This document shows positions 1 to 64,000 of a stretch of DNA of 64,000 nucleotides, piece by piece (position 1 is the stretch's first letter; each line of letters opens with the position of its first letter). The translations under genes and the position numbers were made by a program. The stretch lies in the NCBI GenBank assembly GCA_023231005.1, contig JALNWG010000014.1:9007-73006 (forward strand), written 5' to 3'. The stretch comes from Bacteroidales bacterium. GTDB taxonomy: Bacteria; Bacteroidota; Bacteroidia; Bacteroidales; FEN-979. Below the pieces are notes generated by a model. It saw only the letters and a program-made list of their open reading frames with translations. It had not been told where the DNA came from and made no database searches.

Positions 1-175
1 CAAGGAAATTTGATGAATGGAAATCGAAAAAAGCCAGCTTAGGCTCAACCGAATCGGCTGCCTGTTGAATATACCGGTCAAAAAGTTCGGAAAATCCAGG
101 TAAAGTCAATCCCGGATTTTCGGAATAGCTATTGATGAAAGCAGGAAAAAGAAATACAGACGTTGCGGGGGACAA
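1..175 (-). CDS. partial ORF running off the left edge, product unknown (continuation of the pigment operon)
   Basis: Minus-strand frame is open for all ~60 codons from 181 to 1 (..FPAFINSYSENPGLTLPGFSELFDRYIQQAADSVEPKLAFFDFHSSNFL). The only plausible start is TTG at 175-173. No motif recognised. Confidence 0.3.
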   Translation of the reverse strand, partial: MSPATSVFLFPAFINSYSENPGLTLPGFSELFDRYIQQAADSVEPKLAFFDFHSSNFL

Positions 176-183
176 AGAAAGAA

Positions 184-492
184 TTATTTATCGAGTTCCA
201 GCAATTTGTTTTCGTGTTCAATGATGAGCAGTTGCATCTCAATTAACTGACCGATGGTAGCAACAGGATGTTTAACCGCATATTTCCCAATGACTTTCAA
301 TTCGATATCGAGGTCATACTTTTTTTTGAAAATTTCAATGAGTTCAAGAAACATCAATGAATCACCATCGAGATCTTTGATGATGCTCGTTTTATCATTG
401 ATCCGGGAAATATCTACTTCACATTCCTCAGCAAAAAAACCATAAACAACCTCCCTGACCTCGTTCCTTATACTTTCAGTAATTTTTGCCAT
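184..492 (-). CDS. acyl carrier protein
   Basis: Phosphopantetheine attachment motif LDGDSLMFLELIE. The ORF-track start at 519 is GTG. The first ATG (MAKITE) is at 492, 24 nt after the upstream KS stop. Confidence 0.8.
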   Translation of the reverse strand: MAKITESIRNEVREVVYGFFAEECEVDISRINDKTSIIKDLDGDSLMFLELIEIFKKKYDLDIELKVIGKYAVKHPVATIGQLIEMQLLIIEHENKLLELDK

Positions 493-515
493 GATGCTAT
501 TTTTTTGCAAAAATA

Positions 516-1727
516 TCACTTTTTTAATACAATGATTGCATTATGTCCACCAAAACCAAAGGAGTTTGAAAGAGCGACATTTATTTCTTTTTTCCGCGAC
601 TGATTCGGAATGTAGTCAAGATCAAGGTCAGGGTCGGGGATGCGGTAATTGATGGTCGGGGGTAAAATTCCATTTTCAAGGGCGAGGATGGTGATGATGG
701 CTTCAATGGCTCCAGCAGCTCCGATGGTATGGCCCAGCATAGATTTCGACGAAGATATGGGGATGTGATAAGCCAGTTCTCCAAACTCTTTTTTGATTGC
801 CATGGTTTCAAAGCGGTCATTCAACTCCGTAGAAGTTCCATGTGCATTGATATACCCGACTTCCTCTTTTTGTATTCCGGAATTTTCTAGTGCTTTCCGG
901 ATTGAAAAAGCCATTCCTTCGCCATCATTCATGGGAGCCATAATGTTGTATCCTTCGCTTGTAATGGAACAACCTGCCATTTCGCAATGAATATGAGCCT
1001 TTCTGGCTAATGCATGTTCTTTGGATTCGAGAATAATGGTACCCGCTCCCTCTCCGATAACAAAACCATCCCGGTCTTTGGAGAAGGGTTTACTGGCTTG
1101 TTCTGGTGGATCATTGGCAACCGAAAGCGCATAAAGCGCATTGAATCCCCGGATCTCCTCCGGGTTAATAATTGAATCGGCTCCACCCACGATCATCACA
1201 TCCGATTGTCCACTTTTAATCATCTGATAGCCTAATGATATAGCATAAGCAGAGGAAGCGCAGGCAGTATTCACGGCAAAGTTGGGACCGGTTAACTGAT
1301 ATTCCATCGATAACCAGGCGGGCATGGCGTTGGTCATGCTTTTAAATACAGTATTCTGTGTGGTTGTGTTTTTCTCTACACTGGAATTTCCGGTATTAAC
1401 AACACCCATGATCACCCCGCATTTAGAACGGTCAGTGTCATCAAAATTCATCCCTGAATTGGCGACTGCCATTTTTGCTGCAGTCATACACATCCTGGTA
1501 ACCCTTGTCATTTGACTTGCTGCCCTTTTTTTTATCCAGATCTTCGACAGTGCCTCAAATTCATCAGGAACCTGAGCGGCAATCTGAGTGGCGCAATTGG
1601 TAGGATCAAAAAGGGTAATCCTTTTGACCCCGCTTTTTCCGTTGATGATACTTTTCCAGTTTTCCTCTATAGTTAAACCCAGAGATGTAATTAAACTCAT
1701 CCCCGTTATTACAACTTCTCTTGCCAT
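516..1727 (-). CDS. beta-ketoacyl-ACP synthase (FabF/FabB-like)
   Basis: Active-site Cys in NTACASSAYAI, plus HGTST and GHTIGAAG motifs and C-terminal SNSFGFGGHN. ATG start checked. Confidence 0.9.
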   Translation of the reverse strand: MAREVVITGMSLITSLGLTIEENWKSIINGKSGVKRITLFDPTNCATQIAAQVPDEFEALSKIWIKKRAASQMTRVTRMCMTAAKMAVANSGMNFDDTDRSKCGVIMGVVNTGNSSVEKNTTTQNTVFKSMTNAMPAWLSMEYQLTGPNFAVNTACASSAYAISLGYQMIKSGQSDVMIVGGADSIINPEEIRGFNALYALSVANDPPEQASKPFSKDRDGFVIGEGAGTIILESKEHALARKAHIHCEMAGCSITSEGYNIMAPMNDGEGMAFSIRKALENSGIQKEEVGYINAHGTSTELNDRFETMAIKKEFGELAYHIPISSSKSMLGHTIGAAGAIEAIITILALENGILPPTINYRIPDPDLDLDYIPNQSRKKEINVALSNSFGFGGHNAIIVLKK

Positions 1728-1739
1728 TCCGTTTCTCTG

Positions 1740-2120
1740 TTACTTCAAGGAATTCACCCATTTACCGACCATTTCCACTTCTGCTTTTGTGGGAATCAAA
1801 TCGGGATTATTTTTCTTCCAGCTTTTTGGTGGCATCGATTCTTTTGAAAGAACTTTAAAAATGGTATTTGCTTTATCACTTTGTTTTTGAATAGTAAGAT
1901 CGCCCCATTTGGAGAAGTTCACTTTTCCGCGAGCCAATGCACTCCCCTTATCCGAATGACAATCCATACAGGCTCTCTGAACAAATTTCATCATATTATC
2001 GGGTAAAGCTGCCGATGTTGTATTCGTTGTTTTCTGCCCGGAAGCCAATATGGTATTGACATTTATCAACAAAAAAAATGCAATGAAAACTGTTGAAACC
2101 AGGATTATTGATTTTCTCAT
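1740..2120 (-). CDS. secreted haem-binding-domain protein (c-type CxxCH)
   Basis: N-terminal hydrophobic signal sequence. CMDCHS (CxxCH) is followed by GKVNFSKW and MPP, the pattern of Haem_bd-type domains. Confidence 0.6.
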   Translation of the reverse strand: MRKSIILVSTVFIAFFLLINVNTILASGQKTTNTTSAALPDNMMKFVQRACMDCHSDKGSALARGKVNFSKWGDLTIQKQSDKANTIFKVLSKESMPPKSWKKNNPDLIPTKAEVEMVGKWVNSLK

Positions 2121-2285
2121 AGATCGTGTATTAATAATTTGTTTTTTAATGGTTACATGGAATATCCATAATTAAGCATGAGTATTGTTCTTAGGATATT
2201 TCTGATTTTTATTCAGACAAATGTACATGACATTTTTTTAATTTCACAGAGACACTTCAAATAGGAAAATTTATTAAACAGTAAC

Positions 2286-3290
2286 CTATCCGAAATACTC
2301 GTGCAAAGCATCATGAATCTGCTCTTGGGAAAGTCCCGATTGAGATGAATAACGTTTGACAGAGGAAAAAAATACATGCTGAAGAGACAGATAAATTTCT
2401 GTGGTTTCAGAAATCTTATCTTCAACAAACTCTTCAATTGGATATATGTAAAAACCTGATTTAGATTTTATTCCAAGTTTTCCTGAATTCACAAGTTCTC
2501 TTAGTTCTGATATGAGTTCTTTATACGATGACGGATCCGGAACAGTTTTGAGATAATTGATAATGGATGCCAGCATGGTATCAATTCCAACGCTGTCGAA
2601 GAAATCAAACACTCCGAATTGAAAAAATCGCGACTTCACCAATTGGTCCATTTGATGGAAAGTACAAGATCCTTGTTTTACGATCCGATAAGCTTCATTC
2701 TGAAAGTCGAGGAAAATTTTATTGAGGATAAAACTGTCTTTTTCCTCGAGCATCAGATATTGACGGTTAATCTGTTTTAAAAATAATTCGACGCTGGCTA
2801 AAGTTTCATCCGAAGTACTTGAAGTACGAATAAATTCGACAATATTTGTCAATTGGATCGGGTAAAAAAAATGTAGTCCGACAAATTTGTCATTTCGTAT
2901 ATTTCCGTTACAAAGTTCAGAAGGATTGATGGAAGAGGAATTTGAAGCGAAGATACAGTTGGGTTGGATGATGTTTTGCAACATGGTAAAAAGAGTGCGT
3001 TTCATCTCCAGATTTTCCGGAATCGCTTCGATGATCAGATCGCAATCGTTCAAATCTGCAGGGATTTGAGTAATTAAAGTCCGGGTAAGTTGACAATGGC
3101 GTGATGAGTTGATAATGCCTGCTTTGAGGGAGCGGTTGATTCGTTTGTAGAATTGTTTCCTCATTTTGGTCACATCGGCATTGTTGCTACATAGCCAGAG
3201 GATTGTAAAATCGAAGGGGAGAAGATAGTAAAAAAGATCGCTTCCCATTTTTCCTTCGCCGATAATCCCTATGGTTGTGACGTTTCCCAT
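2286..3290 (-). CDS. 3-hydroxyacyl-CoA dehydrogenase family protein
   Basis: Rossmann motif IGIIGEGKMGSD directly after the ATG at 3290. The start was trimmed from the ORF-track 3398 because the upstream gene stops at 3292. Confidence 0.75.
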   Translation of the reverse strand: MGNVTTIGIIGEGKMGSDLFYYLLPFDFTILWLCSNNADVTKMRKQFYKRINRSLKAGIINSSRHCQLTRTLITQIPADLNDCDLIIEAIPENLEMKRTLFTMLQNIIQPNCIFASNSSSINPSELCNGNIRNDKFVGLHFFYPIQLTNIVEFIRTSSTSDETLASVELFLKQINRQYLMLEEKDSFILNKIFLDFQNEAYRIVKQGSCTFHQMDQLVKSRFFQFGVFDFFDSVGIDTMLASIINYLKTVPDPSSYKELISELRELVNSGKLGIKSKSGFYIYPIEEFVEDKISETTEIYLSLQHVFFSSVKRYSSQSGLSQEQIHDALHEYFG

Positions 3291-3291
3291 C

Positions 3292-4827
3292 TCAACTGGA
3301 ATTTGATTGTTTCCATGGACCTTTATCCTGTGCGATGACAATTTTACGATATTCTTCCATATTTCGTACATGTTCCTGGATGTGGCGGTGATATCCAAGC
3401 ATGGTGAGCATGAACGACAATCCTTTATCGATGGCGATTCGTTTCGTTCTGATCAATCCGAAAATGTAAAAGAATAGCGCTTTACGGTCTTTATCAGTTG
3501 TAAGAATATATTCTTTGAAGGTGATCCAGGATAAACGGGCTTTCATATATATGGAAATTTCACCTCCGGGTCGCGTAAAGGCTCCATTACTTAATAATGC
3601 TTCTCCCTTTTTCCGGATGGTATCGAAGGAATAAAGTCTCTCAATGGTTTGCATGTATTTGTCGAAAATTTCAATTTGCGACATATTCATATAATGCAAG
3701 GTAGGGAAATGGCCAACCCCAAGTTCAGGATCGCAGGAGAGGAGCCGGCCAGCTTCCTGGAATTTTTTATAAACTTCCGTTCCCGGAGGAGCATTGAGCA
3801 AATGCAGGTTTACATTGGGCAGATGATGTTTCATGGTAAAATCGAAGATCCGGTCAAATTCATCCAGACCGTCGTTATCAAAACCAACTACAAAGCTGGC
3901 ATTGATATGAATACCGGCAGCATGAATTTTATTGATGGCCTCTTCGTATATTTTCCCGCCCCGGTTATGATGTTTATGAGATTCGTCAAGGCTTTCCGGA
4001 TTCAGGGATTCAAAACCCACCAGGATATTGAAACATCCGGCATCAGCCATCAATCGTAACAATTCATCATCGGTGGCAACATCGAGACTGCACATACATC
4101 CCCAAGATATTTTCAATGGGATGATGGCCTTCATCAGTTCTTTTGCATACGTTTTATTGATGGTGAGGTTATCATCGACAAAGAAAAAGTACTTTGCCGG
4201 AGCCGATTTTATTTCTTCCACAACATTATCAATATCACGATAACGCATTTTACGGCCAAAGGTCTTTGATACAAGACAAAAGTCGCAATTGAAAGGGCAT
4301 CCCCGTGAGACCTGTATGGCCACCTGGAAAATCCGCTTCATATTAACCAGATCCCAACGAGGCGGATTTTGGGTTTTATAAGGAATAAATTCAGAAGATT
4401 CGTAAACCGGCTGTAATCGTCCATTTTCAAAATCCGCCAGACATTTTTCCCATTTTCCTTCTGCTTCGCCTGCGATCACGCAATCACCGTGTTTCAAGGC
4501 ATCTTCCTGTTTGAAGGATGCATAAGGTCCGCCATAAACCACTTTGGCACCCATGGCACGATAGGTATCGCCCAATTCGAAGGCTCGTTTTACCGTGGCT
4601 GCCAGCGTGGTTATTCCAACAATATCCGGCTTTTCATTTTTTGGGAGATGTTCGATCTCTTCATCAAATATTCGGATGTCGTAATTCCCAGGAGTGAGCG
4701 CTGCTATGGTTGGCAATGCCAGAGGTACCATAAATCGTTTCTTCCCGAACATTTTCGCCAGTTCGCTATGAGCTGGATAATTGATGAACCGTTGTTTCGG
4801 GCTGATCAGAAAGAGCTTATACTTCAT
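3292..4827 (-). CDS. B12-binding-domain radical SAM protein (class B)
   Basis: CxxxCxxC in SRGCPFNCDFC. N-terminal flavodoxin-like B12-binding-type region (PDIVGITT..GAKVVYGG). Confidence 0.8.
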   Translation of the reverse strand: MKYKLFLISPKQRFINYPAHSELAKMFGKKRFMVPLALPTIAALTPGNYDIRIFDEEIEHLPKNEKPDIVGITTLAATVKRAFELGDTYRAMGAKVVYGGPYASFKQEDALKHGDCVIAGEAEGKWEKCLADFENGRLQPVYESSEFIPYKTQNPPRWDLVNMKRIFQVAIQVSRGCPFNCDFCLVSKTFGRKMRYRDIDNVVEEIKSAPAKYFFFVDDNLTINKTYAKELMKAIIPLKISWGCMCSLDVATDDELLRLMADAGCFNILVGFESLNPESLDESHKHHNRGGKIYEEAINKIHAAGIHINASFVVGFDNDGLDEFDRIFDFTMKHHLPNVNLHLLNAPPGTEVYKKFQEAGRLLSCDPELGVGHFPTLHYMNMSQIEIFDKYMQTIERLYSFDTIRKKGEALLSNGAFTRPGGEISIYMKARLSWITFKEYILTTDKDRKALFFYIFGLIRTKRIAIDKGLSFMLTMLGYHRHIQEHVRNMEEYRKIVIAQDKGPWKQSNSS

Positions 4828-5947
4828 AGTATTTTAAAATATATCCGGCTTGCATAAATTTACTTACCTCTGTAACGAAGCTGAGAATTACATCGCCATG
4901 ATTCAATTTTTCTTCTTTACAGATTCTGTCAAGACAAAGAAAGGCCATTGGGGGGCCAATATATCCCATGGAAGCCATTTTGGAATAGAGTGTTTGTCGG
5001 GCAATTCCCAATTCCACACACTCATCCATAACCAATTCTGCAATATGTTTAGAAGGGAAGTTTACCTGGAAGAATCTTACTGCATTCAGATTGAACGGAT
5101 AAATATCAAACATTCTCCGAATTCCCTTATAAAAAACGGAACCACCTGGTTCATGAAAGTTCGCGCTTAATTCTTCCTGGAACATTTGGGCCAGATGGTG
5201 AAATCCCTGTTCGAATTCTTCTTTTGGGTTCATCCAATAGGCCGGACGTTTGTTTCCCATGGCCGAAGGTTTGTTTCCACCACAGGATTCGATGTAATTC
5301 GATTCAACGAACAATCCTTTGTTACATTGATCCGATGCTTGTAATACGATAGCAGAAGCTCCATCGCTTAAAAAATACCGTAAAAAGAGTTCTTCCTTCT
5401 TTACTATTGGTTGATTGTAATATTCAGCAATCAATTCGGAGGAGGAAATATTGGAGGAAACCATCAGTACGGTTTTATACCGGCCAAGGCGGATCATATC
5501 AGAACCGATCAACAGGGCTTTGTATGCTGAAGTACAATTAGCATGAACCGAAATTTCTGCACATAGCTCTATTCCCAATGCTTCCTGAATGCGGACACTG
5601 GCCGTAGGCATCTGATCCTGATGAGCGCTTCCATAAACAATCAAGTCAATATCTTCAGGCTTAAGTCCTGCATCTAAAATGGCATCCCTGGATGCTTTTA
5701 CCGACATGGTGATGTTGTCATCCGTAAATTTACGTGTATCCGGGTCCATTGCAAAGTGGTAAAATTTTACATCGAGCAACTCTTTCATCAACCCTTTTAC
5801 CCTTTTCATCCATTTCCGGATTTTTTCAGGGGCATCGCGCAATTCTCCTAAATAGGTATCCACATCCTCGAATGGAATGGGTTTTCCGGGGAGGTAGGAT
5901 CCTGTTCCGGCAATTTTGACAAATATTTCAGAGGTTAATTTTTGCAT
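4817..5947 (-). CDS. FabH-like (KAS III fold) condensing enzyme, atypical triad; DarB-like candidate
   Basis: N-terminal IAGTGSYLP and Cys in HANCTSAY. Where FabH has PHQAN and GNTSAAS, this protein reads FFQVN and MGYIGPP (alignment by eye). Confidence 0.7.
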   Translation of the reverse strand: MQKLTSEIFVKIAGTGSYLPGKPIPFEDVDTYLGELRDAPEKIRKWMKRVKGLMKELLDVKFYHFAMDPDTRKFTDDNITMSVKASRDAILDAGLKPEDIDLIVYGSAHQDQMPTASVRIQEALGIELCAEISVHANCTSAYKALLIGSDMIRLGRYKTVLMVSSNISSSELIAEYYNQPIVKKEELFLRYFLSDGASAIVLQASDQCNKGLFVESNYIESCGGNKPSAMGNKRPAYWMNPKEEFEQGFHHLAQMFQEELSANFHEPGGSVFYKGIRRMFDIYPFNLNAVRFFQVNFPSKHIAELVMDECVELGIARQTLYSKMASMGYIGPPMAFLCLDRICKEEKLNHGDVILSFVTEVSKFMQAGYILKYYEV

Positions 5948-6581
5948 TCAATGGATTTAAATACTTCTGGAGACAGATGCGGCGGTCAGTTCCGGTTATA
6001 TTTAACGGTAACGTTTTGGCAAAACGCGCAGCAAATGTTAAAAGTTCATGTTTTGGAACGATGGCATCAATCAGTCCGAATTCGAATGCTTCCCGTGCTG
6101 AAAAAGTATTTCCATGCAGAATAAGCTCCAATGCTTTGGCTTTGCCCACCAATTTGGAAAACCTTTGGACACCTCCAATCCCTGGCATGAGATTATAAGT
6201 TGTTTCCGGAAAACCGAAAACTGCTTCATTGGAACAAATTCTGAAATGACAAAAAAGGGTCAACTCCATTGCAGAACCCAGACATACACCTCGGATGGCG
6301 GATATTGCAGGAATACCCAGTTGTTCAAGGTGAAGAAAAGCATTATAATGCTGAAGCATCACTTCTTCATCAACATGATCCAACAGTTCATCGAGATTTG
6401 CCCCTGAGGAAAAATGTCTTCCATTAGCATGAATAATCAAAGCTTTCAATCCGTCAGTATGCTCAACAATCTGAATGGCTTCCTGAAAATCGCGGAAAAA
6501 CTCAAGGGACATTGTGTTCGCGGGAGGTTGATTGATGGCCAACCAGCCTATATTATCTTCGATTCGCCATTGCAATGTCAT
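5928..6581 (-). CDS. enoyl-CoA hydratase/isomerase (crotonase) family protein
   Basis: Crotonase-type layout: INQPPANTM, GRHFSSGANL, and GxG oxyanion region GVCLGSAMEL. Confidence 0.8.
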   Translation of the reverse strand: MTLQWRIEDNIGWLAINQPPANTMSLEFFRDFQEAIQIVEHTDGLKALIIHANGRHFSSGANLDELLDHVDEEVMLQHYNAFLHLEQLGIPAISAIRGVCLGSAMELTLFCHFRICSNEAVFGFPETTYNLMPGIGGVQRFSKLVGKAKALELILHGNTFSAREAFEFGLIDAIVPKHELLTFAARFAKTLPLNITGTDRRICLQKYLNPLNAKINL

Positions 6582-6584
6582 CGG

Positions 6585-7337
6585 TTATTCTCCCTCCATT
6601 TTACGTCTTTCAGCCTCGTTAATGGCAAGCATACAAAAAAGCCGAGTTTCATCTTTCATTGCCTCAGTGGGGGATAAGGTAGCGGCATTTTTCAGGGATT
6701 TCATGATGGCATTAATCACCTTAACAGGACGATCGATGGTCATTTTCCGGGCTAACGAAAATGCATATTCAAATGCATGATCCTTTTGGGCCAGAAAATC
6801 GACAAGCCCCATACTCTTAGCATCTGAAGCATTCACAATATCTCCTCCCAAAATAACCCGAGTTGCTTGGGAAAGACCAATGATTTCAGGAAGACGAATG
6901 GTGCCTCCAAGACCCGGCATCAGGTTGGAATTAATTTCGGGAAATGCCAACAGCGCATTTTCTGATGCAACCCGGATATGACAAGCCAGAGCGATTTCAA
7001 GTCCGCCACCAAAACAAACGCGGTTGATCGCTGCAATGGAGGGAATCAACAGGTCGTTGATGGCTTCTAACAATTCTTTCCCGGCGTTCATTCCAAAGGC
7101 AAGTCGCTCCGGATCCTGTGTTTGATGAAAAATTTCCTTTAAGTTTCCACCGGAAGAAAAGTTTTTGCCTTCTCCTGTGATGATCAAAGCTTTCACCGAT
7201 TCATCCTGAATCCATTCATGAAACTGCTCAAGCGGAATAAATTCCGGTTGTTCCAGCTTGTTTGAAGGCGGATTCCCAAGGGAAATTATTCCGATATCGT
7301 TAATAATTTCAAATGATATATTGGGTACATGGGTCAC
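6585..7337 (-). CDS. enoyl-CoA hydratase/isomerase (crotonase) family protein
   Basis: ITGEGKNFSSGGNL and CFGGGLEIALACH crotonase motifs. The start codon is GTG, and no in-frame ATG occurs for ~80 codons. Confidence 0.8.
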   Translation of the reverse strand: MTHVPNISFEIINDIGIISLGNPPSNKLEQPEFIPLEQFHEWIQDESVKALIITGEGKNFSSGGNLKEIFHQTQDPERLAFGMNAGKELLEAINDLLIPSIAAINRVCFGGGLEIALACHIRVASENALLAFPEINSNLMPGLGGTIRLPEIIGLSQATRVILGGDIVNASDAKSMGLVDFLAQKDHAFEYAFSLARKMTIDRPVKVINAIMKSLKNAATLSPTEAMKDETRLFCMLAINEAERRKMEGE

Positions 7338-7346
7338 TTCACAAAT

Positions 7347-7739
7347 CTATTTTAATCTCTTCAATAGACCATCGGGAATATCACGTGCCATTTTTTCCTT
7401 ATCAACAAAAATAAGTTTGGTGGTAGCCCGTGCAGCAGGTAGGTTAGTCGATTTTTTAATAATTCGTTGCTGGAAAATTAAATATGGTTTTTCAGGGAAG
7501 CAAGAAGATTCGACGATCAATTCCTCAAATAATTTCACTTCCCGCTGATACCGGATATGGATATCGGTAACCACCAACGATAATTCGCTTTCAGTTAAAG
7601 AAGGCATCAAATCCAGTGCTTTGAAATATTCCCAACGCGCATGTTCAAAATAGTTGAGATATACAGCATTGTTGATATGGTTGTAGGAATCCAACTCATA
7701 TCCACGGACAGTCAGCAATAATGTGTGTTTTTCAGCCAT
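7347..7739 (-). CDS. acyl-CoA/acyl-ACP thioesterase (4HBT hotdog fold)
   Basis: VRGYELDSYNHINNAVYLNYFEHAR is typical of YbgC/4HBT thioesterases. Confidence 0.75.
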   Translation of the reverse strand: MAEKHTLLLTVRGYELDSYNHINNAVYLNYFEHARWEYFKALDLMPSLTESELSLVVTDIHIRYQREVKLFEELIVESSCFPEKPYLIFQQRIIKKSTNLPAARATTKLIFVDKEKMARDIPDGLLKRLK

Positions 7740-8125
7740 CAGACAGCTTTTTCAAATTTACCCTTGAATTTCAAAAAAATCGATTCTGATTTTCCTAAGG
7801 TTGCCGTAATTGAGTACCGGTTTTCAGATAACGGTTTGATAACCAAGTCAACATCCAGAAGAGGATTTTCATGCGGAATGATCATCGATAAAAACTTGAT
7901 ATTGTCTGACTCAGTCAAGCGCAATGAAGTGTTCAAGGCCTTTTCCGCTAATTCTCTTACCATCTGTACCTGGCATACTCCGGGAACAATCGGATTCCCC
8001 GGGAAATGACCCTGATAAATAGCGTGATTTTGGTTGAGCTTTGTTGAAACTTTATATTTTTGTTGATCTTCGGAAGTTTCCGTATTTGTAAAAGACTGAA
8101 TATCAAAAAAGTTACCCAAAAGCAT
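7739..8125 (-). CDS. 3-hydroxyacyl-ACP dehydratase (FabZ/FabA-like hotdog)
   Basis: HFPGNPIVPGV motif. ATGA overlap with the downstream thioesterase. Confidence 0.75.
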   Translation of the reverse strand: MLLGNFFDIQSFTNTETSEDQQKYKVSTKLNQNHAIYQGHFPGNPIVPGVCQVQMVRELAEKALNTSLRLTESDNIKFLSMIIPHENPLLDVDLVIKPLSENRYSITATLGKSESIFLKFKGKFEKAV

Positions 8126-8169
8126 AATCCTGATTAATTAATGTTTTAATTATTGGGTAAAAATACAGC

Positions 8170-8814
8170 TTATTTACTCAATAATTGCAACGATTGTTGC
8201 ATTCCGATGAACTGATTCAGGATGATGATCTTAGTTGGGAAACCTTTTGAATAGGACGAAAGATTGATTTTTGCCGCATCCGCAAAATTCGATTTTCCGG
8301 CAATGGATAAAAGAGTATCCCTGGTGGCGGAATAGGTTTTCCAAAATTTTATTTTTCCTGCATCTCCTGAAATGATGATCTGTCTGGATTTTTCCTGCTG
8401 ATATGTTGTGCTTGTTATTTTCGGATAGCAACTGAGCAACAACCTGTAATCTGTTTCAAGAATTTTTATCAGAGCTTTGTTATATAATGGTTCAAAACAA
8501 GAGATCACCTTAAAGCTGTCGGGTTTCATCTCCAAATCGAAGTAGGTCATCCCAAACTCATTGGCAAAAACCAATCGGTATACTTCAGGTACAGAATCCA
8601 TCTTTTTAATTAACATTAATCCGCTTAAATGGTGCTTCTTAATGTCAAGTGTGGCTGTATACAGTGCCTTGTTGAAATTTCCAAGTAGATTAGCCGGAAC
8701 ATCTATATGGGAAATATCGCCGGAAGTAGAGCGGGTAAGGTTTTTCGGTTTAATGGAAACGCAACCAGCCATCAACAGGAACCCGAGTAAACTAACGAAG
8801 AATAAATTTTTCAT
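8170..8814 (-). CDS. lipoprotein of unknown function
   Basis: Lipobox in MKNLFFVSLLGFLLMAGC. Start trimmed from 8880 to the ATG at 8814. Confidence 0.6.
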   Translation of the reverse strand: MKNLFFVSLLGFLLMAGCVSIKPKNLTRSTSGDISHIDVPANLLGNFNKALYTATLDIKKHHLSGLMLIKKMDSVPEVYRLVFANEFGMTYFDLEMKPDSFKVISCFEPLYNKALIKILETDYRLLLSCYPKITSTTYQQEKSRQIIISGDAGKIKFWKTYSATRDTLLSIAGKSNFADAAKINLSSYSKGFPTKIIILNQFIGMQQSLQLLSK

Positions 8815-9427
8815 TGGCAATCGGCTGATTGAGTTTTTTATTTTTAAAGTTGATTTTTGTAACATCGCCACCGGGTTCATTCATTTCAATTCCATTGACA
8901 GAAAAATCCTTTCGGTCAAAAAAAATAATGATTTCAGAAAGGGAGGTTTTTAATTTCTGTGACAAAGGTTTTAGTTTGACAATATAATCCTGTGGTTGTT
9001 CAAAAAATGAAACCTGAAAATTTGTTTCATCCTGTAATAAAGTACCCTGTATGCTTCCGATGATGATCCGGTTTATTTCGAGAAAGACCTTATTTGACTG
9101 AAGATTGAATTGATTCACTTTTTTATCATCTTTGATTAAGATATGATCGTTGTTAATGATAATGAGGTAGGAAAAGGGGTGAAGATATTCCCATCGAAGC
9201 ATTTTTTCCTTTTTAAAAAGGAACTTACCCTCCGACCGAATCGATTCGTTCAACATATTCATTGATTTCACCTGTACAAAATCGCTGGTGATGGTTTGTG
9301 TTTTTTGTGAAGCATCTCTAACACTTTCTTTTAATGAAGCGATGGCAGCAGGTTTAAGCGGTTTTTGCTGAGAAAAAGCACAAAAAGTAAGAATACAAAA
9401 AACAGATAGCAATCCGTATCTACGCAT
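8792..9427 (-). CDS. LolA-like outer-membrane lipoprotein carrier family protein
   Basis: Signal peptide, ~210 aa. QKTQTITSDFVQ and MLRWEY segments are typical of LolA-like proteins in aryl-polyene clusters. Confidence 0.6.
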   Translation of the reverse strand: MRRYGLLSVFCILTFCAFSQQKPLKPAAIASLKESVRDASQKTQTITSDFVQVKSMNMLNESIRSEGKFLFKKEKMLRWEYLHPFSYLIIINNDHILIKDDKKVNQFNLQSNKVFLEINRIIIGSIQGTLLQDETNFQVSFFEQPQDYIVKLKPLSQKLKTSLSEIIIFFDRKDFSVNGIEMNEPGGDVTKINFKNKKLNQPIANEKFILR

Positions 9428-10220
9428 AGGCTTTCATTTTTAATAACTGATCGAGTGGAACAATCATAAATCCTTTTCTATTGATATTCTGAATTAGTGC
9501 CTCCAGATTTTGTTGAATGAAAGTAGTATGGTCATGCACCAGAATAATTCCTCCTGGTTTTAAAAGGGAGATGATTTTATTCATGGTTTTGGAGGAGTTG
9601 AGGTTCAGGGTATCCATCGACCATATATTCCAGCAAATAACCTCCCAATGCATTTTTCTAAGGGTTTTACTCACCATGGGATTGATCACGCCATAAGGTG
9701 GGCGAAAAAAAAGCGGGGATTTTCCAGTTACATCTCTTATTAGCTGATCGGTTTTCAACAATTCAGCTTTCATTTTATAAGCGGGAATAAAATCGAACCA
9801 TTTGGAATGGCTGAACGAATGATTTCCAATAATATGACCTTCTTCATGGATTCTGGTTGCCAGTTCCATATTGGCTTGGATATTTTTACCAGGACAAAAA
9901 AAAGTCGCTTTCAGGTTGTATTTTTTTAAAATTTCCAGAATAAACGGAGTCTTTTCAGGGTTAGGGCCGTCGTCAAAAGTGAGCGAAACCCAAGGTTGGT
10001 CAGTATTCCCACTGCTTATTACAGGATAATGAAAATTAGAACGCGGGACAAAGGCCATGGCAACGGAAACCCCAAAATAGATGACAAATACGAGAAAATA
10101 GCATAAAAGCAGATGGGAACAAAGAAAGCAATCAGGTTGATGACAAGCAAAGAAACTCCAGAGGTTTAAGACGAGAAGCAGAATAAAGAAGATGACAGTG
10201 AACCGCTTAAAAGTAAACAT
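9420..10220 (-). CDS. polysaccharide deacetylase (NodB-type) with N-terminal membrane anchor
   Basis: TFDDGP and HSFSH NodB motifs. Two N-terminal hydrophobic helices. Confidence 0.8.
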   Translation of the reverse strand: MFTFKRFTVIFFILLLVLNLWSFFACHQPDCFLCSHLLLCYFLVFVIYFGVSVAMAFVPRSNFHYPVISSGNTDQPWVSLTFDDGPNPEKTPFILEILKKYNLKATFFCPGKNIQANMELATRIHEEGHIIGNHSFSHSKWFDFIPAYKMKAELLKTDQLIRDVTGKSPLFFRPPYGVINPMVSKTLRKMHWEVICWNIWSMDTLNLNSSKTMNKIISLLKPGGIILVHDHTTFIQQNLEALIQNINRKGFMIVPLDQLLKMKAYA

Positions 10221-11312
10221 CTACGGGTGACTAATTAAGATAAACGAATGATTTATTGCCTGATAGTGATTATAGATAAGAATATGTCTGATTTTTTCAG
10301 GGACATGGTTAAGACGCACCGGAGTTGGAATGTTTTGGGTCTTCATGATCATCGATGCAAGCCAGAGTGCAAAAGAAGAAACAGTTTGATATTCTCCGCA
10401 AAGGTGTTTAAAAAAACCGAGGGAGGTATTTTGAAAACATTTTTCAACCAGTTCATGGTAAACCCGGTCTTTCATTGAATCACCATTCAATCCCAGCAAT
10501 AAAAGATCAACATTACGTTCTGATAGATTGTGTAATTCAAGGAAGGCTTTTACTTTTTCGCTGAGTTCACAGGTTGAGGATGGGTTAAGAACCATGAGTA
10601 CACCTTTTAGCTCTGCATAAGTCCCACTGTTTTTAGTGTTCTCTAAAAAAACAAAAGAAGCACCTTCGCCGGCTATGGATCCACGCTGCCGGTCAAGCAA
10701 CAGATCCTGTGTATTGATTGGTTTTCGTTTCCAATGTCCCAATCTTGAGGTGATGGCAAAAGAGTTCTGAGTAAGTTCATCAGTTCCACCAACTAATGCA
10801 TTTGAGAATTCCTCCATATTAATTTGTGTGATGGCATCGAGCAGTGCGCTTTCGAAAGAGAATCCACGATGAACAAATGTAAAATTATGACCATGGCACT
10901 TGAGCAGAAGGGCAATTTGTCCAGCTACCGTATTGTGAGTCGATTGAATAAAGGAGGTAGGAGTAAGGAATTCCTCCTTATTACGGATCATGTTGGTTAA
11001 GAATTTTTCAGTGTCTTCTATACATCCCAGGCCGGTTCCCGTAACAATCGCATCCGGTGAAAGAAAGGTTCCATCCGGGTTGCATTGTTTGGCATCCTGC
11101 AAACAAATTTTTGCCGCAGTTATACCCATTTTTATGATTCGCCCCATGCGTCGGAAAAGATCCGAAGGAATGTACTGTTTAAAACCCGGATCAATACATT
11201 TAAGCTGATTGGTTTCAAAAAAGAATGGTTCTTGGAGAAAATGGCCCGAATCGGTTGTTTTTTGTGGAGAAACATTTCCCAATCCGTTGATGTAAATGTG
11301 TTTGTTTGTCAT
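10221..11312 (-). CDS. Cys-less ketosynthase partner (chain-length-factor-like)
   Basis: Thiolase-fold length. STHNTVAGQ replaces the STAC(S/A)S active-site segment. Paralog of 12579-13640. Confidence 0.7.
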   Translation of the reverse strand: MTNKHIYINGLGNVSPQKTTDSGHFLQEPFFFETNQLKCIDPGFKQYIPSDLFRRMGRIIKMGITAAKICLQDAKQCNPDGTFLSPDAIVTGTGLGCIEDTEKFLTNMIRNKEEFLTPTSFIQSTHNTVAGQIALLLKCHGHNFTFVHRGFSFESALLDAITQINMEEFSNALVGGTDELTQNSFAITSRLGHWKRKPINTQDLLLDRQRGSIAGEGASFVFLENTKNSGTYAELKGVLMVLNPSSTCELSEKVKAFLELHNLSERNVDLLLLGLNGDSMKDRVYHELVEKCFQNTSLGFFKHLCGEYQTVSSFALWLASMIMKTQNIPTPVRLNHVPEKIRHILIYNHYQAINHSFILISHP

Positions 11313-11318
11313 TGTATC

Positions 11319-12524
11319 TCAGACTTTGGAAAGGATCACACTGGAGTTATTTCCTCCGAAACCAAATGAGTTTGATAATATATGGCGAAGTTCGATATTC
11401 CTGATTGTTTTTCGGACCGGTTGAATTTTCAACTCTTTCATGGGAGTGGAAAAATTAAGATTCGGGAAAATTACGCGGTTTCTGATAGAAAGAATCGAGA
11501 TTACTGCTTCCACAGCGCCGGCTGCACCGAGTGTATGGCCGGTAAATGCTTTGGTAGAACTGAATGGAGGTACCTGATCCCCAAATATTCTTTCCATGGC
11601 TATCCCTTCAGAAAGATCGTTGTTTTCTGTGCCTGTTCCATGAACATTGATATAATCGATTTCCGCTGGTTTAAGTCCGCTCATTTTCAGCGCTTTCGAC
11701 ATGGCAAGAAAAGCACCAGTACCATCCGGTGAAGAGGCTGTTTGGTGAAAGGCATCGTTGGCATTTCCGTATCCCAATATTTCAGCAAGGATTTTCTTTT
11801 GTTCTTTATGAACGATTTCTTCGGATTCCAGGACAAGGAAGGCAGCGCCTTCGCCCAAAGTCAAACCGGCGCGATGTTCATCAAAGGGGTGACAGCCATT
11901 TTTATCAAGAATCATTAAGGTATTGAAACCATTTAAGGTAAATCGAGTTAAAGCGTCATTTCCGCCTACTAAAACCCGATCTAATTGCCCCGATTTGATC
12001 AGATTTGAGCCGAACATGATGGCGTTTACCGAAGAGGAACATGCCGTGCTAATGGTCGTTACAAAATCGGTGATATGGAGATTTGAAGCAATCCGTTCCG
12101 TACTATCTGCACAATCATGATTTACGATGTTGATCATCCTGCCTTTTTGAGGGGACTCCAGAAATTCAGCATAGAAATTTTCGCTTAGGTCCATTCCTCC
12201 AACGGTTGTGGCAGAAACCAAACCGGTTCTGTGTTTTTGAATATCGGTGATTCCGGACGATCCAAGCGCTTCTTTTGCAGCTTTGATTCCCAACAATGCA
12301 GTTCTTGTAAGGTTTTTTGCGCCCTTGTGTCCAATTTCATCAAGCAATTGGTTGGTAGTCAGTTTAACCTCGGCCAGGGGCAGGATCCCTTTGTGTATTG
12401 ATGAGAAAAGTGTAATCTCTCCGATACCCGATTTTTCTGCAAGCAGTGATGTCAGTGTTTCGTCCACATTGTTCCCAATGGCACAAACAACTCCAATTCC
12501 CGTGACATAAACCCGTTTTGACAT
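11319..12524 (-). CDS. beta-ketoacyl-ACP synthase
   Basis: ISTACSSSVNAI active-site Cys, HGTGT, GHTLGAAG, SNSFGFGGNN. Confidence 0.9.
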   Translation of the reverse strand: MSKRVYVTGIGVVCAIGNNVDETLTSLLAEKSGIGEITLFSSIHKGILPLAEVKLTTNQLLDEIGHKGAKNLTRTALLGIKAAKEALGSSGITDIQKHRTGLVSATTVGGMDLSENFYAEFLESPQKGRMINIVNHDCADSTERIASNLHITDFVTTISTACSSSVNAIMFGSNLIKSGQLDRVLVGGNDALTRFTLNGFNTLMILDKNGCHPFDEHRAGLTLGEGAAFLVLESEEIVHKEQKKILAEILGYGNANDAFHQTASSPDGTGAFLAMSKALKMSGLKPAEIDYINVHGTGTENNDLSEGIAMERIFGDQVPPFSSTKAFTGHTLGAAGAVEAVISILSIRNRVIFPNLNFSTPMKELKIQPVRKTIRNIELRHILSNSFGFGGNNSSVILSKV

Positions 12525-12578
12525 TTGAGAAAAAATAAATGAAGCGGCAAAATTAACAGAAATAATACAATGGAAAAA

Positions 12579-13640
12579 TCAGGATATTGCCCGGACCAAC
12601 ATCAGTGCGTGATTTATATTTCGGAGTTGATTATAAATAAGGATATTTTTCCATGAGGAAGGTTGTAAATCATTCAGTTGCATGATTGGTGGATATTCTC
12701 TTCTTTTCAGGATGTTAGCGGCAGCGTAAAGTGCAAATCCGGTAGCTGTATAATATTCACCGCAAAGATGCTTGAACCAGGCTTGAGGAACTCCCGGAAA
12801 GAAATCATTAGACATCTGATAATAAACCGGATCATATTGAATATCACCGTTCACTCCTAAAATCAAAAGATCAATATTGGGACGGGATAAATTATTCTTT
12901 TCCAGGAAACGCTCAATAACATCAGGAATGGAAGTTGTTTGTTCAATATCGAAGAGGGTCAGTACATCCAGAAGTTCAGCATAACTTTCAGCGGTTTTTT
13001 CTTTTCCAAGAGTAAAAAAGGCAGCTCCTTCTCCAGCCAGGGCACCAGGGGTCTGATACTCCCTCACTTTGAGATTGTTTACGGGTTCCTTTTTCCATTG
13101 GCCAACTCTTCGGATAATTTGAAGATGGTTAAATGTCATTTCATCAATCCCACCCACCAGGATGTTCTGAGCCATTTCTTCTTCCATCAGCATCAATGCA
13201 TCGAGTAATCCATTTTCGAAAGAAAAATTACGATGGACATACGTGGAATTATAATTATGACATTTCAGTTGAATGGCAATCTGAGAGCTGATTGTATTGT
13301 ATGTAGATTGAATAAACGGAGTGGGATTCAGAAATTTTTCATCTTTCGAAATCTCTCCTAAAATTTTTTCAGTTTCCTCAACGCTTCCAAGCCCAGTTCC
13401 CGTAATGATTGCATCCGGCATATCACACCCAGCATCCATCAAACTGATTTTGGCTGAAGCGATCCCCATTTTGATGAGTCGGCTCATCCGTCTTGACTGG
13501 ATGGGATCGATGTATTTTTTATAGACCGGCTCGATGCATTTCAAAAAATCAGCCTGATATTCCATAATTTCCGTCAGAAACTCATGAGTGTCGACAGTTT
13601 TTTGTGGAGAGATAAGTCCGATTCCGTTGATATAAGGCAT
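12579..13640 (-). CDS. Cys-less ketosynthase partner (chain-length-factor-like)
   Basis: STYNTISSQ at the active-site position. Clear paralog of 10221-11312 (shared INGxGxxSPQKT and RRMxRxIKMGI). Confidence 0.7.
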   Translation of the reverse strand: MPYINGIGLISPQKTVDTHEFLTEIMEYQADFLKCIEPVYKKYIDPIQSRRMSRLIKMGIASAKISLMDAGCDMPDAIITGTGLGSVEETEKILGEISKDEKFLNPTPFIQSTYNTISSQIAIQLKCHNYNSTYVHRNFSFENGLLDALMLMEEEMAQNILVGGIDEMTFNHLQIIRRVGQWKKEPVNNLKVREYQTPGALAGEGAAFFTLGKEKTAESYAELLDVLTLFDIEQTTSIPDVIERFLEKNNLSRPNIDLLILGVNGDIQYDPVYYQMSNDFFPGVPQAWFKHLCGEYYTATGFALYAAANILKRREYPPIMQLNDLQPSSWKNILIYNQLRNINHALMLVRAIS

Positions 13641-13649
13641 GAAAAGTGA

Positions 13650-14858
13650 TTAAATGTTTGATGTTTTTTTAAAGATTAACGAGGTGTCGTTTCCGCCGAA
13701 ACCAAATGAATTCGACATGACGACATTAAGGTTAGCATTATTGATTAAGGTCTTCACGGGAGAAAAATGGAGTTCATTGATGGGTACTTCAAAATTCAGA
13801 TTTGGCCAGATCACCCGTTGCTGAATACAAAGTATCGATAGAATGGCTTCTATTGAGCCGGCGGCGCTGGTGGTATGTCCGGTAAAAGGTTTTGTTGAAC
13901 TGATTTTCGGAATTGAAGACCCGAATAAAGTTTCAATGGCCCGTCCTTCCGAAAGGTCATTATTATCGGTACCAGTTCCGTGGGCATTGATATAATCGAT
14001 TGATTCCGGCTTCATTCCGCATAGATCAAGCGCTTTTTTCATTGCCAGAAGTGCGCCGATACCATCGGGCGAAGAGGCTGTTTGATGGAATGCTTCACAT
14101 GCATTTCCCCATCCTGCAAGTTCACAAATGGGTTGGTTCCCGGTCTTTTTCAAAGCCGATTCCGATTCCAATACCAAATAGGCAGCACCTTCTCCTAAAT
14201 TGATCCCGGCTCTATGACGATCAAATGGTTTACAAGGTGATTTATCGAGGATTTTAAGGGCATTAAATCCATTCAGATGAAATTTTGTCAGTGCTTCACA
14301 TCCTCCGGCAATAACGCGATCGAGATGCCCTGTTTGGATCATTCGGGCTCCCAGCATCAATGCATTGGCAGCAGAAGAGCAAGCAGTGCTTATCGTTGTA
14401 ATAAAACCTTTAATCTTCAGAATCGAGGCAATTTTTTCAGTACTGTCGGCACAGTCATAAACATCGATGTATGAATTGCGGGAATCGTTGGTTAAAAAAT
14501 CATGATAGTATAAATCACAACGATCCATTCCTCCAACTGTGGTTGCAGATATTAGTCCGGTTTCTATTCCGGGATTTTCTAAAACACGGGCATGATCGTA
14601 GGCTTCCTTCGCTGCAATAATTCCCAATAATGCATTTCGGGAATAAGCGTCTGAAGGATTGATGTGAGCCAGATCGAAAAGCCCATCCAAATCAAAAGGG
14701 ACTTCTCCAACAAGGAGTTCATCTTTTAATATGGTCTTGATATAATGAATTTTTCCAAGGCCTGATTTAGTGGAAAGTAAGGAAGCAAGGTTCTCCTGAA
14801 GGTTGTTTCCCAGACATGAAATGATTCCTGTACCTGTAATAAAAATCCGCTGGGACAT
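13650..14858 (-). CDS. beta-ketoacyl-ACP synthase
   Basis: ISTACSSAANAL, HGTGT, GHTTSAAG, SNSFGFGGND. Paralog of 11319-12524. Confidence 0.9.
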   Translation of the reverse strand: MSQRIFITGTGIISCLGNNLQENLASLLSTKSGLGKIHYIKTILKDELLVGEVPFDLDGLFDLAHINPSDAYSRNALLGIIAAKEAYDHARVLENPGIETGLISATTVGGMDRCDLYYHDFLTNDSRNSYIDVYDCADSTEKIASILKIKGFITTISTACSSAANALMLGARMIQTGHLDRVIAGGCEALTKFHLNGFNALKILDKSPCKPFDRHRAGINLGEGAAYLVLESESALKKTGNQPICELAGWGNACEAFHQTASSPDGIGALLAMKKALDLCGMKPESIDYINAHGTGTDNNDLSEGRAIETLFGSSIPKISSTKPFTGHTTSAAGSIEAILSILCIQQRVIWPNLNFEVPINELHFSPVKTLINNANLNVVMSNSFGFGGNDTSLIFKKTSNI

Positions 14859-14864
14859 TCAGGT

Positions 14865-15119
14865 TTATTTTTTATGCTCGGTAATGTATTCGGCCATTGT
14901 CCGGATGGAATAAAATATTTTTTTCCCATCTTTCGGATCCTCAATCTTTATACCGTAGTTTTTTTCTAACAATACAATCAATTCCAAGGCATCAATCGAA
15001 TCCAATCCCAATCCTTCACCAAACAGAGGTGAATCGGGGTTTATATCATCTACTGTAATATCTTCGAGATTCAATTGTTCAATGACTTCTTTCTTCAATT
15101 TATTGATTAATTCTTCCAT
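14865..15119 (-). CDS. acyl carrier protein
   Basis: LGLDSIDALELI motif. The ORF-track start at 15143 is TTG. The first ATG (MEELINK) is at 15119, 10 nt after the upstream stop. Confidence 0.85.
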   Translation of the reverse strand: MEELINKLKKEVIEQLNLEDITVDDINPDSPLFGEGLGLDSIDALELIVLLEKNYGIKIEDPKDGKKIFYSIRTMAEYITEHKK

Positions 15120-15129
15120 AGTAGATTGT

Positions 15130-15780
15130 TCAGTTATGTTCAAATATTAAGTCCAGGTTAATTTGGTTAAAAGGCAATGGTCGAAATTTTGATATTTCGT
15201 CCGACATCGGTAAACCAGATTTCTCTATAAGCGTAATCAATGTTCTGTATTTACTCCCAAGTACTTCCACCCATCCGCACAAACATGCTTCCATCCCGCA
15301 ATTCTCAAATAACTGCCGGGTATAGTTATAAAGGAGTGTACTGTCGAAAGTTTCTGAAATCAGAAAAACATTTTCTCCTTTGATTTTATTTTTAATACAA
15401 ATCTCTCCAACCACAATATTCGGAAGGGTATATACAAATACTGAAGGGCTTGGAAAGTATTTCAATCGGTCTTTTATAGTATCGTAGTGAGCGATATCTG
15501 TATCCAGACTTGAACTTGAATTAGCCAAAACCACTCCAACCGAATCATTGCGGTATCCCGAGATTGTATTTTGTTTTAAAATCAAATCTGCTGCAAGAAA
15601 TCCAAGTTTACTGATGGAATCCATTTTGTAAAACTTGGGATAATTGATTTGTTCTTGTTTGTAGACTGATTTAATAAAGTCTGCAAAAGTAAGAAAATTT
15701 TCCTGATAATAGATTAGCCGGTCATTGACAATGACTTTATTTCCATGAATTTGGCAATATGCGGATATAATCAGGTCCAT
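15130..15780 (-). CDS. short KS-associated partner protein (truncated thiolase-like) of aryl-polyene clusters
   Basis: ~216 aa with no active-site Cys motif, immediately after a KS. An alternative ATG at 15810 would overlap the KS by 29 nt. Confidence 0.5.
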   Translation of the reverse strand: MDLIISAYCQIHGNKVIVNDRLIYYQENFLTFADFIKSVYKQEQINYPKFYKMDSISKLGFLAADLILKQNTISGYRNDSVGVVLANSSSSLDTDIAHYDTIKDRLKYFPSPSVFVYTLPNIVVGEICIKNKIKGENVFLISETFDSTLLYNYTRQLFENCGMEACLCGWVEVLGSKYRTLITLIEKSGLPMSDEISKFRPLPFNQINLDLIFEHN

Positions 15781-15781
15781 A

Positions 15782-16954
15782 TTAGGATTTCTGGTAGATA
15801 ATTGCAGCATTGCATCCTCCGAAACCAGAAGCCATTTTCAGTGCATGTTTCAATGGTTTGGTTTCACATTTTGTAATGACATTAATGGGCACTGGGACAC
15901 CACACTCATGGTAGCCGGCGGATACAAAAAGTTGATTGGTTTTCAAAGATTCAATTGCAGCCACTGATTCAATCAGGCCGGCCGCGCCCAAAGTATGACC
16001 CCAGTATCCTTTGAAACTGTTTACGGGAACCTTCGTAAGGTCACACCAGGCAATGGCTTTCGACTCCATTTCATCATTATAAGAAGTAGCAGTGCCATGA
16101 GCAGAAATATATTGAATATCGGCAGGTGTTAAGTTGGCGGCAGCCATCGCTTTTTTAATTGCTATTCCCAGCTCTTCACCTGTCCTGGATGGCCCAGAGA
16201 TATGGTTTGCATCGTTTGTCGTTGCTGCTCCTGCAATGGTGATCTGGTCTATTACCGAAGGTTTTGGAAAAGCAGAAAGAATCATTGCACCGGCACCTTC
16301 TCCCAGGGAGAGACCGGTACGGTGAAGGTCAAATGGCTTACAAGGAGCCGGACTGATTGCCTGAAATGACTGGAATCCTGTGATGACAAATTCTGAAGCG
16401 ATGTCCCCACCAGCTACTACAGCATGATCGACCAAACCCGATTGAATAAAGCGGGAAGCGGTTATCAGAGCGAGAATTCCTGAAATACAAGCATTGGAGA
16501 TAACCACAGGAGGAAGCGTAAATCCAAAAAAAGCACCAATAACACGGGCAAGTTCCCATAAAAAGATACGACGGTGATTAAACTGTGCTTTGTAACGTTC
16601 CTCCAACAAATCAATATTACCTTTGGTAGTAGAAAGAACAAATAAAGTTCGTTTATTCCAGAGGTTAATATTTGATGCAGAAAGAACATCTGAAATTGAA
16701 ACAAGGAGAATTTTTTCGAGTCGGGTATAAGAGACCGGAGCGGTATTTTTTTGATGTTTTTGAAGAACCTCAGAAAATCGCAGTTCCAGCTCAGGAGTAT
16801 TTACCCTTGATAATGTAATGGGCGATGGATATAAGGAAGGATCCTCAATCTGCTTCAGGCCTATCACATTATTTTGAATCGACCTAACATTTTCACTGGT
16901 ATTAAAACCCAATGAGGTAATGATATTATCAGCAGTGATATAGACAGGTCTCAT
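15782..16954 (-). CDS. beta-ketoacyl synthase (aryl-polyene type)
   Basis: SNACISGILAL active-site Cys, HGTAT, GHTLGAAG, C-terminal ASGFGGCNA. Confidence 0.85.
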   Translation of the reverse strand: MRPVYITADNIITSLGFNTSENVRSIQNNVIGLKQIEDPSLYPSPITLSRVNTPELELRFSEVLQKHQKNTAPVSYTRLEKILLVSISDVLSASNINLWNKRTLFVLSTTKGNIDLLEERYKAQFNHRRIFLWELARVIGAFFGFTLPPVVISNACISGILALITASRFIQSGLVDHAVVAGGDIASEFVITGFQSFQAISPAPCKPFDLHRTGLSLGEGAGAMILSAFPKPSVIDQITIAGAATTNDANHISGPSRTGEELGIAIKKAMAAANLTPADIQYISAHGTATSYNDEMESKAIAWCDLTKVPVNSFKGYWGHTLGAAGLIESVAAIESLKTNQLFVSAGYHECGVPVPINVITKCETKPLKHALKMASGFGGCNAAIIYQKS

Positions 16955-16957
16955 AGT

Positions 16958-17383
16958 TCATTCATCAATAATGCCCCAATGCTTTTTCCATCCCGTATAA
17001 AATTCGGGAGCAGTAAGTAATAATTCTCCGGTCTGGGTCAGGAATACCTGGATGGAACTACCGGTAGCCATGATCTCCATATCTGATTTCCGGAAAACGG
17101 TATATTCGAAAACAATTTTGGCTGAATCAGTAGGGATATATCGGGTTTCAATAATGGCGATATCGCCATATTGTAAAGGTCTTTTGAAATCACAGGAAAT
17201 TCTAACCAACGGAATCATAACCTGGTGTTTATAAACTTCGAGATACCCCAGATCATACTTGATCCCAAAGGATTCACGTCCATCTTCAAAGTATTTAATG
17301 TAATTTCCATGCCAAACAATCCGCATGGAATCAACCTCTGAAAACCTTACACTAATTTCTTTTCTATCGGTCAATTCCATCAT
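16958..17383 (-). CDS. thioesterase (4HBT hotdog fold)
   Basis: VRFSEVDSMRIVWHGNYIKYFEDGRE is typical of hotdog thioesterases. Confidence 0.7.
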   Translation of the reverse strand: MMELTDRKEISVRFSEVDSMRIVWHGNYIKYFEDGRESFGIKYDLGYLEVYKHQVMIPLVRISCDFKRPLQYGDIAIIETRYIPTDSAKIVFEYTVFRKSDMEIMATGSSIQVFLTQTGELLLTAPEFYTGWKKHWGIIDE

Positions 17384-18684
17384 TATTTATTCAAGGGATT
17401 TTTAATGGTACGAAATGCAAACGTGATTACTACAGAGACTATAAAGAAGAGGGATAATTTAAAAATCTGGGGAAGAATCTCCATCAGACCACCCGAACGG
17501 ATGAAAATGGTATAGTATCCGGTGAGAGCCCAGTTAAGGGGGCTAAACCCCGCCACAAGTTGCATTTTATCCGACATCAGATACATTGGCACAAAAAGTC
17601 CTCCTAGGGCGGCCATAATGATGATCGAAACAGCGCCAAAAGCAGCAGCTTGCTGATTGGTTGTTGCGATAGTGCCTACTAAAAGACCGTATCCCAACGC
17701 TGCCAGGGAAATAACAATGGTGACGACTGACAGCGCAAACAGATGATTACCAAGCACAAGGGGAACCGCATTAAACAAGGGGAGCAGGTAAATCCCGGTA
17801 AGAATCATCAGGATTGTTTGTAAGATACAAACGACAAGATAAACGGAAACCTTTGAAAATAAAAGTTTCATAAAGGAGACCGGTAAACTTTGTATTCTGA
17901 ACAAGCTGCCTTCTTGTCGTTCAGTCATCATGCTGTTTGTAAATGGAATGATGATAAAAAACATAGCAAATACGGCCCAGGAAGGGACATTATGCTGAGC
18001 TGTGTTTGGAATCTCTTCAGTTTTCTTAAAGGTTGGGAATACCTCTTTGAAATAAACCGATTCCTTGAAATTATGCTCAGGTGGCAGGTAATTTGGAAAT
18101 ATCCTGGACATTTCCTGGTTAAATGTTTGGAACACCATCTCAGTTTCAATTTTATAATTGAATTCCTTGATGTTGCTGAGAATGGCTGTCTGGAAGGATT
18201 TTTTGATGGTCGGATCAAAAAAAACCGTTACCGTATCCGCATTCTTCATCGGGATATTATTGATCAATAACGGATTGAACATCCCAAAACCAGATAAAGT
18301 CTGGGCCACCATCAGACTGACATTAGCGCGAATTGATTTGGTGATTCCCTTTGGAATTACAATCCCGATGAGATAGTCGCCCTGCTTTACAGCTTCCCGG
18401 ATAGATTTCTCAGTAACCCGGTTACCGTTCAGTGAATCGATAACTTCAAAAAAATTGGAATTTCGGAGACCTTTTCCGATTCTCAATCCTAAAGAATCTT
18501 TATCATTATCTAAAAAAAGTACTTTCATTCTTGATTCTCTGGTGATTGAACTATAGCCCACTTCCTGAAGTAATGACATGATTATGATCAGAACCATGGG
18601 CATGATAAAGAGGATAATTAATCCGGCTTTATCTCGGAGTAGCAACAGTAACTCTTTTCTGAATCCGGCAAAAAATTTAAACAT
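17383..18684 (-). CDS. ABC-2 type transporter permease
   Basis: N-terminal TM helix, a large loop, then 5 C-terminal TM helices. Follows the ABC ATPase gene. Confidence 0.8.
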   Translation of the reverse strand: MFKFFAGFRKELLLLLRDKAGLIILFIMPMVLIIIMSLLQEVGYSSITRESRMKVLFLDNDKDSLGLRIGKGLRNSNFFEVIDSLNGNRVTEKSIREAVKQGDYLIGIVIPKGITKSIRANVSLMVAQTLSGFGMFNPLLINNIPMKNADTVTVFFDPTIKKSFQTAILSNIKEFNYKIETEMVFQTFNQEMSRIFPNYLPPEHNFKESVYFKEVFPTFKKTEEIPNTAQHNVPSWAVFAMFFIIIPFTNSMMTERQEGSLFRIQSLPVSFMKLLFSKVSVYLVVCILQTILMILTGIYLLPLFNAVPLVLGNHLFALSVVTIVISLAALGYGLLVGTIATTNQQAAAFGAVSIIIMAALGGLFVPMYLMSDKMQLVAGFSPLNWALTGYYTIFIRSGGLMEILPQIFKLSLFFIVSVVITFAFRTIKNPLNK

Positions 18685-18695
18685 AGAATCTTACT

Positions 18696-19448
18696 TTAGT
18701 CGCGGAGGTCTTTACCTGTAAGGTGTAAAAATATATTTTCAAGATTTTTAAATTCAGTATGATCTCCTAATAAATCTTTGGGATTCCCCAAAGAAATAAT
18801 ATTGCCACGATCTACGATGGCGACACGTGAACATAGATTTTCAGCCTCTTCCATATAGTGTGAGGTATAAATAATCGTAGTGCCGAGCTTATTGATTTCA
18901 TTCAGATAATCAAGGATCACTATTCTCGATTGTACATCAATTCCAACGGTGGGTTCATCCAGAAAAAGGACCTTAGGCTTATGTAAAAGACCAGCAATCA
19001 AATTAACCCGCCGCTTCATCCCTCCGGAATATGTAGTAATTTGGTTTTTGGCGACTTTTTCCAGTCCAAACACTTTCAAACAGTCATGGATCCGGTCGCG
19101 AAGTAAAGTTCCCCTAAGGCCATACATATTTCCAAAAAATGTAAGATTCTCAAGGGCAGAAAGGGTAGGATAGAGTGCAAGATCTTGGGGGACAACTCCA
19201 ATGATATGTTTAATTTTATCAAGATCTGAATGGATATCCCATCCATCAATAGTCACCTTTCCTTGGGTAGGAGGGAAGAGTCCACATAAAATGGAGATGG
19301 CTGTTGTCTTTCCTGCGCCATTGGGGCCAAGCAATCCGAAAATTTCATTACAAAAAATATCCAGTGAAATGGATTTGATTGCCGGTTCATCGTTTCCTTT
19401 ATATGTTTTTGATAAATCCCTGATTTTAATAATTGGCTGATCGGACAT
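18696..19448 (-). CDS. ABC transporter ATP-binding protein
   Basis: Walker A GPNGAGKTT, signature YSGGMKRR, Walker B VLFLDEPT. Confidence 0.95.
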   Translation of the reverse strand: MSDQPIIKIRDLSKTYKGNDEPAIKSISLDIFCNEIFGLLGPNGAGKTTAISILCGLFPPTQGKVTIDGWDIHSDLDKIKHIIGVVPQDLALYPTLSALENLTFFGNMYGLRGTLLRDRIHDCLKVFGLEKVAKNQITTYSGGMKRRVNLIAGLLHKPKVLFLDEPTVGIDVQSRIVILDYLNEINKLGTTIIYTSHYMEEAENLCSRVAIVDRGNIISLGNPKDLLGDHTEFKNLENIFLHLTGKDLRD

Positions 19449-20468
19449 CTAAATTTTGATTTTATCTAATTTCCTGTACACTTTTTCCTCCATTTCTGCA
19501 ATTTCAAACAGCCTATTTCCCAACATCCCATAATCTTCCTGGGGGGCAGCGCGGTTCTTACAGTTTTTAGCTCCTATATAAGTAAACTCCCGCCACTGAT
19601 TAGCCGTTTTTCCCATCATATCTGAAGCTTCCAATAATTCACTATTATTCAACAGTTCCCCAGATTCTTTAAGAAATGCACCATAGATGTAACGGAAACC
19701 AGCTCCTCCGGTACCAAAATCCTCTGCCATACGGAGAATTTGTCCAAGATAAAAAGAAGCTTTGTCATTACCATGTTTACGAGGCCATTTTTTAAGATCA
19801 CGCGACAACCAACGTAATCCCTTTACACCGATTAACGGGAAAGGAATTTTAATCATCTCGTACACCGTCTTTTTAATCCCGGCAGCGATGGCTGATTTCA
19901 TATCCAATTCTTTGGGGACGTTATTGATCCAATACATTTTTCCATTGGGTGCAAAGGGACCTTTAGCATATCTGACCCTCAGCAGATCTTCGTATGAAAG
20001 TACCTGAGTATCTTCCATCACGGTATCACTAATATGGTAAAGATTTCCTTCCTTACCGAAACAAACAAAATTATGCATATTGTAATGCATCCTGTATTCG
20101 GGAGGAAAAAAAGTGATGTTAAAAGTCCCGACCTGCATTCCGGTAGGGATCCCTCTTTCAAGGTTACGGTCAAGCGCCAGCATGGACTCTTTTGGATCCC
20201 TGATTTTTTTTACCACGGTAGCATCGATATTCAGATACTTAGCGGAACGGTGGAAAACCACATTGGGTAGATTCCGGAAAGATATCATTGGAGCATACTG
20301 AACTTTTAAAAAAGGTATATAGCTAAAATACAAACCATTTCCAATCCCAAATGCCATTGGTTCTGATAAATCATGACCATAAAAGTTCAGTAAATTAGAA
20401 GTAGCGCCACTCTCGCAATGCCCAGCCTGCCTGTGAGTATAATTGAGTATAATTTTATTGGTTTCCAT
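19449..20468 (-). CDS. BtrH N-terminal-domain / DUF4872-like protein (papain-like Cys fold), copy 1
   Basis: HRQAGHCESGATSNLL near the N-terminus. ~55% identical by eye to 20927-21928. Confidence 0.65.
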   Translation of the reverse strand: METNKIILNYTHRQAGHCESGATSNLLNFYGHDLSEPMAFGIGNGLYFSYIPFLKVQYAPMISFRNLPNVVFHRSAKYLNIDATVVKKIRDPKESMLALDRNLERGIPTGMQVGTFNITFFPPEYRMHYNMHNFVCFGKEGNLYHISDTVMEDTQVLSYEDLLRVRYAKGPFAPNGKMYWINNVPKELDMKSAIAAGIKKTVYEMIKIPFPLIGVKGLRWLSRDLKKWPRKHGNDKASFYLGQILRMAEDFGTGGAGFRYIYGAFLKESGELLNNSELLEASDMMGKTANQWREFTYIGAKNCKNRAAPQEDYGMLGNRLFEIAEMEEKVYRKLDKIKI

Positions 20469-20482
20469 AGAATTTGGTTGAA

Positions 20483-20878
20483 TTATTCAACTTTGGTTAA
20501 TTTGTTAACCCCAATGTTGAAGGCATCGGCATATTTCTGCAAAATTTTTCTGTTCAATCGTTTAAACATAAATGGTTTAAAATGAAGTTTCACCCGCCAG
20601 ATCGAAATTCCAGTCAACATAGACAAGGAAAGTGGGTCCATCAGATTTTTTTCCATATAATAAACAATCGGACTGACTTTCCCAATAATTACTTTTTGTC
20701 TGGCATTTTCGATTCGGTCATTAAAAACATCCCAGGCTTGCTGTAAAATGACACGATCCGGTTCTCCATGGAACCCAACGGTTTTCTTGAATTTCCCGTT
20801 TTCATCATAAGAATAAAGTAATTCCCTTGATTTCCCGTGTCGTTGGTCTTTGTAAACAGGATTAGTAGGATCGTCCAT
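20483..20878 (-). CDS. small protein with XRE-type HTH-like C-terminal half, copy 1
   Basis: The C-terminal half has the helix / turn / helix spacing of Cro/C1 HTH domains (GKVSPIVYYMEKNLMDPLSLSMLTGISIWRVKLHFKP..ILQKYADAFNIGVNKL). Paralog of 21952-22335. Confidence 0.5.
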   Translation of the reverse strand: MDDPTNPVYKDQRHGKSRELLYSYDENGKFKKTVGFHGEPDRVILQQAWDVFNDRIENARQKVIIGKVSPIVYYMEKNLMDPLSLSMLTGISIWRVKLHFKPFMFKRLNRKILQKYADAFNIGVNKLTKVE

Positions 20879-20926
20879 TTCTGTTTGTTTTTTGCAAGAA
20901 AACCTTTCGGCGCGAAAGTAGAAATA

Positions 20927-21928
20927 TTATTTGATTTTGGCCAATTTCCGAAAAATCTTCTCTTCTCTATCGGCACATTCTAATAACATATCTGCTAAAT
21001 AATCATACGATTGTTCTGGTTTCCCTCTTTTTTTACAATGCCGGGAGCCCAGATAAGAAAAATCGCGCCATTTATTGGCATTTTCTCCCATTTCAAGAGA
21101 CATTTCCTTAAGCCAATCCTGGTTTAATACCCGTGATGCTTCATCTAGAAAAGCGCCATAGATAAATCGGAATCCTGCTCCAGCTGTACCGACCTCTTCC
21201 TCCATTCGTAATACCTGACCTAAATAGTAAGAAGCTTTCTCAGGACCAAGGTTTTTTTCCCATTTCCGCATTCTCTTTGAGAGATACCGGATTCCTTTGA
21301 CTCCGACAAGTGGAAAAGGGATTCCGATCATATTGTTGGCCGTTTTATTGATTCCTTTAATAATAGCAGGTTTTAGATCAATGTATGAGGGGACATACGT
21401 AGGATAATACATACGGCCCTGAGGAGCAAATGTCCCTTTAGCAAAACGAACCCGCATCAGATCGTTATAACTGATTTCGACCGGATTTTCCATCAAAGTA
21501 TCGCTGATAAAATATGTTCCGTTGTCATGACCATACACTACCATATTGTGCATGTTATAATGCATCCTGTATTCCGGAGGAAAAAATGGAAGATGGAAAG
21601 TGCCTACTTGTAACCCGACAGGGAATCCCTTGTCGAGCACTTCATTCAGTTTATCCATTGATTCTTTAGGATTGCGGAAACGGTGAATTTCGGCTTTCAC
21701 CCCAAGTACTTTCGTAGTCATGTCAAAAACCATCCCGGGCCAGACACGGAAAGAAGTGGTAGGAGCATGTTGCATTTTCATAAATGGCAAATAGCTAAAG
21801 AACAACCCGGCTCCGATACCAAAAACCATGGGTTCGCTGATCTTATACTTATAATAATTTAAAAGATTGGATGTTACTCCACTTTCACAATGCCCTGCCT
21901 GCCGATGCTCATAATCTAATTTTATCAT
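20927..21928 (-). CDS. BtrH N-terminal-domain / DUF4872-like protein, copy 2
   Basis: HRQAGHCESGVTSNLL. Shares PPEYRMHYNMHN and GAGFRxIYGAFL blocks with copy 1. Confidence 0.65.
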   Translation of the reverse strand: MIKLDYEHRQAGHCESGVTSNLLNYYKYKISEPMVFGIGAGLFFSYLPFMKMQHAPTTSFRVWPGMVFDMTTKVLGVKAEIHRFRNPKESMDKLNEVLDKGFPVGLQVGTFHLPFFPPEYRMHYNMHNMVVYGHDNGTYFISDTLMENPVEISYNDLMRVRFAKGTFAPQGRMYYPTYVPSYIDLKPAIIKGINKTANNMIGIPFPLVGVKGIRYLSKRMRKWEKNLGPEKASYYLGQVLRMEEEVGTAGAGFRFIYGAFLDEASRVLNQDWLKEMSLEMGENANKWRDFSYLGSRHCKKRGKPEQSYDYLADMLLECADREEKIFRKLAKIK

Positions 21929-21951
21929 CTAGTAGTTTTCTGTATGTATGT

Positions 21952-22335
21952 TTAAAAAATCGGGTTTTTCAATTCCTCAACTGGTATGTTAAAAATGGAA
22001 GCATATTTTTTAAGGAGTTCAGGTTTCAGCTTATTGAACCCTTTTGGTTTTAAATGATGCTTGACCCGCCATGACCAAATCTCCATATAAGCCGCCAGCA
22101 TGGGCACTTCCATGAGGGCTTTCTCCATATAATATGCAATCGGACTAAGTTTTCCATTGATGATCTGCTGCTTAACCTGTTCCAAACGTTGTTCAGCGGC
22201 ATCCCAGCTTTGCTTGATAATTGTTTGATTTTCGACAACTTGATAATCAACCTTCTGGGTATATCCCTTTTCCTTATCGAAATAATAAAAAAGTTCCCGG
22301 TTATATTTATAAATTGGATCTTCGTTTGTTTCCAT
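21952..22335 (-). CDS. small protein with XRE-type HTH-like C-terminal half, copy 2
   Basis: GKLSPIAYYMEKALMEVPMLAAYMEIWSWRVKHHLKP..LLKKYASIFNIPVEEL. Paralog of 20483-20878. Confidence 0.5.
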   Translation of the reverse strand: METNEDPIYKYNRELFYYFDKEKGYTQKVDYQVVENQTIIKQSWDAAEQRLEQVKQQIINGKLSPIAYYMEKALMEVPMLAAYMEIWSWRVKHHLKPKGFNKLKPELLKKYASIFNIPVEELKNPIF

Positions 22336-22340
22336 ATAGA

Positions 22341-22754
22341 TTACTTGTCTAACAGAAATATTTTCAATTCACAAGAAGCAATGATTTTCTGATCAATAGA
22401 AATCGTTCCTTCCACGACAGTAGCATCAAAAATTTCATGTGTTACCGTAACAGATGTCCTGATTTCTTGTCCTACAGCCGGAAATGAATTTATTTTGAGG
22501 TTTCTTATCCCTCCAATGAAACCCATCGGAGGGTTTTTTCCTGTATGTCCTGGCTTTGACCCTACGCCGGCAGCGGCTGTTTGTGCCATATTCTCAATCA
22601 AACCAGGTTCACGGAAAAGTCCATTCTCAAGAAAAACATTTTCAGGACAAATATGAAATGACGTAACAGTTGTTTTTCCGGAGATGTCGATCACCTTATC
22701 AACCATTACCATCGGTGGTTTTTGAGGGATATTTATTTTTTCAAATGATGCCAT
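22341..22754 (-). CDS. hotdog-fold dehydratase (aryl-polyene cluster type)
   Basis: IPQKPPMVMVDKV resembles the LPHRxPxLLVD opening of FabZ-like dehydratases. ~137 aa. Confidence 0.6.
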   Translation of the reverse strand: MASFEKINIPQKPPMVMVDKVIDISGKTTVTSFHICPENVFLENGLFREPGLIENMAQTAAAGVGSKPGHTGKNPPMGFIGGIRNLKINSFPAVGQEIRTSVTVTHEIFDATVVEGTISIDQKIIASCELKIFLLDK

Positions 22755-24091
22755 AGAGATCCTTTTCTTTTTCTTTTCCGCATCCGGTTCATCGCCGTAG
22801 CTACATCTTCATCAGGAAAAACCCACCGGCGCCCGGTATTATCAGCACGTTCCTTTAAAGTGTTGTAATTAATTTCCGGTGCAATATAATAGACAGGTTC
22901 GAGAAGATCATCTTCGGGGTGAACGATTCCTTCTGCCAAGGCCAGTTTATGCAACTCTGTTCCAGGGTATATACGCATTCCTACAAAAGGGAAGAAAACC
23001 GTATTTCCAATCCGCTTGGAATTCTCAAAGCTTTCGTTGATGGTTGATTCAGTTTCACCATATCCTCCAATAATCATAAAATGACAAAAGTAAATGCCAA
23101 CCTGATTACAAAAGTCTGAAACTTTTACAACTTCTTCGACATTGAAATGTTTTCCATAATGCTTTAAGGTAGTATCAGAAAGTGATTCAGTTCCGAATTC
23201 TATATGAGTCAAGCCTGCGTCAGCATATAATTTTAAATCTTCCAGTGAAAGGTTATATGGTGCAAAATAAGCGCCCCAGTGAATTGGAAGTTTTGAATCG
23301 ATGATTTTCCTTGCCAGTTCTCTGTTGAACGGGTTACTAATATTGAAAATCGAATCGGTAAAAAACACATAATTGATCTGATGGTTGTAATAGAGATCAG
23401 ACAAGGTGTGCAGAATTTTATCAGAATCCAAAGTCCTGACCTGCTGACCTTCAATAAGCGGATAGGTACAATAGATGCAATGGTATGGGCAGCCTCTTTT
23501 TGTTTGAACATTGACCATACCTGCTTTATCCCAGTAAAAGCGTATCAGATTGTTATCAAACTCCAGGTCGGGCTGGTGAATAAAATGATTTCTATTATTG
23601 ACAACTACTTCGCTATCTTTCCGGTAAACCAGACCATCAATGTGCAAGTCAGCTGCACCATTATCTAAGGAAACCAGTAATTGGTAAAAACTCTCTTCTC
23701 CTTCTCCGCGAATACCGAAATCCGGTTGAAAAAATGAGAACAACTCCCGGGGATAGATCGAAAATGCAGATCCACCGATAATAACCGGAACGATAGTCGT
23801 TTCCCGGATGGCATCCAAAATACTTTTATAGCCTTTGATAAAACTCTCCTGACTGTAAAAATTTACGTCATCAATATTACGGAACGACAAGCCAATATAA
23901 TCGGGCAGGAATTCTGTTAGATAAGATTTGAAAGATTCAATAGAATTCAGGTTAAAATCAAAGATATGGATCTGATATGCGGGCAATCGTTTTTGAAGAT
24001 ACGTACACAGGTAAGATACACCCAATGGATATACGGGGTACGGATTAACATATCGGTTGGCAGAAACGAAGAGTAATTTTTTTTCATTCAT
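22733..24091 (-). CDS. B12-binding-domain radical SAM protein (lipid-biosynthesis type)
   Basis: CxxxCxxC in KRGCPYHCIYCTY. N-terminal B12-binding-like region (PDYIGLSFRN..VIIGGSA). Confidence 0.8.
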   Translation of the reverse strand: MNEKKLLFVSANRYVNPYPVYPLGVSYLCTYLQKRLPAYQIHIFDFNLNSIESFKSYLTEFLPDYIGLSFRNIDDVNFYSQESFIKGYKSILDAIRETTIVPVIIGGSAFSIYPRELFSFFQPDFGIRGEGEESFYQLLVSLDNGAADLHIDGLVYRKDSEVVVNNRNHFIHQPDLEFDNNLIRFYWDKAGMVNVQTKRGCPYHCIYCTYPLIEGQQVRTLDSDKILHTLSDLYYNHQINYVFFTDSIFNISNPFNRELARKIIDSKLPIHWGAYFAPYNLSLEDLKLYADAGLTHIEFGTESLSDTTLKHYGKHFNVEEVVKVSDFCNQVGIYFCHFMIIGGYGETESTINESFENSKRIGNTVFFPFVGMRIYPGTELHKLALAEGIVHPEDDLLEPVYYIAPEINYNTLKERADNTGRRWVFPDEDVATAMNRMRKRKRKGSLWHHLKK

Positions 24092-24092
24092 A

Positions 24093-25013
24093 TCAGTTCA
24101 GCCCTTCCTTTTTCATTAATCCTACTTCCGGGAGTTTCCAAAAATCATAATAATTGAACCATTGAAGTGGATATTTGGTGATTATTTCTTCTAATTTTCC
24201 AACAAATATTTTGATTGCATTTCCCAAAAGGAGATCGCGTTGTTGAAGGTTTCGCGAATAAGGAATATGTAAAAGAGGGGTTGCATAAAAATGATAATGA
24301 CTCTTTGTTTCTTTTATGGCAAATACATAAGAGACGGGAACGTTAAATTTCGCAGCCATATTTACAGGGCCTAATGGAAAAGCGGCTAACTTTCCTAAAA
24401 AGGGGAGATTGACCGTTTTATTACCTTCCATAAAGCGGTCACCATGCATTGCAACGATCTCTTTATTCGACAGTGCTTGCTTTACTTCCAACAGATGTGA
24501 ATAGTCATCACGGATCACAATGAAGTGGACATTCCTGTTTGTCATTACATCCGAAAGGTATCTCTTGATTTGTTGATGTTCTGCATCAAATACAATGATA
24601 TTGATCTTCTTTTCCAACCGGTTCAGTAATTGCCCGGCGATTTCCCAATTCCCAAGATGAGCGCTGATTAATAATCCGCCATTATCCATTTTCCGAAGAA
24701 ACTCTTCTCCTTCAAAATTAAAAGTAAGATTTGCCTGGAAGTCGGACAACATAGCAATTTTATCGATTAAAATCTGCCCAAAAAGGTAATAATTACGATA
24801 AATGCTAATGATTGATTTCAAAGGCCCATATTTCTGCATTTTATTAAAATAAGTATAAAGGGCATGAAAGGCCTTACCAGAAGCAAAAAGAAAATAAAAA
24901 ACGACGAAATACAGCAGAAAATATGCAAAAGAAATCCCCAAATGTTTGAGAGACCAAACAAAAATCTTATATCCCAGAACCCCTCCACGGGTTTTGCCTT
25001 CCCATGATGACAT
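24093..25013 (-). CDS. LpxL/HtrB-like lysophospholipid (lipid A-type) acyltransferase
   Basis: HLGNWE catalytic motif. N-terminal membrane helices. Confidence 0.8.
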   Translation of the reverse strand: MSSWEGKTRGGVLGYKIFVWSLKHLGISFAYFLLYFVVFYFLFASGKAFHALYTYFNKMQKYGPLKSIISIYRNYYLFGQILIDKIAMLSDFQANLTFNFEGEEFLRKMDNGGLLISAHLGNWEIAGQLLNRLEKKINIIVFDAEHQQIKRYLSDVMTNRNVHFIVIRDDYSHLLEVKQALSNKEIVAMHGDRFMEGNKTVNLPFLGKLAAFPLGPVNMAAKFNVPVSYVFAIKETKSHYHFYATPLLHIPYSRNLQQRDLLLGNAIKIFVGKLEEIITKYPLQWFNYYDFWKLPEVGLMKKEGLN

Positions 25014-25019
25014 TAATTA

Positions 25020-25268
25020 TTAATTTGGATGAAAACGATTGATTACGTAATTATAAAAGTCCTGCAAGGTTTTTACATCGGCCATCTCTTCGGCTTTCAT
25101 TTTAAAGCCAAAGTTATTTTCAATGATAACGAACAAATCGACAAAGTCGAGGCTGTCGATACCAAGATCCTTTTTTAGATCGGCAGAGGGAGTAATCTGA
25201 GTACCATCAATTTCTATTTCATCGATCAGGAGTTGGTTTATCTTCCTGATAATCTCATTGTTTTGCAT
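25020..25268 (-). CDS. acyl carrier protein
   Basis: LGIDSLDFVDL motif. Start trimmed to the ATG at 25268 (MQNNEII). The longer ORF-track version overlaps the upstream KS. Confidence 0.85.
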   Translation of the reverse strand: MQNNEIIRKINQLLIDEIEIDGTQITPSADLKKDLGIDSLDFVDLFVIIENNFGFKMKAEEMADVKTLQDFYNYVINRFHPN

Positions 25269-25320
25269 CCTTGTTGGAATTACGAGGCAAAAATAAGATT
25301 TTTTTTCAAAGAAACCAGTA

Positions 25321-26535
25321 TCAAACTCTATGAATGATAAGGGAGGAGTTGGTACCGCCAAAGCCGAAGGAGTTGGAAAGGAAGGTACGGATTTCGGCAG
25401 GGGTAGTTTGAGTAACAATATTCAGGTGGGCAGAGGATTCGTCGGGATGTTCGAGGTTGATGTTGGGCGCAATAAAAGAATGGTTCATCATTAAGGTGGA
25501 GTAAATAATCTCACTCGCGCCGCCCATCCACATCTCATGACCTGTCATGGATTTGGTACTGCTGATAAAAGGTCTGGATTGATTAAAAATCAAGTCAATT
25601 GATTTGGCTTCATTGCTGTCGCCTGCAAGTGTTGAAGTTGCGTGGGCATTGATATAATCGATATCAGAGGGTTTAATTCCGGCATCCAGGATGGCCTTTT
25701 GCATAGCTTTGACGGGACCCGCTACATTTGGCATAGAAATATGTTCTCCATTGGAAGAGAAGCCATAGCCAATGATTTCCCCATAAATGGTTGCACCCCG
25801 TTGTATGGCAGAGTCATAACTTTCAAGGATCAGAGAAGCTGCTCCGCCACTGGGCACCAAACCATCACGGTCACGGTCAAAAGGCCGGGAGGCTTTAGTC
25901 GGTTCTGATTCACGGATTGAGAAGGCATTCAATGCATCAAAGCTGGCCGTAGATTCTGGATTAATTTCCTGAGCGCCACCGCAAATAATGATATCTTGCA
26001 AGCCTTGTTTGATCAACAGATAACCAATTCCAAGAGCATGTGAACCACTGGCACAAGCCCCACTGATTGTAAAATTGACTCCTTTTAACCGAAAAATTAC
26101 AGAAAGGTTCATTGAAACTGTAGAATTCATCGACTGGAAGATATATCCTGAGCCGATCATCATGGTGTCTTTCTTTTCACGAAGAATATCGATGGATTCA
26201 ACAACAGGGACTGCAGAACTATCGTTTCCATAAAGAATTCCAACTTCATGGGCATCAAGAAAAGGTTGGTCGATTCCGGCGTTTTTCAGGGCTTCCAAGG
26301 TGGCAATGTAGGCATATTCTCCCTGAACTGGTAACCCAACGCGCATTCGACGATCCAAAATTCCTTTAAGTTGAGGTTTGTCGACCATTCCTGTAAGAGC
26401 AGAACGAAAACCCATTTCTTTCCTGATGGGGTCAAAGATAATACCCGATTTGCCCGCATAAAGAGATTCTTTCACTTCGGCGAGATTTTTTCCAATCACC
26501 GAATAGATTCCCATACCTGTAATTACAACGCGCAT
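25321..26535 (-). CDS. beta-ketoacyl-ACP synthase (FabB/FabF-like)
   Basis: SGACASGSHALG active-site Cys, AHATST, GHEMWMGGA, SNSFGFGGTN. Confidence 0.9.
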   Translation of the reverse strand: MRVVITGMGIYSVIGKNLAEVKESLYAGKSGIIFDPIRKEMGFRSALTGMVDKPQLKGILDRRMRVGLPVQGEYAYIATLEALKNAGIDQPFLDAHEVGILYGNDSSAVPVVESIDILREKKDTMMIGSGYIFQSMNSTVSMNLSVIFRLKGVNFTISGACASGSHALGIGYLLIKQGLQDIIICGGAQEINPESTASFDALNAFSIRESEPTKASRPFDRDRDGLVPSGGAASLILESYDSAIQRGATIYGEIIGYGFSSNGEHISMPNVAGPVKAMQKAILDAGIKPSDIDYINAHATSTLAGDSNEAKSIDLIFNQSRPFISSTKSMTGHEMWMGGASEIIYSTLMMNHSFIAPNINLEHPDESSAHLNIVTQTTPAEIRTFLSNSFGFGGTNSSLIIHRV

Positions 26536-26561
26536 AATTTAAAATTAGCGAAATGGTGAAA

Positions 26562-27290
26562 TTAGGTATATAATCCTCCGTTTACATTAATCACTGTTCC
26601 AGTCACATAAGATGCTTTTTCAGAGGCCAGGAAAGCGACGGCTTCGGCTACTTCTTCTGGTTTTCCAAATCGGCCCATTGGAATCATAACCTTAAGTTGT
26701 GTTTCGTCCAGATCCTTAGTCATATCAGTCCTGATAAACCCAGGTGCAACAGCATTTACGGTGACATTCTTTTTCGCGACTTCCTGAGCAAGGGCTTTAG
26801 TAGCACCGATAACACCAGCTTTCGCGGCTGAATAATTTGCCTGACCTGGTAACCCTTTTAATCCGGAAAGGGATACAATATTGATGATCCGTCCCATTTT
26901 TTTTATCAACATCTCCTTTATTAAAAATCGGGTGATGTAAAAAAAACTGTTCAGGTTTGTATTCAATACGTCATTCCATTCTTCATTTTTCATCCACATG
27001 ATCAAAGCATCCCGCCGTATTCCGGCATTATTAACCAGAACTTCGATATATTCTCCTTCATGACGAGTTTGCCAATTTCCCAATTGTTGTTCAATTTGTT
27101 GTTGATCAGAAACATCAAATTTCATGATTTCCCCGTCACTCCCATGTTCCCTGACCATTTGCAATGTGTTTTCCGCTTCTATTTGATTGGAGTAATAGTT
27201 GATCAAAAGGTAAAAGCCCATGTCGGCAAGACGAAGTGAGATTGCTCTTCCGATTCCCCGTGATCCACCTGTTACCAGTGCGTATTTCAT
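26562..27290 (-). CDS. fabG: 3-oxoacyl-ACP reductase (SDR)
   Basis: TGGSRGIGRA cofactor motif, NNAG, and YSAAK catalytic Tyr-x3-Lys. Confidence 0.85.
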   Translation of the reverse strand: MKYALVTGGSRGIGRAISLRLADMGFYLLINYYSNQIEAENTLQMVREHGSDGEIMKFDVSDQQQIEQQLGNWQTRHEGEYIEVLVNNAGIRRDALIMWMKNEEWNDVLNTNLNSFFYITRFLIKEMLIKKMGRIINIVSLSGLKGLPGQANYSAAKAGVIGATKALAQEVAKKNVTVNAVAPGFIRTDMTKDLDETQLKVMIPMGRFGKPEEVAEAVAFLASEKASYVTGTVINVNGGLYT

Positions 27291-27320
27291 AGGTATTTTA
27301 TCTGTGGGATAATAAAGTCA

Positions 27321-28871
27321 TTAATCTTCGATAGGGAATTTCGGTTTGTTTTCGAAAAGGTAATTCCCAACATTCTGGATTTCTTTGTATTTTGAAGTAT
27401 CTTCAGTGAATTTCGGAATGATCCTTCTAAGATCTTCAAATTTTTTAAGGGAATATGAGGAAAGTTGTGATTTGAATTCAAGGAATTCAATAGCCTGCAG
27501 AATGGTAATCATGTGGATCGACAATACATGGTAGGTGTTATCAATGACCCTTTTCGTTAGTAAAGCCGCATTGGTACCCATACTGACAATATCCTGGTTA
27601 TCATTATTATTGGTTATGCTATGAAGATACATTGGAAAGGATAGGGTTTGGTTTTCGGCCACTGTGGAAACAGCAGCAAACTGAACGCCCTGCATCCCCA
27701 GGTTGAGGCCTAATTTTCCGAGGTTGACAAAAGGGGGAAGTTTCATATTTAATTTATCGTTCAGCAGGTAATTCAACTGCCGTTCGGCGAGCATGGAAAG
27801 TTTGGTGATCGCAATTTTCAGTTTGTCCATCTCCAAGGCAACATAATCGCCATGAAAATTTCCACCATGGAAAACGTTTTTTGCCACGTCATCGATAATG
27901 GGATTGTCGTTGGTTGAATTCACTTCATTGATCAAGACTTTTTCGGCATTCAGAATGGTATCAAGAATGGGACCCAGTACCTGAGGTACGCAACGAAGAG
28001 AATAATATTCCTGAACTTTATGCTTAAAAATTTCTATTTCATCAGTTTTACCATTATATAAATGGTCAGCTCTGTGTCGGATCAGTTTGCTATCCTTCAA
28101 AATTGAACGCATGATCCGGGCAACTTGTATTTGTCCATAATGGTGCTTGACCTTATTCAGTCCTTCACTGAAATGGTCATCATAAGATTCAACGATTTCA
28201 TTGACCATAGAAGAAGCTAGGATTGCCCAATCCAACAGGTTCTTTGCATGGACCAGATTGATCATTCCGATACCTGTCATTGCGGAAGTGCCATTGATAA
28301 GGGAAAGGCCTTCCCGTATGTGCATTTTTATCGGGATCAATCCTTCTTTTTCAAAAATATTCGCGGTAGGTTGGATCTTCCCTTTATACCACATTTCTCC
28401 TTCTCCGATCATATTCAAAGCCAGATGGGCAAGTTGTACAAGGTCGCCGCTGGCACCAACTCCACCATGTTCCGGAATATAAGGATTGATATTGCGATTG
28501 ATCAGTTCTTGAAGAAGAAGTACACATTCAACATGGATACCGGATCTGGCCTGCATCAACGTGTTTAATCTTGCCAGCATGGTTGCTTTGGCATAAATTT
28601 CAGGAAGAGGATCTCCGCAACCTGAACTATGGCTGCGAATCAGGTTATATTGAAGTTGAAGTTCACTATTGGTGTCGATTTTATATTGAGCCATCGGACC
28701 AAGTCCGGTATTGATTCCGTAAATCACCTTTCCCTTTGCAAATTCTTTCAGGAATTCATAATTTTTTTTAACTTTTGTAACTGCAGCGGGATCGAGATCA
28801 ATCTTTTCACCAAGAAAAAGAACTTTAAAGAAATCGTCGGGTGTAAGTTTCTGCGCGCCTACTCTTATCAT
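27321..28871 (-). CDS. aromatic amino acid ammonia-lyase (MIO-dependent HAL/TAL family), probable tyrosine ammonia-lyase for the aryl starter
   Basis: MIO-forming GGVGASGDLVQLAH, plus NTGLGPMA and NDNQDIVSMG. It is the first gene of the operon, and there are no hut genes nearby. Confidence 0.85.
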   Translation of the reverse strand: MIRVGAQKLTPDDFFKVLFLGEKIDLDPAAVTKVKKNYEFLKEFAKGKVIYGINTGLGPMAQYKIDTNSELQLQYNLIRSHSSGCGDPLPEIYAKATMLARLNTLMQARSGIHVECVLLLQELINRNINPYIPEHGGVGASGDLVQLAHLALNMIGEGEMWYKGKIQPTANIFEKEGLIPIKMHIREGLSLINGTSAMTGIGMINLVHAKNLLDWAILASSMVNEIVESYDDHFSEGLNKVKHHYGQIQVARIMRSILKDSKLIRHRADHLYNGKTDEIEIFKHKVQEYYSLRCVPQVLGPILDTILNAEKVLINEVNSTNDNPIIDDVAKNVFHGGNFHGDYVALEMDKLKIAITKLSMLAERQLNYLLNDKLNMKLPPFVNLGKLGLNLGMQGVQFAAVSTVAENQTLSFPMYLHSITNNNDNQDIVSMGTNAALLTKRVIDNTYHVLSIHMITILQAIEFLEFKSQLSSYSLKKFEDLRRIIPKFTEDTSKYKEIQNVGNYLFENKPKFPIED

Positions 28872-28920
28872 CGTTTCGTATAATTTAACTCAAAAAAAAT
28901 GTTTTGTTTAAAAATCAATT

Positions 28921-28962
28921 GGCAAAGGTATAAAGTTTTTTGAAAAAAGTATTACCTTTGCC
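28921..28962. promoter_or_regulatory. 42-bp interrupted palindrome whose arms are divergent TAnnTTTG (-7-like) boxes
   Basis: GGCAAAGGTA at 28921-28930 and TACCTTTGCC at 28953-28962 are perfect reverse complements, with an inner TTTTTTGAAAAAA. TACCTTTG reads outward on both strands, toward the operon start at 28871 and toward the tRNA at 28992. Confidence 0.4.
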
Positions 28963-28991
28963 ATCGCAAAATCGGAACCATTTCCGGTATT

Positions 28992-29065
28992 GGCCCCGTA
29001 GCTTAACTGAATAGAGCATCTGACTACGGATCAGAAGGTTGAGGGTTTGAATCCCCCCGGGGTCA
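28992..29065 (+). tRNA. tRNA-Arg (anticodon ACG)
   Basis: Cloverleaf folded by hand. Acceptor GGCCCCG pairs with CGGGGTC (one G-U). Anticodon stem TCTGA/TCAGA with loop CTACGGA. T-loop TTTGAAT. 74 nt, and CCA is not encoded. Confidence 0.85.
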
Positions 29066-29226
29066 CAAGAAAATCAATCACTTACAAGAAGTTCTCACTT
29101 GCTCCAGCTACCTAAACAATAACCCAACGGGTCTCCTTCATTATTACAAAGAATCTTTCGATAAATAATCAAATCACCTATTGACTTTCAGTATTTTAAA
29201 GTGTATATTTACCACACTTTAATATA

Positions 29227-29460
29227 ATGCCCGTAAATATGAAAAAGTTACTTTCTATTTTCTGGCTACTTGTGATTTGTATCACCCTTTCTGCTCAAAA
29301 TTCGGATTTTCTATCGAAAAAAGAATTCCTGGCCGAGAAGAAAAAAATAATGGAACCAGCCAGAGAGTTAAAAAAAATGACTTCAACCCAGAAAGAGGTC
29401 AACGACAGCGATATCAGTCGCAAATTTACTGAAATTGAAGGACGGAAATCAAATCATTGA
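29227..29460 (+). CDS. small hypothetical secreted protein, possibly an N-terminal remnant
   Basis: Signal-peptide-like MKKLLSIFWLLVICITLSAQ followed by a charged tail. Overlaps the 3' end of the convergent gene by 35 nt. Confidence 0.25.
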   Translation: MPVNMKKLLSIFWLLVICITLSAQNSDFLSKKEFLAEKKKIMEPARELKKMTSTQKEVNDSDISRKFTEIEGRKSNH

Positions 29461-32035
29461 CCACCCCGATCTTATAACCTTCCGAAAAATAGTGTATCCT
29501 TCCATCCGGGGTAATATACAGGATAAACGGCAATAAGGTATTTTCAGAATGTTTCATTGCAGCAATAACCATTTTCAAGGTCGATGGCTGTGCAATAAAG
29601 GTATGGATTCCATCTGGAAGTGTAGATTTGTATTTCTTTTCGAAATCATTTTTATCATTGATGTTTTTAAAGAGTAAGATCATCTTCCCATGCCATCGCT
29701 CAATCTCACTTTTTTTCTGCTCAAGATCAGCAATAAAATGCTTGGTAGGCTCTTTCTCCGGCTCCAGCCAGGCAAGGATCAATGGAATTCCTTGCCGGAT
29801 ACTAACTGAAGTATTTTCTTTCAGATCATTAATCAATGCTTTTACATCAATGGTTCCAAATACCGGAAGTGGTGCTAAATCTTTTCTCAGAAGGAGATCA
29901 GCCTCCTGTTTTTGATCTTTTTTAAGTTGAAAGGTGTGAAGGTTTACTAATACTTTTCCTCCCGATAAACGGCTTCCGGTAACGATCAGGTAATATCCAG
30001 GTGCAAGAGAAAGAGTACATGGAAAATTTTTAACCATCGGATCGGTTTCATAGTCCAATGAGCGGAAAAAACCATCTCCGTATTTTTCGATGGTAAAATG
30101 AACATAATATTCCGGGTTTATTCCATTTTTTTTATTGGACATTAGGGTCAAAGTACCCCGGGTATTGGAAACTTCTATTGGCTTTTCGAAATACACATCT
30201 TTCCATTTCCCATCTTTGGAATATTGTGGAATTTTTGTCCCAGGTTCCAGTCGCGCCGGGATATCAAAGCTGCGGCATAAAGCAACAAAAAGGATATCCA
30301 AAGAATGAAGATCGGTCACTTTCAATTCATACGAGCCAATCGGGGTAAGGGGAGCTCTGCCATAATTTGAACTATTATCGATCCGGATGTTGGCTTTCAA
30401 CCATACAACAAGCGAATCAGGCTGTTGTTGAAATTTCTTTACAAATTTCCCATCAATCTTCTTGTTAAAGAAGGATTTATAGGGTTTAAGCCATTCATTA
30501 TCTACCCGAGGAGATAAAATATCCGGATTGTTGCTTTTGGCTTGTATGATATTATCCGATAATACTTCCGTGGTTATATCGCGTAAATCCTTTTGAGAGA
30601 TACTTTGAAGTAAAGGGAAGATAAAAGATTTCTGTTGTTTGGAAACGCCTGTAATGAAATCAATGATCTCTCTCCAGTTTCCGCGAGAGCGTTTCAGGAA
30701 ATACCACAATGTGTCGGGATTCAATTGAAGTTGCTTTGCCAATCGGAAGGTTTTTGTTGAATCAATAAAAGTAGATTCATAATTGGATCTGATTTTATCT
30801 TCAAACTCAATTTTTTTGAGATTCAGGCTTTTTAATGAATCATTTGGTTTAACTTTTACAGCCATTTCGGGAGGAGGGGTAAGGTCAAATGCATCTGAAA
30901 TGTCCGTTCCCGGTTTCATCGAGAGCTTAATGATCGCAGTATCGGTTGATTTTACAGAGGCTTTGACATATCCGAATTTTCCGTTTTTTGAAGCCCAGAG
31001 TACGAGGTCGCCGTATCCTGTTAATAAAGAGGTGATCCCTTTATGATTTGTAAAATCTTTATGCAGCGGGTAAAATTCAGCATAATTGTAAAGCTGGAAT
31101 TCGACAATGGCACTGTCGACAGGGTGGTTATTATCATCCACTACTTTTGCATAAAGCCTTTTTGTTTCTGCATAGTTGGAGAGGATATTAATTTTCGTGT
31201 ACCGTTCATCTTTCTGCAAAATATCTTCCGGACCTTCATAATCGCCAAATACATTGGTATTTACAAGCATAGCACGTTTAGCAGGACCTGTGAACCAGGC
31301 TAGATCCAGATCAATATCCGGTTCACATGCACCGATAAAGTGCCATTTCCCGTCAACCCATACTTCAACCCAGGCATGATTATCATCACTATGGGCCCAC
31401 CGTGGTGTATAGCATTGACGCGCGGGAATCCCTACAGAACGGAGCGCTGCTACGGTAAAAGTAGACTCCTCGCCACAACGCCCGAAAGCAGTCTTTACAG
31501 TAGCTAAGGGAGACGAGGTCCGTCCATCTGTTCCCTGATACGTCACTTTTTCATGGCACCAGTGATTGACCTCCAGAACCGCATCCTTCATGGACAATTT
31601 TTTAATCCTGTCTTTCATCTCCATGAAAAAAATCCATCTGGAAGAATCAAGGTTTTCATTATTGACCCGGATTGGGAGTACAAAATGGCGAAAAAGGATC
31701 TCCGGTACCTTTTTCCCCCATTCAAATGTATCCCTTGCTGCAAAGGATGCCCTGACATTTTTCAGATAAAAATCCCCATTATAATCTGCCAGATCACTTA
31801 ATGGCATATAGGCATATAAAAATTCAAGTGCCTCTTTTTCTTTTAGCGATAATTTCTGGTCGAATACATGAAAAAGCTCTTCCTTGCGACTTCCGGCCAG
31901 CATTTTTTGCTTTTCAAATTGTGATTCTACCTTTTTACGATAGGTAGAATCCGTGATAAAATGTTTATTCCGGTTACAGGATGAGAAAAAGACAAGTAAA
32001 CCGAGAAGGAGGCAAAGCCAGACTGATTTTTTCAT
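29426..32035 (-). CDS. transglutaminase-core (Cys-His-Asp) domain lipoprotein, ~870 aa
   Basis: Lipobox in MKKSVWLCLLLGLLVFFSSC. Core reads FGRCGEESTFTVAALRSVGIPAR...DNHAWVEVWVDGKWHFIGACEPD. Start trimmed to the ATG at 32035, 5 nt after the MFS stop. Confidence 0.8.
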   Translation of the reverse strand: MKKSVWLCLLLGLLVFFSSCNRNKHFITDSTYRKKVESQFEKQKMLAGSRKEELFHVFDQKLSLKEKEALEFLYAYMPLSDLADYNGDFYLKNVRASFAARDTFEWGKKVPEILFRHFVLPIRVNNENLDSSRWIFFMEMKDRIKKLSMKDAVLEVNHWCHEKVTYQGTDGRTSSPLATVKTAFGRCGEESTFTVAALRSVGIPARQCYTPRWAHSDDNHAWVEVWVDGKWHFIGACEPDIDLDLAWFTGPAKRAMLVNTNVFGDYEGPEDILQKDERYTKINILSNYAETKRLYAKVVDDNNHPVDSAIVEFQLYNYAEFYPLHKDFTNHKGITSLLTGYGDLVLWASKNGKFGYVKASVKSTDTAIIKLSMKPGTDISDAFDLTPPPEMAVKVKPNDSLKSLNLKKIEFEDKIRSNYESTFIDSTKTFRLAKQLQLNPDTLWYFLKRSRGNWREIIDFITGVSKQQKSFIFPLLQSISQKDLRDITTEVLSDNIIQAKSNNPDILSPRVDNEWLKPYKSFFNKKIDGKFVKKFQQQPDSLVVWLKANIRIDNSSNYGRAPLTPIGSYELKVTDLHSLDILFVALCRSFDIPARLEPGTKIPQYSKDGKWKDVYFEKPIEVSNTRGTLTLMSNKKNGINPEYYVHFTIEKYGDGFFRSLDYETDPMVKNFPCTLSLAPGYYLIVTGSRLSGGKVLVNLHTFQLKKDQKQEADLLLRKDLAPLPVFGTIDVKALINDLKENTSVSIRQGIPLILAWLEPEKEPTKHFIADLEQKKSEIERWHGKMILLFKNINDKNDFEKKYKSTLPDGIHTFIAQPSTLKMVIAAMKHSENTLLPFILYITPDGRIHYFSEGYKIGVVNDLISVLQFQ

Positions 32036-32040
32036 TATCG

Positions 32041-33246
32041 TTATGCTTTTCGAAAGGTTGATATTGCACAATACCCAATATAAGTAACACATACAAGGGG
32101 AACAATAAAGCCGGTCAGCAAAGTGGTATTATCGGCTACCAATCCCATGATGGGAGGGATAAGCGCTCCACCAACAATTGCGGAGACCATGAGTCCCGAC
32201 AATTCGTTGGATCGCTCTGGCATACGATCAACCGTAATTGAGAAAATTAGTGGAAAAATATTTGCAAAACCCAGTCCTACCAAAATAATTCCGGTATATG
32301 CAAAAAATTTACTTCCCAGAAACATCATCAATATTCCAAGAAAAGATAAAATCACCGTTGCAATCAGGAATTTTTTAGGTGATAGCGATCGAAGGATTAG
32401 AGCGCCGGTAAAACGACCGACTAAAATCGGAAGAAAAAATAATGTCCAGGCTACTAATAAACCAAAGTTTTCGATTCCATATTTTTCTTTCAACAAAATG
32501 GGGATTCCGGAACTCATGGAAACTTCAGCGCCAACGTATACAAAGATGGCAGCAACCATCAATGCCACATACCCATTTCCGAGGAGTTTTAAACAGGCAA
32601 TTAAAGAGACTGGCTTTGAATCAGGATCACGTTTTTCTTCAATCTTTGTAAAATAGACCCAAACCAAAGTGATTAAAATCAGGATGGCATAAATCGGAAA
32701 CAGAATGGTCCAGTCAAGCCCCAGAGGTTTGGCAACCAACGGTGGGAGTAAAAATCCCATGGATGATCCGATGGCTTTGATGGATTGTCCCATTGACAGG
32801 TTACTGGAAAATTTCCCTTCGGGGGATACGTCCCGCATGATTGGATTTCCTGATACCTGAAGAATGGTAGCGCCTGCTCCTAACATAAGGATCGAAAACA
32901 ATAGAATATAAAATTCCCCACCAGAAGAGAGATTAAAGGCAATCACAGGACCATACATTCCATTGATAATCGGAATGAGTAATCCAATAAATGCAATGAT
33001 CAAACCTAAAATCAATAAAAACTTCTTTCCGCGATGTCCCTGTAAGACACCCATTGGTACCGAGAGTATACCAAACATGATAAAACCCATCAGGGGAAGT
33101 AATTGAGCCATGAAATTTGAGAGCTGGAATGATTCTTTGGCTAATCCGACCATTGGCCCAACCACATCGCCAAAGCCCATACAAAGAAACGCCATGAAAA
33201 TTGGGTAGGATTTTGACATCCCGTTTGCAGCGGTATTTTTCATCAT
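32041..33246 (-). CDS. MFS transporter, FucP / glucose-galactose (sugar) type
   Basis: ~12 predicted TM helices. The N-terminal pattern FLCMGFGDVVGPMVGLAKESFQLSNFMAQLL..SVPMGVLQGHRGKK resembles the FucP/GluP family. Confidence 0.75.
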   Translation of the reverse strand: MMKNTAANGMSKSYPIFMAFLCMGFGDVVGPMVGLAKESFQLSNFMAQLLPLMGFIMFGILSVPMGVLQGHRGKKFLLILGLIIAFIGLLIPIINGMYGPVIAFNLSSGGEFYILLFSILMLGAGATILQVSGNPIMRDVSPEGKFSSNLSMGQSIKAIGSSMGFLLPPLVAKPLGLDWTILFPIYAILILITLVWVYFTKIEEKRDPDSKPVSLIACLKLLGNGYVALMVAAIFVYVGAEVSMSSGIPILLKEKYGIENFGLLVAWTLFFLPILVGRFTGALILRSLSPKKFLIATVILSFLGILMMFLGSKFFAYTGIILVGLGFANIFPLIFSITVDRMPERSNELSGLMVSAIVGGALIPPIMGLVADNTTLLTGFIVPLVCVTYIGYCAISTFRKA

Positions 33247-33380
33247 AAATATTATTGTTAGTATTGAATGATAATTTCCGAATTGATCATGGGAATTTCT
33301 GTACTTCTTTCTTACCCTGACTTGAGTTTTAACATATAATCTTTGCCATTTGTTAATTGTCCATTTTCAATTTTAAATTG

Positions 33381-35762
33381 TCATATTGACTGATGTTCTG
33401 TTCGTTTAATTATTTCATTTTGAAGATCTTCACCAAGATCATTAAAATAATCGCTATAACCGGCAACCCGTACAATCAAGTCACGGTGTTTTTCGGGAAA
33501 TCGTTGGGCATCACGCAGCGTCTCTGCCGAAACTACATTAAACTGAATATGGTGACCATCCATTCTAAAGTAGGACCGGATTAATGCAGTCAGTTTTGTT
33601 ATACTCTCTTCGTTTTCAAAAAAATCGGGAGAAAATTTCTGATTTAGCAAAGTACCACCGGTTCTGAGATGATCCAGTTTTGCAGCGGATTTAAGTACCG
33701 CAGTCGGTCCTTTTTGGTCGGCACCCTGAACCGGTGAAATTCCTTCTGATAGTGGCTCTCCCGCCAACCGGCCATCCGGCAAAGCGCCGGTTACACTTCC
33801 AAAGTAAATATGGGAAGTGGTGGGTAACAAATTAATGCGGTGGATCCCTCCAATGGCAGTCGGATGTCCGTTAACTGCCGTGTAAAAAAGATCAAAAACT
33901 TCCCTGGCCCGGTCATCAGCAAAATCTTCGTCATTTCCATATTTTGGGGTATGGTAAACCAATTCCGCCCTCAACTCTTCAAAATCTGTAAAGTTCTGTG
34001 TCAAAGCTTTTATTATCCCTTTCATGCTCACTGTTTTTCGGTCAAAAACATGGTATTTAAGAGATGTGAGGGAATCGGTGATACTTCCTAATCCTACTCC
34101 CTGGATATAGGTTGTGTTGTATCGCGCCCCACCGTTATTGTAATCAGTTCCCTTGGTAACACAATCATCAATGATCAGTGAGAGAAAAGGAACCGGAATG
34201 AGGTCGGCAAAAATACGGTTGATAAGGTTGTTCCCTTTAATTTTTATTTGAATGAAATGATTTAGTTGAATACGGAAAGCATTTAGGAGATCCTGATACG
34301 TTTCAAATGCCTCCGGATTTCCGGTAGAGGGTCCGATTTGTTTGTTGAGACATGGATCCATGCCGTTGTGCAACGTGATCTCAAGAATTTTTGGAAGGTT
34401 GAAATATCCACTTAGAATGTATGCTTCTGTTCCAAAGGCTCCTGTTTCAACACAACCGCTGGCACCACCGTTACGGGCATCGATGAGATCTTTTCCCTGG
34501 CGGAGGAGTTCCTGAATGATGGCATCGGAATTAAAATAGGAAGGCTGCCCAAAACCAGTCTTAGTGATCTGTAAAGTGCGTTGAATGAAACGATCGGGAC
34601 TTTTTTTACTAATCTGAACCATGGAGCTTGGTTGAAGTAACCGCATCTCTTCAATTACATCCAATAAAAGATACGTCAATTCATTCACACCATCTGATCC
34701 ATCGGGTTTGAGACCACCCAGGTTGATCAATGCAAAATCGGTATAGGTATTGCTTTCCAGAGCAGTCACTCCGACTTTTGGTGGTGCTGGATGGTTGTTG
34801 AATTTGATCCAGTAACTTTGCAAAATTTCCATTGCTGCATCCCGGCTGAGGGATCCATCTTCAATTTCCCGTTGATAAAAGGGAAATAAATGCTGATCCA
34901 GGCGACCTGGATTAAATGAATCCCATGGATTGAGTTCGATGACTACTCCAAGATGGACAAACCAATAATACTGTAAGGCTTCATGAAAAGTATGTGGAGC
35001 ATGAGCAGGAACCCGATGGCAAATTTCAGCAAGCTCCTGTAATTCACGACGTTTAATCCTTAATGCATCACTGTTAGCAGTAATCTGTCCAGCCAATACT
35101 TCCAATTTTTCAGCATGACGTTCCGCATAAAGAATCACAGCTCTGGCAGTGATCTCCATGGCTTTAAGCTCTTCATTCTTTTCGTAAGCATGGGGATCAT
35201 TGATCCAGTCGAGGGAAGCCTTTGATCTTTCGACATCCTGAATAATGTCGAGCATTCCTTTATGATAAATTTTATTTCCGGCCACGGTATGCCCTGGTGC
35301 CCGTTGTTCCATAAATTCCGTAAAAATACCAGCTTTATATGCCTGTCTCCATTCTTCCGGGAGGGTGCGCATGATCCGGTCTCGGTTACTTCTTCCTTGC
35401 CAGAACGGAATAATTTTATCCCGATAGATTTCTTTTGTTGTCTGATCTACCTTGAATGATACTTTTTTCCGTGAGTTAAGTATTTCCAGATCTTCAAGTG
35501 AGTGAAGGTTGATTTCGGGATAGGTAGATACGGCTTTAGGCGCTGGTCCACGCTCGCCGACAATCAGCTCGCCTTCATTTATGCAAATATGTTTATTTTT
35601 TAATATATATTCAAAAGAAAGCGCTCGCATTACTGGAACAGAAACTTCCCGGTCGATACCGGTACTATAGAAATCCGTTACCAACAACGCTCTTTCAGGA
35701 TTGATACAATTCACTGCATCCAGGCTTTGTTTCCTGAGTTTTTTAATACGGTCGGTCATCAT
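33381..35762 (-). CDS. glycyl radical enzyme, dehydratase/lyase (eliminase) class; substrate unknown
   Basis: Glycyl loop VRVAGYSDYF near the C-terminus. Cys loop GASGCVETG has a single Cys plus Glu, not the CC of pyruvate formate-lyase. The ORF-track start at 35780 is TTG; the first ATG is at 35762. Confidence 0.9.
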   Translation of the reverse strand: MMTDRIKKLRKQSLDAVNCINPERALLVTDFYSTGIDREVSVPVMRALSFEYILKNKHICINEGELIVGERGPAPKAVSTYPEINLHSLEDLEILNSRKKVSFKVDQTTKEIYRDKIIPFWQGRSNRDRIMRTLPEEWRQAYKAGIFTEFMEQRAPGHTVAGNKIYHKGMLDIIQDVERSKASLDWINDPHAYEKNEELKAMEITARAVILYAERHAEKLEVLAGQITANSDALRIKRRELQELAEICHRVPAHAPHTFHEALQYYWFVHLGVVIELNPWDSFNPGRLDQHLFPFYQREIEDGSLSRDAAMEILQSYWIKFNNHPAPPKVGVTALESNTYTDFALINLGGLKPDGSDGVNELTYLLLDVIEEMRLLQPSSMVQISKKSPDRFIQRTLQITKTGFGQPSYFNSDAIIQELLRQGKDLIDARNGGASGCVETGAFGTEAYILSGYFNLPKILEITLHNGMDPCLNKQIGPSTGNPEAFETYQDLLNAFRIQLNHFIQIKIKGNNLINRIFADLIPVPFLSLIIDDCVTKGTDYNNGGARYNTTYIQGVGLGSITDSLTSLKYHVFDRKTVSMKGIIKALTQNFTDFEELRAELVYHTPKYGNDEDFADDRAREVFDLFYTAVNGHPTAIGGIHRINLLPTTSHIYFGSVTGALPDGRLAGEPLSEGISPVQGADQKGPTAVLKSAAKLDHLRTGGTLLNQKFSPDFFENEESITKLTALIRSYFRMDGHHIQFNVVSAETLRDAQRFPEKHRDLIVRVAGYSDYFNDLGEDLQNEIIKRTEHQSI

Positions 35763-35805
35763 ATTCGGGTACTTAGACAATTTTTCACAAATATAACTGA
35801 AAATA

Positions 35806-36621
35806 CTAACCTCCGATTTTCACTTTCACACCAATCGATTCCAATTCATTCTTCAAAGGAATCATGGACTCTTTTGTTAGTCCTTGTATATTCTGAAGGA
35901 GATTATTTTTTTTGAAGCGATGGTATTTTTCCCGTGCAATGGTATGATAGGGGAGAAGATCAATTTCAAGATTCCAGGCTTTACTTCCTGAATCATTAAA
36001 GGATCGCAGAAGATCCTTGATTTTAGCGATATTTTTCTGAGTATTCGTGATTCCGGGAATAACTGGAAAACGAAGAATGATCCTTTTTCCTCTTTCGAAA
36101 AGAAAAATGAGATTTTCAAGGATTCCTTGATTATCTACCCCGGTGTATTTTTTATGGTCCTCTAAATCCATCAATTTCAGATCATATAAAAACAGATCCA
36201 CAAATTGAGAAATCTTGCTGATCATTTCGCGGGAAGCGTACCCTGAGGTGTCCAGTGCAGTACGTAATCCCTGCCGTTTACATTCGGTCAGCAAGTCCAA
36301 CAAAAAAGCACCTTGCATCAGCGGTTCGCCCCCGGAAAAAGTAACGCCTCCACCTGACTCTTCGTAAAACATCCGGTCAAGCATTACTTCCTTCATGACT
36401 TCATCTACTGTCATGAGTATCCCTGTTGTTTCCGTCTTTTCGATTTTTTTTCCTGATAAGATCAGTCTCCGGATCGATTGTTCTGATTTGAAGTCCTGGC
36501 TTTCAGGGTTATGACACCACCAGCATCGGAGCGGACAACCCTTGAAGAAAACGGTTGTCCGGATACCCGGTCCATCATGAACTGTGAACCGTTTGATATC
36601 GAAGATCAGTCCATTAATCAC
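35806..36621 (-). CDS. glycyl-radical enzyme activating protein (radical SAM)
   Basis: DGPGIRT followed by CPLRCWWCHNPES (CX3CX2C). GTG start overlaps the M64 stop by 8 nt. No Cys-rich ferredoxin-like insert. Confidence 0.9.
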   Translation of the reverse strand: MINGLIFDIKRFTVHDGPGIRTTVFFKGCPLRCWWCHNPESQDFKSEQSIRRLILSGKKIEKTETTGILMTVDEVMKEVMLDRMFYEESGGGVTFSGGEPLMQGAFLLDLLTECKRQGLRTALDTSGYASREMISKISQFVDLFLYDLKLMDLEDHKKYTGVDNQGILENLIFLFERGKRIILRFPVIPGITNTQKNIAKIKDLLRSFNDSGSKAWNLEIDLLPYHTIAREKYHRFKKNNLLQNIQGLTKESMIPLKNELESIGVKVKIGG

Positions 36622-37945
36622 AATAAAACAGGATCATTTTCCGAATGGCATCCTGGCAAACGGGGCAAAACCCGGGTGCTTCATTGGACTTCATACGGCA
36701 ATCCATCTTTGGACTATATATTCCTTTCGAGAGATAGCCTCCTCCTTCAAACATCCCGACAGTGGATTTAAAATTCTCATTTCTTGGCGTTGGGATTGGG
36801 ATCCCTGCAGGAACCATTTTTTTCCATTTGGTTTCAAAATTCACATTCGATGTGATATTTGGTTCCCAAGGTTCAAACTTTAAGTTATAAAAATCAGAAT
36901 AAGCGACATCTGAAGTATAATATTCGTCAGCCAGACCGGCAAATGAATGACCAAATTCATGAATGGCAACGATTTTAGACAACTGATGGTCAACAGTACT
37001 TTGACCATAATGGTTATAAAACCCTCCTCCGCCATATCGTTTGCTGTTTACGAGTATAAAAATGGCATCGTAGGGGACATTAGCGGCAATGTCGTATACC
37101 GATTTGGTGTCGAAAGTAGTCAGATACCTGTCCATATCAAAAGTGTAAAAACTGCTATGGATATTGGTGTTAACATAAATATCTTTTCCCGGGATGGTGA
37201 TTCCTGCTTCATCCGAAGGAGATTCAATGGCATAGAAGTTAAACCGGTCGGAAAAATCGGAATAAGGGGTAACCGACATGATGTAATCGCACATTTTTTT
37301 GGCATCTTCCAGGAATTTATCCATGTCTCCCTGGGTATATCCCTCCGCGATAAAGGCAATATCCACCATCTTGGCAGGATCTCCAGATTCCTTTATTTTG
37401 GTCACTTTAGCTGCATGAATGTTCTCATGATTGATAAAATAGTCAGAAGGGCTGATGAAACGTTCGAAGATTGGTTCAAATCGATTGGTTTCATAAGATC
37501 TTTTCTCAATGATGAACCGGATGGTGTTTTTAGGAAAAGGAAGAACGGCGGTCATCGATAACGCACGCTTCATCTTTCTGGCTTCATCCGTACCTTTCCA
37601 TTCCTGAAAAACCGAATTAAATCCGCGTGAAAAAATCATGATATTTGAGGCAGAATCAAAAGCTACATAGCGGTAACTACCATAACCGAATGGATCAATG
37701 AGATTCTTATGTGGCCCACCCCAAAAGGGTTCCTGTTTCATTTGACTAAAATAAACCACTTCCGATTTGGCATCTCCTCCCAAAAAATAGTCCACACGAA
37801 GGGTTTTTGATATAAAATATTTCTCAAATTCCAGATTTGCTGCCAACGCTGGAGTAGCTGCAACAGCAGTGACTCCGGTTTGACTATAAACATAAGGGGA
37901 AAAGAGTAAGATTAAAAAAACTTGAAGAACAAATCTATTTTTCAT
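36614..37945 (-). CDS. M64 (IgA-peptidase-like) zinc metallopeptidase
   Basis: Signal peptide. HEFGHSFAGLADEY zinc site. Overall layout matches M64 family proteins. Confidence 0.8.
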   Translation of the reverse strand: MKNRFVLQVFLILLFSPYVYSQTGVTAVAATPALAANLEFEKYFISKTLRVDYFLGGDAKSEVVYFSQMKQEPFWGGPHKNLIDPFGYGSYRYVAFDSASNIMIFSRGFNSVFQEWKGTDEARKMKRALSMTAVLPFPKNTIRFIIEKRSYETNRFEPIFERFISPSDYFINHENIHAAKVTKIKESGDPAKMVDIAFIAEGYTQGDMDKFLEDAKKMCDYIMSVTPYSDFSDRFNFYAIESPSDEAGITIPGKDIYVNTNIHSSFYTFDMDRYLTTFDTKSVYDIAANVPYDAIFILVNSKRYGGGGFYNHYGQSTVDHQLSKIVAIHEFGHSFAGLADEYYTSDVAYSDFYNLKFEPWEPNITSNVNFETKWKKMVPAGIPIPTPRNENFKSTVGMFEGGGYLSKGIYSPKMDCRMKSNEAPGFCPVCQDAIRKMILFYCD

Positions 37946-37977
37946 ATTCAGAAGATTAAATTCTGATCAACAAATGA

Positions 37978-40923
37978 TCACTCAACTGTTATTTCATCCA
38001 CAAAAATCCATGCTTTTTTACCGGCCCCCAGGTGCCAGGGAGGACAAATGCCACGGTTTTTAGCAACAACTTTGACATACCGGATTTTCTCGGGTTTAAA
38101 ATCGAAGGTGAATTCCTTGACCATAGAGCCATCTACCTTTTCCGGAACATCATTTATTATGGTTTCTGCCAGCTTATAATTCACCCCGTCAGATGAAGTG
38201 AAAAAACTCACCTCTTCCGGCATGAATATCCAGGCAGACTGTTCCTGATAGCAACCCAATCCAAGATGACGGATCGTTAGGTCTTCACCAAGGTCGATCA
38301 CTGCATTGAGATCTACCCCTTCATATCCCTGCCATTTTCCAGTGCGGAAATCATTGCCACCCCGTTGAAAATCAATCAACGCCAGTTCGCCTCCGGCAGA
38401 ATATTGGCCGGCAGGAGTAGTATTCAGCGTGATTTTCCGATTTTTCGGAATCTGGATAAAATGGGCTTCCATGATAAAACTTTTTGGCATATCGGGTTTG
38501 TATGCCATCGCTTTCAGAGTTGTGGTCTTGGAAATTCTGAATGGCCGTTGATAAACAGTCGATTTTATTGTGGGATCAGATCCATCAAGGGTATATAGAA
38601 TATAAGCGCTTTCAATGGGACTTGAAAGGGCAATCATCGTGTTATCGATAAAAGTTGGCTGGCCGATTTCCACTGACGGAACGGGGATGGTTAGATAGTC
38701 TGAAATTCTGGAAGGAGGAGAAGCTCCAGCTCCCACTCCCCACGCTTTATTGGGTGTTGAACCCATGTTGAAAACCATCTCTCCTCCTTTTAAAATATCC
38801 TCATGCGAAAGATAGGTTCTGGAACATGGTTTTCCATTTAATGAGGCAGACTGAATATAAAAATTCTGATCACCAGCATTGTTAGCCCTGATCGTAAAGG
38901 TCTTCCCGTTTTCGAGGGTAATTACAGCTTTCGGAAACAAAGGAGAACCGATTGCATAGTTTCCTGAACCTGGAGTAACCGGGTAAAATCCCATCGCACT
39001 TAACACATACCAGGCTGACATTTGACCGCAATCTTCATTTCCAATCAAACCATCAGGATCATTTTTATAGAAATCATGACAAATCTTATGGATCAGTTCC
39101 TGTGTTTTCCAAGGACAGCTAACATAATCGTACAAATAAGCCATGTGATGGCTGGGTTCATTACCATGGGCATATTGGCCAATCATTCCGCTGATATCAG
39201 ATTGTTCCCTGCCGGTTGTTTTAGAATTGGTCGAGAATAGTGAATCCAACCGGGCCTTAACCCTGTTGCGTCCTCCTGACAGAGCAATAAAAACCTCCAT
39301 GTCTTGAGGAACATAAAGACTATATTGCCATGCGTTGGCTTCAGTATAATTGAAATTGACCTCAAAAGGATCGAAAGGAGTAAACCAGGTTTCGTTTTTC
39401 TTCGCCCGGAAAAATCCTGTTGAATTATCATACAGGTTCTTATAATTTTGTGCCCGACGGATGTACGTTTTATAATCCTCTTGTTTCCCCATAGCATGTG
39501 CCATCATGGCAATACACCAATCATCATAAGCATACTCGAGTGTTTTAGAAACGGATTCACCTTCCTGATCAGCAGGAATATACCCCTTTGTCTGGTAATA
39601 TTTTAGTCCGAGATGGTTCTGTTCTGCGCTATGTTTCATTGCAGTCAGCGCCAATAAGGTATCGTAACCTTTGATGCCTTTCTGGAAAGCATCAGCAATA
39701 ACTGAAACAGAGTGATACCCAATCATACAGCCTGTTTCATTACTTGAGAGTTCCCATACCGGTAACATACCGCCTTCCTGGTATTGACGCAAAAAAGTCC
39801 GAATAAAATCGTTGGTACGGGCCGGCTCGATAATGGTATACAACGGATTTGCAGCACGGTACGTGTCCCATAAAGAGAAAACGGTATAGTAATCAAATCC
39901 ATCGGTTTGATGAATTTTAAGATCCCTGCCACGGTACTGACCATCCACATCATTATAAATATTGGGTTGAAGCATGGTGTGGTACAAAGCAGTGTAAAAA
40001 ATAATCCTTTGATCATGAGTACCGCCTTCTACTTTGATCTTGCCCAATTCTTTATTCCAGGTGAGTGCAGCCTGGTTGGCAATGGCAGAAAAATCCCAAC
40101 CAGGGATTTCAGATTCCAGGTTTTTCCGGGCACCTTCGATACTTACGCCTGAAATACCCACTTTTACAAGAATTTTTTCCTGGTTTGTGGTTGTGAAGGT
40201 AAAAAATGCCTTGATATCTTCCCCGGAAATCTCTCTCCAATCAGATGAAGTCTCTGAACCTTTTGCCAAAGTAAATGTTTTAAAAGGCTTGGAAAAGCGT
40301 GCCACAAAGTATATCATTTGTTTATCAGCCCAATTCTGGGAAATCCGGTATCCTTCCACTTCGTCTGACCCGGTTACTTTTAATCCTGATTCCAGGACTT
40401 TATCCCGGTGTTTTAAATCCAGTACAATATTTGCCTCGCTGGAGGCAGGAAAAGTATAGCAATGAAACCCCACCCTGGCACTGGCCGTCAGCTCAACCTT
40501 GATCCCATATTTTGTCAAATCGACGCGATAATAGCCGGGCGAGGCAACTTCATCCGATTTCCGAAAAGGAGAAGAATATGCATAGATGGTCAGGTTCACT
40601 TTTCCAATTACCGGCATAATCAGTATATCTCCATAATCAGAACATCCGGTACCGCTAAGGTGGGTATGACTGAATCCATAGATAACCGAATCAGTACCAT
40701 GATAAGCGGAACATCCATCCCAACCCTTCAAGCGGGTATCCGGACTTAACTGAACCATTCCAAAAGGAACTGAAGCCCCTGGAAAGGTATGACCATGCCC
40801 TCCCGTTCCAATAAAAGGATTAACATAGTCGGTAAGGGAAGCCGGTTGCTGCCCCTGAGTCAGAAATGATGATAACAGGATCATTCCCAAATAAAATGAT
40901 TTTTGAAATAATTTTCCAGTCAT
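37978..40923 (-). CDS. GH92 alpha-mannosidase with C-terminal Fn3-associated / discoidin-like domains
   Basis: NPFIGTGGHGHTFPGASVPFGMVQLSPDT is the characteristic GH92 N-terminal block. YTLDGSDPT lies in the C-terminal extension. Confidence 0.85.
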   Translation of the reverse strand: MTGKLFQKSFYLGMILLSSFLTQGQQPASLTDYVNPFIGTGGHGHTFPGASVPFGMVQLSPDTRLKGWDGCSAYHGTDSVIYGFSHTHLSGTGCSDYGDILIMPVIGKVNLTIYAYSSPFRKSDEVASPGYYRVDLTKYGIKVELTASARVGFHCYTFPASSEANIVLDLKHRDKVLESGLKVTGSDEVEGYRISQNWADKQMIYFVARFSKPFKTFTLAKGSETSSDWREISGEDIKAFFTFTTTNQEKILVKVGISGVSIEGARKNLESEIPGWDFSAIANQAALTWNKELGKIKVEGGTHDQRIIFYTALYHTMLQPNIYNDVDGQYRGRDLKIHQTDGFDYYTVFSLWDTYRAANPLYTIIEPARTNDFIRTFLRQYQEGGMLPVWELSSNETGCMIGYHSVSVIADAFQKGIKGYDTLLALTAMKHSAEQNHLGLKYYQTKGYIPADQEGESVSKTLEYAYDDWCIAMMAHAMGKQEDYKTYIRRAQNYKNLYDNSTGFFRAKKNETWFTPFDPFEVNFNYTEANAWQYSLYVPQDMEVFIALSGGRNRVKARLDSLFSTNSKTTGREQSDISGMIGQYAHGNEPSHHMAYLYDYVSCPWKTQELIHKICHDFYKNDPDGLIGNEDCGQMSAWYVLSAMGFYPVTPGSGNYAIGSPLFPKAVITLENGKTFTIRANNAGDQNFYIQSASLNGKPCSRTYLSHEDILKGGEMVFNMGSTPNKAWGVGAGASPPSRISDYLTIPVPSVEIGQPTFIDNTMIALSSPIESAYILYTLDGSDPTIKSTVYQRPFRISKTTTLKAMAYKPDMPKSFIMEAHFIQIPKNRKITLNTTPAGQYSAGGELALIDFQRGGNDFRTGKWQGYEGVDLNAVIDLGEDLTIRHLGLGCYQEQSAWIFMPEEVSFFTSSDGVNYKLAETIINDVPEKVDGSMVKEFTFDFKPEKIRYVKVVAKNRGICPPWHLGAGKKAWIFVDEITVE

Positions 40924-40928
40924 GATTT

Positions 40929-43457
40929 TTAATATGAGTCAATAAGTGAGATAATCTTAACAAAATCCTCATTTTTAATATTTTTTTCAGAAGTATAGAA
41001 TTTTACTTTGTACATTTTACCTGGTAAAATATCAAAATAATTATTCGAAAAATCTCCTTTAACATCCGTAGACAGATAAGCATTTTTAACCAATTTATCC
41101 GCGGTGATCTGAATAAAGAACCCATCGCCACTGGGGAGTTCTGTAATTTTTTTGGTAATTTCAGGAGCAGATAGTTTCAAATTCTTTGGTGCAGCAAAAT
41201 AAAGCAGGTTCCCGTTTAAGTATTCATCTAATCCTATAGAGGAAGCAGAAAAAACGACAGATGCCGTATCATAATTGGCTAAAAGAGCCGATTGAAGAGT
41301 ATCATAATAAACGAGGGAGCTATTAGCGGGAATGGTAACAGAATATAATTCATCACATAATATTTTTCCGGAAAAATCTTGTAATTGAATATGCATCGCC
41401 CTTTTTTGCGGCATGATGTCATCCGAAACAATATAGACTTTGATATGTCCATTTTCTAAGACAGGAGAGAATATTACATCATCATACTGATGTCGAGATT
41501 CGAAATACAAGGCTTTTTTCCGGCCATAATAATCGCGGGCTGACCAGGAAACTACCGGCCAACAATCATTTAACTGCCAATACAGACTACCCATACAAAA
41601 AGGTTTAGCCCTCCGTTGAGCCTGGATGGCAGAGCCGATCCCATTAGCTTGTACTAATTGACTAACATAAAGATAGGATTCGAAGTTCTTGGGCTGTTTA
41701 TAATCTCTCAAAAGATATTCATCAATCGTTTCATAGCCAACCGGATGTTTCTGATGGGCTTTCATTACCGTTGATCCCAGTTTCCGGTCGTCGGGCAGTG
41801 TGAATTTTTTAATGGTTGAGAGACTGGGAAAACCCTGGAATCCGAATTCAGACATGAAACGGCCAACCTTTTGTGTGTATTTGCTAAACGGTTCCTTAGC
41901 CCACCAAACGCCCCAGTAATGCGAATCTCCCTCTGTCATACTGGAAGCCTCACCCCACCCATGTAAAGGGGAGGAGGGAATATATGGCCGCAGGGAATCG
42001 AAACGACGAATGGTGACGGGAAGTATCCGGGCGAATAGCATTCGGTAATCTTTATAAACCGATGCTGAATCTTCGGCAGAATAGCCATATTGTTTTTGCC
42101 AACCCCAGTTCTTCCATCCTTCTTCCACTTCATTGTTTCCACACCACAAAGCGATACAAGGATGTTGACGTAATCGTACCACATTCTGAATCGCTTCTGC
42201 CTTCACATTTTCAAAAAAGTCCTTGGTGCCGGGATTCATAGCACAAGCGAACATAAAATCCTGCCATACCAGGATCCCATTTTCATCACAAAGATCATAG
42301 AAAATATCATTTTCATAAATTCCACCGCCCCAAACCCGGAGCATATTCATATTTGCATTTTTTACATCCTTAATGAGTGCATGATACGTAGAGTCCTTGA
42401 CCCTGGGAAGAAAATTATCCTGAGGAATATAATTTGCACCCTTCATATATACCGGGATGCCATTAACTTTAAAATAAAATGATTTGCCAATAGAATCCTT
42501 TTCCTGTACCAGTTCTATCCTCCGTAATCCGATTCTCTGCTTGCCTTCTCCAACCAACTGATCCCCAAAATAAACTTCATATTTAAAATTGTACAAATTG
42601 GGTTTTCCTATTTTATTGGGCCACCATAATAGAGGATTAACGATGGTGAACTGACCACGAATAAGATTCGGGCCCGTGTTCAGAATAACATTTTGGCGCA
42701 GTATTTCAATAGTATCATTGTATAACCTGATCTGGGCCGAATCACCCAATTGTGAAAAGATCGTGAATTGAGCATCAATTTTTGCCATCGAATCTGTGAT
42801 CGACTTTTGGATAAAGTTGACCCCAAGTACTTTTACATAGGTCCAGTGATGGATATAAATTGGCTTCCATATTCCACTGGTAATAAAGGTAGGCCCCCAA
42901 TCCCAACCATACTCGTAAGCCGCTTTCCTTGATACTACCCGCTCATCACCAGGAAGTTTATATTTTAATTGACCATACCTTGATTTATTCTCACCTACAA
43001 CGGCAGGGAATTGAATCCTGAGGGTATTCTCTCCGATTCGTAAAAAACGCCGGATGTCGGCATACCATTCCCGGAACATATTATCGGCAACAATGACCAG
43101 GGAATCATTTAAATACACATTTGCGTATGTATCCAATCCTTTGCATACCAACTCCATATTCCGCCATTCAAATTGCTTCACATTATAATTAAATGTTTTT
43201 TTATATTCCCACCCAACTTCTCCGATCCATTGAAGTTTCCCTTCATTATCTCCAAAATAAGGATCCGGAATGATTTTATTTCGCATTAAATCCAGATGTA
43301 CTACTCCTGGAACTGTTGCTGGGAGCCATTCTTTACTCCCAGCACGCCTGAACTGCCAATTCCCTCCCAAATCCATAATATTCAATTCCTGAGCATCAGA
43401 AAGTTCAGAAGCCATGACAAAAAGTGCAGTGACAAAAAAGATCAGAAAGCGGCGCAT
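40929..43457 (-). CDS. GH2 beta-mannosidase
   Basis: WCGNNE (acid/base) and MSEFGFQG (nucleophile) blocks. Start trimmed to MRRFLIFFV (ATG at 43457), which provides a signal peptide. Confidence 0.8.
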   Translation of the reverse strand: MRRFLIFFVTALFVMASELSDAQELNIMDLGGNWQFRRAGSKEWLPATVPGVVHLDLMRNKIIPDPYFGDNEGKLQWIGEVGWEYKKTFNYNVKQFEWRNMELVCKGLDTYANVYLNDSLVIVADNMFREWYADIRRFLRIGENTLRIQFPAVVGENKSRYGQLKYKLPGDERVVSRKAAYEYGWDWGPTFITSGIWKPIYIHHWTYVKVLGVNFIQKSITDSMAKIDAQFTIFSQLGDSAQIRLYNDTIEILRQNVILNTGPNLIRGQFTIVNPLLWWPNKIGKPNLYNFKYEVYFGDQLVGEGKQRIGLRRIELVQEKDSIGKSFYFKVNGIPVYMKGANYIPQDNFLPRVKDSTYHALIKDVKNANMNMLRVWGGGIYENDIFYDLCDENGILVWQDFMFACAMNPGTKDFFENVKAEAIQNVVRLRQHPCIALWCGNNEVEEGWKNWGWQKQYGYSAEDSASVYKDYRMLFARILPVTIRRFDSLRPYIPSSPLHGWGEASSMTEGDSHYWGVWWAKEPFSKYTQKVGRFMSEFGFQGFPSLSTIKKFTLPDDRKLGSTVMKAHQKHPVGYETIDEYLLRDYKQPKNFESYLYVSQLVQANGIGSAIQAQRRAKPFCMGSLYWQLNDCWPVVSWSARDYYGRKKALYFESRHQYDDVIFSPVLENGHIKVYIVSDDIMPQKRAMHIQLQDFSGKILCDELYSVTIPANSSLVYYDTLQSALLANYDTASVVFSASSIGLDEYLNGNLLYFAAPKNLKLSAPEITKKITELPSGDGFFIQITADKLVKNAYLSTDVKGDFSNNYFDILPGKMYKVKFYTSEKNIKNEDFVKIISLIDSY

Positions 43458-43538
43458 AAATTTTTTTTTGACAAAATTATCAATTTCCAGCTTATCTTTT
43501 TTTATTACTTTAGACAACGAATCTCAAACGTCTCTTCT

Positions 43539-44714
43539 ATGATTTCCGATGATCTCTTTACCCGTTTTTATGCAATTTATGGCAAACCGGAAAACCAACC
43601 ACGACTTTTTTTTGCTCCAGGCAGGGTCAACCTGATTGGTGAACATACTGATTACAATGGAGGATATGTTTTGCCTTGTGCCTTACAATATGGAACCTAT
43701 CTCCTGATCCGACAATCATCAGAAGAAATGATAAAACTCGCCTCTGCTAATTTTGAATTCAGGGCAGACATCAGACTTGCTGATATTTCACGAAAAATTG
43801 ATTCTCAATGGGTAAATTATCCATTGGGAATTTTTGATCAGTTCCGTCAGATGAATCTTAATCTTCCTGGTTTTGAGATCTTTTATTCTGGAGATATTCC
43901 TAATAGCGCCGGTCTTTCTTCTTCTGCTTCCATTGAAATGGTCACTGCTTATGCACTTTCTGTTATGATAAATGCGATTCAATTGTCAATGTGGGATTTG
44001 ATAAAACTGTCGCAACGTTCCGAAAACCAATTTGTTGGTGTTCAATGCGGAATTATGGATCAATTTGCTGTCGGGATGGGTGCAAAAGATCATGCTTTGT
44101 TTTTAAATTGTCAAACCCTCGACTATAACCGGGTTCCCATGATTTTGAATGGTTTTAAATTCATTATTGCAAATACCAACAAACCCCGTGATTTGACCGA
44201 TTCAAAATATAATGAGCGGGTAGCGGAGTGTCAGTTAGCAGTTTCCTGTTTATCCCAAATTATTTCTATCTCAAAGCTTGGGGAGATCAGTTATGTTCAG
44301 TTTTATAAAATGCAAGATGAAATCTCAGATCCATTGATTCGGAAGCGGGCTCGCCATGTGATATCTGAAAATCAACGGGTACTGAATTCAATGGCCTGTT
44401 TGAATCGTGGAGATATAAGTCAGTTCGGCGCTTTAATGAATGCCTCCCATGAATCATTACGTGATAATTATGAAGTTACAGGCTTTGAACTGGATACACT
44501 GGTCGAAGAAGCTCAGAAAATCAATGGTGTGATCGGTGCTCGTATGACTGGCGCTGGTTTTGGTGGTTGTACCGTAAACCTGGTTCGTGAAAGTGCAATT
44601 GAAGATTTTAAAAGTCATGTTGGTGCCGGATATCACGCAAAAACCGGTTTGAAAGCAGATTTTTATTTAGCCGAAATCTCCGACGGCGTAAAAGAAATTA
44701 CTAACCATTCCTAA
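43539..44714 (+). CDS. galK: galactokinase
   Basis: GRVNLIGEHTDYNGG signature and GAGFGGC. The ATG at 43539 is in frame. The longer ORF-track version overlaps the GH2 gene. Confidence 0.9.
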   Translation: MISDDLFTRFYAIYGKPENQPRLFFAPGRVNLIGEHTDYNGGYVLPCALQYGTYLLIRQSSEEMIKLASANFEFRADIRLADISRKIDSQWVNYPLGIFDQFRQMNLNLPGFEIFYSGDIPNSAGLSSSASIEMVTAYALSVMINAIQLSMWDLIKLSQRSENQFVGVQCGIMDQFAVGMGAKDHALFLNCQTLDYNRVPMILNGFKFIIANTNKPRDLTDSKYNERVAECQLAVSCLSQIISISKLGEISYVQFYKMQDEISDPLIRKRARHVISENQRVLNSMACLNRGDISQFGALMNASHESLRDNYEVTGFELDTLVEEAQKINGVIGARMTGAGFGGCTVNLVRESAIEDFKSHVGAGYHAKTGLKADFYLAEISDGVKEITNHS

Positions 44715-44733
44715 TCCACTAACTTAATTTCTT

Positions 44734-45582
44734 ATGAGCCACAAAAAAGAAAAAGAAAAAGAAAAAGATCCGGTCAGGGTAAAGGATCCGGAAGATGAGG
44801 GTAAAGATAAATTACCTCGTACTTTTTATGAAGAGGAGCTGGCGAAGTTACAGATCGAGCTCGTCCGGCTACAGGAGTGGATTAAATATAAAGGACTCCG
44901 GGTAGTGGTCTTGTTTGAAGGTCGTGATGCTGCTGGAAAAGGGGGTGCAATCAAACGAATTACCGAATCATTAAACCCCCGGGTTTGCAATGTCGTAGCT
45001 CTTGGTGTACCAACCGAAAAAGAGAAAACCCAGTGGTATTTTCAGCGTTATGTACCGCATCTTCCTGCCGCTGGCCAAATGGTGATTTTTGACCGGAGCT
45101 GGTATAATCGCGCAGGCGTTGAGCGGGTTATGGGCTTTTGCAACGAAGAAGATTATTGGGACTTTTTAAGGTCCTGTCCAAACTTTGAGAACATGCTTAT
45201 CCGCTCCGGAATCATTTTAATCAAGTATTGGTTTTCTGTCAGTGATAAAGAACAGGAAAAACGTTTCCTTCAAAGGATTGAGGATCCCACACGGCGATGG
45301 AAAATCAGCCCGATGGATGTGAAGTCACGTACAAAATGGGTAGAATATTCCAAGGCGAAAGACGATATGTTCTCGTATACCGACACCAAACAATCCCCAT
45401 GGTACGTAGTGGAAGCCGATGATAAACGAAGAGCCCGGCTGAATTGTATCAGCCACCTGCTAAGCATTATTCCGTATGATGATGTCCCTCGTGAAACAAT
45501 TGTCTTACCTCCCCTCGAAAAGGATAAAGCATACGTACGCCCTCCCATGGGTGAACAAACATTTGTCCCCAACAAATATTAG
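44734..45582 (+). CDS. polyphosphate kinase 2 family protein
   Basis: FEGRDAAGKGG Walker-A-like motif, FDRSWYNR. ~280 aa with an N-terminal KEKEKEK low-complexity tail. Confidence 0.85.
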   Translation: MSHKKEKEKEKDPVRVKDPEDEGKDKLPRTFYEEELAKLQIELVRLQEWIKYKGLRVVVLFEGRDAAGKGGAIKRITESLNPRVCNVVALGVPTEKEKTQWYFQRYVPHLPAAGQMVIFDRSWYNRAGVERVMGFCNEEDYWDFLRSCPNFENMLIRSGIILIKYWFSVSDKEQEKRFLQRIEDPTRRWKISPMDVKSRTKWVEYSKAKDDMFSYTDTKQSPWYVVEADDKRRARLNCISHLLSIIPYDDVPRETIVLPPLEKDKAYVRPPMGEQTFVPNKY

Positions 45583-45598
45583 CTGGATCAGAAAAAAA

Positions 45599-46756
45599 TT
45601 ATTTGATCACTGAAAACCTGTAAACGGTTTGTTCCGAAAATTTTTCACCTGGATTTAAAATGGTATTTGGAAACTCATGATGATTTGGAGAGTCAGGATA
45701 ATGCTGCGTTTCCAAGCAAAATCCGAAATGCTTTTCATATAGCTTTCCCTCTTTCCCCCGGAGGGTTCCATCCAGAAAATTACCTGTATAAAATTGAACT
45801 CCAGGCTGGGTCGTGAGCAATTCTAATTGCCGTCCCGTTTCCGGATCATAAACTTGAGCGGCCATCTCTAAATTTCTGCCTTTTTTTGTCAGGATATAAT
45901 TGTGATCATATCCGCCACTTACCTGTTCTATTCTCGAACCAATTGGTTCTGAGGCATTAAAATCCATACAAGTATGGGTAACAGGAAGTATTTTTCCTGT
46001 CGGAATTAATTCCCCATCAACCGGAGTATACTGGTCAGCATATAAAGTAAGTATGTGATTTAAAACATCCCGGTTTGCTCCATTCAAATTAAAATAGGAA
46101 TGATTACAAAGATTGACTGGTGTAGGTTTATCAGAGGTTGCTTCAAAGAGCGCAGAGAATTCGTTATTATTGTTCAGAGTGTAAGTCACTTTCACATTTA
46201 AATTTCCAGGGTAACCTTCTTCACCATCGCGACTGAGATATGTTAGAACAAGACCAACCATTGTAGAATCACCAATCTCCTTTGCCTGCCAAATCATCTT
46301 GTCAAATCCTTTAATTCCGCCATGCAAACTGTTCTTTCCATCGTTAACAGCCAATTGATAATGCTTTCTATCCAGTGTAAATTGTCCACGGGCGATTCGG
46401 TTGGCATAACGTCCAACAATTGCTCCAAAATAGGGGCATCCGTCAAGATATTGCTGCAAACTGTCGAATCCCAGAACGATATCTCCAGCTTTCCCATTTC
46501 TATCAGGAACAATGATAGACGTAATTATTGCCCCATAATTGGTTATCTTAACGATAATTCCATTACTATTGTGCAACGTGAACAAGGAAATTTCTTTATT
46601 ATTTACAGTCCCAAAATGTGTTTTCATGATCGATATGTTTAATGAATCCTCCTTTTCATGATCTGATCCGGTAAGCTGAAATTTCACTGTATTATTGCAC
46701 GAATCCATCATTTCCAAAAAGATCAGGGAAATAAAAACAAGAAAAAATTGTTTCAT
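45599..46756 (-). CDS. galM: aldose 1-epimerase (galactose mutarotase)
   Basis: GYPG, NLCNHSYFNL and FCLETQHYPDSPN blocks. Start trimmed to MKQFFLVFISL..DSC (lipoprotein-type signal). Confidence 0.85.
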   Translation of the reverse strand: MKQFFLVFISLIFLEMMDSCNNTVKFQLTGSDHEKEDSLNISIMKTHFGTVNNKEISLFTLHNSNGIIVKITNYGAIITSIIVPDRNGKAGDIVLGFDSLQQYLDGCPYFGAIVGRYANRIARGQFTLDRKHYQLAVNDGKNSLHGGIKGFDKMIWQAKEIGDSTMVGLVLTYLSRDGEEGYPGNLNVKVTYTLNNNNEFSALFEATSDKPTPVNLCNHSYFNLNGANRDVLNHILTLYADQYTPVDGELIPTGKILPVTHTCMDFNASEPIGSRIEQVSGGYDHNYILTKKGRNLEMAAQVYDPETGRQLELLTTQPGVQFYTGNFLDGTLRGKEGKLYEKHFGFCLETQHYPDSPNHHEFPNTILNPGEKFSEQTVYRFSVIK

Positions 46757-46962
46757 GACCAGAAGATTATAAATCATTACAAACCTACTCAAAATTGAAG
46801 AAACAAAATACATTATTGGTACTTTTACGGATGAAAAGTAATGTCATCCTTTGAGAACAAATCACTAGTGATCGTTACTCTGGCCAATGTCCCCTGGTTT
46901 CTTTTCCCGATTTTTCTTGTTTGGAAGATCTGGAAAAACGAATATCCTTTTTTTCGTGAATC

Positions 46963-48198
46963 TTAATGGATTGAATCAAGTTTTAATTTCAGGCCTGTTG
47001 TCAATTTCTGAAATTGAACCATGCTGGATTGAGCTACCGGAGTAGCTGGTGGTGAGACCAGTTTCAGCGGATCGGTGGGCTTTCCGTTTTGATAGACCCG
47101 AAAATCGAGATGAGCTCCTGTGGACAATCCACTACTACCGACAAAACCAATGATTTCACCTTGCTTGACCTGATTTCCAGGTTTGATGCCGGGAGCATAA
47201 CCGGAAAGGTGAGCATAAGAAGTTGCAAATGAAGAATTATGACGGATCCCGATGTATCGTCCAAAGCCGCCATGCCACCCAACTTCCGTTACTCTGCCAT
47301 CGCCAAGCGCAACTACCGGAGTGCCCCGGGGGGCAGAATAGTCTACTCCAAAATGAGGACGAAATATACGTAATATCGGGTGCATCCGGGCCTTTGAGAA
47401 ACGTGAGGAAATCCTTGAAAACTTTAAAGGAGCTTTCAGAAATGTACGCTGTAGACTCTGCCCGTTTTCATCAAAATAACTACCGTTAACTCCCTGGTCA
47501 AAATAAAAAGCGTAATAATCTTTCCCACCACTCGTAAAAACAGAACCTAAAATCTTATCGATCCCGATCATCACTTTATCAACAAACAACTCTTCATAGA
47601 TGACCTTGAAATGATCCCCCTTCTGTAACCCATAAAAATCAACATTCCAGGCATAAACATCCGAAAGCGCTAACCCCAGATTAATATCCAGACGATTTTC
47701 GATAAAACAATTCCAAAGCGAACTGGTAATTGTCCCCTGAGCCGATTTTATCAACCGGTTCACTCTTTTCTTGTCTTTGTAAACATTGAGTGAATCACGG
47801 AAATCATAAACCACAAAATCAATTTGGTTGATTTCATATACAAAATATAGGGTTTTATGCGCAGTATCCCTTGTGGTTATAAAAGCATACCGGTTACCGG
47901 TGTGCAGCTTCCTAACGTCAAAGATTTCCCGCGTCTCCTTCGCAATTTTATCGATAATCTGGCCCGATACTACTGGTGACAATATGTCAGAAAGATTCTC
48001 ATTGTTCGCCACCGTTCCATAAGAAACTTGAAGGCTGTCGAGTTTTATTTTATAAACCATTCCGGAAGAAATTGGTTTTGATCTTATCGGAGGATTCTTT
48101 TTCAGGAGATCGGGAATCCAGAAGGCGATAAGTATTACGATAGTCATTACAACGATTAATGAAATAATGGAATATATTCTGAATGTCGGTTTGAGCAT
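46963..48198 (-). CDS. M23 family peptidoglycan DD-metalloendopeptidase
   Basis: HFGVDY and GSSGLSTGAHLDFRV motifs. N-terminal membrane anchor. Confidence 0.85.
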   Translation of the reverse strand: MLKPTFRIYSIISLIVVMTIVILIAFWIPDLLKKNPPIRSKPISSGMVYKIKLDSLQVSYGTVANNENLSDILSPVVSGQIIDKIAKETREIFDVRKLHTGNRYAFITTRDTAHKTLYFVYEINQIDFVVYDFRDSLNVYKDKKRVNRLIKSAQGTITSSLWNCFIENRLDINLGLALSDVYAWNVDFYGLQKGDHFKVIYEELFVDKVMIGIDKILGSVFTSGGKDYYAFYFDQGVNGSYFDENGQSLQRTFLKAPLKFSRISSRFSKARMHPILRIFRPHFGVDYSAPRGTPVVALGDGRVTEVGWHGGFGRYIGIRHNSSFATSYAHLSGYAPGIKPGNQVKQGEIIGFVGSSGLSTGAHLDFRVYQNGKPTDPLKLVSPPATPVAQSSMVQFQKLTTGLKLKLDSIH

Positions 48199-48415
48199 GA
48201 GTGAAAGATATGTTAATTGAAGATGAGATTGATTTTAACGATTTTCGGACAGTTATCTAATCTAAAAAAACAATATTGAGAATTGGTATGAGGTTTCCTG
48301 ACTTCACAACGATTTTGTTCCTTTATGTTTTTTTTACGACTACAAAGATACCGTTTCATGGAAATATAAATTTATATTTGTTAGGTGAATTCGTTTCTTA
48401 AACCCACATTAACTC

Positions 48416-50146
48416 ATGAATGATACATTTACATTAAGCTGGATTGATTATTCCATCATGATCGTGTATTTCGTTTTTGTCCTTGGTATTGGGTGGGCAT
48501 TAAAACGTTACATGAAAACGGCCAATGCCTTTCTGGAAGCTGGTCGCGCCATGCCAGCCTGGGTGGCGGGATTGGCTTTTATCTCTACCAATCTAGGTGC
48601 CCTTGAAGTGATGGGAATGACTGGTTCAGGTGCAAAATACGGCATGTTGACCACCCATTTTTACTGGGTAGGGGCTATTCCAGCCATGGTATTTCTGGCT
48701 TTGTTTATGATGCCTTTTTATTACGGATCCAAGGCACGGTCAGTACCAGAATATCTAAAATTACGCTTTGATGAAAAAACCCGGGGTTTGAATGCCATTC
48801 TTTTTGCCGTGATGACCATTCTTGCTTCTGGTATCTCCATGTATGCGCTTGCCATTCTGATGGAAAGGGTGTTGGGATGGAATTTTCATCTGAGCCTGGT
48901 CCTTTCGGCAGCCATTGTCCTTGGATATACATATCTTGGAGGCTTGTCATCTGCCATTTATAACGAAGTTCTGCAATTCTTCATTATCGTGATCGGATTG
49001 TTGCCCATCGTTTTTCTTAGTCTGCAGGATTTAGGGGGCTGGTCAGGAATGAAAGAACAATTGGCCCCCATCGTTTCTGCTAAGGGATTTGCTCCGGATA
49101 CCTGGACTACCACCTGGAAATATACCGGTTCAGCTACCGCCAATCCTATGGGTGTTGAATGGTATGGCATCTTTTTCGGATTGGGATTTGTTCTTTCTTT
49201 CGGATATTGGTGTACCAACTTCCTGATCGTACAACGTGCCATGTCGGCCAAATCACCGACCGCTGCCCGAAACACCCCTTTGATTGGTGCCATCCCAAAG
49301 ATGTTTATCCCTTTTTTAATTGTTGTCCCCGGTATTGCAGCCCTGGTACTGTTGAACAAACCAGGATCCGGATTTATTTTGCCTGAAATATCACCGGGTC
49401 ATTATAATTATGACTATACCATTATTGCCTTACTGAAACAATACCTTCCTGCAGGTGTTCTCGGTCTCGGAATTACGGCACTTTTGGCTTCTTTCATGTC
49501 GGGTATGGCGGGTAACGTTTCGGCCTTCAACACTGTATGGACTTACGACATCTATCAAAGCTATATCCGTCCAACAACCGGAAATAAGGAGTCCGATGAA
49601 AAGCACTATCTCACCGTCGGACGGTTGGCAACAATTTTCGGAGTGGTTGTCAGCATTGCCGCCGCGTATTTAGCCAGTTTATTCGGGAATATCATGGACT
49701 TTCTCCAGACTATTTTCTCCATGATCAATGCCCCTTTATTCGCTGTGATCATTTTGGGGATGTTTTGGAAACGGACAACAGGTCATGCAGCCTTTACCGG
49801 CTTGCTATCAGGATTCCTTGTTGCCTTGCTGCACCATGGGGTCACTTCTCCTTTGGGTGCCACTACTTTAGTTAAAGGAGGATGGATTTGTCACCTATAC
49901 ACCTATCCTGTTGAAATGGCTCAGAATTTCTGGACTGCAATCTTTGCATGGTGTACCGCCACCATTGTAACCATAGTCATTTCGTTGGTTACAAAACAAC
50001 TGAAATCCGACGATGACCTTAAAGGGCTGGTTTATTCACTTACTCCGAAATTCAAGGAAGAGAATGTTCCCTGGTATTCCAGATCAACTACCCTGGCTAT
50101 CATTGTACTCACCATTGCTACCATCTTAACCATATTATTCTGGTAA
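48416..50146 (+). CDS. sodium:solute symporter (SSF/SGLT family)
   Basis: ~13-14 TM helices and SSF-type GG..SAIYNEV region. 576 aa. Confidence 0.8.
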   Translation: MNDTFTLSWIDYSIMIVYFVFVLGIGWALKRYMKTANAFLEAGRAMPAWVAGLAFISTNLGALEVMGMTGSGAKYGMLTTHFYWVGAIPAMVFLALFMMPFYYGSKARSVPEYLKLRFDEKTRGLNAILFAVMTILASGISMYALAILMERVLGWNFHLSLVLSAAIVLGYTYLGGLSSAIYNEVLQFFIIVIGLLPIVFLSLQDLGGWSGMKEQLAPIVSAKGFAPDTWTTTWKYTGSATANPMGVEWYGIFFGLGFVLSFGYWCTNFLIVQRAMSAKSPTAARNTPLIGAIPKMFIPFLIVVPGIAALVLLNKPGSGFILPEISPGHYNYDYTIIALLKQYLPAGVLGLGITALLASFMSGMAGNVSAFNTVWTYDIYQSYIRPTTGNKESDEKHYLTVGRLATIFGVVVSIAAAYLASLFGNIMDFLQTIFSMINAPLFAVIILGMFWKRTTGHAAFTGLLSGFLVALLHHGVTSPLGATTLVKGGWICHLYTYPVEMAQNFWTAIFAWCTATIVTIVISLVTKQLKSDDDLKGLVYSLTPKFKEENVPWYSRSTTLAIIVLTIATILTILFW

Positions 50147-50212
50147 AACACATCAATATGTTGCTACGTCACACTGTTACCACAACATCTTTTTTACAAA
50201 AAATCAAACGAA

Positions 50213-50425
50213 ATGGGCATTGACATAAAATTTCCAATCGGACTAATGTTCAGTATTTTTGGGATACTGCTTACCTTTTACGGTTTGTTCACATATAACG
50301 ATACGGCATTTTACAGCCGATCCCTTGGAATCAATGTAAATCTCTGGTCGGGACTCGGAATGACCGTCTTTGGGTTCTTTATGCTTTTCTTAGCGTTCCG
50401 GACATATAAATCCAAAAAATCATGA
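50213..50425 (+). CDS. small two-TM membrane protein
   Basis: Two hydrophobic helices in 70 aa. Its stop lies 1 nt before the ogt ATG (TGATATG). Confidence 0.45.
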   Translation: MGIDIKFPIGLMFSIFGILLTFYGLFTYNDTAFYSRSLGINVNLWSGLGMTVFGFFMLFLAFRTYKSKKS

Positions 50426-50426
50426 T

Positions 50427-50918
50427 ATGAACCATATTCAGCGGGCTTTTTTGAAGACCCCCATCGGATTCCTGGAGATTACAGGTTCTGAACAGGGTAT
50501 ACAAAGTCTCAATTTCCTCAACTTCCGGGTTCGCATTCATCGGGTACCTTCTAATCTTAAATCCTGCATTGAACAATTAGAAGAATATTTTGAGGGATCC
50601 CGGCAGGCTTTTTCAATGACTCTGGATCTTGAAGGATCACCTTTTCGGCTCAAAGTCTGGCAGGAATTGTTGAAAATACCTTATGGGACAACTATTTCCT
50701 ATCTGGAATTAGCCCGTCGCATCGGGAATATCAAAGCATTACGTGCTGTAGGAGGTGCCAATAGGAACAATCCCGTATCTATCCTTATTCCTTGCCACCG
50801 GGTTGTTGGTTTTAATGGAAAACTTGTTGGATATGCCGGAGGTCTCTGGCGAAAAAAATGGTTGCTTGAACATGAACATGCTTTTGCCCAGCGTGACCTT
50901 TTTTATGAACGGGTTTAA
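50427..50918 (+). CDS. ogt: methylated-DNA--protein-cysteine methyltransferase
   Basis: IPCHRVV active site, preceded by ALRAVGGANRNNP. Confidence 0.9.
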   Translation: MNHIQRAFLKTPIGFLEITGSEQGIQSLNFLNFRVRIHRVPSNLKSCIEQLEEYFEGSRQAFSMTLDLEGSPFRLKVWQELLKIPYGTTISYLELARRIGNIKALRAVGGANRNNPVSILIPCHRVVGFNGKLVGYAGGLWRKKWLLEHEHAFAQRDLFYERV

Positions 50919-50931
50919 TGAAACAGCCTTT

Positions 50932-51837
50932 CTAATTCTTCAGGATCCATGCATCTTTGTACTTCTTCTTTACCTCTTTCAGCTTGTGCTGAGCCTCAGT
51001 TTTATCCTGAAAGGTAAAAACCGACACCCTGCATTTTTCATCTTTTTCAATGATTTTTGCCTGTGAGTACCCTTCTATTATAAGTTTGGCAACGAGTTGG
51101 TCTGCGATCTTTTTCGTAAGGTTTGTCCTGACTATAATCTCGTAGTTGATTGGCAATTTGGGGATGGAATCATTGATTTTTAGGTCTTTTTTTTCTGCCG
51201 GATCCAGAACCGGAACCAGGTTAGCCACACCACAAACTACGGGTTTCCCTTCTGCATCAGAAACCTCACCAAACCAAGCACAAGCATAATTTTCATACAA
51301 GGATATCCCGATGGCATTCCATTTTTTTCCCAACCATTTTCCACTATTGGTTAAAAAGCTATTAAAATAGGGTTCCGTTTTCCATACCTTCAGCACCGTG
51401 TCTATTTCAACCGGGTTGTTCTCCCAATATACAATCTCATAACCTTTTCCCGGATAAGTAGTCAATTCTCTTGGTTTATCCCATACCGAACTCTTTTTAC
51501 TTTCATCCCCGGGATAACAAAAAGGTTTCCAAGAACCCTTATCGGACCATGAATGAGAATTACACTCCCCCTGGTCGGGATGATGAAAAAAAAGATCTTT
51601 CATGTGAAGGGAAGCTACATAACATAACGATTTCGAAAGAGGAAGAGGAGCAAGGTTTTGCTTTTTCCGGTAAAGATTCACAAGCTCGTATAATTTTTGT
51701 TCTGCTGCACTGATACAAAACTCCTGAGGAACCGACTTCCCTTGTTTTATCAATCCCTGTGCGCCTAATGAAGTCAGGGTAATGCCTGACATTTTTAAAA
51801 CACAAAGAAAAAGAAAAGCGATACCGATGTTTTTCAT
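50932..51837 (-). CDS. secreted CAP (SCP/PR1-like) domain protein with C-terminal SPOR-like domain
   Basis: Signal peptide. The block LYELVNLYRKKQNLAPLPLSKSLCYVASLHMKD is CAP-like. The C-terminal ~70 aa have a SPOR-like beta-alpha-beta pattern. Confidence 0.5.
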   Translation of the reverse strand: MKNIGIAFLFLCVLKMSGITLTSLGAQGLIKQGKSVPQEFCISAAEQKLYELVNLYRKKQNLAPLPLSKSLCYVASLHMKDLFFHHPDQGECNSHSWSDKGSWKPFCYPGDESKKSSVWDKPRELTTYPGKGYEIVYWENNPVEIDTVLKVWKTEPYFNSFLTNSGKWLGKKWNAIGISLYENYACAWFGEVSDAEGKPVVCGVANLVPVLDPAEKKDLKINDSIPKLPINYEIIVRTNLTKKIADQLVAKLIIEGYSQAKIIEKDEKCRVSVFTFQDKTEAQHKLKEVKKKYKDAWILKN

Positions 51838-51846
51838 ATTACTGAA

Positions 51847-53334
51847 TTACTGAAATTTAAGACCATCTAACCCTACATGAAACCCGTTGGAATTTGTATC
51901 CTTCCCATTAATAACAAACCGTATATCAACCGACGACTTTACTCCTGAAAGATTGGAAGAATCAGAGATGATGACCTTGCCATTTGGGAGAATAAATGGG
52001 CTGTAACCATTAATTTCACCTGCTTTTTGATTCCCGATAAAAACATCGGCATTCCCATATTCCGGCCCTTTTGTATAATAAATAATTACTTGTTTGAATC
52101 CTTCTTTTATTCCATTGACAGACAGAGTAAAAGAAGATTTGTTGTAAGATTCAATAAGTAGCTGTTTGTTTCCTCCCCAATCAGGTCCATATTCCGACAT
52201 ATCCATTATTCTTGATTTCAGTCCTTCCAGGTTAAATTTCAGCTTTTCTGCTTCGATCATCCGGGCAGGCTTGACGACCCTCAGGGGGATACGCTGTCCG
52301 GCCGGAGGGAAAGGAGGAAATGGCTGGTGTGGTTCCAACTGATACCAGAATACAGTAGAACTATAATCTGCAATCTCACTGTTATTATGACCATGTTCAA
52401 TGGTAAACTTAATGTTTTTTCGGAAGGGAATCGGGTCTAAAACAAAGAAACGATAAGCGGAAATCCGGCCCAAAGAATCGTTCTTTTCTGTCAGACCATT
52501 TAACGGACCTGAATATTGACCATTTCTGAAATTTAACCCACCAGAGAAAAAATCATCGGTCCCAGTACCGTGAATAGAAGGTCTTTTTTCACCATCCACA
52601 TATACCATTTCATCCCCTTCTAAAAACCTCATACTCCCATCATAAGACTGAATATTCAGGTTTACTCCAACAATATGTCCTTTCCCAACTGCCTTCAGTA
52701 GCATGTAATTGGTATCATAATCGGTCCGGATACTCCGATTCCATTGAGCATGCAAATAACCAACTTCCGGATCAAGAGCTCCTTCAAACTTCTGGTAATC
52801 TACCTGAAAAAACAAGTTATTTACTATTAATCGGGTTTGGTTCACAATTTCTATTCTGGCATTTTTTTCAAAGGGCATTGGTAAATAGCAAAAATACCCT
52901 CCATTTGACATTCCCATGAACTGAGAAATATGATTCTGGTATTTAAATCCAGAACCAAAAAAATCACCCAGCGGAACTTCAACTGAAGGACGGGCTTCAT
53001 CATCCCAAAAAATACGAACTACAATCCTGCGTAAGAAAAACGGATCTTTCGAATCGATCGACATCCAGAACCTGGTAATCATTCCGGGACCTTCTACATT
53101 AAAAATCGTGGCGTTTTTTCCCGCTGGAATGATGATATAATCCTTATTCCCCCCAGTCTGATCATAACTTGAAATCTGGATCATCTTACAGTTTTTCAGA
53201 TAGGGCAGGGCAGCAGGACTAAGCAATCGTTGAATGTCCATACGATTTCCCGTATTGCAGGAAATCAAAAAGATCATAAAAAACATTGACAACAAAGTAT
53301 AGCCTGAAAATCTTTTCATAATGGTAACATTCAT
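51847..53334 (-). CDS. DUF2961 / GH172 family protein
   Basis: ISSYDQTGGNKD near the N-terminus is the characteristic DUF2961 opening. An alternative start at 53319 (MKRFSG...LISC) gives a lipobox. Confidence 0.7.
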   Translation of the reverse strand: MNVTIMKRFSGYTLLSMFFMIFLISCNTGNRMDIQRLLSPAALPYLKNCKMIQISSYDQTGGNKDYIIIPAGKNATIFNVEGPGMITRFWMSIDSKDPFFLRRIVVRIFWDDEARPSVEVPLGDFFGSGFKYQNHISQFMGMSNGGYFCYLPMPFEKNARIEIVNQTRLIVNNLFFQVDYQKFEGALDPEVGYLHAQWNRSIRTDYDTNYMLLKAVGKGHIVGVNLNIQSYDGSMRFLEGDEMVYVDGEKRPSIHGTGTDDFFSGGLNFRNGQYSGPLNGLTEKNDSLGRISAYRFFVLDPIPFRKNIKFTIEHGHNNSEIADYSSTVFWYQLEPHQPFPPFPPAGQRIPLRVVKPARMIEAEKLKFNLEGLKSRIMDMSEYGPDWGGNKQLLIESYNKSSFTLSVNGIKEGFKQVIIYYTKGPEYGNADVFIGNQKAGEINGYSPFILPNGKVIISDSSNLSGVKSSVDIRFVINGKDTNSNGFHVGLDGLKFQ

Positions 53335-53346
53335 CTGGCAAATGTA

Positions 53347-55491
53347 CTATTTCTTATTTTCTTCAATCAGCAATTTTGAAATGATTGCATCCCAAATATA
53401 ATTTGAGGGACAATTTAAATTCTCATTGTCGGGACTGTAAGATTCCCAGTAATTATGATTTTTGGATAATTGAATGGTCACCGCATCCATCATTTTTCCA
53501 GCCAGTTGATGAGCAATATCCTCATAACCATACTTACGAAGTCCGTCATATACCATATAATCCCAAAGCAACCATACCGGGCCATTCCATTTACAACAAT
53601 AATCCACATTGGGATTATACCATGGATCCTGAGCCGAAAGGGTAGGTACCCCGTACCTGCGCCAGAATTTAGTAGTATCGGTAAGTGATCGAATCAGTCG
53701 TTCAGCCCGGTACCTAGGTGCTACTTCTGCCCATAATGCCAAAAAACAGATAATCTCCTGCCGTTTCAAATCACGGGTCATGAACTGAAAGGTATGGTCT
53801 TTTTTGTTGACAGAATAATAAAATCCTGTGGTTTCATCCCACATCCGCTCATTGACCAATCTGGCAGTCATTTCAGCCAGTTCCTTCCATTTGCACGATT
53901 CCGTTTCCTTTCCAAGAATCAAGGCCATTCTGGCAAGGCTTCGTTCTTCCCTGATCACCATCAAGGTCAGATCCAAACACTCCAGCTCATCGGAAATGTC
54001 TTCCTTATCAACATCCAGATAGCGTTCAGCCGAAACCTGGAATACCGCATTATACCAATCTCTAACATTTTCTATGATCCCATTCGGCCCCCATTCAAAG
54101 GTGCCGTCGTGATCGGTATCCCTGTTTTGAATCAGCCACTCCACATATTTTACGCCGGAAGAATAAGCATCCTTCAGAAATTGTTTATCCTTACTCACTT
54201 CATAGATTTCCAGATTGATCCAACTGAAAAATGGAGCCGATGTGGTTGACATATTCTTATGAGGATAATCTTGTATCCCCCTGGGACCATGTCGATAGGC
54301 AATCAATCCGTCGTCGCGTTGTTGCTCCATATATACCCGTTGGGAACCCTGGGCCGAAGCAGGGTCCATATATGCGTAGGCCATCATGCTAAGCGACTCG
54401 TGCATTACCTGATGTCCGTGTCCCCATCCCCATAAAGGATTCCGCGAAAAAACATAAAAATTGTACTTTGTTTTTCCGGTAGGTGGATACATACATCCCC
54501 GAGCCAGGTTAAAGGCGCTTAGGTAGGCAATCTTTTCCGATGGTTTCTTAAAATTGATCCGTGGAATTTTTGAATAAAGGATGAGATCATCATCGTAATA
54601 GGTTTTTAGCATGAAATTCCGGACAGAATCCACGACATTCATCAACTTCCCGGGCTCTTCTTCCTGATTCTGAACTCCGCGAAGGTATCTGAAATTGACC
54701 CGCTCTCCAGGTTTCAACCGTTTCTTTAAATTCAAAGCAATAAAATCAACATATCCAGATGATTCCATATTTAACGAATCACCCCGTTTATCGGAATAGA
54801 AATCGGTTTTGATATGGTTGTAAAAATCCTCCATGGTCCCATGATAACCACCATGGGATGCAGTTTTCACATTGGCTGTAAAAAAATCACTCATCCGGGT
54901 CGGATAACCATATTCTGTTTTCAGACTGCTGATCAGACGATACGGATTTTCATAGCGGTAAGTGATATATCCATCGTTCGGTTCATCATATTTCACCATT
55001 TTCAATGAATCATTACTGGTTTCGAGTACAGGATAAACAGCTACCTCATGAATCGTCGTACTGGTATTTCTGATCTCCATGTTTACCAATGCAATGGAAG
55101 AACTATATACAAAGAAAGTCTCTCTTACTTTTATCCCGTTAAAAGGTTCATATTCCAGAATGGCCATATCGGGAAACGAAAATTTTACCACCGGTTTCAC
55201 CAGGTATTCTCCGATATTCGGAATTACAACCCCGTCCACTTTCCAAACACAGAACATCGTCCCGGCTTGGTCGGACGAATAGCTTACCGGTTTGCAATCA
55301 GAGTAGTAATCCATTTTGTATGCCTTGTCGCAATATAGTTGCGATCGGGCCATAGCCGCTGCATAAGTGGTATAAAGCGGATCGTTGGCCTTTGCGTTGA
55401 TCCGCAAATAATCTTCGATGGGCTTGAACTGTTGGGCAAGAGAAATTTGAATTAACAGTGGAAACAGGAGCAAAAGAAATATTCTCTTCAT
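53347..55491 (-). CDS. (alpha/alpha)6-barrel glycoside hydrolase, GH63/GH37-like
   Basis: Signal peptide. DHDGTFEW and WNGPVWLLWDYMVYDGLRKYGY blocks resemble trehalase / GH63 / MGH1-like catalytic domains. Confidence 0.55.
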   Translation of the reverse strand: MKRIFLLLLFPLLIQISLAQQFKPIEDYLRINAKANDPLYTTYAAAMARSQLYCDKAYKMDYYSDCKPVSYSSDQAGTMFCVWKVDGVVIPNIGEYLVKPVVKFSFPDMAILEYEPFNGIKVRETFFVYSSSIALVNMEIRNTSTTIHEVAVYPVLETSNDSLKMVKYDEPNDGYITYRYENPYRLISSLKTEYGYPTRMSDFFTANVKTASHGGYHGTMEDFYNHIKTDFYSDKRGDSLNMESSGYVDFIALNLKKRLKPGERVNFRYLRGVQNQEEEPGKLMNVVDSVRNFMLKTYYDDDLILYSKIPRINFKKPSEKIAYLSAFNLARGCMYPPTGKTKYNFYVFSRNPLWGWGHGHQVMHESLSMMAYAYMDPASAQGSQRVYMEQQRDDGLIAYRHGPRGIQDYPHKNMSTTSAPFFSWINLEIYEVSKDKQFLKDAYSSGVKYVEWLIQNRDTDHDGTFEWGPNGIIENVRDWYNAVFQVSAERYLDVDKEDISDELECLDLTLMVIREERSLARMALILGKETESCKWKELAEMTARLVNERMWDETTGFYYSVNKKDHTFQFMTRDLKRQEIICFLALWAEVAPRYRAERLIRSLTDTTKFWRRYGVPTLSAQDPWYNPNVDYCCKWNGPVWLLWDYMVYDGLRKYGYEDIAHQLAGKMMDAVTIQLSKNHNYWESYSPDNENLNCPSNYIWDAIISKLLIEENKK

Positions 55492-55609
55492 GGAGAAAAT
55501 TGATATGGTTCAATCGTGGGTAAATTTAAGAAAACTATATGGAGTCATGCATAGAGGTGGCTTAATTTTTATATTTTAGCTGACTGAATTTCACCTAAAA
55601 AAAGTAACG

Positions 55610-56137
55610 ATGGCACTTCTAAATTTAATCGAAAAAGATCAGGCAACAGGCCGAGTTGCAGAAATTTATGAAACCATGATCAAAAACATGGGTTTCATTC
55701 CGAATGCATTTAAGGTTTTCAGCCCCAGCGCTCATGTACTCGACACACAATTTAACAATCTGGGTTATTATATGCGACATAAGACCCTTGGTGGAAAATT
55801 GCTAGCTTTTATCCGGATGCTGGTTTCCGAGAATGAAAAATGTAAATACTGTGTAGGAATGAACGCCGGAATTTTATTCCAATATGGCGTTTTACCCGAT
55901 ATAATTGAACAGATTAAACAAGATCCATCAAAAGCACCATTGGAAGAAAAAGAATTGGCCATGCTGCTTTTTGTTCTTCGTGTGGTGAAAGACTCCAATT
56001 CAATTAAACAGAAAGATGTAGATAAGCTCCGGAACCTTGGCTGGACTGATACGGAAATACTTGAAGCTACTTACCATGGCACTACCCAGGTAGGGGTTGA
56101 CAAAATCTTTAATGCATTCCAGATCGAAACGGATTAG
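55610..56137 (+). CDS. carboxymuconolactone decarboxylase (AhpD-like) family protein
   Basis: CKYCVGMN CxxC motif in a ~175 aa helical protein. Confidence 0.6.
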   Translation: MALLNLIEKDQATGRVAEIYETMIKNMGFIPNAFKVFSPSAHVLDTQFNNLGYYMRHKTLGGKLLAFIRMLVSENEKCKYCVGMNAGILFQYGVLPDIIEQIKQDPSKAPLEEKELAMLLFVLRVVKDSNSIKQKDVDKLRNLGWTDTEILEATYHGTTQVGVDKIFNAFQIETD

Positions 56138-56200
56138 TAATTGTACCAATGCTTTGTCGGTTCCCGATGGCGTGGATGACCAGAAAAGGGTGGCATACTT

Positions 56201-56845
56201 TCATTTGATTAAGTCATCTAACGTGGGAACCATGGGTACCCCAAGTTTGTTTAATCGTGCTTTGCTGTGATGCCCGTTGGTAACGAGAACACAGTCGATG
56301 CCCAGTTCACCTGCAACTTCAGCATCATGCCGGGTATCACCAATAAAGAGAATGTTCTCTTTCGGCGCTTTGATCTTTGAGATAAGAAGTAAACCAGTCT
56401 CCGATTTCCCATGTGCGTAATGATCATCCAGTCCGCAGATATCTTCAAAATACCCGAAAACGCCCAGCGACTTTGTCTCAGAGATCAATTCATTGTGTTC
56501 CCTGGCAGATAAAATATATTGAGTATATCCTTTGGACTTAAAAAAGGATAACACGGCTGGGACCTCCGGAAACAAACTGAATTCCTTGTATCTTAGATTA
56601 TATCGCCGGATATAGTCCATTCCCACTACATCGAATGGAACCTGATTAAAATCATATCCCAGTTTTTCATAATAATCCTTTACCGGAAAATCGAATACCT
56701 GTTGATATTCCTCAATGGTCCGCAAAGGCAAACCATATTCTTTTAACATGCCATTCATCACATCAACACAAAGCCAAACATCATCAAGTAAAGTGCCATT
56801 CCAATCCCAGATAAGGTGGGTATATTTCTTAACATCGATCATCAT
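56201..56845 (-). CDS. HAD-superfamily hydrolase (phosphoglycolate phosphatase-like)
   Basis: DWNGTLLDD (DxD-type motif I) and GDTRHD motif IV. Confidence 0.8.
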   Translation of the reverse strand: MMIDVKKYTHLIWDWNGTLLDDVWLCVDVMNGMLKEYGLPLRTIEEYQQVFDFPVKDYYEKLGYDFNQVPFDVVGMDYIRRYNLRYKEFSLFPEVPAVLSFFKSKGYTQYILSAREHNELISETKSLGVFGYFEDICGLDDHYAHGKSETGLLLISKIKAPKENILFIGDTRHDAEVAGELGIDCVLVTNGHHSKARLNKLGVPMVPTLDDLIK

Positions 56846-56889
56846 TATTCAGTAATTTAGCCGTTCAAAATTAGCTAAAAAAACATCCT

Positions 56890-57807
56890 GTGGAACATCT
56901 CGATAATTGTACCTATTGCCCACATAATTGTCATGTAAACAGGCATAATGAAAGAAAAGGGTTTTGTAAAACTGACGACTCGTTCAACATTGCTTCCATC
57001 TGCATTCATACCGGAGAAGAACCACCCATAAGCGGTCCCAAGGGTATATGCAATGTTTTTTTTACCAACTGCAATCTTCAATGTATCTATTGCCAGAATT
57101 ATCAGATCAGCGACAACACCATCGACCGAAGCCACACAAAAATGACACTTCCCGATGTGGTTTCCCGGATTACAAGTTTACTCAACCAGGAGATCACCCA
57201 TGTCGGGTTTGTATCTCCGTCCCATTGTATTCCACAAATGAAAGCCATCATCAAGGAGATCAATAACCAGGGATATCATCCGGTTTGGGTATATAATACC
57301 AATGGTTATGATAAAGTGGAAACGCTGAAAAGTCTTGAAGGGATTATCGATGTTTACCTTCCTGATTTGAAGTACCTTGAATCGAATCTTTCTGCTGAAT
57401 ATTCGCGGGTTCCAAATTATCCTGAAGTGGCTGCCAAAGCGCTGAAAGAGATGTTCCGGCAAAAGGGATCATCCCTGATCCTTGATGATGAAGATAAAGC
57501 TATTTCTGGGATCATTGTGCGTCATCTGGTATTACCAGGATACACTGAAAACAGCTTGAATGTTATCCGGTTCCTGGCAACTGAATTATCGCCGAAAATT
57601 CATGTCTCACTCATGTCGCAATATTTCCCGACCCCAAAAGTCTGCCATCATCCTTTCCTTGGATCCAGGCTGGATAAAACCGAATTCGAAAAAGTTGTGA
57701 AGGAGATGGAAAAATTGGGTATAGACAATGGCTGGATACAGGAATTTGAAAGCAGTGATCTTTACCAGCCTGATTTCAAAAAAGATCATCCTTTCGAACA
57801 AAAATGA
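56890..57807 (+). CDS. PflX-type radical SAM protein (COG1313-like)
   Basis: CNLQCIYC (CX3CX2C) plus N-terminal CTYCPHNC..GFC Cys cluster. GTG start, with an in-frame stop 5 codons upstream. Confidence 0.7.
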   Translation: MEHLDNCTYCPHNCHVNRHNERKGFCKTDDSFNIASICIHTGEEPPISGPKGICNVFFTNCNLQCIYCQNYQISDNTIDRSHTKMTLPDVVSRITSLLNQEITHVGFVSPSHCIPQMKAIIKEINNQGYHPVWVYNTNGYDKVETLKSLEGIIDVYLPDLKYLESNLSAEYSRVPNYPEVAAKALKEMFRQKGSSLILDDEDKAISGIIVRHLVLPGYTENSLNVIRFLATELSPKIHVSLMSQYFPTPKVCHHPFLGSRLDKTEFEKVVKEMEKLGIDNGWIQEFESSDLYQPDFKKDHPFEQK

Positions 57808-57924
57808 CCATTCATCGTTTAATTTTCCTAAGTCAAAGAATTTTTTTGCCCCATTCAAACTCTATTCCTAATTTTGTCATTAAAATATTTCACTTTTAAC
57901 TTTTCACTAAATCCTATACTTTTC

Positions 57925-59130
57925 ATGAAAAAATCATTCTCTCTTCTGTTAACCTTTCTGTTTCTGGCTGGTAGCGTTGTTTTTGCCCAGAACAAAGAAA
58001 AAAAATCAGACTCCGGGTATATTTTTACAGTAGTTAAACAACTTCCGGCAACCTCCATCAAAAATCAGTTTCGCTCAAGCACCTGTTGGAGCTATTCAAC
58101 CATTTCGTTTTTGGAATCAGAGCTTCTTCGCATGGGGAAAGACACCTTTGATCTTTCCGATATGTTTCCCGTACACAAGGCCTATCCTGAAAAAGCCATC
58201 ATGTATGTCCGTTTCAATGGAAAACACAATTTTGGTCCCGGCGGCGCGGCGCATGATGTAATCAGCATGATGAAAAAGTATGGAATGACTCCCGAATCGG
58301 CTTATTCCGGTAATGTGATCGGTGAGGTGAACCCGGTTCATGGAGAAATGGATGCCGTATTGATTGCAGATGTTGATGCCGTGATAAAAAATCCAAATAA
58401 AAAACTAACCCCTGTATGGTTGAAAGGATTTAATGGTTTGGTGGATGCTTACCTTGGTCAAATTCCTGAGAAATTCAATTATAAGGGAAAAGAATATACC
58501 CCAAAATCTTTTGGCGATATGCTCGGACTGAACCTCGATGATTATGTGGAAATTACATCTTATAACCATCATCCGTTCTATTCGAAATTTGTCATCGAAA
58601 TTCCGGATAACTGGGAAATGGGAGAGGTTTATAATGTTCCCCTGGAAGATTTGATCCGGATTATCGACAATTCTATTATGAATGGTTATACAGTAGCCTG
58701 GGGAGCTGATGTCAGTGAAAAAGGATTCGCATGGAAAAAAGGGGTGGCCATTGTTCCCGATAAAAATGCTCCTGAAATTTCCGGTACCGATAAAGACCGT
58801 TGGACAAAGATGAGCGACACCGAGAAGGAGAAGTTGTTGTTTACTTTCGACAAACCGGTCCCCGAAAAGAACATTACCCAAGAGATGAGGCAAACCGAAT
58901 TCGATAACTATCAAACTACCGACGATCATGGTCTTCATCTTACCGGAATTGCAAAAGATCAGAATGGCAATAAATACTATATTGTTAAAAATTCCTGGGG
59001 AACTGAAAATAGCCCTTACAACGGATACATTTATGTTTCCGAACCATATATAAAGCTGAAAACCATGGACTTGATGGTTAACAAAAATTCTATTCCAGCT
59101 GATATCCGAAAAAAATTAGGTATTAATTAA
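57925..59130 (+). CDS. pepC: aminopeptidase C / bleomycin hydrolase (C1B cysteine peptidase)
   Basis: NQFRSSTCWSYS active-site Cys block and VKNSWG. Start trimmed to MKKSFSLLL (ATG at 57925), which gives a signal peptide. Confidence 0.85.
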   Translation: MKKSFSLLLTFLFLAGSVVFAQNKEKKSDSGYIFTVVKQLPATSIKNQFRSSTCWSYSTISFLESELLRMGKDTFDLSDMFPVHKAYPEKAIMYVRFNGKHNFGPGGAAHDVISMMKKYGMTPESAYSGNVIGEVNPVHGEMDAVLIADVDAVIKNPNKKLTPVWLKGFNGLVDAYLGQIPEKFNYKGKEYTPKSFGDMLGLNLDDYVEITSYNHHPFYSKFVIEIPDNWEMGEVYNVPLEDLIRIIDNSIMNGYTVAWGADVSEKGFAWKKGVAIVPDKNAPEISGTDKDRWTKMSDTEKEKLLFTFDKPVPEKNITQEMRQTEFDNYQTTDDHGLHLTGIAKDQNGNKYYIVKNSWGTENSPYNGYIYVSEPYIKLKTMDLMVNKNSIPADIRKKLGIN

Positions 59131-59803
59131 TCCAGGTTCCCTTTTTTGTTGGGTAGGCCAAAGCCAGTTCAAGTAGATTAAGGTACTCCTTGCGGGGTGT
59201 TAATTTGGCTCCTAAGTTCATAAGGTGGTTTGTTTCAACCTGACAATCAACGAACTGGAATTTATTTTGTCGGCAAAATTTAATCAGGTAATAAAAAGCC
59301 ACTTTGGATGCATTACTTATGGTGAAAAACATACTTTCACCGAAAAAAGCAGCGCCTAAGGATACTCCATAAAGTCCCCCAACGAGTTTATCCTGATAGA
59401 AGGTTTCAACGGAATGAGCAATACCATGATGATGGATGGCCAGGTATCCTTCGATAAATTCATCGCTAATCCAGGTTCCTTCCTGTTCAGGACGTTCAAC
59501 CTGTGCGCATTTCCGGATGACCTGTTCAAAAACCGTATCAAACTTTACTTTGAATTGACCAGACTTGATAGTTCGTTCCAGCGATCGGGAACATTTAAAA
59601 TTCTCCGGAAATAGCACGAGCCGTGGATCCGGCGAATACCAATAAACATCCTCCTCTTCCTTAAACCAGGGAAAAATACCATGGGAATAAGCCTGAAGCA
59701 ATCTTTCAGCCGACAAATCTCCGCCAATAGCAACCAATCCATCTGGTTCTGCTTCATCCACCGGTGGAAACACGGGTTCTTCAGGTAAAAGATAAACAGT
59801 CAT
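59123..59803 (-). CDS. aat: leucyl/phenylalanyl-tRNA--protein transferase
   Basis: LLQAYSHGIFPW and GESMF motifs. ~226 aa. Confidence 0.85.
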   Translation of the reverse strand: MTVYLLPEEPVFPPVDEAEPDGLVAIGGDLSAERLLQAYSHGIFPWFKEEEDVYWYSPDPRLVLFPENFKCSRSLERTIKSGQFKVKFDTVFEQVIRKCAQVERPEQEGTWISDEFIEGYLAIHHHGIAHSVETFYQDKLVGGLYGVSLGAAFFGESMFFTISNASKVAFYYLIKFCRQNKFQFVDCQVETNHLMNLGAKLTPRKEYLNLLELALAYPTKKGTWIN

Positions 59804-59895
59804 TGCAATTATTGATTGTAGATATTAAGGTTTTGCATTTTTCGAACATCCTCATCCTTCATGTCGCGATCTGTCTTGAGCGAAGCAACTCGGCT

Positions 59896-61080
59896 TCACA
59901 GTGAATCTAAAGCATATATAATTCTGCGGCAAGCCTGATCTATTTCATCCGGAGTGATCGTAAGGGGAGGAGCAATCCTAAAAGTAGCTGGTTTGAACAT
60001 ATACCAGTCGATGACTATTCCCTCTTGAAGACATGCTTTCATGAAAAGTTCACGTTTCGCAGGATCTGCTAGATCAATACCGAATGCCAAGCCGGCACGA
60101 CGAATCTCTCCAAGAGCGCGATGACCGGTAAGTGTTTCCTGGATCTTTCGGCCTTTTTCTTCAGCAGCAGGAATAAGGTTGTCGGAAAGTAACACATCCA
60201 GGCCGGCCAAAGCCGCTGCACAACTCACCGGATGCCCACCAAACGTAGTAATATGACCTAATTCCGGATTGAATGCCAGAGTATCCATGATCTCTTTTGA
60301 AGCAATGAATGCACCCAAAGGCATCCCTGCTCCAAGTGCTTTGGCAAGAACTAAAATGTCAGGGACAAAATCATAATGTTCAAAACTAAATAGTTTGCTC
60401 GTCCTTCCCATGCCCATCTGAACATCATCCACAATGATCAGAGTGCCATTTTGAGCACATTTGTTTTTTAATTGGTATAGATAATTTTTCTCAATAGGAA
60501 TGATCCCAGCCTCGGCCTGTACAAGTTCAATTACGACACATGCTGTACGAGATGATATTTTCTCAAGATGACGAGTGTTATTATACTTAATTATACTGAC
60601 ATCGGGGAGGAGCGGACGAAATGCGTTTTTCAAGGTTTCATTACCCAGAATGCTCAAAGCACCATGTGTACTTCCATGATAGGCATTAACAAAAGAGACG
60701 ATCTCCGTACGTCCGGTATATCGTTTGGCAAGTTTCAGCGCCCCTTCAATGGCCTCACTTCCGGAATTAACAAAATAGGTAGAATTGAGCTTTTCCGGAA
60801 GCAAGCTGGCTAATTTCTGAGCTAGTTTTACCTGCGGAGTTTGAATATACTCACCGTATACATTCAGGTGCAGATATTGGTCGATTTGCTCACGGATGGC
60901 TTCGAGTACCTTGGGATGACGATTGCCAATGTTGGACACCGTGATCCCCGAGACCATATCAAAATATTTTTTCCCTTCCCGGTCAAAAAGATAAAGGCCT
61001 TCGGCTTTTACTATTTCCAGGCCGACAGGAGTGAAGGAGGGCAATCCAAGATATCTGTAAAATAATTCCCGGTTAGTCAT
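59896..61080 (-). CDS. class III PLP-dependent aminotransferase (acetylornithine/ornithine aminotransferase-like)
   Basis: DDVQMGMGRTSKLF...PDILVLAKALGAG with the PLP lysine, and SGSEAIEGALK. Confidence 0.8.
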   Translation of the reverse strand: MTNRELFYRYLGLPSFTPVGLEIVKAEGLYLFDREGKKYFDMVSGITVSNIGNRHPKVLEAIREQIDQYLHLNVYGEYIQTPQVKLAQKLASLLPEKLNSTYFVNSGSEAIEGALKLAKRYTGRTEIVSFVNAYHGSTHGALSILGNETLKNAFRPLLPDVSIIKYNNTRHLEKISSRTACVVIELVQAEAGIIPIEKNYLYQLKNKCAQNGTLIIVDDVQMGMGRTSKLFSFEHYDFVPDILVLAKALGAGMPLGAFIASKEIMDTLAFNPELGHITTFGGHPVSCAAALAGLDVLLSDNLIPAAEEKGRKIQETLTGHRALGEIRRAGLAFGIDLADPAKRELFMKACLQEGIVIDWYMFKPATFRIAPPLTITPDEIDQACRRIIYALDSL

Positions 61081-61163
61081 AGTTATTTTATTGCACGAAG
61101 ATACTAAAGGTTTTTAACCCAAATTTTATAATTTCGCCATTTCACTAATAGGTTATTATTTGT

Positions 61164-61958
61164 ATGAAAGATAAAGTCATCATCATCACAGGTGCTTCCT
61201 CCGGAATCGGAAAAGCGCTGGCGTTGGAATGTGCAAGACAGGGAGCTCGTTTGGCATTGGCTTCACGTTCACCGATTAAGCATCAGGAACTTCTGCCATT
61301 TTCTGAAAATATTTTATACATTCCAACAGATGTCACCCGGGAAGAAGATTGCAAAGTTTTGATTGAAAAAACCATTGAGCGGTTCGGTCATCTTGATATT
61401 CTGTTCAACAATGCGGGAATTTCAATGCGTGCGTTGTTTATCGAATTGGATCTTCAGGTAATCCGTCGCTTGATGGATACCAATTTTTGGGGAACGGTTT
61501 ATTGTACAAAGTACGCTTTGCCTTATCTGCTTCAATCAAAGGGATCACTTGTTGGAGTTTCATCCATTGCCGGCTATAAGGGGTTACCGGGCCGGACAGG
61601 TTATTCTGCCTCAAAGTTCGCCATGCAGGGATTTCTTGAAGTCATCCGGATCGAAAATATCAAAAAAGGGTTGCATGTCCTCATTGCCTGTCCGGGATTC
61701 ACATCCTCCAATATCCGAAATGTAGCATTATCGAAAGATGGAACAACACAAGGAGAAACTCCATTGGACGAAAGTAAACTCATGCCTGCCGGAACCGTTG
61801 CAAAACATATCATTTCGGGTGTAAAACGAAGAAAAGATCGGATTATCCTTACAACCGAGGGAAAATTGACCGTCCTTCTGAATAAATTTTTCCCTAAAAT
61901 GATGGATAAAATTGTGTACAACCACATGGCCAAAGAGCCCAACTCTCCGTTCAAATAA
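61164..61958 (+). CDS. SDR family oxidoreductase
   Basis: TGASSGIGKA, NNAG, YSASK. Confidence 0.85.
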   Translation: MKDKVIIITGASSGIGKALALECARQGARLALASRSPIKHQELLPFSENILYIPTDVTREEDCKVLIEKTIERFGHLDILFNNAGISMRALFIELDLQVIRRLMDTNFWGTVYCTKYALPYLLQSKGSLVGVSSIAGYKGLPGRTGYSASKFAMQGFLEVIRIENIKKGLHVLIACPGFTSSNIRNVALSKDGTTQGETPLDESKLMPAGTVAKHIISGVKRRKDRIILTTEGKLTVLLNKFFPKMMDKIVYNHMAKEPNSPFK

Positions 61959-61981
61959 ATCGTATTGCTCTTCAACGCCAC

Positions 61982-62890
61982 CTAACGATTTCTCGGATGG
62001 AACTGTATAATTGCACTCCTGAGGTATTCTCTATCCAGATGGGTATATATCTCGGTTGTGGTGATAGATTCATGCCCAAGCATCTCCTGAACTGCCCGTA
62101 AATCAGCGCCTCCCTCAACCAAATGAGTGGCAAAGGAGTGGCGAAAAGTATGCGGACTTATCCTCTTTTTCAATCCAGCAACAACAGCAAGTTTTTTGAT
62201 GATGGTAAATACCATCACCCGCGTTAGTCCATGTCCTAACCTGTTAAGAAATAAAACATCTTCCTGGCCTTTTTGTACTTCAACATGACTTCGAATGGTA
62301 GAAAGATAATAGGTAATTTCCTTTTGTGCGACACTTCCTATAGGAACCAGTCGCTCTTTGTCGCCCTTTCCGGTCACTTTAATAAAACCTGAATGGAACG
62401 ACAGGTTGGATATTTTCAAATTGATCAGTTCGGAAACACGAAGTCCACATCCGTAAAGAGTTTCCAGCATCGCTTTATTGCGTTTGCCTTCCGGGGTGCT
62501 GAGATCAATTCGGTCGATCAGTTGATTGATCTCATCCACACTCAGAATAACCGGCAATTTCCTTCCTGGCTTAGGTGAATCCAACAATTCTGTGGGATCT
62601 TTCCGTACTACATCTTCAAGTAGCAAGTACCTGTAAAATGCTTTCAACCCTGAAATTATCCTTGCCTGACTGCGTGAGGTCATACCCAACTCCGTAATCC
62701 ATCTTAAAAATCCCTGCAAATGTGATAGTTCAATCTTTGTTGGACCTTCCGAAAATCCGATAGTTTCAAGATATTGTGTTAATTTCACAACATCATGCAA
62801 ATAAGCCTCAACCGAATTTTCCGAGAGCGACTTTTCCAACTGCAAATGGCCTTTAAATCCTTGAAGATAGGAGTTCCAAATTGACATCAT
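61982..62890 (-). CDS. xerD: site-specific tyrosine recombinase XerD/XerC type
   Basis: HTFRHSFATHLVEGGADLRAVQEMLGHESITTTEIYTHL catalytic box. ~300 aa. No flanking phage or IS genes. Confidence 0.8.
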   Translation of the reverse strand: MMSIWNSYLQGFKGHLQLEKSLSENSVEAYLHDVVKLTQYLETIGFSEGPTKIELSHLQGFLRWITELGMTSRSQARIISGLKAFYRYLLLEDVVRKDPTELLDSPKPGRKLPVILSVDEINQLIDRIDLSTPEGKRNKAMLETLYGCGLRVSELINLKISNLSFHSGFIKVTGKGDKERLVPIGSVAQKEITYYLSTIRSHVEVQKGQEDVLFLNRLGHGLTRVMVFTIIKKLAVVAGLKKRISPHTFRHSFATHLVEGGADLRAVQEMLGHESITTTEIYTHLDREYLRSAIIQFHPRNR

Positions 62891-62946
62891 CTGAAAATGA
62901 ACAAACTATAACAAAACCAATTCGGAAATAAAAGTAGGAAAATATT

Positions 62947-62977
62947 TTTGTTTTTTAGGCGAATTAGTTTAATTTTG
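62947..62977 (+). promoter_or_regulatory. Bacteroidota-type promoter upstream of rpmG
   Basis: TTTG at 62947-62950 and TAATTTTG (TAnnTTTG) at 62970-62977, separated by 19 nt. The -7 box ends 25 nt before the rpmG ATG. Confidence 0.5.
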
Positions 62978-63002
62978 CAGTCCCGAAAAACAAAGTAATA
63001 AG

Positions 63003-63191
63003 ATGGCAAAAAAGAGCAAAGACCAGCGGATACAGGTAATCCTGGAATGTACCGAACAAAAAACAAGTGGTATTCCTGGTATTTCGAGGTATATTACTAC
63101 GAAAAACAAGAAAAATACCCCTGAAAGGATTGAACTAAAAAAGTACAACTCCTACCTTAAAAAAGTGACTGTTCACAAAGAAATTAAATAA
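63003..63191 (+). CDS. rpmG: 50S ribosomal protein L33
   Basis: 62 aa. [10 protein letters not shown]...[29 protein letters not shown] is a typical L33. Confidence 0.9.
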
Positions 63192-63199
63192 TTTAAGAT

Positions 63200-63361
63200 A
63201 TGGCAAAGAAAGTAGTTGCTTCATTTAAAGCTACCTCCGGTAAAGATTTCACAAAAGTAATCCGGATGGTAAAATCTAAGAAATCAAGCGCTTTTGTTTT
63301 TAAAGAAACTATCGTACCCAACGACATGATTAAAGATTTCCTATCAACCAAGGAAAACTAG
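63200..63361 (+). CDS. small basic protein (DUF4295-like) that follows rpmG in Bacteroidota
   Basis: ATG at 63200, TAG at 63359-63361, 53 aa: MAKKVVASFKATSGKDFTKVIRMVKSKKSSAFVFKETIVPNDMIKDFLSTKEN. Too short for the supplied ORF track. Confidence 0.65.
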   Translation: MAKKVVASFKATSGKDFTKVIRMVKSKKSSAFVFKETIVPNDMIKDFLSTKEN

Positions 63362-63382
63362 TTTATCATTGATACTTTATGA

Positions 63383-63416
63383 AAAGCTTTTTTCCAAGGA
63401 AGAAAGCTTTTTTTTA
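63383..63416 (+). terminator. rho-independent terminator after rpmG and the small basic protein
   Basis: AAAGCTTTTTTCC / GGAAGAAAGCTTT forms a 13-bp stem (one G-U) with a very short loop, followed by a run of Ts. Confidence 0.55.
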
Positions 63417-63433
63417 TATATCAGAAGTTGCTT

Positions 63434-64000
63434 ATGGGCCTTTTCAATATTTTTTCCAGAGATAGAAAAGAAAGGTTGGATCAGGGTCTTCAAAAGACCA
63501 AATCCAATATCTTTTCACGTATTTCTAAAGCCATTGTCGGAAAATCCACCATCGACGATGAAGTTCTCGATAATCTGGAAGAAATTCTCGTCACCTCCGA
63601 TGTGGGAGTAGAAACGACCCTCAGGATCATCGACCGTATTCAGAAGCGGGCTGCTTCAGATAAATACCTTGGAACTTCTGAATTAAATAATCTCCTGAAA
63701 GAAGAGATTGCCGCATTATTACAGGAAAACAACATTCATGATGCTGATGGATTTTCACTCCCCGCATCTCAACCTCCTTATGTAATCATGGTGGTAGGAG
63801 TGAACGGAGTTGGAAAAACTACCACCATTGGAAAATTGGCATATCAGTTTAAAAAATCCGGTAAATCTGTTTTATTGGGCGCTGCAGATACTTTCCGTGC
63901 CGCTGCCGTAGAACAACTTACCATCTGGGCTCAACGTGTCGGTGTCCCGATAATCGACCAAGGTATGGGAGCCGATCCTGCCTCAGTTGCTTACGATACC
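63434..64000 (+). CDS. ftsY: signal recognition particle receptor FtsY (5' partial, runs off the right edge)
   Basis: MGLFNIFS..LEEILVTSDVGVETT..VVGVNGVGKTTTIGKLA..LLGAADTFRAAAVEQL (SRP GTPase G1 motif). In frame through 64000. Confidence 0.9.
   Translation, partial: MGLFNIFSRDRKERLDQGLQKTKSNIFSRISKAIVGKSTIDDEVLDNLEEILVTSDVGVETTLRIIDRIQKRAASDKYLGTSELNNLLKEEIAALLQENNIHDADGFSLPASQPPYVIMVVGVNGVGKTTTIGKLAYQFKKSGKSVLLGAADTFRAAAVEQLTIWAQRVGVPIIDQGMGADPASVAYDT

Follow-up and report, generated by a model that had tools for sequence, protein, structure and literature searches.

Gene organisation of the locus

The window, ie the whole stretch of DNA analysed, is 64 kb long and comes from a Bacteroidales bacterium. 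Towards its left edge a gene for a KAS III-fold condensing-enzyme homologue lies on the minus strand, in the following setting.

184..519, minus: acyl carrier protein (ACP)
516..1727, minus: FabF-type elongating ketosynthase, active-site Cys intact (ACASS)
1740..2120, minus: small secreted haem-binding-domain protein (CxxCH), restricted to loci of the window's type
2286..3290, minus: 3-hydroxyacyl-CoA dehydrogenase, with its probable start (2286-3398 with a TTG start according to the ORF caller)
3292..4827, minus: class B (B12-binding) radical SAM enzyme, 511 aa, with only a distant likeness to HpnJ/BchE
4817..5947, minus: KAS III-fold condensing-enzyme homologue, 376 aa, of an uncharacterised sister clade of DarB/StlD
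5928..6581, minus: crotonase ECH-b, 217 aa with a short C-terminus, PF00378, both catalytic Glu kept (GSAMEL, FPET)
6585..7337, minus: crotonase ECH-a, 250 aa, PF00378, both catalytic Glu kept (GGGLEI, FPEI)
7347..7739, minus: YbgC/4HBT-type hotdog acyl-CoA thioesterase of 130 aa, belonging to the invariant core
7739..28871, minus: remainder of the flexirubin-type aryl-polyene cluster
19449..22335, minus: two tandem DarG/DarH pairs, accessory genes which in the canonical locus come after DarA-DarB
19449-20468 and 20927-21928, minus: DarH acyltransferases
20483-20878 and 21952-22335, minus: DarG-family proteins

The reading frames, the domain matches and the neighbours of the KAS III gene (two crotonases, a B12-radical SAM enzyme and a 3-hydroxyacyl-CoA dehydrogenase) are as given in the preliminary description of the sequence. 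So are the two gene overlaps, which were read base by base: 20 nt between the stop of ECH-b (5930-5928) and the ATG of the KAS III gene (5947), and 11 nt between the stop of the KAS III gene (4819-4817) and the ATG of the radical SAM gene (4827). The dehydrogenase probably starts at the ATG at 3290, one base past the radical SAM stop (TGAgATG), and not at the TTG at 3398, which would make it overlap the radical SAM gene. The nearest matches of both crotonases are true enoyl-CoA hydratases. In related loci the ACP gene is followed by an MCAT-like acyltransferase gene, and the operon therefore probably runs past the left edge of the window. The 64-kb window yielded neither a CoA ligase nor an acyl-ACP synthetase.

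The surrounding cluster

The cluster around the module is flexirubin-type. Between 7739 and 28871 it encodes FlxA (a tyrosine ammonia-lyase), FlxB (SDR), KS/CLF pairs, ACPs, dehydratases, LolA2 and LolB2, together with a polysaccharide deacetylase, an ABC exporter, an LpxL-like acyltransferase and a TIGR04072 B12-radical SAM protein. The following window genes score above their curated NCBIfam cut-offs: FlxA 832 bits against 700, FlxB 408 against 340, LolA2 229 against 125, LolB2 84 against 60, the DarG-family proteins 117 and 111 against 70, and the DarH proteins 391 and 421 against 300. FlxA, FlxB, KS/CLF, LolA2, LolB2, DarG, DarH, the ABC exporter and the LpxL-like acyltransferase are common to the canonical flexirubin/dar clusters (Flavobacterium, Chitinophaga and the Azoarcus dar locus). 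The window differs from these in its doubled DarG/DarH and in its extra genes, ie two B12-radical SAM enzymes, the crotonase pair, the 3-hydroxyacyl-CoA dehydrogenase and the haem-binding protein; no DarA, canonical DarB or 4-coumarate-CoA ligase was found in its 64 kb.

In the canonical locus L081 the gene order is DarA-DarB-DarG-DarH-ABC. A tblastn search with the DarA of L081 gave no match either in the window (E<0.01) or among the 80 related loci (E<1e-5), and the sole DarB-like match in the window was the KAS III gene itself. DarA and DarB could lie elsewhere in the genome, beyond the window. Because the DarA aromatase was not found in these searches, the resorcinol end product proposed earlier is not established. 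A flexirubin-type cluster with DarG, DarH and ABC genes, in which neither DarA nor a canonical DarB was found within the window, nevertheless makes a DarB-like role for the KAS III-fold protein plausible.

Catalytic residues of the KAS III-fold protein

The translation contains the motifs HANCTSAY, FFQVNFPSK and MGYIGPP. A MAFFT alignment was built from the protein, E. coli FabH and genuine DarB proteins, and HMMER profile alignments were made of its family against StlD and FabH PDB chains. Both agree in pairing FabH Cys112 with Cys138, His244 with Asn296 and Asn274 with Tyr329. By these alignments the nucleophilic Cys is kept and the usual catalytic His and Asn are lost, as had been concluded by eye. 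The register used for FFQVN in that comparison, which paired the His with Phe293, was three residues off; no alignment register gives a His at the His244 position, and an intact Cys-His-Asn triad was not seen. The other key residues of the protein are His250-His251 and Glu360-x-Ser362-Lys363.

Cys138, Tyr329, His250 and His251 are present in 46/46 of the closest family members (alignment A3). Position 296 is His in none of the 46, being mostly Asn and otherwise Ser, Asp, Thr or Gly. Judged from the aligned sequences, the His and Asn substitutions are a conserved family trait and no one-off; the family-invariant residues are Cys138, His250, His251, Tyr329, Glu360 and Lys363. By alignment to FabH residues 203-205, His250 and His251 may face the active site.

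It is extremely improbable that the protein is an ordinary FabH whose decarboxylative condensation starts fatty acid or polyketide synthesis. It has the KAS III fold and the nucleophilic Cys position of E. coli FabH and matches FabH models weakly, at 70-72 bits, but the cut-offs are far higher (TIGR00747, 71.9 against 292 bits; NF006829, 69.8 against 249). The equivalents of His244 and Asn274 are replaced family-wide, the E. coli Phe304-Gly-Gly-Gly loop is swapped for Glu-x-Ser-Lys (Glu-Val-Ser-Lys in this protein), additional N-terminal and mid-domain inserts are present, and in a neighbour-joining (NJ) tree the protein clusters with DarB/StlD, apart from FabH-like sequences.

Relationship to DarB and StlD

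The AF2 model of the protein (pLDDT 93.9) has the StlD chains 5GK0/5GK2 as its top Foldseek PDB matches (TM 0.85, E 2e-33), followed by AbyA1 and then by FabH, CorB, PqsD and OleA. Among PDB chains searched with HMMER it is StlD that gives the family profile its top score (155 bits, full length), and the best NCBIfam match of the protein is the StlD/DarB family. In the NJ tree, a simple distance tree of 40 sequences, bootstrap values are 100/100 for the DarB clade, 86/100 for the KAS III family and 97/100 for the two joined, with the protein falling sister to the DarB clade and outside it. The family and DarB/StlD have in common the derived motifs FLR(W/Y)xLSDGA, Gln254 and Glu360-x-Ser-(Lys/Arg), the last standing in place of FabH Phe-Gly-Gly-Gly; in the protein itself the first and the third of these DarB motifs correspond to FLRYFLSDGA and TEVSK. 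Further likenesses are the similar length and inserts, the nucleophilic Cys, and DarG/DarH/ABC neighbours in a flexirubin-type cluster. A closer relation to DarB/StlD than to initiation FabH is supported, and by NCBIfam, Foldseek and NJ placement no grouping with ordinary FabH was seen.

Membership of the DarB family itself was rejected. The protein scores 98.4 bits with the StlD/DarB model NF005293 (cut-off 450) and 81.9 bits with the DarB model NF053539 (cut-off 550), far under cut-offs which the positive controls (P0257, P0210, P0224 and P0231) exceed, and it lies outside the DarB clade. Identity to DarB/StlD is about 25%. From the Cys-His-Asn of StlD (Cys126, His302 and the Asn in GNTGSA) only the Cys is retained: His302, the site mutated in the deposited structure 5GK2, is Asn or Ser in the KAS III family and the Asn is Tyr, whereas at the invariant His250-His251 DarB has Phe/Asn-type residues. 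Unlike in DarB/StlD systems, no DarA/StlC aromatase adjoins the gene, and the crotonase pair and thioesterase that accompany it are absent from L081, the one canonical dar locus examined. The DarB-type identity suggested earlier therefore holds for the nearest relatives and not for family membership, and the protein belongs to a sister family of the DarB/StlD cyclase-ketosynthases that is itself uncharacterised.

The loss of His and Asn had also been read as a pointer to DarB. It is not a DarB signature, because bona fide DarB/StlD retain Cys-His-Asn in the alignments and CorB, a non-decarboxylative head-to-head enzyme, requires all three (PMC5506619). DarB/StlD enzymes join a beta-ketoacyl with a 2-enoyl thioester by Michael addition and Claisen cyclisation, which leads to resorcinols. 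Since the protein is without the His and Asn retained in DarB/StlD, this DarB-type chemistry may be impossible in it, or altered. CorB, MxnB and OleA share the thiolase/KAS III fold with it (TM 0.73-0.78), and the chemistry proposed below is likewise non-decarboxylative, but CorB and MxnB carry Cys-His-Asn (PMC5506619). The second-best structural and profile match, AbyA1 (a tetronate-condensing FabH-like enzyme, PDB 5BY7), resembles the protein in its C-terminal motif, Glu-Ser-Ser-Lys-Trp, and in AbyA1 and related database sequences the canonical His is also replaced, by Pro. Unlike the KAS III family, AbyA1-like sequences keep the Asn (GN), have no His-His and fall outside the clade of DarB and the family; they serve tetronate pathways.

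Distribution of the module

Members of the KAS III family were found in at least 80 species, mainly MAGs, of Bacteroidales and related Bacteroidota. Neighbourhoods were counted over 81 sequences, ie 80 loci and the window. The thioesterase, the two crotonases and the KAS III gene form a core that is invariant over at least four cluster architectures; ECH-b adjoins the KAS III gene in 80 of the 81 sequences, and the position of ECH-a next to ECH-b is conserved. Across the 80 species no other protein of the module is as well conserved as the KAS III-fold protein (63-77% identity, compared with 29-62% for ECH-a). The radical SAM gene follows the KAS III gene in many related loci, not in all, and the dehydrogenase occurs in 52/81; roughly one related locus in three lacks it close to the KAS III gene. 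Type C loci have neither dehydrogenase nor FabF near the gene. In type B loci aryl-polyene genes are absent within 10 kb, so that the association of the module with flexirubin is not obligatory. An ammonia-lyase is absent within 10 kb in types B, C and D. DarG/DarH or ABC genes adjoin the module in other arrangements in loci L030, L039, L053, L061, L067 and L068.

Proposed function

The invariant trio of KAS III enzyme and two crotonases recalls beta-branching cassettes of the HMG-CoA-synthase type. The bacillaene and curacin systems have such a gene set, with an ACP, a KS, a thiolase-fold enzyme and two differing crotonase-fold proteins. The thiolase-fold enzyme would add acetyl to a beta-keto intermediate, the crotonases would dehydrate and decarboxylate, and FabF and ACP would be the donor pair. 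This is very unlikely here: both crotonases keep the two hydratase Glu and are nearest to true enoyl-CoA hydratases rather than to ECH1/ECH2, the FabF has its active-site Cys and not the Ser of a decarboxylating KS0, HMG-CoA synthase models give 26-34 bits against cut-offs of 244-360, and the protein lacks the canonical His retained in HMG-CoA synthases.

A single operon also brings together a hydratase, a dehydrogenase, a 4HBT-family thioesterase and a thiolase-fold enzyme that has no residues for decarboxylation, a combination which could suggest a beta-oxidation-like cycle in which the protein substitutes for a thiolase, cleaving 3-oxoacyl-CoA or condensing in reverse. A crotonase would hydrate enoyl-CoA, the dehydrogenase oxidise, and the thioesterase free the acid; with the tyrosine ammonia-lyase FlxA in the same cluster, 4-coumaroyl-CoA might for example be shortened to 4-hydroxybenzoate. 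The enterocin benzoyl-CoA route is a precedent for such side-chain shortening. We consider it unlikely, given the loci that have no dehydrogenase near the gene, the types without an ammonia-lyase within 10 kb, the failure to find a CoA ligase in the window, and a score of 24.7 bits with TIGR01930 (cut-off 240). FabF, ACP and MCAT suggest synthesis over breakdown, and the relatives of the protein are condensing cyclases.

Somewhat less doubtful is a Cys-only acyltransferase or transacylase, in which an acyl group on Cys138 would be moved between CoA and ACP, or to a hydroxyl to form an ester. KAS III-like acyltransferases that form esters exist, CerJ for example. CerJ has a different triad (PMC5506619). 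The Cys is kept and both residues for decarboxylation and enolate handling are gone. The cluster combines CoA-type enzymes (crotonases, dehydrogenase, YbgC thioesterase) with ACP-type ones (FabF, ACP, KS/CLF), which a transacylase would link, and a loading step is unaccounted for because neither a CoA ligase nor an acyl-ACP synthetase turned up in the window. However, the sister clade of the family, DarB/StlD, forms C-C bonds, the invariant His-His, Tyr, Glu and Lys of the family exceed the needs of simple transacylation, and the cluster already has candidates for esterification in two DarH and the LpxL-like acyltransferase.

Our preferred reading, to which we give a probability of about 0.4, is that the KAS III-fold protein may be a non-decarboxylative condensing enzyme making the lipid partner of the pigment. 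In the scheme that we infer, which extends to substrates, product and the roles of the thioesterase and radical SAM enzyme, Cys138 would be loaded with an acyl or beta-ketoacyl thioester and a C-C bond made without malonyl decarboxylation. Asn296 and Tyr329 might serve as hydrogen-bond donors at the former His and Asn positions, with the family-specific His250/His251 and Glu360 as acid/base residues. The substrates would be CoA-type 2-enoyl, 3-hydroxy and 3-oxo thioesters, interconverted by the two canonical crotonases and, where present, the dehydrogenase; the acyl chain would come from FabF and ACP, and the YbgC-type thioesterase would release the product. In the window this would be a cyclohexanedione- or resorcinol-like lipid partner, which DarG/DarH would couple with the aryl-polyene acid to give a flexirubin-type pigment. 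If so, the module stands in for DarA/DarB, which were not found in the window.

Described DarB/StlD systems take their substrates from primary metabolism (PMC6836626; bioRxiv 10.1101/2022.10.20.513026), so that the built-in crotonase/dehydrogenase supply arm proposed earlier would be new, though its dehydrogenase part does not extend to the third or so of loci mentioned above. The darAB genes of Azoarcus are also accompanied by a KS and an ACP (PMC3949708).

Relationship to DarB and StlD

The KAS III-fold protein was modelled confidently by AF2 (pLDDT 93.9, pTM 0.93). When the model was compared with the PDB using Foldseek, the best matches were chains of StlD (TM 0.84-0.85, E about 1e-33), then the tetronate-condensing enzyme AbyA1, and next FabH, CorB, PqsD, MxnB and OleA (TM 0.70-0.78). 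A profile of the family gave 155 bits for StlD, 153 for AbyA1 and 119-131 for FabH. In a neighbour-joining tree (40 sequences, 351 columns, 100 bootstraps) the DarB clade had a bootstrap value of 100, the family, including one divergent member, 86, and the node joining them 97, which places the protein in the sister clade of DarB and StlD, the resorcinol-forming cyclase-ketosynthases. It is not itself a DarB: its scores, 98 and 82 bits, fall far short of the cut-offs (450 and 550).

A word-indexed search with the protein found 1515 proteins at E<=0.001. The best 120 of these were 70-77% identical to it, and those that were named were labelled just 'KAS III family'. The family is compact, since HMMER, run exhaustively against representatives at 50% identity, gave only 34 clusters below 1e-30.

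Catalytic residues

Residues were paired with MAFFT and, against chains of StlD and FabH, with HMMER profile alignments; the two were concordant. The E. coli FabH sequence used agrees with the FabH PDB chains; the DarB controls were four database proteins (P0257, P0210, P0224 and P0231), all scoring above the curated DarB or StlD/DarB cut-offs.

Counterparts of the FabH catalytic residues in the KAS III-fold protein and in DarB/StlD
FabH Cys112: Cys138 (HANCTSAY); Cys in DarB/StlD
FabH His244 (VPHQAN): Asn296 (FQVNFP); His in DarB (LPH[IYF]SS) and StlD (LPHYSS)
FabH Asn274 (HGNTSAAS): Tyr329 (MGYIGPP); Asn in DarB (GN[VIT]GS) and StlD (KGNTGSA)

PDB entry 5GK2 is the H302A mutant of StlD and reads LPAYSS at the histidine site. 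The preliminary description had claimed that the Cys is retained and the His and Asn lost, and both alignments bear this out; its by-eye register around FFQVN was three residues out. Its further step, that the loss makes the protein DarB-like, was wrong. DarB and StlD have Cys-His-Asn, and CorB, a non-decarboxylative head-to-head enzyme, retains all three and is inactivated by mutation of any one (PMC5506619). The clamp is in fact kept in all the characterised non-decarboxylative KAS III-fold condensing enzymes checked: StlD and DarB, from the alignments here, and CorB and MxnB, from the published work (PMC5506619).

Residues constant in 46 family members are Cys138, Arg190, Asp195, His250, His251, Gln254, Asn/Ser296, Tyr329, Glu360, Ser362 and Lys363; DarB/StlD have Cys, Arg, Asp, Phe, Asn, Gln, His, Asn, Glu, x and Arg at those 11 columns. 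Arg190 (FLRW/Y), Gln254 and Glu360 are therefore common to the two groups, and there is a correlated swap at positions 250, 251, 296 and 329. The FabH loop Phe304-Gly-Gly-Gly, which bears the oxyanion-hole glycine, becomes Glu360-Val-Ser-Lys. His250 and His251 pair with FabH Ile203 and His204, adjoining Leu205, which lines the acyl pocket in FabH structures; it is this alignment to FabH 203-205 that predicts their placement in the active site. The family thus drops His and Asn yet is strongly constrained, which raises the question of which residues take over and which bond is made. A protein with Cys138 constant and the His and Asn replaced might also be a Cys-only transacylase or an esterifying acyltransferase, which we regard as unlikely but not far-fetched; that it is an ordinary FabH has a probability close to negligible.

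In P0153, a divergent family member (a database representative from outside the window), Cys138 is replaced by Asp and Tyr329 by His, and His250-His251 and Glu360 are kept. This paralogue may have lost activity or act in a different way.

Organisation of the operon

The minus strand is the coding strand of every gene in the region.

Genes of the operon, from upstream to downstream
7739-8125 (-), FabZ/ApeI-like dehydratase, upstream part
7347-7739 (-), YbgC/4HBT thioesterase, upstream part
6585-7337 (-), ECH-a, crotonase, 250 aa (Pfam and NCBIfam)
5928-6581 (-), ECH-b, crotonase, 217 aa (Pfam and NCBIfam)
4817-5947 (-), KAS III-fold protein, 376 aa (Pfam and NCBIfam)
3292-4827 (-), B12-binding radical SAM enzyme, 511 aa (Pfam and NCBIfam)
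2286-3398 as called (-), 3-hydroxyacyl-CoA dehydrogenase (Pfam 3HCDH_N and 3HCDH)
1740-2120 (-), small haem-binding-domain protein, downstream part
516-1727 (-), FabF-type ketosynthase, Cys intact, downstream part
184-519 (-), ACP, downstream part

Two overlaps claimed earlier were confirmed directly in the junction sequence, one of 20 nt between the ECH-b stop (5930-5928) and the KAS III ATG (5947), the other of 11 nt between the KAS III stop (4819-4817) and the radical SAM ATG (4827). One base separates the radical SAM stop (3294-3292) from an ATG at 3290 (TGAgATG) that begins MGNVTTIGIIGEGKMG, the Rossmann stretch with which the dehydrogenase starts. The ORF caller's start, TTG 3398, creates a 107-nt overlap with the radical SAM gene, and ATG 3290 is the more likely start. 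The radical SAM enzyme matched HpnJ (105 bits) and BchE (94 bits) weakly, far under the cut-offs.

Although the gene set is at first sight similar to that of a beta-branching cassette, both crotonases retain both catalytic glutamates, as in canonical hydratases, their top PDB matches are true enoyl-CoA hydratases, and the FabF Cys is intact; this interpretation was rejected as very improbable. The KAS III-fold protein could alternatively substitute for a thiolase in a beta-oxidation-like cycle with these enzymes, which we consider distinctly unlikely. Shortening of coumaroyl-CoA to 4-hydroxybenzoate was also considered, and is weakened by the lack of a CoA ligase in the window, by the frequent absence of the dehydrogenase, and by the lack of an ammonia-lyase near the module in other architectures.

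Distribution of the module

Scanning a single genome for each species gave 80 loci. The carriers are nearly all MAGs, of Bacteroidales, Marinilabiliales, Prolixibacteraceae, Draconibacterium and Lentimicrobiaceae, with a few from Spirochaetota, Chlorobiota and Neomarinimicrobiota. Among them are a MAG of Draconibacterium orientale (L008) and two complete MAG chromosomes (OY820914.1 and OY782882.1). The family thus occurs in 80 species or more, most of them uncultured Bacteroidota, and by the record titles (lake water columns, peat, digesters, a sulfidic cave, Guaymas sediment) the habitats look largely anoxic. Synteny by tblastn and ORF clustering gave an invariant core, or module, of the thioesterase, the two crotonases and the KAS III-fold gene, embedded in at least four architectures. 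The KAS III-fold protein is the most conserved member, its copies being 63-77% identical compared with 29-62% for ECH-a. Genome-mining rules would give this recurring four-gene module the mere label 'KAS III family'.

Architectures of loci carrying the module
Type A (the window): aryl-polyene genes upstream; radical SAM, dehydrogenase, haem-binding protein, FabF, ACP and MCAT-like genes downstream
Type B: divergent O-methyltransferase, AcpS-like, outer-membrane barrel protein, dehydrogenase and FabF; without radical SAM
Type C: MMPL/acyltransferase/methyltransferase fusion, phytoene-desaturase-like flavoprotein and two radical SAM; without dehydrogenase/FabF nearby
Type D: MCAT, ACP and radical SAM upstream; dehydrogenase, FabF, O-methyltransferase and KS/CLF downstream

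The module comes with an MCAT-like acyltransferase (GYSMG motif) at 42 related loci. In loci of the window's type (L009, L010, L012, L013) the acyltransferase gene lies directly after the ACP gene, and is often followed by more radical SAM and glycosyltransferase genes. As the window begins 183 nt beyond the ACP gene, the cluster probably runs past its left edge. In type B loci (L005, L007, L011, L015, L016, L021, L023, L029) a phenol-type O-methyltransferase (PF00891 plus a dimerisation domain) is oriented divergently to the thioesterase gene, and the outer-membrane beta-barrel protein takes the place of the radical SAM gene. Even with no aryl-polyene genes nearby, this is a hint that the product is hydroxylated, phenolic or enolic.

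The surrounding cluster

The cluster is of the flexirubin type, because NCBIfam equivalogs pass their cut-offs.

Equivalogs of flexirubin-type clusters (score and cut-off in bits)
27321-28871, FlxA tyrosine ammonia-lyase, 832 (700)
FlxB SDR, 408 (340)
LolA2, 229 (125)
LolB2, 84 (60)
19449-20468 and 20927-21928 (-), two DarH acyltransferases, 391 and 421 (300)
20483-20878 and 21952-22335 (-), two DarG-family proteins, 117 and 111 (70)

A canonical dar locus fetched via a true DarB (L081) has the order DarA-DarB-DarG-DarH-ABC-ABC, with a single DarG/DarH pair. DarG, DarH and ABC genes are also present in the window, but DarG/DarH is tandemly duplicated (19449-22335), which may mean that two acyl transfers or two acceptors are involved, and the site of DarA-DarB is occupied by a FabZ-like gene (22341-22754) and a TIGR04072 radical SAM gene. 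The latter is a second B12-binding enzyme of this type (22733-24091 (-); 'lipid biosynthesis B12-binding/radical SAM protein', 409 bits against 360). Neither the aromatase DarA nor a second DarB-like gene was found by tblastn in the window or the 80 related loci; the only DarB-like match in the window was the KAS III-fold gene itself, at 25% identity. Elsewhere (L030, L039, L053, L061, L067, L068) DarG/DarH or the ABC pair also adjoins the module, in arrangements different from the window's. The window ORFs scanned include neither a 4-coumarate-CoA ligase nor any other AMP-binding enzyme, so that with FlxA present the activation of the aryl starter is unaccounted for. Just past the cluster are genes for a glycyl radical enzyme resembling pyruvate formate-lyase and for its activase (33381-36621 (-)), consistent with an anaerobic or facultative host.

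Proposed function

The best-supported reading, to which we give a probability of about 0.4, is that the family performs a job related to that of DarB with a rewired active site; the probability left over by this reading and the alternatives given above goes to explanations outside those considered. In the chemistry that we infer, the KAS III-fold protein would join thioesters derived from fatty acids through a C-C bond, without decarboxylation. The oxidation state of these coupling partners would be adjusted by the crotonases and, in loci that have it, by the dehydrogenase; FabF and ACP would provide the chain, and the thioesterase would set the product free. In the window this product would be the partner attached by DarG/DarH to the aryl polyene. 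A KS and an ACP also lie beside darAB in Azoarcus (PMC3949708). Described DarB/StlD systems are fed by primary metabolism (PMC6836626; bioRxiv 10.1101/2022.10.20.513026), and a dedicated supply arm would therefore be a real difference. The family points to a possible source of the non-polyene half of flexirubin-type pigments, or of other lipids, where DarA/DarB are unseen.

A more specific proposal, which we hold to be doubtful, is that flexirubin-type clusters of anaerobic Bacteroidota use an O2-independent route to the lipid partner, through a DarB-sister enzyme with its own supply arm and radical SAM chemistry. Here an active site of Cys138, His250-His251 and Glu360, lacking the His-Asn clamp, would join CoA thioesters that come from the module's own crotonase/dehydrogenase arm, and the B12-radical SAM enzyme would substitute for the DarA aromatase or alter the ring otherwise. 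Replacement of DarA by radical SAM chemistry under anoxic conditions is speculation, suggested by the lack of DarA and by the anaerobic markers at 33381-36621. If true, the route would be a new catalytic solution in the KAS III fold, and its product possibly a new lipid class.

The KAS III fold, the neighbouring DarB/StlD group and the cluster type are known. What appears to be new is the predicted catalytic residue set, which characterised relatives do not show, and the conserved but undescribed partnership of genes; no description of the family or module was found in literature searches, which reached part of the subscription literature.

Minor components

Two small cluster genes (16958-17383 and 25020-25418) lie beneath the 150-aa ORF list; one encodes a second YbgC-type thioesterase (141 aa) and one a third ACP. 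The ACP domain spans only residues 51-127 of the 132-aa ORF, and the gene therefore probably starts further in. The haem-binding protein between the dehydrogenase and FabF (PF14376, CMDCH motif) is secreted and is kept at that position in window-type loci only. It would be an unexpected redox partner inside a lipid operon.

Follow-up and report, generated by a model that had tools for sequence, protein, structure and literature searches.

Why would a glycyl radical enzyme (GRE) and its activase be encoded among secreted mannosidases? The question is raised by seven ORFs in the window (the whole 64,000-nt stretch of DNA that was analysed), all seven of them on the minus strand, in the order GH2, GH92, M64 peptidase, activase, GRE, MFS transporter and transglutaminase-core (TG) lipoprotein. 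The initial annotation had described these co-directional genes and had proposed that the GRE performs an undescribed radical step on a product that the hydrolases release and the MFS protein imports. The order was reproduced exactly from the ORF coordinates, as was the spacing, which recomputes to 5, 32, -8, 43, 134 and 5 nt from the GH2 gene to the TG gene. Pfam and NCBIfam searches back the family assignment of all seven genes, and with coordinates, strand and gaps in agreement, the operon-like layout and gene content stand as described. In the translations, signal peptides are present on GH2, GH92 and M64, and absent from the GRE and the activase.

The glycyl radical enzyme is predicted to be HypD

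HypD is among the most abundant glycyl radical enzymes of anaerobic communities. The GRE of the cluster (33381..35780, minus strand; likely start at ATG 35762, with an alternative upstream TTG at 35780) contains the Pfam domains PFL-like and Gly_radical and matches the HypD equivalog NF043068 with 1224.1 bits (cutoff 1100) over profile positions 1-783 of 784. A PDB sequence search gave 1013 bits for 6vxc and 537 for the next-ranking family, and the score for HypD is about twice that for glycerol dehydratase, HpyG, CutC or PflD/YbiW. Its identity to C. difficile HypD is 54%. The initial annotation had proposed comparing active-site residues with those of characterised GREs; in an alignment to the C. 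difficile enzyme, with residue roles taken from PMC7077986, all 15 positions checked are kept (F152, R156, H160, W277, D278, K326, S334, D339, F340, C434, V435, E436, Y450, T645 and G765, C. difficile numbering). Residues H160, D278, S334, D339, F340, Y450 and T645 correspond to H164, D287, S343, D348, F349, Y459 and T654, and four of the retained residues, Asp278, Asp339, Ser334 and Phe340 (again in C. difficile numbering), are absent from other GRE eliminases. The cysteine loop reads Cys443-Val-Glu445 (CXE motif), and the glycine-radical loop is RVAGYS, with the radical glycine at Gly774.

Judged by its sequence, then, the GRE is trans-4-hydroxy-L-proline dehydratase HypD, a known enzyme with no new chemistry. 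An uncharacterised eliminase, acting in a new radical step on a sugar, deoxy-sugar or amino-sugar freed by the glycosidases, is suggested by one observation, the position of the gene beside GH2, GH92 and a FucP-like MFS protein. Against it stand a HypD equivalog score above the curated cutoff, the twofold advantage in bit score over the other GRE families and the presence of every HypD-specific substrate-binding and catalytic residue, and we regard such an enzyme as highly improbable. Profile score, sequence identity and active site all argue against a new GRE substrate, and we rejected it together with the undescribed radical step. They also make sugar-type substrates very unlikely, and hydroxyproline (Hyp), which the initial annotation had listed among several candidate products, is by this assignment the correct one.

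A short activase overlaps the M64 gene

The activase gene (35806..36621, minus strand) encodes 271 aa from a GTG start that overlaps the M64 stop by 8 nt, the common letters being GTGATTAA. This overlap, already reported from the initial inspection, is real, and it is kept at 8 nt in five lineages. The protein scores 279 bits against the general GRE activase profile TIGR02494 (cutoff 174). Its best equivalog is the HypD activase model NF043069 (T4HPD_activ_SAM; cutoff 425), which it matches with 295 bits in two stretches, the best spanning profile positions 97-299. Since it passes TIGR02494 and falls below the NF043069 cutoff, we filed it as a short-subtype GRE activase and not as an NF043069 member. 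Its only cysteines are at positions 29, 33, 36 and 114, and the 8-Cys ferredoxin-like insert that would follow the CX3CX2C motif is absent. The purpose of the auxiliary clusters of GRE activases is debated in the field, and short activases that lack the ferredoxin domain bear on it.

The activase called by the ENA gene caller is 202 aa long and has lost the CX3CX2C motif. Because the full ORF includes Cys29, Cys33 and Cys36, and because relatives align across its entire length, we prefer the start chosen in the initial annotation. A second radical-SAM gene in the window (56890-57807) was considered as an alternative activase; it reaches only 31.6 bits to PFL-AE and is no GRE activase.

Secreted hydrolases and the transporter

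The GH2 protein (40929..43457, minus strand) carries the Pfam domains Glyco_hydro_2_N2, Mannosidase_ig and Ig_mannosidase and matches beta-mannosidase 2je8 over its full length (712 bits, residues 21-832). This five-domain architecture and similarity place it with the BtMan2A-like beta-mannosidases; 2je8 we take to be B. thetaiotaomicron BT0458, a member of the complex N-glycan locus. The GH92 alpha-mannosidase (37978..40923, minus strand; GH92N and GH92 domains) scores 759 bits against TIGR01180 (cutoff 250) and 657 bits against PDB 6f8z, and its C-terminus, composed of CHB_HEX_C/Fn3_assoc and an F5/8 type C module, resembles beta-hexosaminidase 6q63. The M64 metallopeptidase (36614..37945, minus strand; M64_N and Peptidase_M64 domains) scores 385 bits against PDB 3p1v and 344 bits against 4df9/9qdi. 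Its residues H329, E330, H333 and D340 map onto the ligands of the HExxH...D catalytic zinc site of BF3526, and E341, C416, C427 and C430 onto those of the second, structural zinc site (PMC12402451). On this mapping it is an M64 peptidase of the BF3526/BACOVA_00663 type (CL-I), for which post-proline trimming of Pro-rich peptides is predicted, as enzymes of this type cut after Pro close to peptide N-termini (PMC12402451).

The MFS protein (32041..33246, minus strand; Pfam MFS_1) scores 75 bits against each of fucP and gluP, far under their cutoffs, and appears to be distantly related to the FucP/GluP/NagP sugar:H+ symporters. Homologues are encoded directly upstream of a TG gene in L086, L090, L092, L095 and L108. 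In L090, at a contig end, the MFS-TG pair is all that is visible; in L092 the MFS proteins are close homologues (72-74%) and the cluster has no HypD; in L108 a distant MFS protein is part of a fucosidase/hexosaminidase cluster. Since the pairing with TG occurs in the last two without HypD, the MFS protein is probably not the importer of the GRE substrate that it had been proposed to be. The cluster contains no endo-glycosidase, recognised PNGase or prolidase, and no importer of amino acids or peptides is evident in it. Among the called genes of the window, precomputed Pfam results list no Plug/TonB_dep_Rec or SusD family, so the locus is not a Sus-like PUL. An SSF transporter gene at 48416-50146 was evaluated as a PutP-type Pro/Hyp importer and rejected; its 75 bits to PutP compare with a cutoff of 515, and its neighbours are galK and galM.

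The TG-core lipoprotein

The last gene of the cluster (29426..32035, minus strand) encodes an 869-aa protein of several domains with a lipoprotein cysteine at residue 20 and a Pfam Transglut_core domain. Across the family, the motifs GRC187GE, H220 and G235-A-C-E-P show little or no variation, Cys187 and His220 being invariant. Its AF2 model has a mean pLDDT of 84, with low confidence in the catalytic region, and Foldseek detects in it a 3e8v-like beta-sandwich and a thioredoxin-like C-terminal fold.

A PNGase-like amidase of transglutaminase fold, which would free the trimmed glycan stub from Asn, could supply a deglycosylation step otherwise missing from a cluster that has no other endo-acting deglycosylating enzyme. 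A single-sequence search matches mouse and yeast peptide:N-glycanase (2f4m, E=0.003; 1x3w, E=0.16), the GRCGE and ACE motifs are common to TG and these enzymes, and TG closes the cluster in its mannosidase form as well as in its fucosidase/hexosaminidase form. A family-profile search, however, loses the PNGase matches and returns as its best hit a generic TG-like putative cysteine protease (3isr, E=0.012); of the Cys-His-Asp triad of PNGases, the position of the catalytic Asp is occupied by the invariant Gly235; no PNGase is among the top Foldseek matches to the model; and more distant homologues (identity of at most 51%) occupy unrelated contexts in 70 loci, human-gut contigs included. Their neighbours, among them a Na/H exchanger, a CutC-family protein, a SpoU methylase and GldN, are uninformative on function. 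The single-sequence match is weak and was reproduced by neither family profile nor Foldseek, although the low pLDDT of the catalytic region keeps the fold comparison from being decisive; a PNGase function is improbable.

Conservation of the cluster and of its parts

The arrangement recurs in 13 other loci (L001, L003-L006, L084-L086, L089, L091, L093, L095 and L096) of a monophyletic HypD clade from uncultured Bacteroidales, as variants of GH2-GH92-(EamA)-M64-activase-HypD-(GH31)-(MFS)-TG. In the HypD tree, every cluster locus whose HypD was long enough to be placed (all except the partial L096) falls in a single clade, which comprises at least 8 sublineages with HypD identities of 72-76%. Genes beyond the cluster ends differ among clade members while the arrangement itself recurs, indicating that it is more than chance. 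The initial annotation had named two findings that would together weigh against its reading: tight clustering of the GRE with a characterised family, which was found, and synteny confined to this genome, which was not, the link to glycosidases being conserved in the clade. Because no glycosidase-bearing locus falls outside that clade, common descent may account for some of this conservation.

Outside the window clade, HypD has Pro-specific peptidase neighbours and almost never glycosidases. In our genome scan, 74 of 80 HypD loci have none of GH2, GH92 and TG beside HypD; Pro-directed peptidases are present in the fetched flank of 36 of the 80 (M24 Xaa-Pro in 22, S37/S28 in 11, M64 in 7, DPP-IV in 6 and C69 in 5). 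This habitual neighbourhood, seen in Bacteroidota and related phyla, predicts a pathway from peptide to Hyp to pyrroline-5-carboxylate (P5C). The gene immediately upstream of the activase encodes M64 in 12 loci, the spacing ranging from -8 to +43 nt; one of these, L012, is outside the window clade and has an M64 of only 44% identity. Upstream of HypD, L084 has neither M64 nor activase, and tblastn found neither in the 3.8 kb upstream of HypD in L002.

These observations bear on two readings of the locus. In the one that we favour, with moderate confidence, the locus dismantles Pro/Hyp-rich glycopeptides and feeds the freed Hyp to HypD, as a clade-conserved salvage system. Alternatively, two modules may lie side by side, one for N-glycan or mannoside scavenging (hydrolases, EamA, MFS and TG) and one comprising the activase-HypD pair, perhaps with M64; the amino-acid module would have been inserted into the scavenging module in an ancestor of the clade and inherited since, and HypD would take free Hyp from any source. 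Consistent with separate modules, L092 contains GH2-GH92-EamA-M64-MFS-TG and no activase, HypD or GH31, and L108 is a glycosidase version (GH92-EamA-GH29 fucosidase-GH20 hexosaminidase-MFS-TG) without M64 or HypD. The scarcity of glycosidases beside most peptidase-flanked HypD genes fits this arrangement too, as does the report that M64 genes of the BF3526 type (CL-I) are generally without association to carbohydrate genes (PMC12402451).

Some signals of transcription may point in the same direction. The Bacteroidetes -7 promoter box TAnnTTTG matches six times in the cluster, and two of the six matches are intergenic, in ~300 nt of intergenic DNA where ~0.15 would be expected; as promoters they are no more than suggestive. 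One, TAATTTTG (43472..43479, minus strand), lies 22 nt upstream of the GH2 ATG. The other, TATATTTG (35788..35795, minus strand), is located between the activase and HypD genes, 33 nt ahead of the HypD ATG; with this possible internal promoter, transcription of the cluster as a single unit cannot be assumed. An opposite-strand gene parts activase and HypD in five relatives (L001, L003, L004, L005 and L095), in which HypD must therefore have its own promoter. Scans of the cluster for sigma-70 promoters and intrinsic terminators gave counts at shuffle level; the gaps between its genes are tight and hold no terminator-like site. The sole match of an Rfam scan was a flanking tRNA-Arg, with no element inside the cluster.

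Against two independent modules, the block persists in at least 8 sublineages despite changing outer flanks, and M64 physically joins both halves, with GH92 or EamA upstream and the overlapping activase start downstream. Moreover, 10 loci have a GH31 gene between those of HypD and TG, which places the radical pair among the glycosidases and not at their edge. Two side-by-side modules are a plausible arrangement, though a less likely one than the salvage system.

A proposed route from glycoprotein to proline

Under the salvage reading, the functional coupling of glycosidases, M64 and HypD is one that we infer solely from synteny. Alpha- and beta-linked mannose would be removed from N-glycan-type chains by GH92 and the BtMan2A-like GH2, either on the cell surface or in the periplasm, with relatives contributing a GH31 that resembles glucosidase II. 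The BF3526-type M64 would then trim the Pro-rich peptides so exposed, releasing Xaa-Pro and Xaa-Hyp units from their N-termini. The TG-core lipoprotein might attack this material too, as an additional peptidase or amidase, which is the weakest step. The released sugar would be imported by the sugar-type MFS protein. Hyp, free or in dipeptides, would enter by an importer that is not evident among the cluster genes, a dipeptidase encoded elsewhere freeing the dipeptide-borne Hyp. The activase would place a glycyl radical on Gly774 of HypD, Cys443 would take a hydrogen from C5 of free Hyp, and loss of water would yield P5C, a predicted mechanism that follows the C. difficile enzyme. Housekeeping ProC could then reduce P5C to proline, or P5C could be oxidised to glutamate; the 64,000-nt window contains no proC or other P5C-handling gene. 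An ArgD-family aminotransferase gene (61080..59896) is present ~16 kb from the cluster, unlinked to it.

The enzyme is already known, and it is the genomic context that is new. In the literature searched, which was that readable without subscription, we found no described cluster of HypD, peptidase and glycosidase genes. The discoverers of HypD posed the source of protein-derived Hyp in non-clostridial bacteria as an open question, and Huang et al. 2018 predicted that proteases and hydrolases freeing Hyp from glycoproteins would occur in HypD-bearing Bacteroidetes (PMC6219649). The M64 and mannosidases of the cluster may be such enzymes, and the M64 gene overlapping the activase, the two mannosidase genes and the TG gene are concrete candidates for cloning, for which natural variants of the locus, some of them lacking HypD, offer a comparative framework. 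More tentatively, and with considerable doubt, the cluster could serve specifically to break down N-glycoproteins rich in hydroxyproline, for example the HRGPs of algal or plant cell walls in anoxic freshwater. If so, it would be the first genetic link of glycan trimming, M64 post-proline trimming and radical Hyp dehydration, and the "missing" enzymes that release Hyp in Bacteroidota would have been named. The very large family of 870-aa TG-core lipoproteins would gain a first function, as glycopeptide amidase or peptidase, and an activase devoid of auxiliary Fe-S clusters would be shown to activate a HypD-type GRE.

Comparison with known systems

The HypD/HypD-AE(/P5C reductase) locus of C. 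difficile (Levin 2017; Backman 2020, PDB 6vxc/6vxe) encodes the same enzyme family and shares with the window cluster the RVAGYS glycine loop, the CVE cysteine loop and an adjacent radical-SAM activase. The window cluster differs in having no proC nearby, an activase without the 8-Cys ferredoxin-like domain and, in place of Stickland-type partners, secreted glycosidases, M64, an MFS transporter and a TG-core lipoprotein. The HypBA1-HypBA2-HypAA enzymes are GH121/GH127/GH43-type arabinofuranosidases acting on Hyp-O-arabinosides. Their genes are conceptually closest, being bacterial genes aimed at hydroxyproline-rich glycoproteins; those of Bifidobacterium and Xanthomonas are described as acting on Hyp-linked arabinooligosaccharides (PMC6085000). 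These families are absent from the window cluster, and the genes are unlinked to HypD.

Like BF3526 and BACOVA_00663 (PMC12402451), the window M64 combines an M64_N beta-sandwich with a catalytic domain and retains all zinc ligands; unlike BF3526 homologues, which are reported away from carbohydrate-active genes, it adjoins GH92 and overlaps the GRE activase. The HypD loci L007-L080 (Bacteroidota, Ignavibacteriota and related phyla) likewise have an activase of the same short form directly upstream and Pro-directed peptidases nearby, but these are M24 Xaa-Pro, S37/S28, DPP-IV or C69 enzymes and GH2, GH92 and TG are lacking, whereas the window clade uses M64 and adds glycosidases. With the N-glycan loci of Bacteroides, namely the high-mannose PUL and the locus for complex N-glycans (BT0455-0461), the window cluster has in common a BtMan2A-like GH2, a GH92 and an F5/8 type C (CBM32-like) module as in 6q63, and its relative L108 adds GH29 and GH20. 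Unlike those loci, the window cluster is without SusC/SusD, GH18, a PNGase F-type enzyme and a sensor or regulator, and holds instead a peptidase and a radical enzyme pair.

Cluster layout and boundaries

The window corresponds to a metagenome contig (ENA ERZ27247350 k141_860903) and also occurs in the NCBI MAG GCA_028707595.1, with proteins labelled "Bacteroidales bacterium". The seven co-directional genes of the initial annotation all lie on the minus strand, with their spacing reproduced exactly, and Pfam and NCBIfam searches confirmed the family of each: GH2 (43457..40929), GH92 (40923..37978), M64 peptidase (37945..36614), radical-SAM activase (AE; 36621..35806), glycyl radical enzyme (GRE; 35762 (or 35780)..33381), MFS transporter (33246..32041) and transglutaminase-core lipoprotein (TG; 32035..29426). 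The M64 stop and the GTG start of the activase share the octamer GTGATTAA. Upstream of GH2, the region 43539-55491 contains a divergent galactokinase (43539-44714, +), a galactose-1-epimerase-like gene (46813..45599), an SSF sodium:solute symporter (48416-50146, +), PPK2 and an M23 peptidase; beyond the symporter, after three small genes, a GH172 protein (53334..51847) adjoins a GH63/MGH1-like alpha-glucosidase-type protein (55491..53347). The downstream boundary is formed by tRNA-Arg (ACG; 28992-29066, +) and a small opposite-strand ORF. Directly downstream lies a large flexirubin/aryl-polyene-type lipid pigment cluster (~3600-28871, -), in which the FlxA tyrosine ammonia-lyase (28871..27321) scored 832 bits against a cutoff of 700, accompanied by FabG-like, several KAS, ACP, ABC transporter, LolA-like, ApeP/ApeI-like and thioesterase genes. 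TG is also followed by a pigment cluster of this type in L084, a locus from our TG-centred search.

Identity of the radical enzyme

The GRE scored 1224 bits against the NCBIfam equivalog NF043068 (cutoff 1100), and all remaining GRE equivalogs fell far under their cutoffs. Among solved structures, Clostridioides difficile HypD (6vxc), a trans-4-hydroxy-L-proline dehydratase, scored 1013 bits and glycerol dehydratase 537; the newer hydroxyproline-derivative enzymes HpyG, HpzG and HplG scored lower. The GRE is 54% identical to C. difficile HypD over 781 aligned residues, and all 15 residues described as catalytic or substrate-contacting in HypD by Backman et al. (PMC7077986) are identical, including Asp278, Asp339, Ser334 and Phe340, which set HypD apart from other eliminases (PMC7077986). 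Judged by its sequence, therefore, the GRE is HypD, a member of a known family, and the "undescribed radical step" in glycoprotein catabolism proposed in the initial annotation is unsupported. Hydroxyproline (Hyp), one of the candidate substrates named there, was the correct one according to HMM score, structure score and active-site residues.

The activase passes the general GRE-activase model; against the HypD-activase equivalog it reached 295 bits, under the cutoff of 425, and the absence of the ferredoxin-like insert splits this match. Its cysteines are Cys29/33/36 (CX3CX2C) plus a single Cys at 114, and the full-length ORF aligns end to end with relatives. The ENA gene call (36014-36621) starts at an internal Met, yielding 202 aa and omitting the CX3CX2C motif, a misannotation that would cause domain searches to miss the activase. 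Approximately 60 of 73 activases of HypD loci have 0-3 Cys within 75 residues past the motif, and those of Aminicenantes, "Eubacteriales" and Anaerolineae, which retain the 8-Cys ferredoxin-like domain, have 7-9 in the same stretch. Loci labelled Bacteroidota, Ignavibacteriota or Calditrichota encode HypD activases ~262-270 aa long that lack this domain, and the short form is the rule in HypD loci of Bacteroidota and Ignavibacteriota. A 2026 review (PMC13450708) describes only PFL-AE and class III RNR-AE as known to lack a ferredoxin-like domain; set against this two-member list, the short HypD activases are a separate point of interest. A 305-aa radical-SAM/Fer4_12 protein encoded elsewhere in the window (56890-57807, +), next to a C1-type peptidase homologue, was rejected as a GRE activase, its similarity to PFL-AE being faint (31.6 bits).

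Conservation of the gene order

We scanned one genome per GTDB species, kept the best 80 HypD-centred loci and compared these with the seven window proteins by tblastn. The activase-HypD pair was essentially universal among these 80, and GH2-GH92-M64 preceded it only in L001, L003, L004 and L005; a fifth locus, L006, carries M64-AE-HypD at a contig end. In these closest relatives (L001, L003-L006; HypD identity 72-74%), an EamA transporter is present between GH92 and M64, and GH31 follows HypD where the window has the MFS gene; in four, an opposite-strand outer-membrane beta-barrel gene separates activase and HypD. The three TG homologues looked up on long contigs all lie directly after HypD-GH31. 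The L005 contig is labelled as an Alphaproteobacteria MAG, probably by mis-binning; it matches Bacteroidales L003 in gene order and, at 98% identity, in HypD. A "Promethearchaeia" MAG contig (L071) carries a bacterial-type HypD (63% identity), and L020, L025 and L044 are grouped with these two loci.

A TG-centred metagenome scan (80 further loci) was more revealing than the HypD-centred one. Cluster genes are present in 13 of 13 loci with TG identity of at least 53% (three long-contig look-ups and ten scan loci) and in only 2 of 70 at 51% or below. The orders found include EamA-M64-AE-HypD-GH31-TG (L085), M64-AE-HypD-GH31-MFS-TG (L086), GH92-EamA-M64-AE-HypD-GH31-TG (L089) and M64-AE-HypD-TG (L093). 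Two loci are natural variants of the cluster: L092 (3-12631), GH2-GH92-EamA-M64-(opposite-strand ORF)-MFS-TG without activase, HypD or GH31, and the more distant L108 (1-11057), GH92-EamA-GH29 fucosidase-GH20 hexosaminidase-MFS-TG. A neighbour-joining tree of 88 HypDs groups the cluster-bearing sequences into a single clade, comprising at least eight sublineages (pairwise identity 72-76%), and the genes flanking the cluster on the outside differ among loci. The block thus stays together, its order recurring as variants, within an uncultured Bacteroidales clade, which may come from lake and other environmental samples, to judge by the names of MAGs and contigs.

The seven genes may form a single operon, as spacing is tight and no terminator-like hairpins were found in the cluster gaps. 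Sigma-70-type promoter scans of the cluster gave background levels. On the cluster strand, the Bacteroidetes -7 consensus TAnnTTTG has six matches, close to the number expected by chance; the ~300 nt between genes hold two of them, one lying 22 nt upstream of GH2, the other 33 nt upstream of HypD. The latter box, together with the opposite-strand gene occupying the activase-HypD gap in relatives, suggests that HypD may have its own promoter.

Peptidases and the TG-core lipoprotein

The M64 peptidase scored 385 bits against BACOVA_00663 and 344 bits against BF3526, both solved Bacteroides enzymes, and is far from IgA proteases. BF3526 leaves intact IgA uncut and trims pre-digested Pro-rich peptides N-terminally, preferring post-proline cuts, e.g. 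VP|CP|VPSTPP (PMC12402451); its zinc ligands, catalytic as well as structural, all have counterparts in the window M64 at a constant offset. The published general statement that genes for BF3526-type M64 enzymes are unlinked to carbohydrate-active genes (PMC12402451) is contradicted by this cluster. Outside the clade, the HypD locus L012 likewise has M64 immediately upstream of its activase (44% M64 identity).

When all neighbours of the best 80 HypD loci were clustered, one or more proline-directed or dipeptide peptidases occurred within the fetched flanks of 36 of the 80: M24 Xaa-Pro peptidase in 22, often directly downstream of HypD, S37/S28 in 11, M64 in seven, DPP-IV in six and C69 in five. 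Three loci (L009, L013, L028) share the order AE-HypD-DPP-IV-M24-S37/S28-C69 in one direction, with the activase directly upstream of HypD, and in L003 an M49 peptidase lies downstream of HypD. Thus, the robust association is that of HypD with peptidases; the glycosidases are clade-specific.

TG belongs to a family of ~870-aa Bacteroidota lipoproteins (at least 8000 members passing threshold) annotated as transglutaminase-like putative cysteine proteases and nothing else, with Cys187 and His220 invariant. The AF2 model (pLDDT 84) comprises, in order, the TG core, a 3e8v-like beta-sandwich, a helical region, an apparent second, degenerate TG-like unit and a thioredoxin-like C-terminus, which has no visible CXXC motif (EPEKEPTKH occupies the usual site). 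The last two lie within residues 560-869; the apparent second unit, around the near-invariant Cys587, is read from its secondary-structure pattern and this cysteine, and Pfam gives two Transglut_core stretches. In a single-sequence search TG weakly resembled eukaryotic PNGase; this similarity was lost in profile search, and a role as a PNGase-like amidase would be speculative.

Proposed function and comparison with known systems

Homology shows the radical pathway: the activase generates a radical at Gly774, giving rise to a thiyl radical at Cys443 and dehydration of free Hyp to pyrroline-5-carboxylate (P5C). The surrounding steps are inferred: secreted GH92 and GH2 would strip mannose from N-glycan-type chains, a trimming theme that the relatives' GH31 and the GH29/GH20 pair of L108 would extend, and M64 would next clip Xaa-Pro/Hyp units off exposed Pro-rich peptides. 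Algal or plant hydroxyproline-rich glycoproteins and collagen-derived glycopeptides are plausible, equally compatible substrates. The MFS protein, initially taken as the importer of the GRE substrate, more probably imports sugar than Hyp, because it is distantly FucP/GluP/NagP-like and stays with TG even in loci without HypD. Neither the cluster nor the 64-kb window encodes an enzyme converting Xaa-Hyp to Hyp, a Hyp or peptide importer, or a P5C-handling gene.

Huang et al. (2018; PMC6219649) predicted that HypD-bearing Bacteroidetes possess proteases and hydrolases that release glycoprotein-bound Hyp, and regarded identifying these enzymes as challenging. We found no published description of a HypD-peptidase-glycosidase cluster in the literature searched, coverage of which was incomplete. 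The enzyme family itself is known, and the sequence data point to no new radical chemistry; instead, the cluster links the breakdown of glycoproteins with anaerobic catabolism of Hyp at the genomic level, in a form that is conserved and open to testing and that differs from the characterised clostridial HypD/proC arrangement in both its partner genes and its type of activase.
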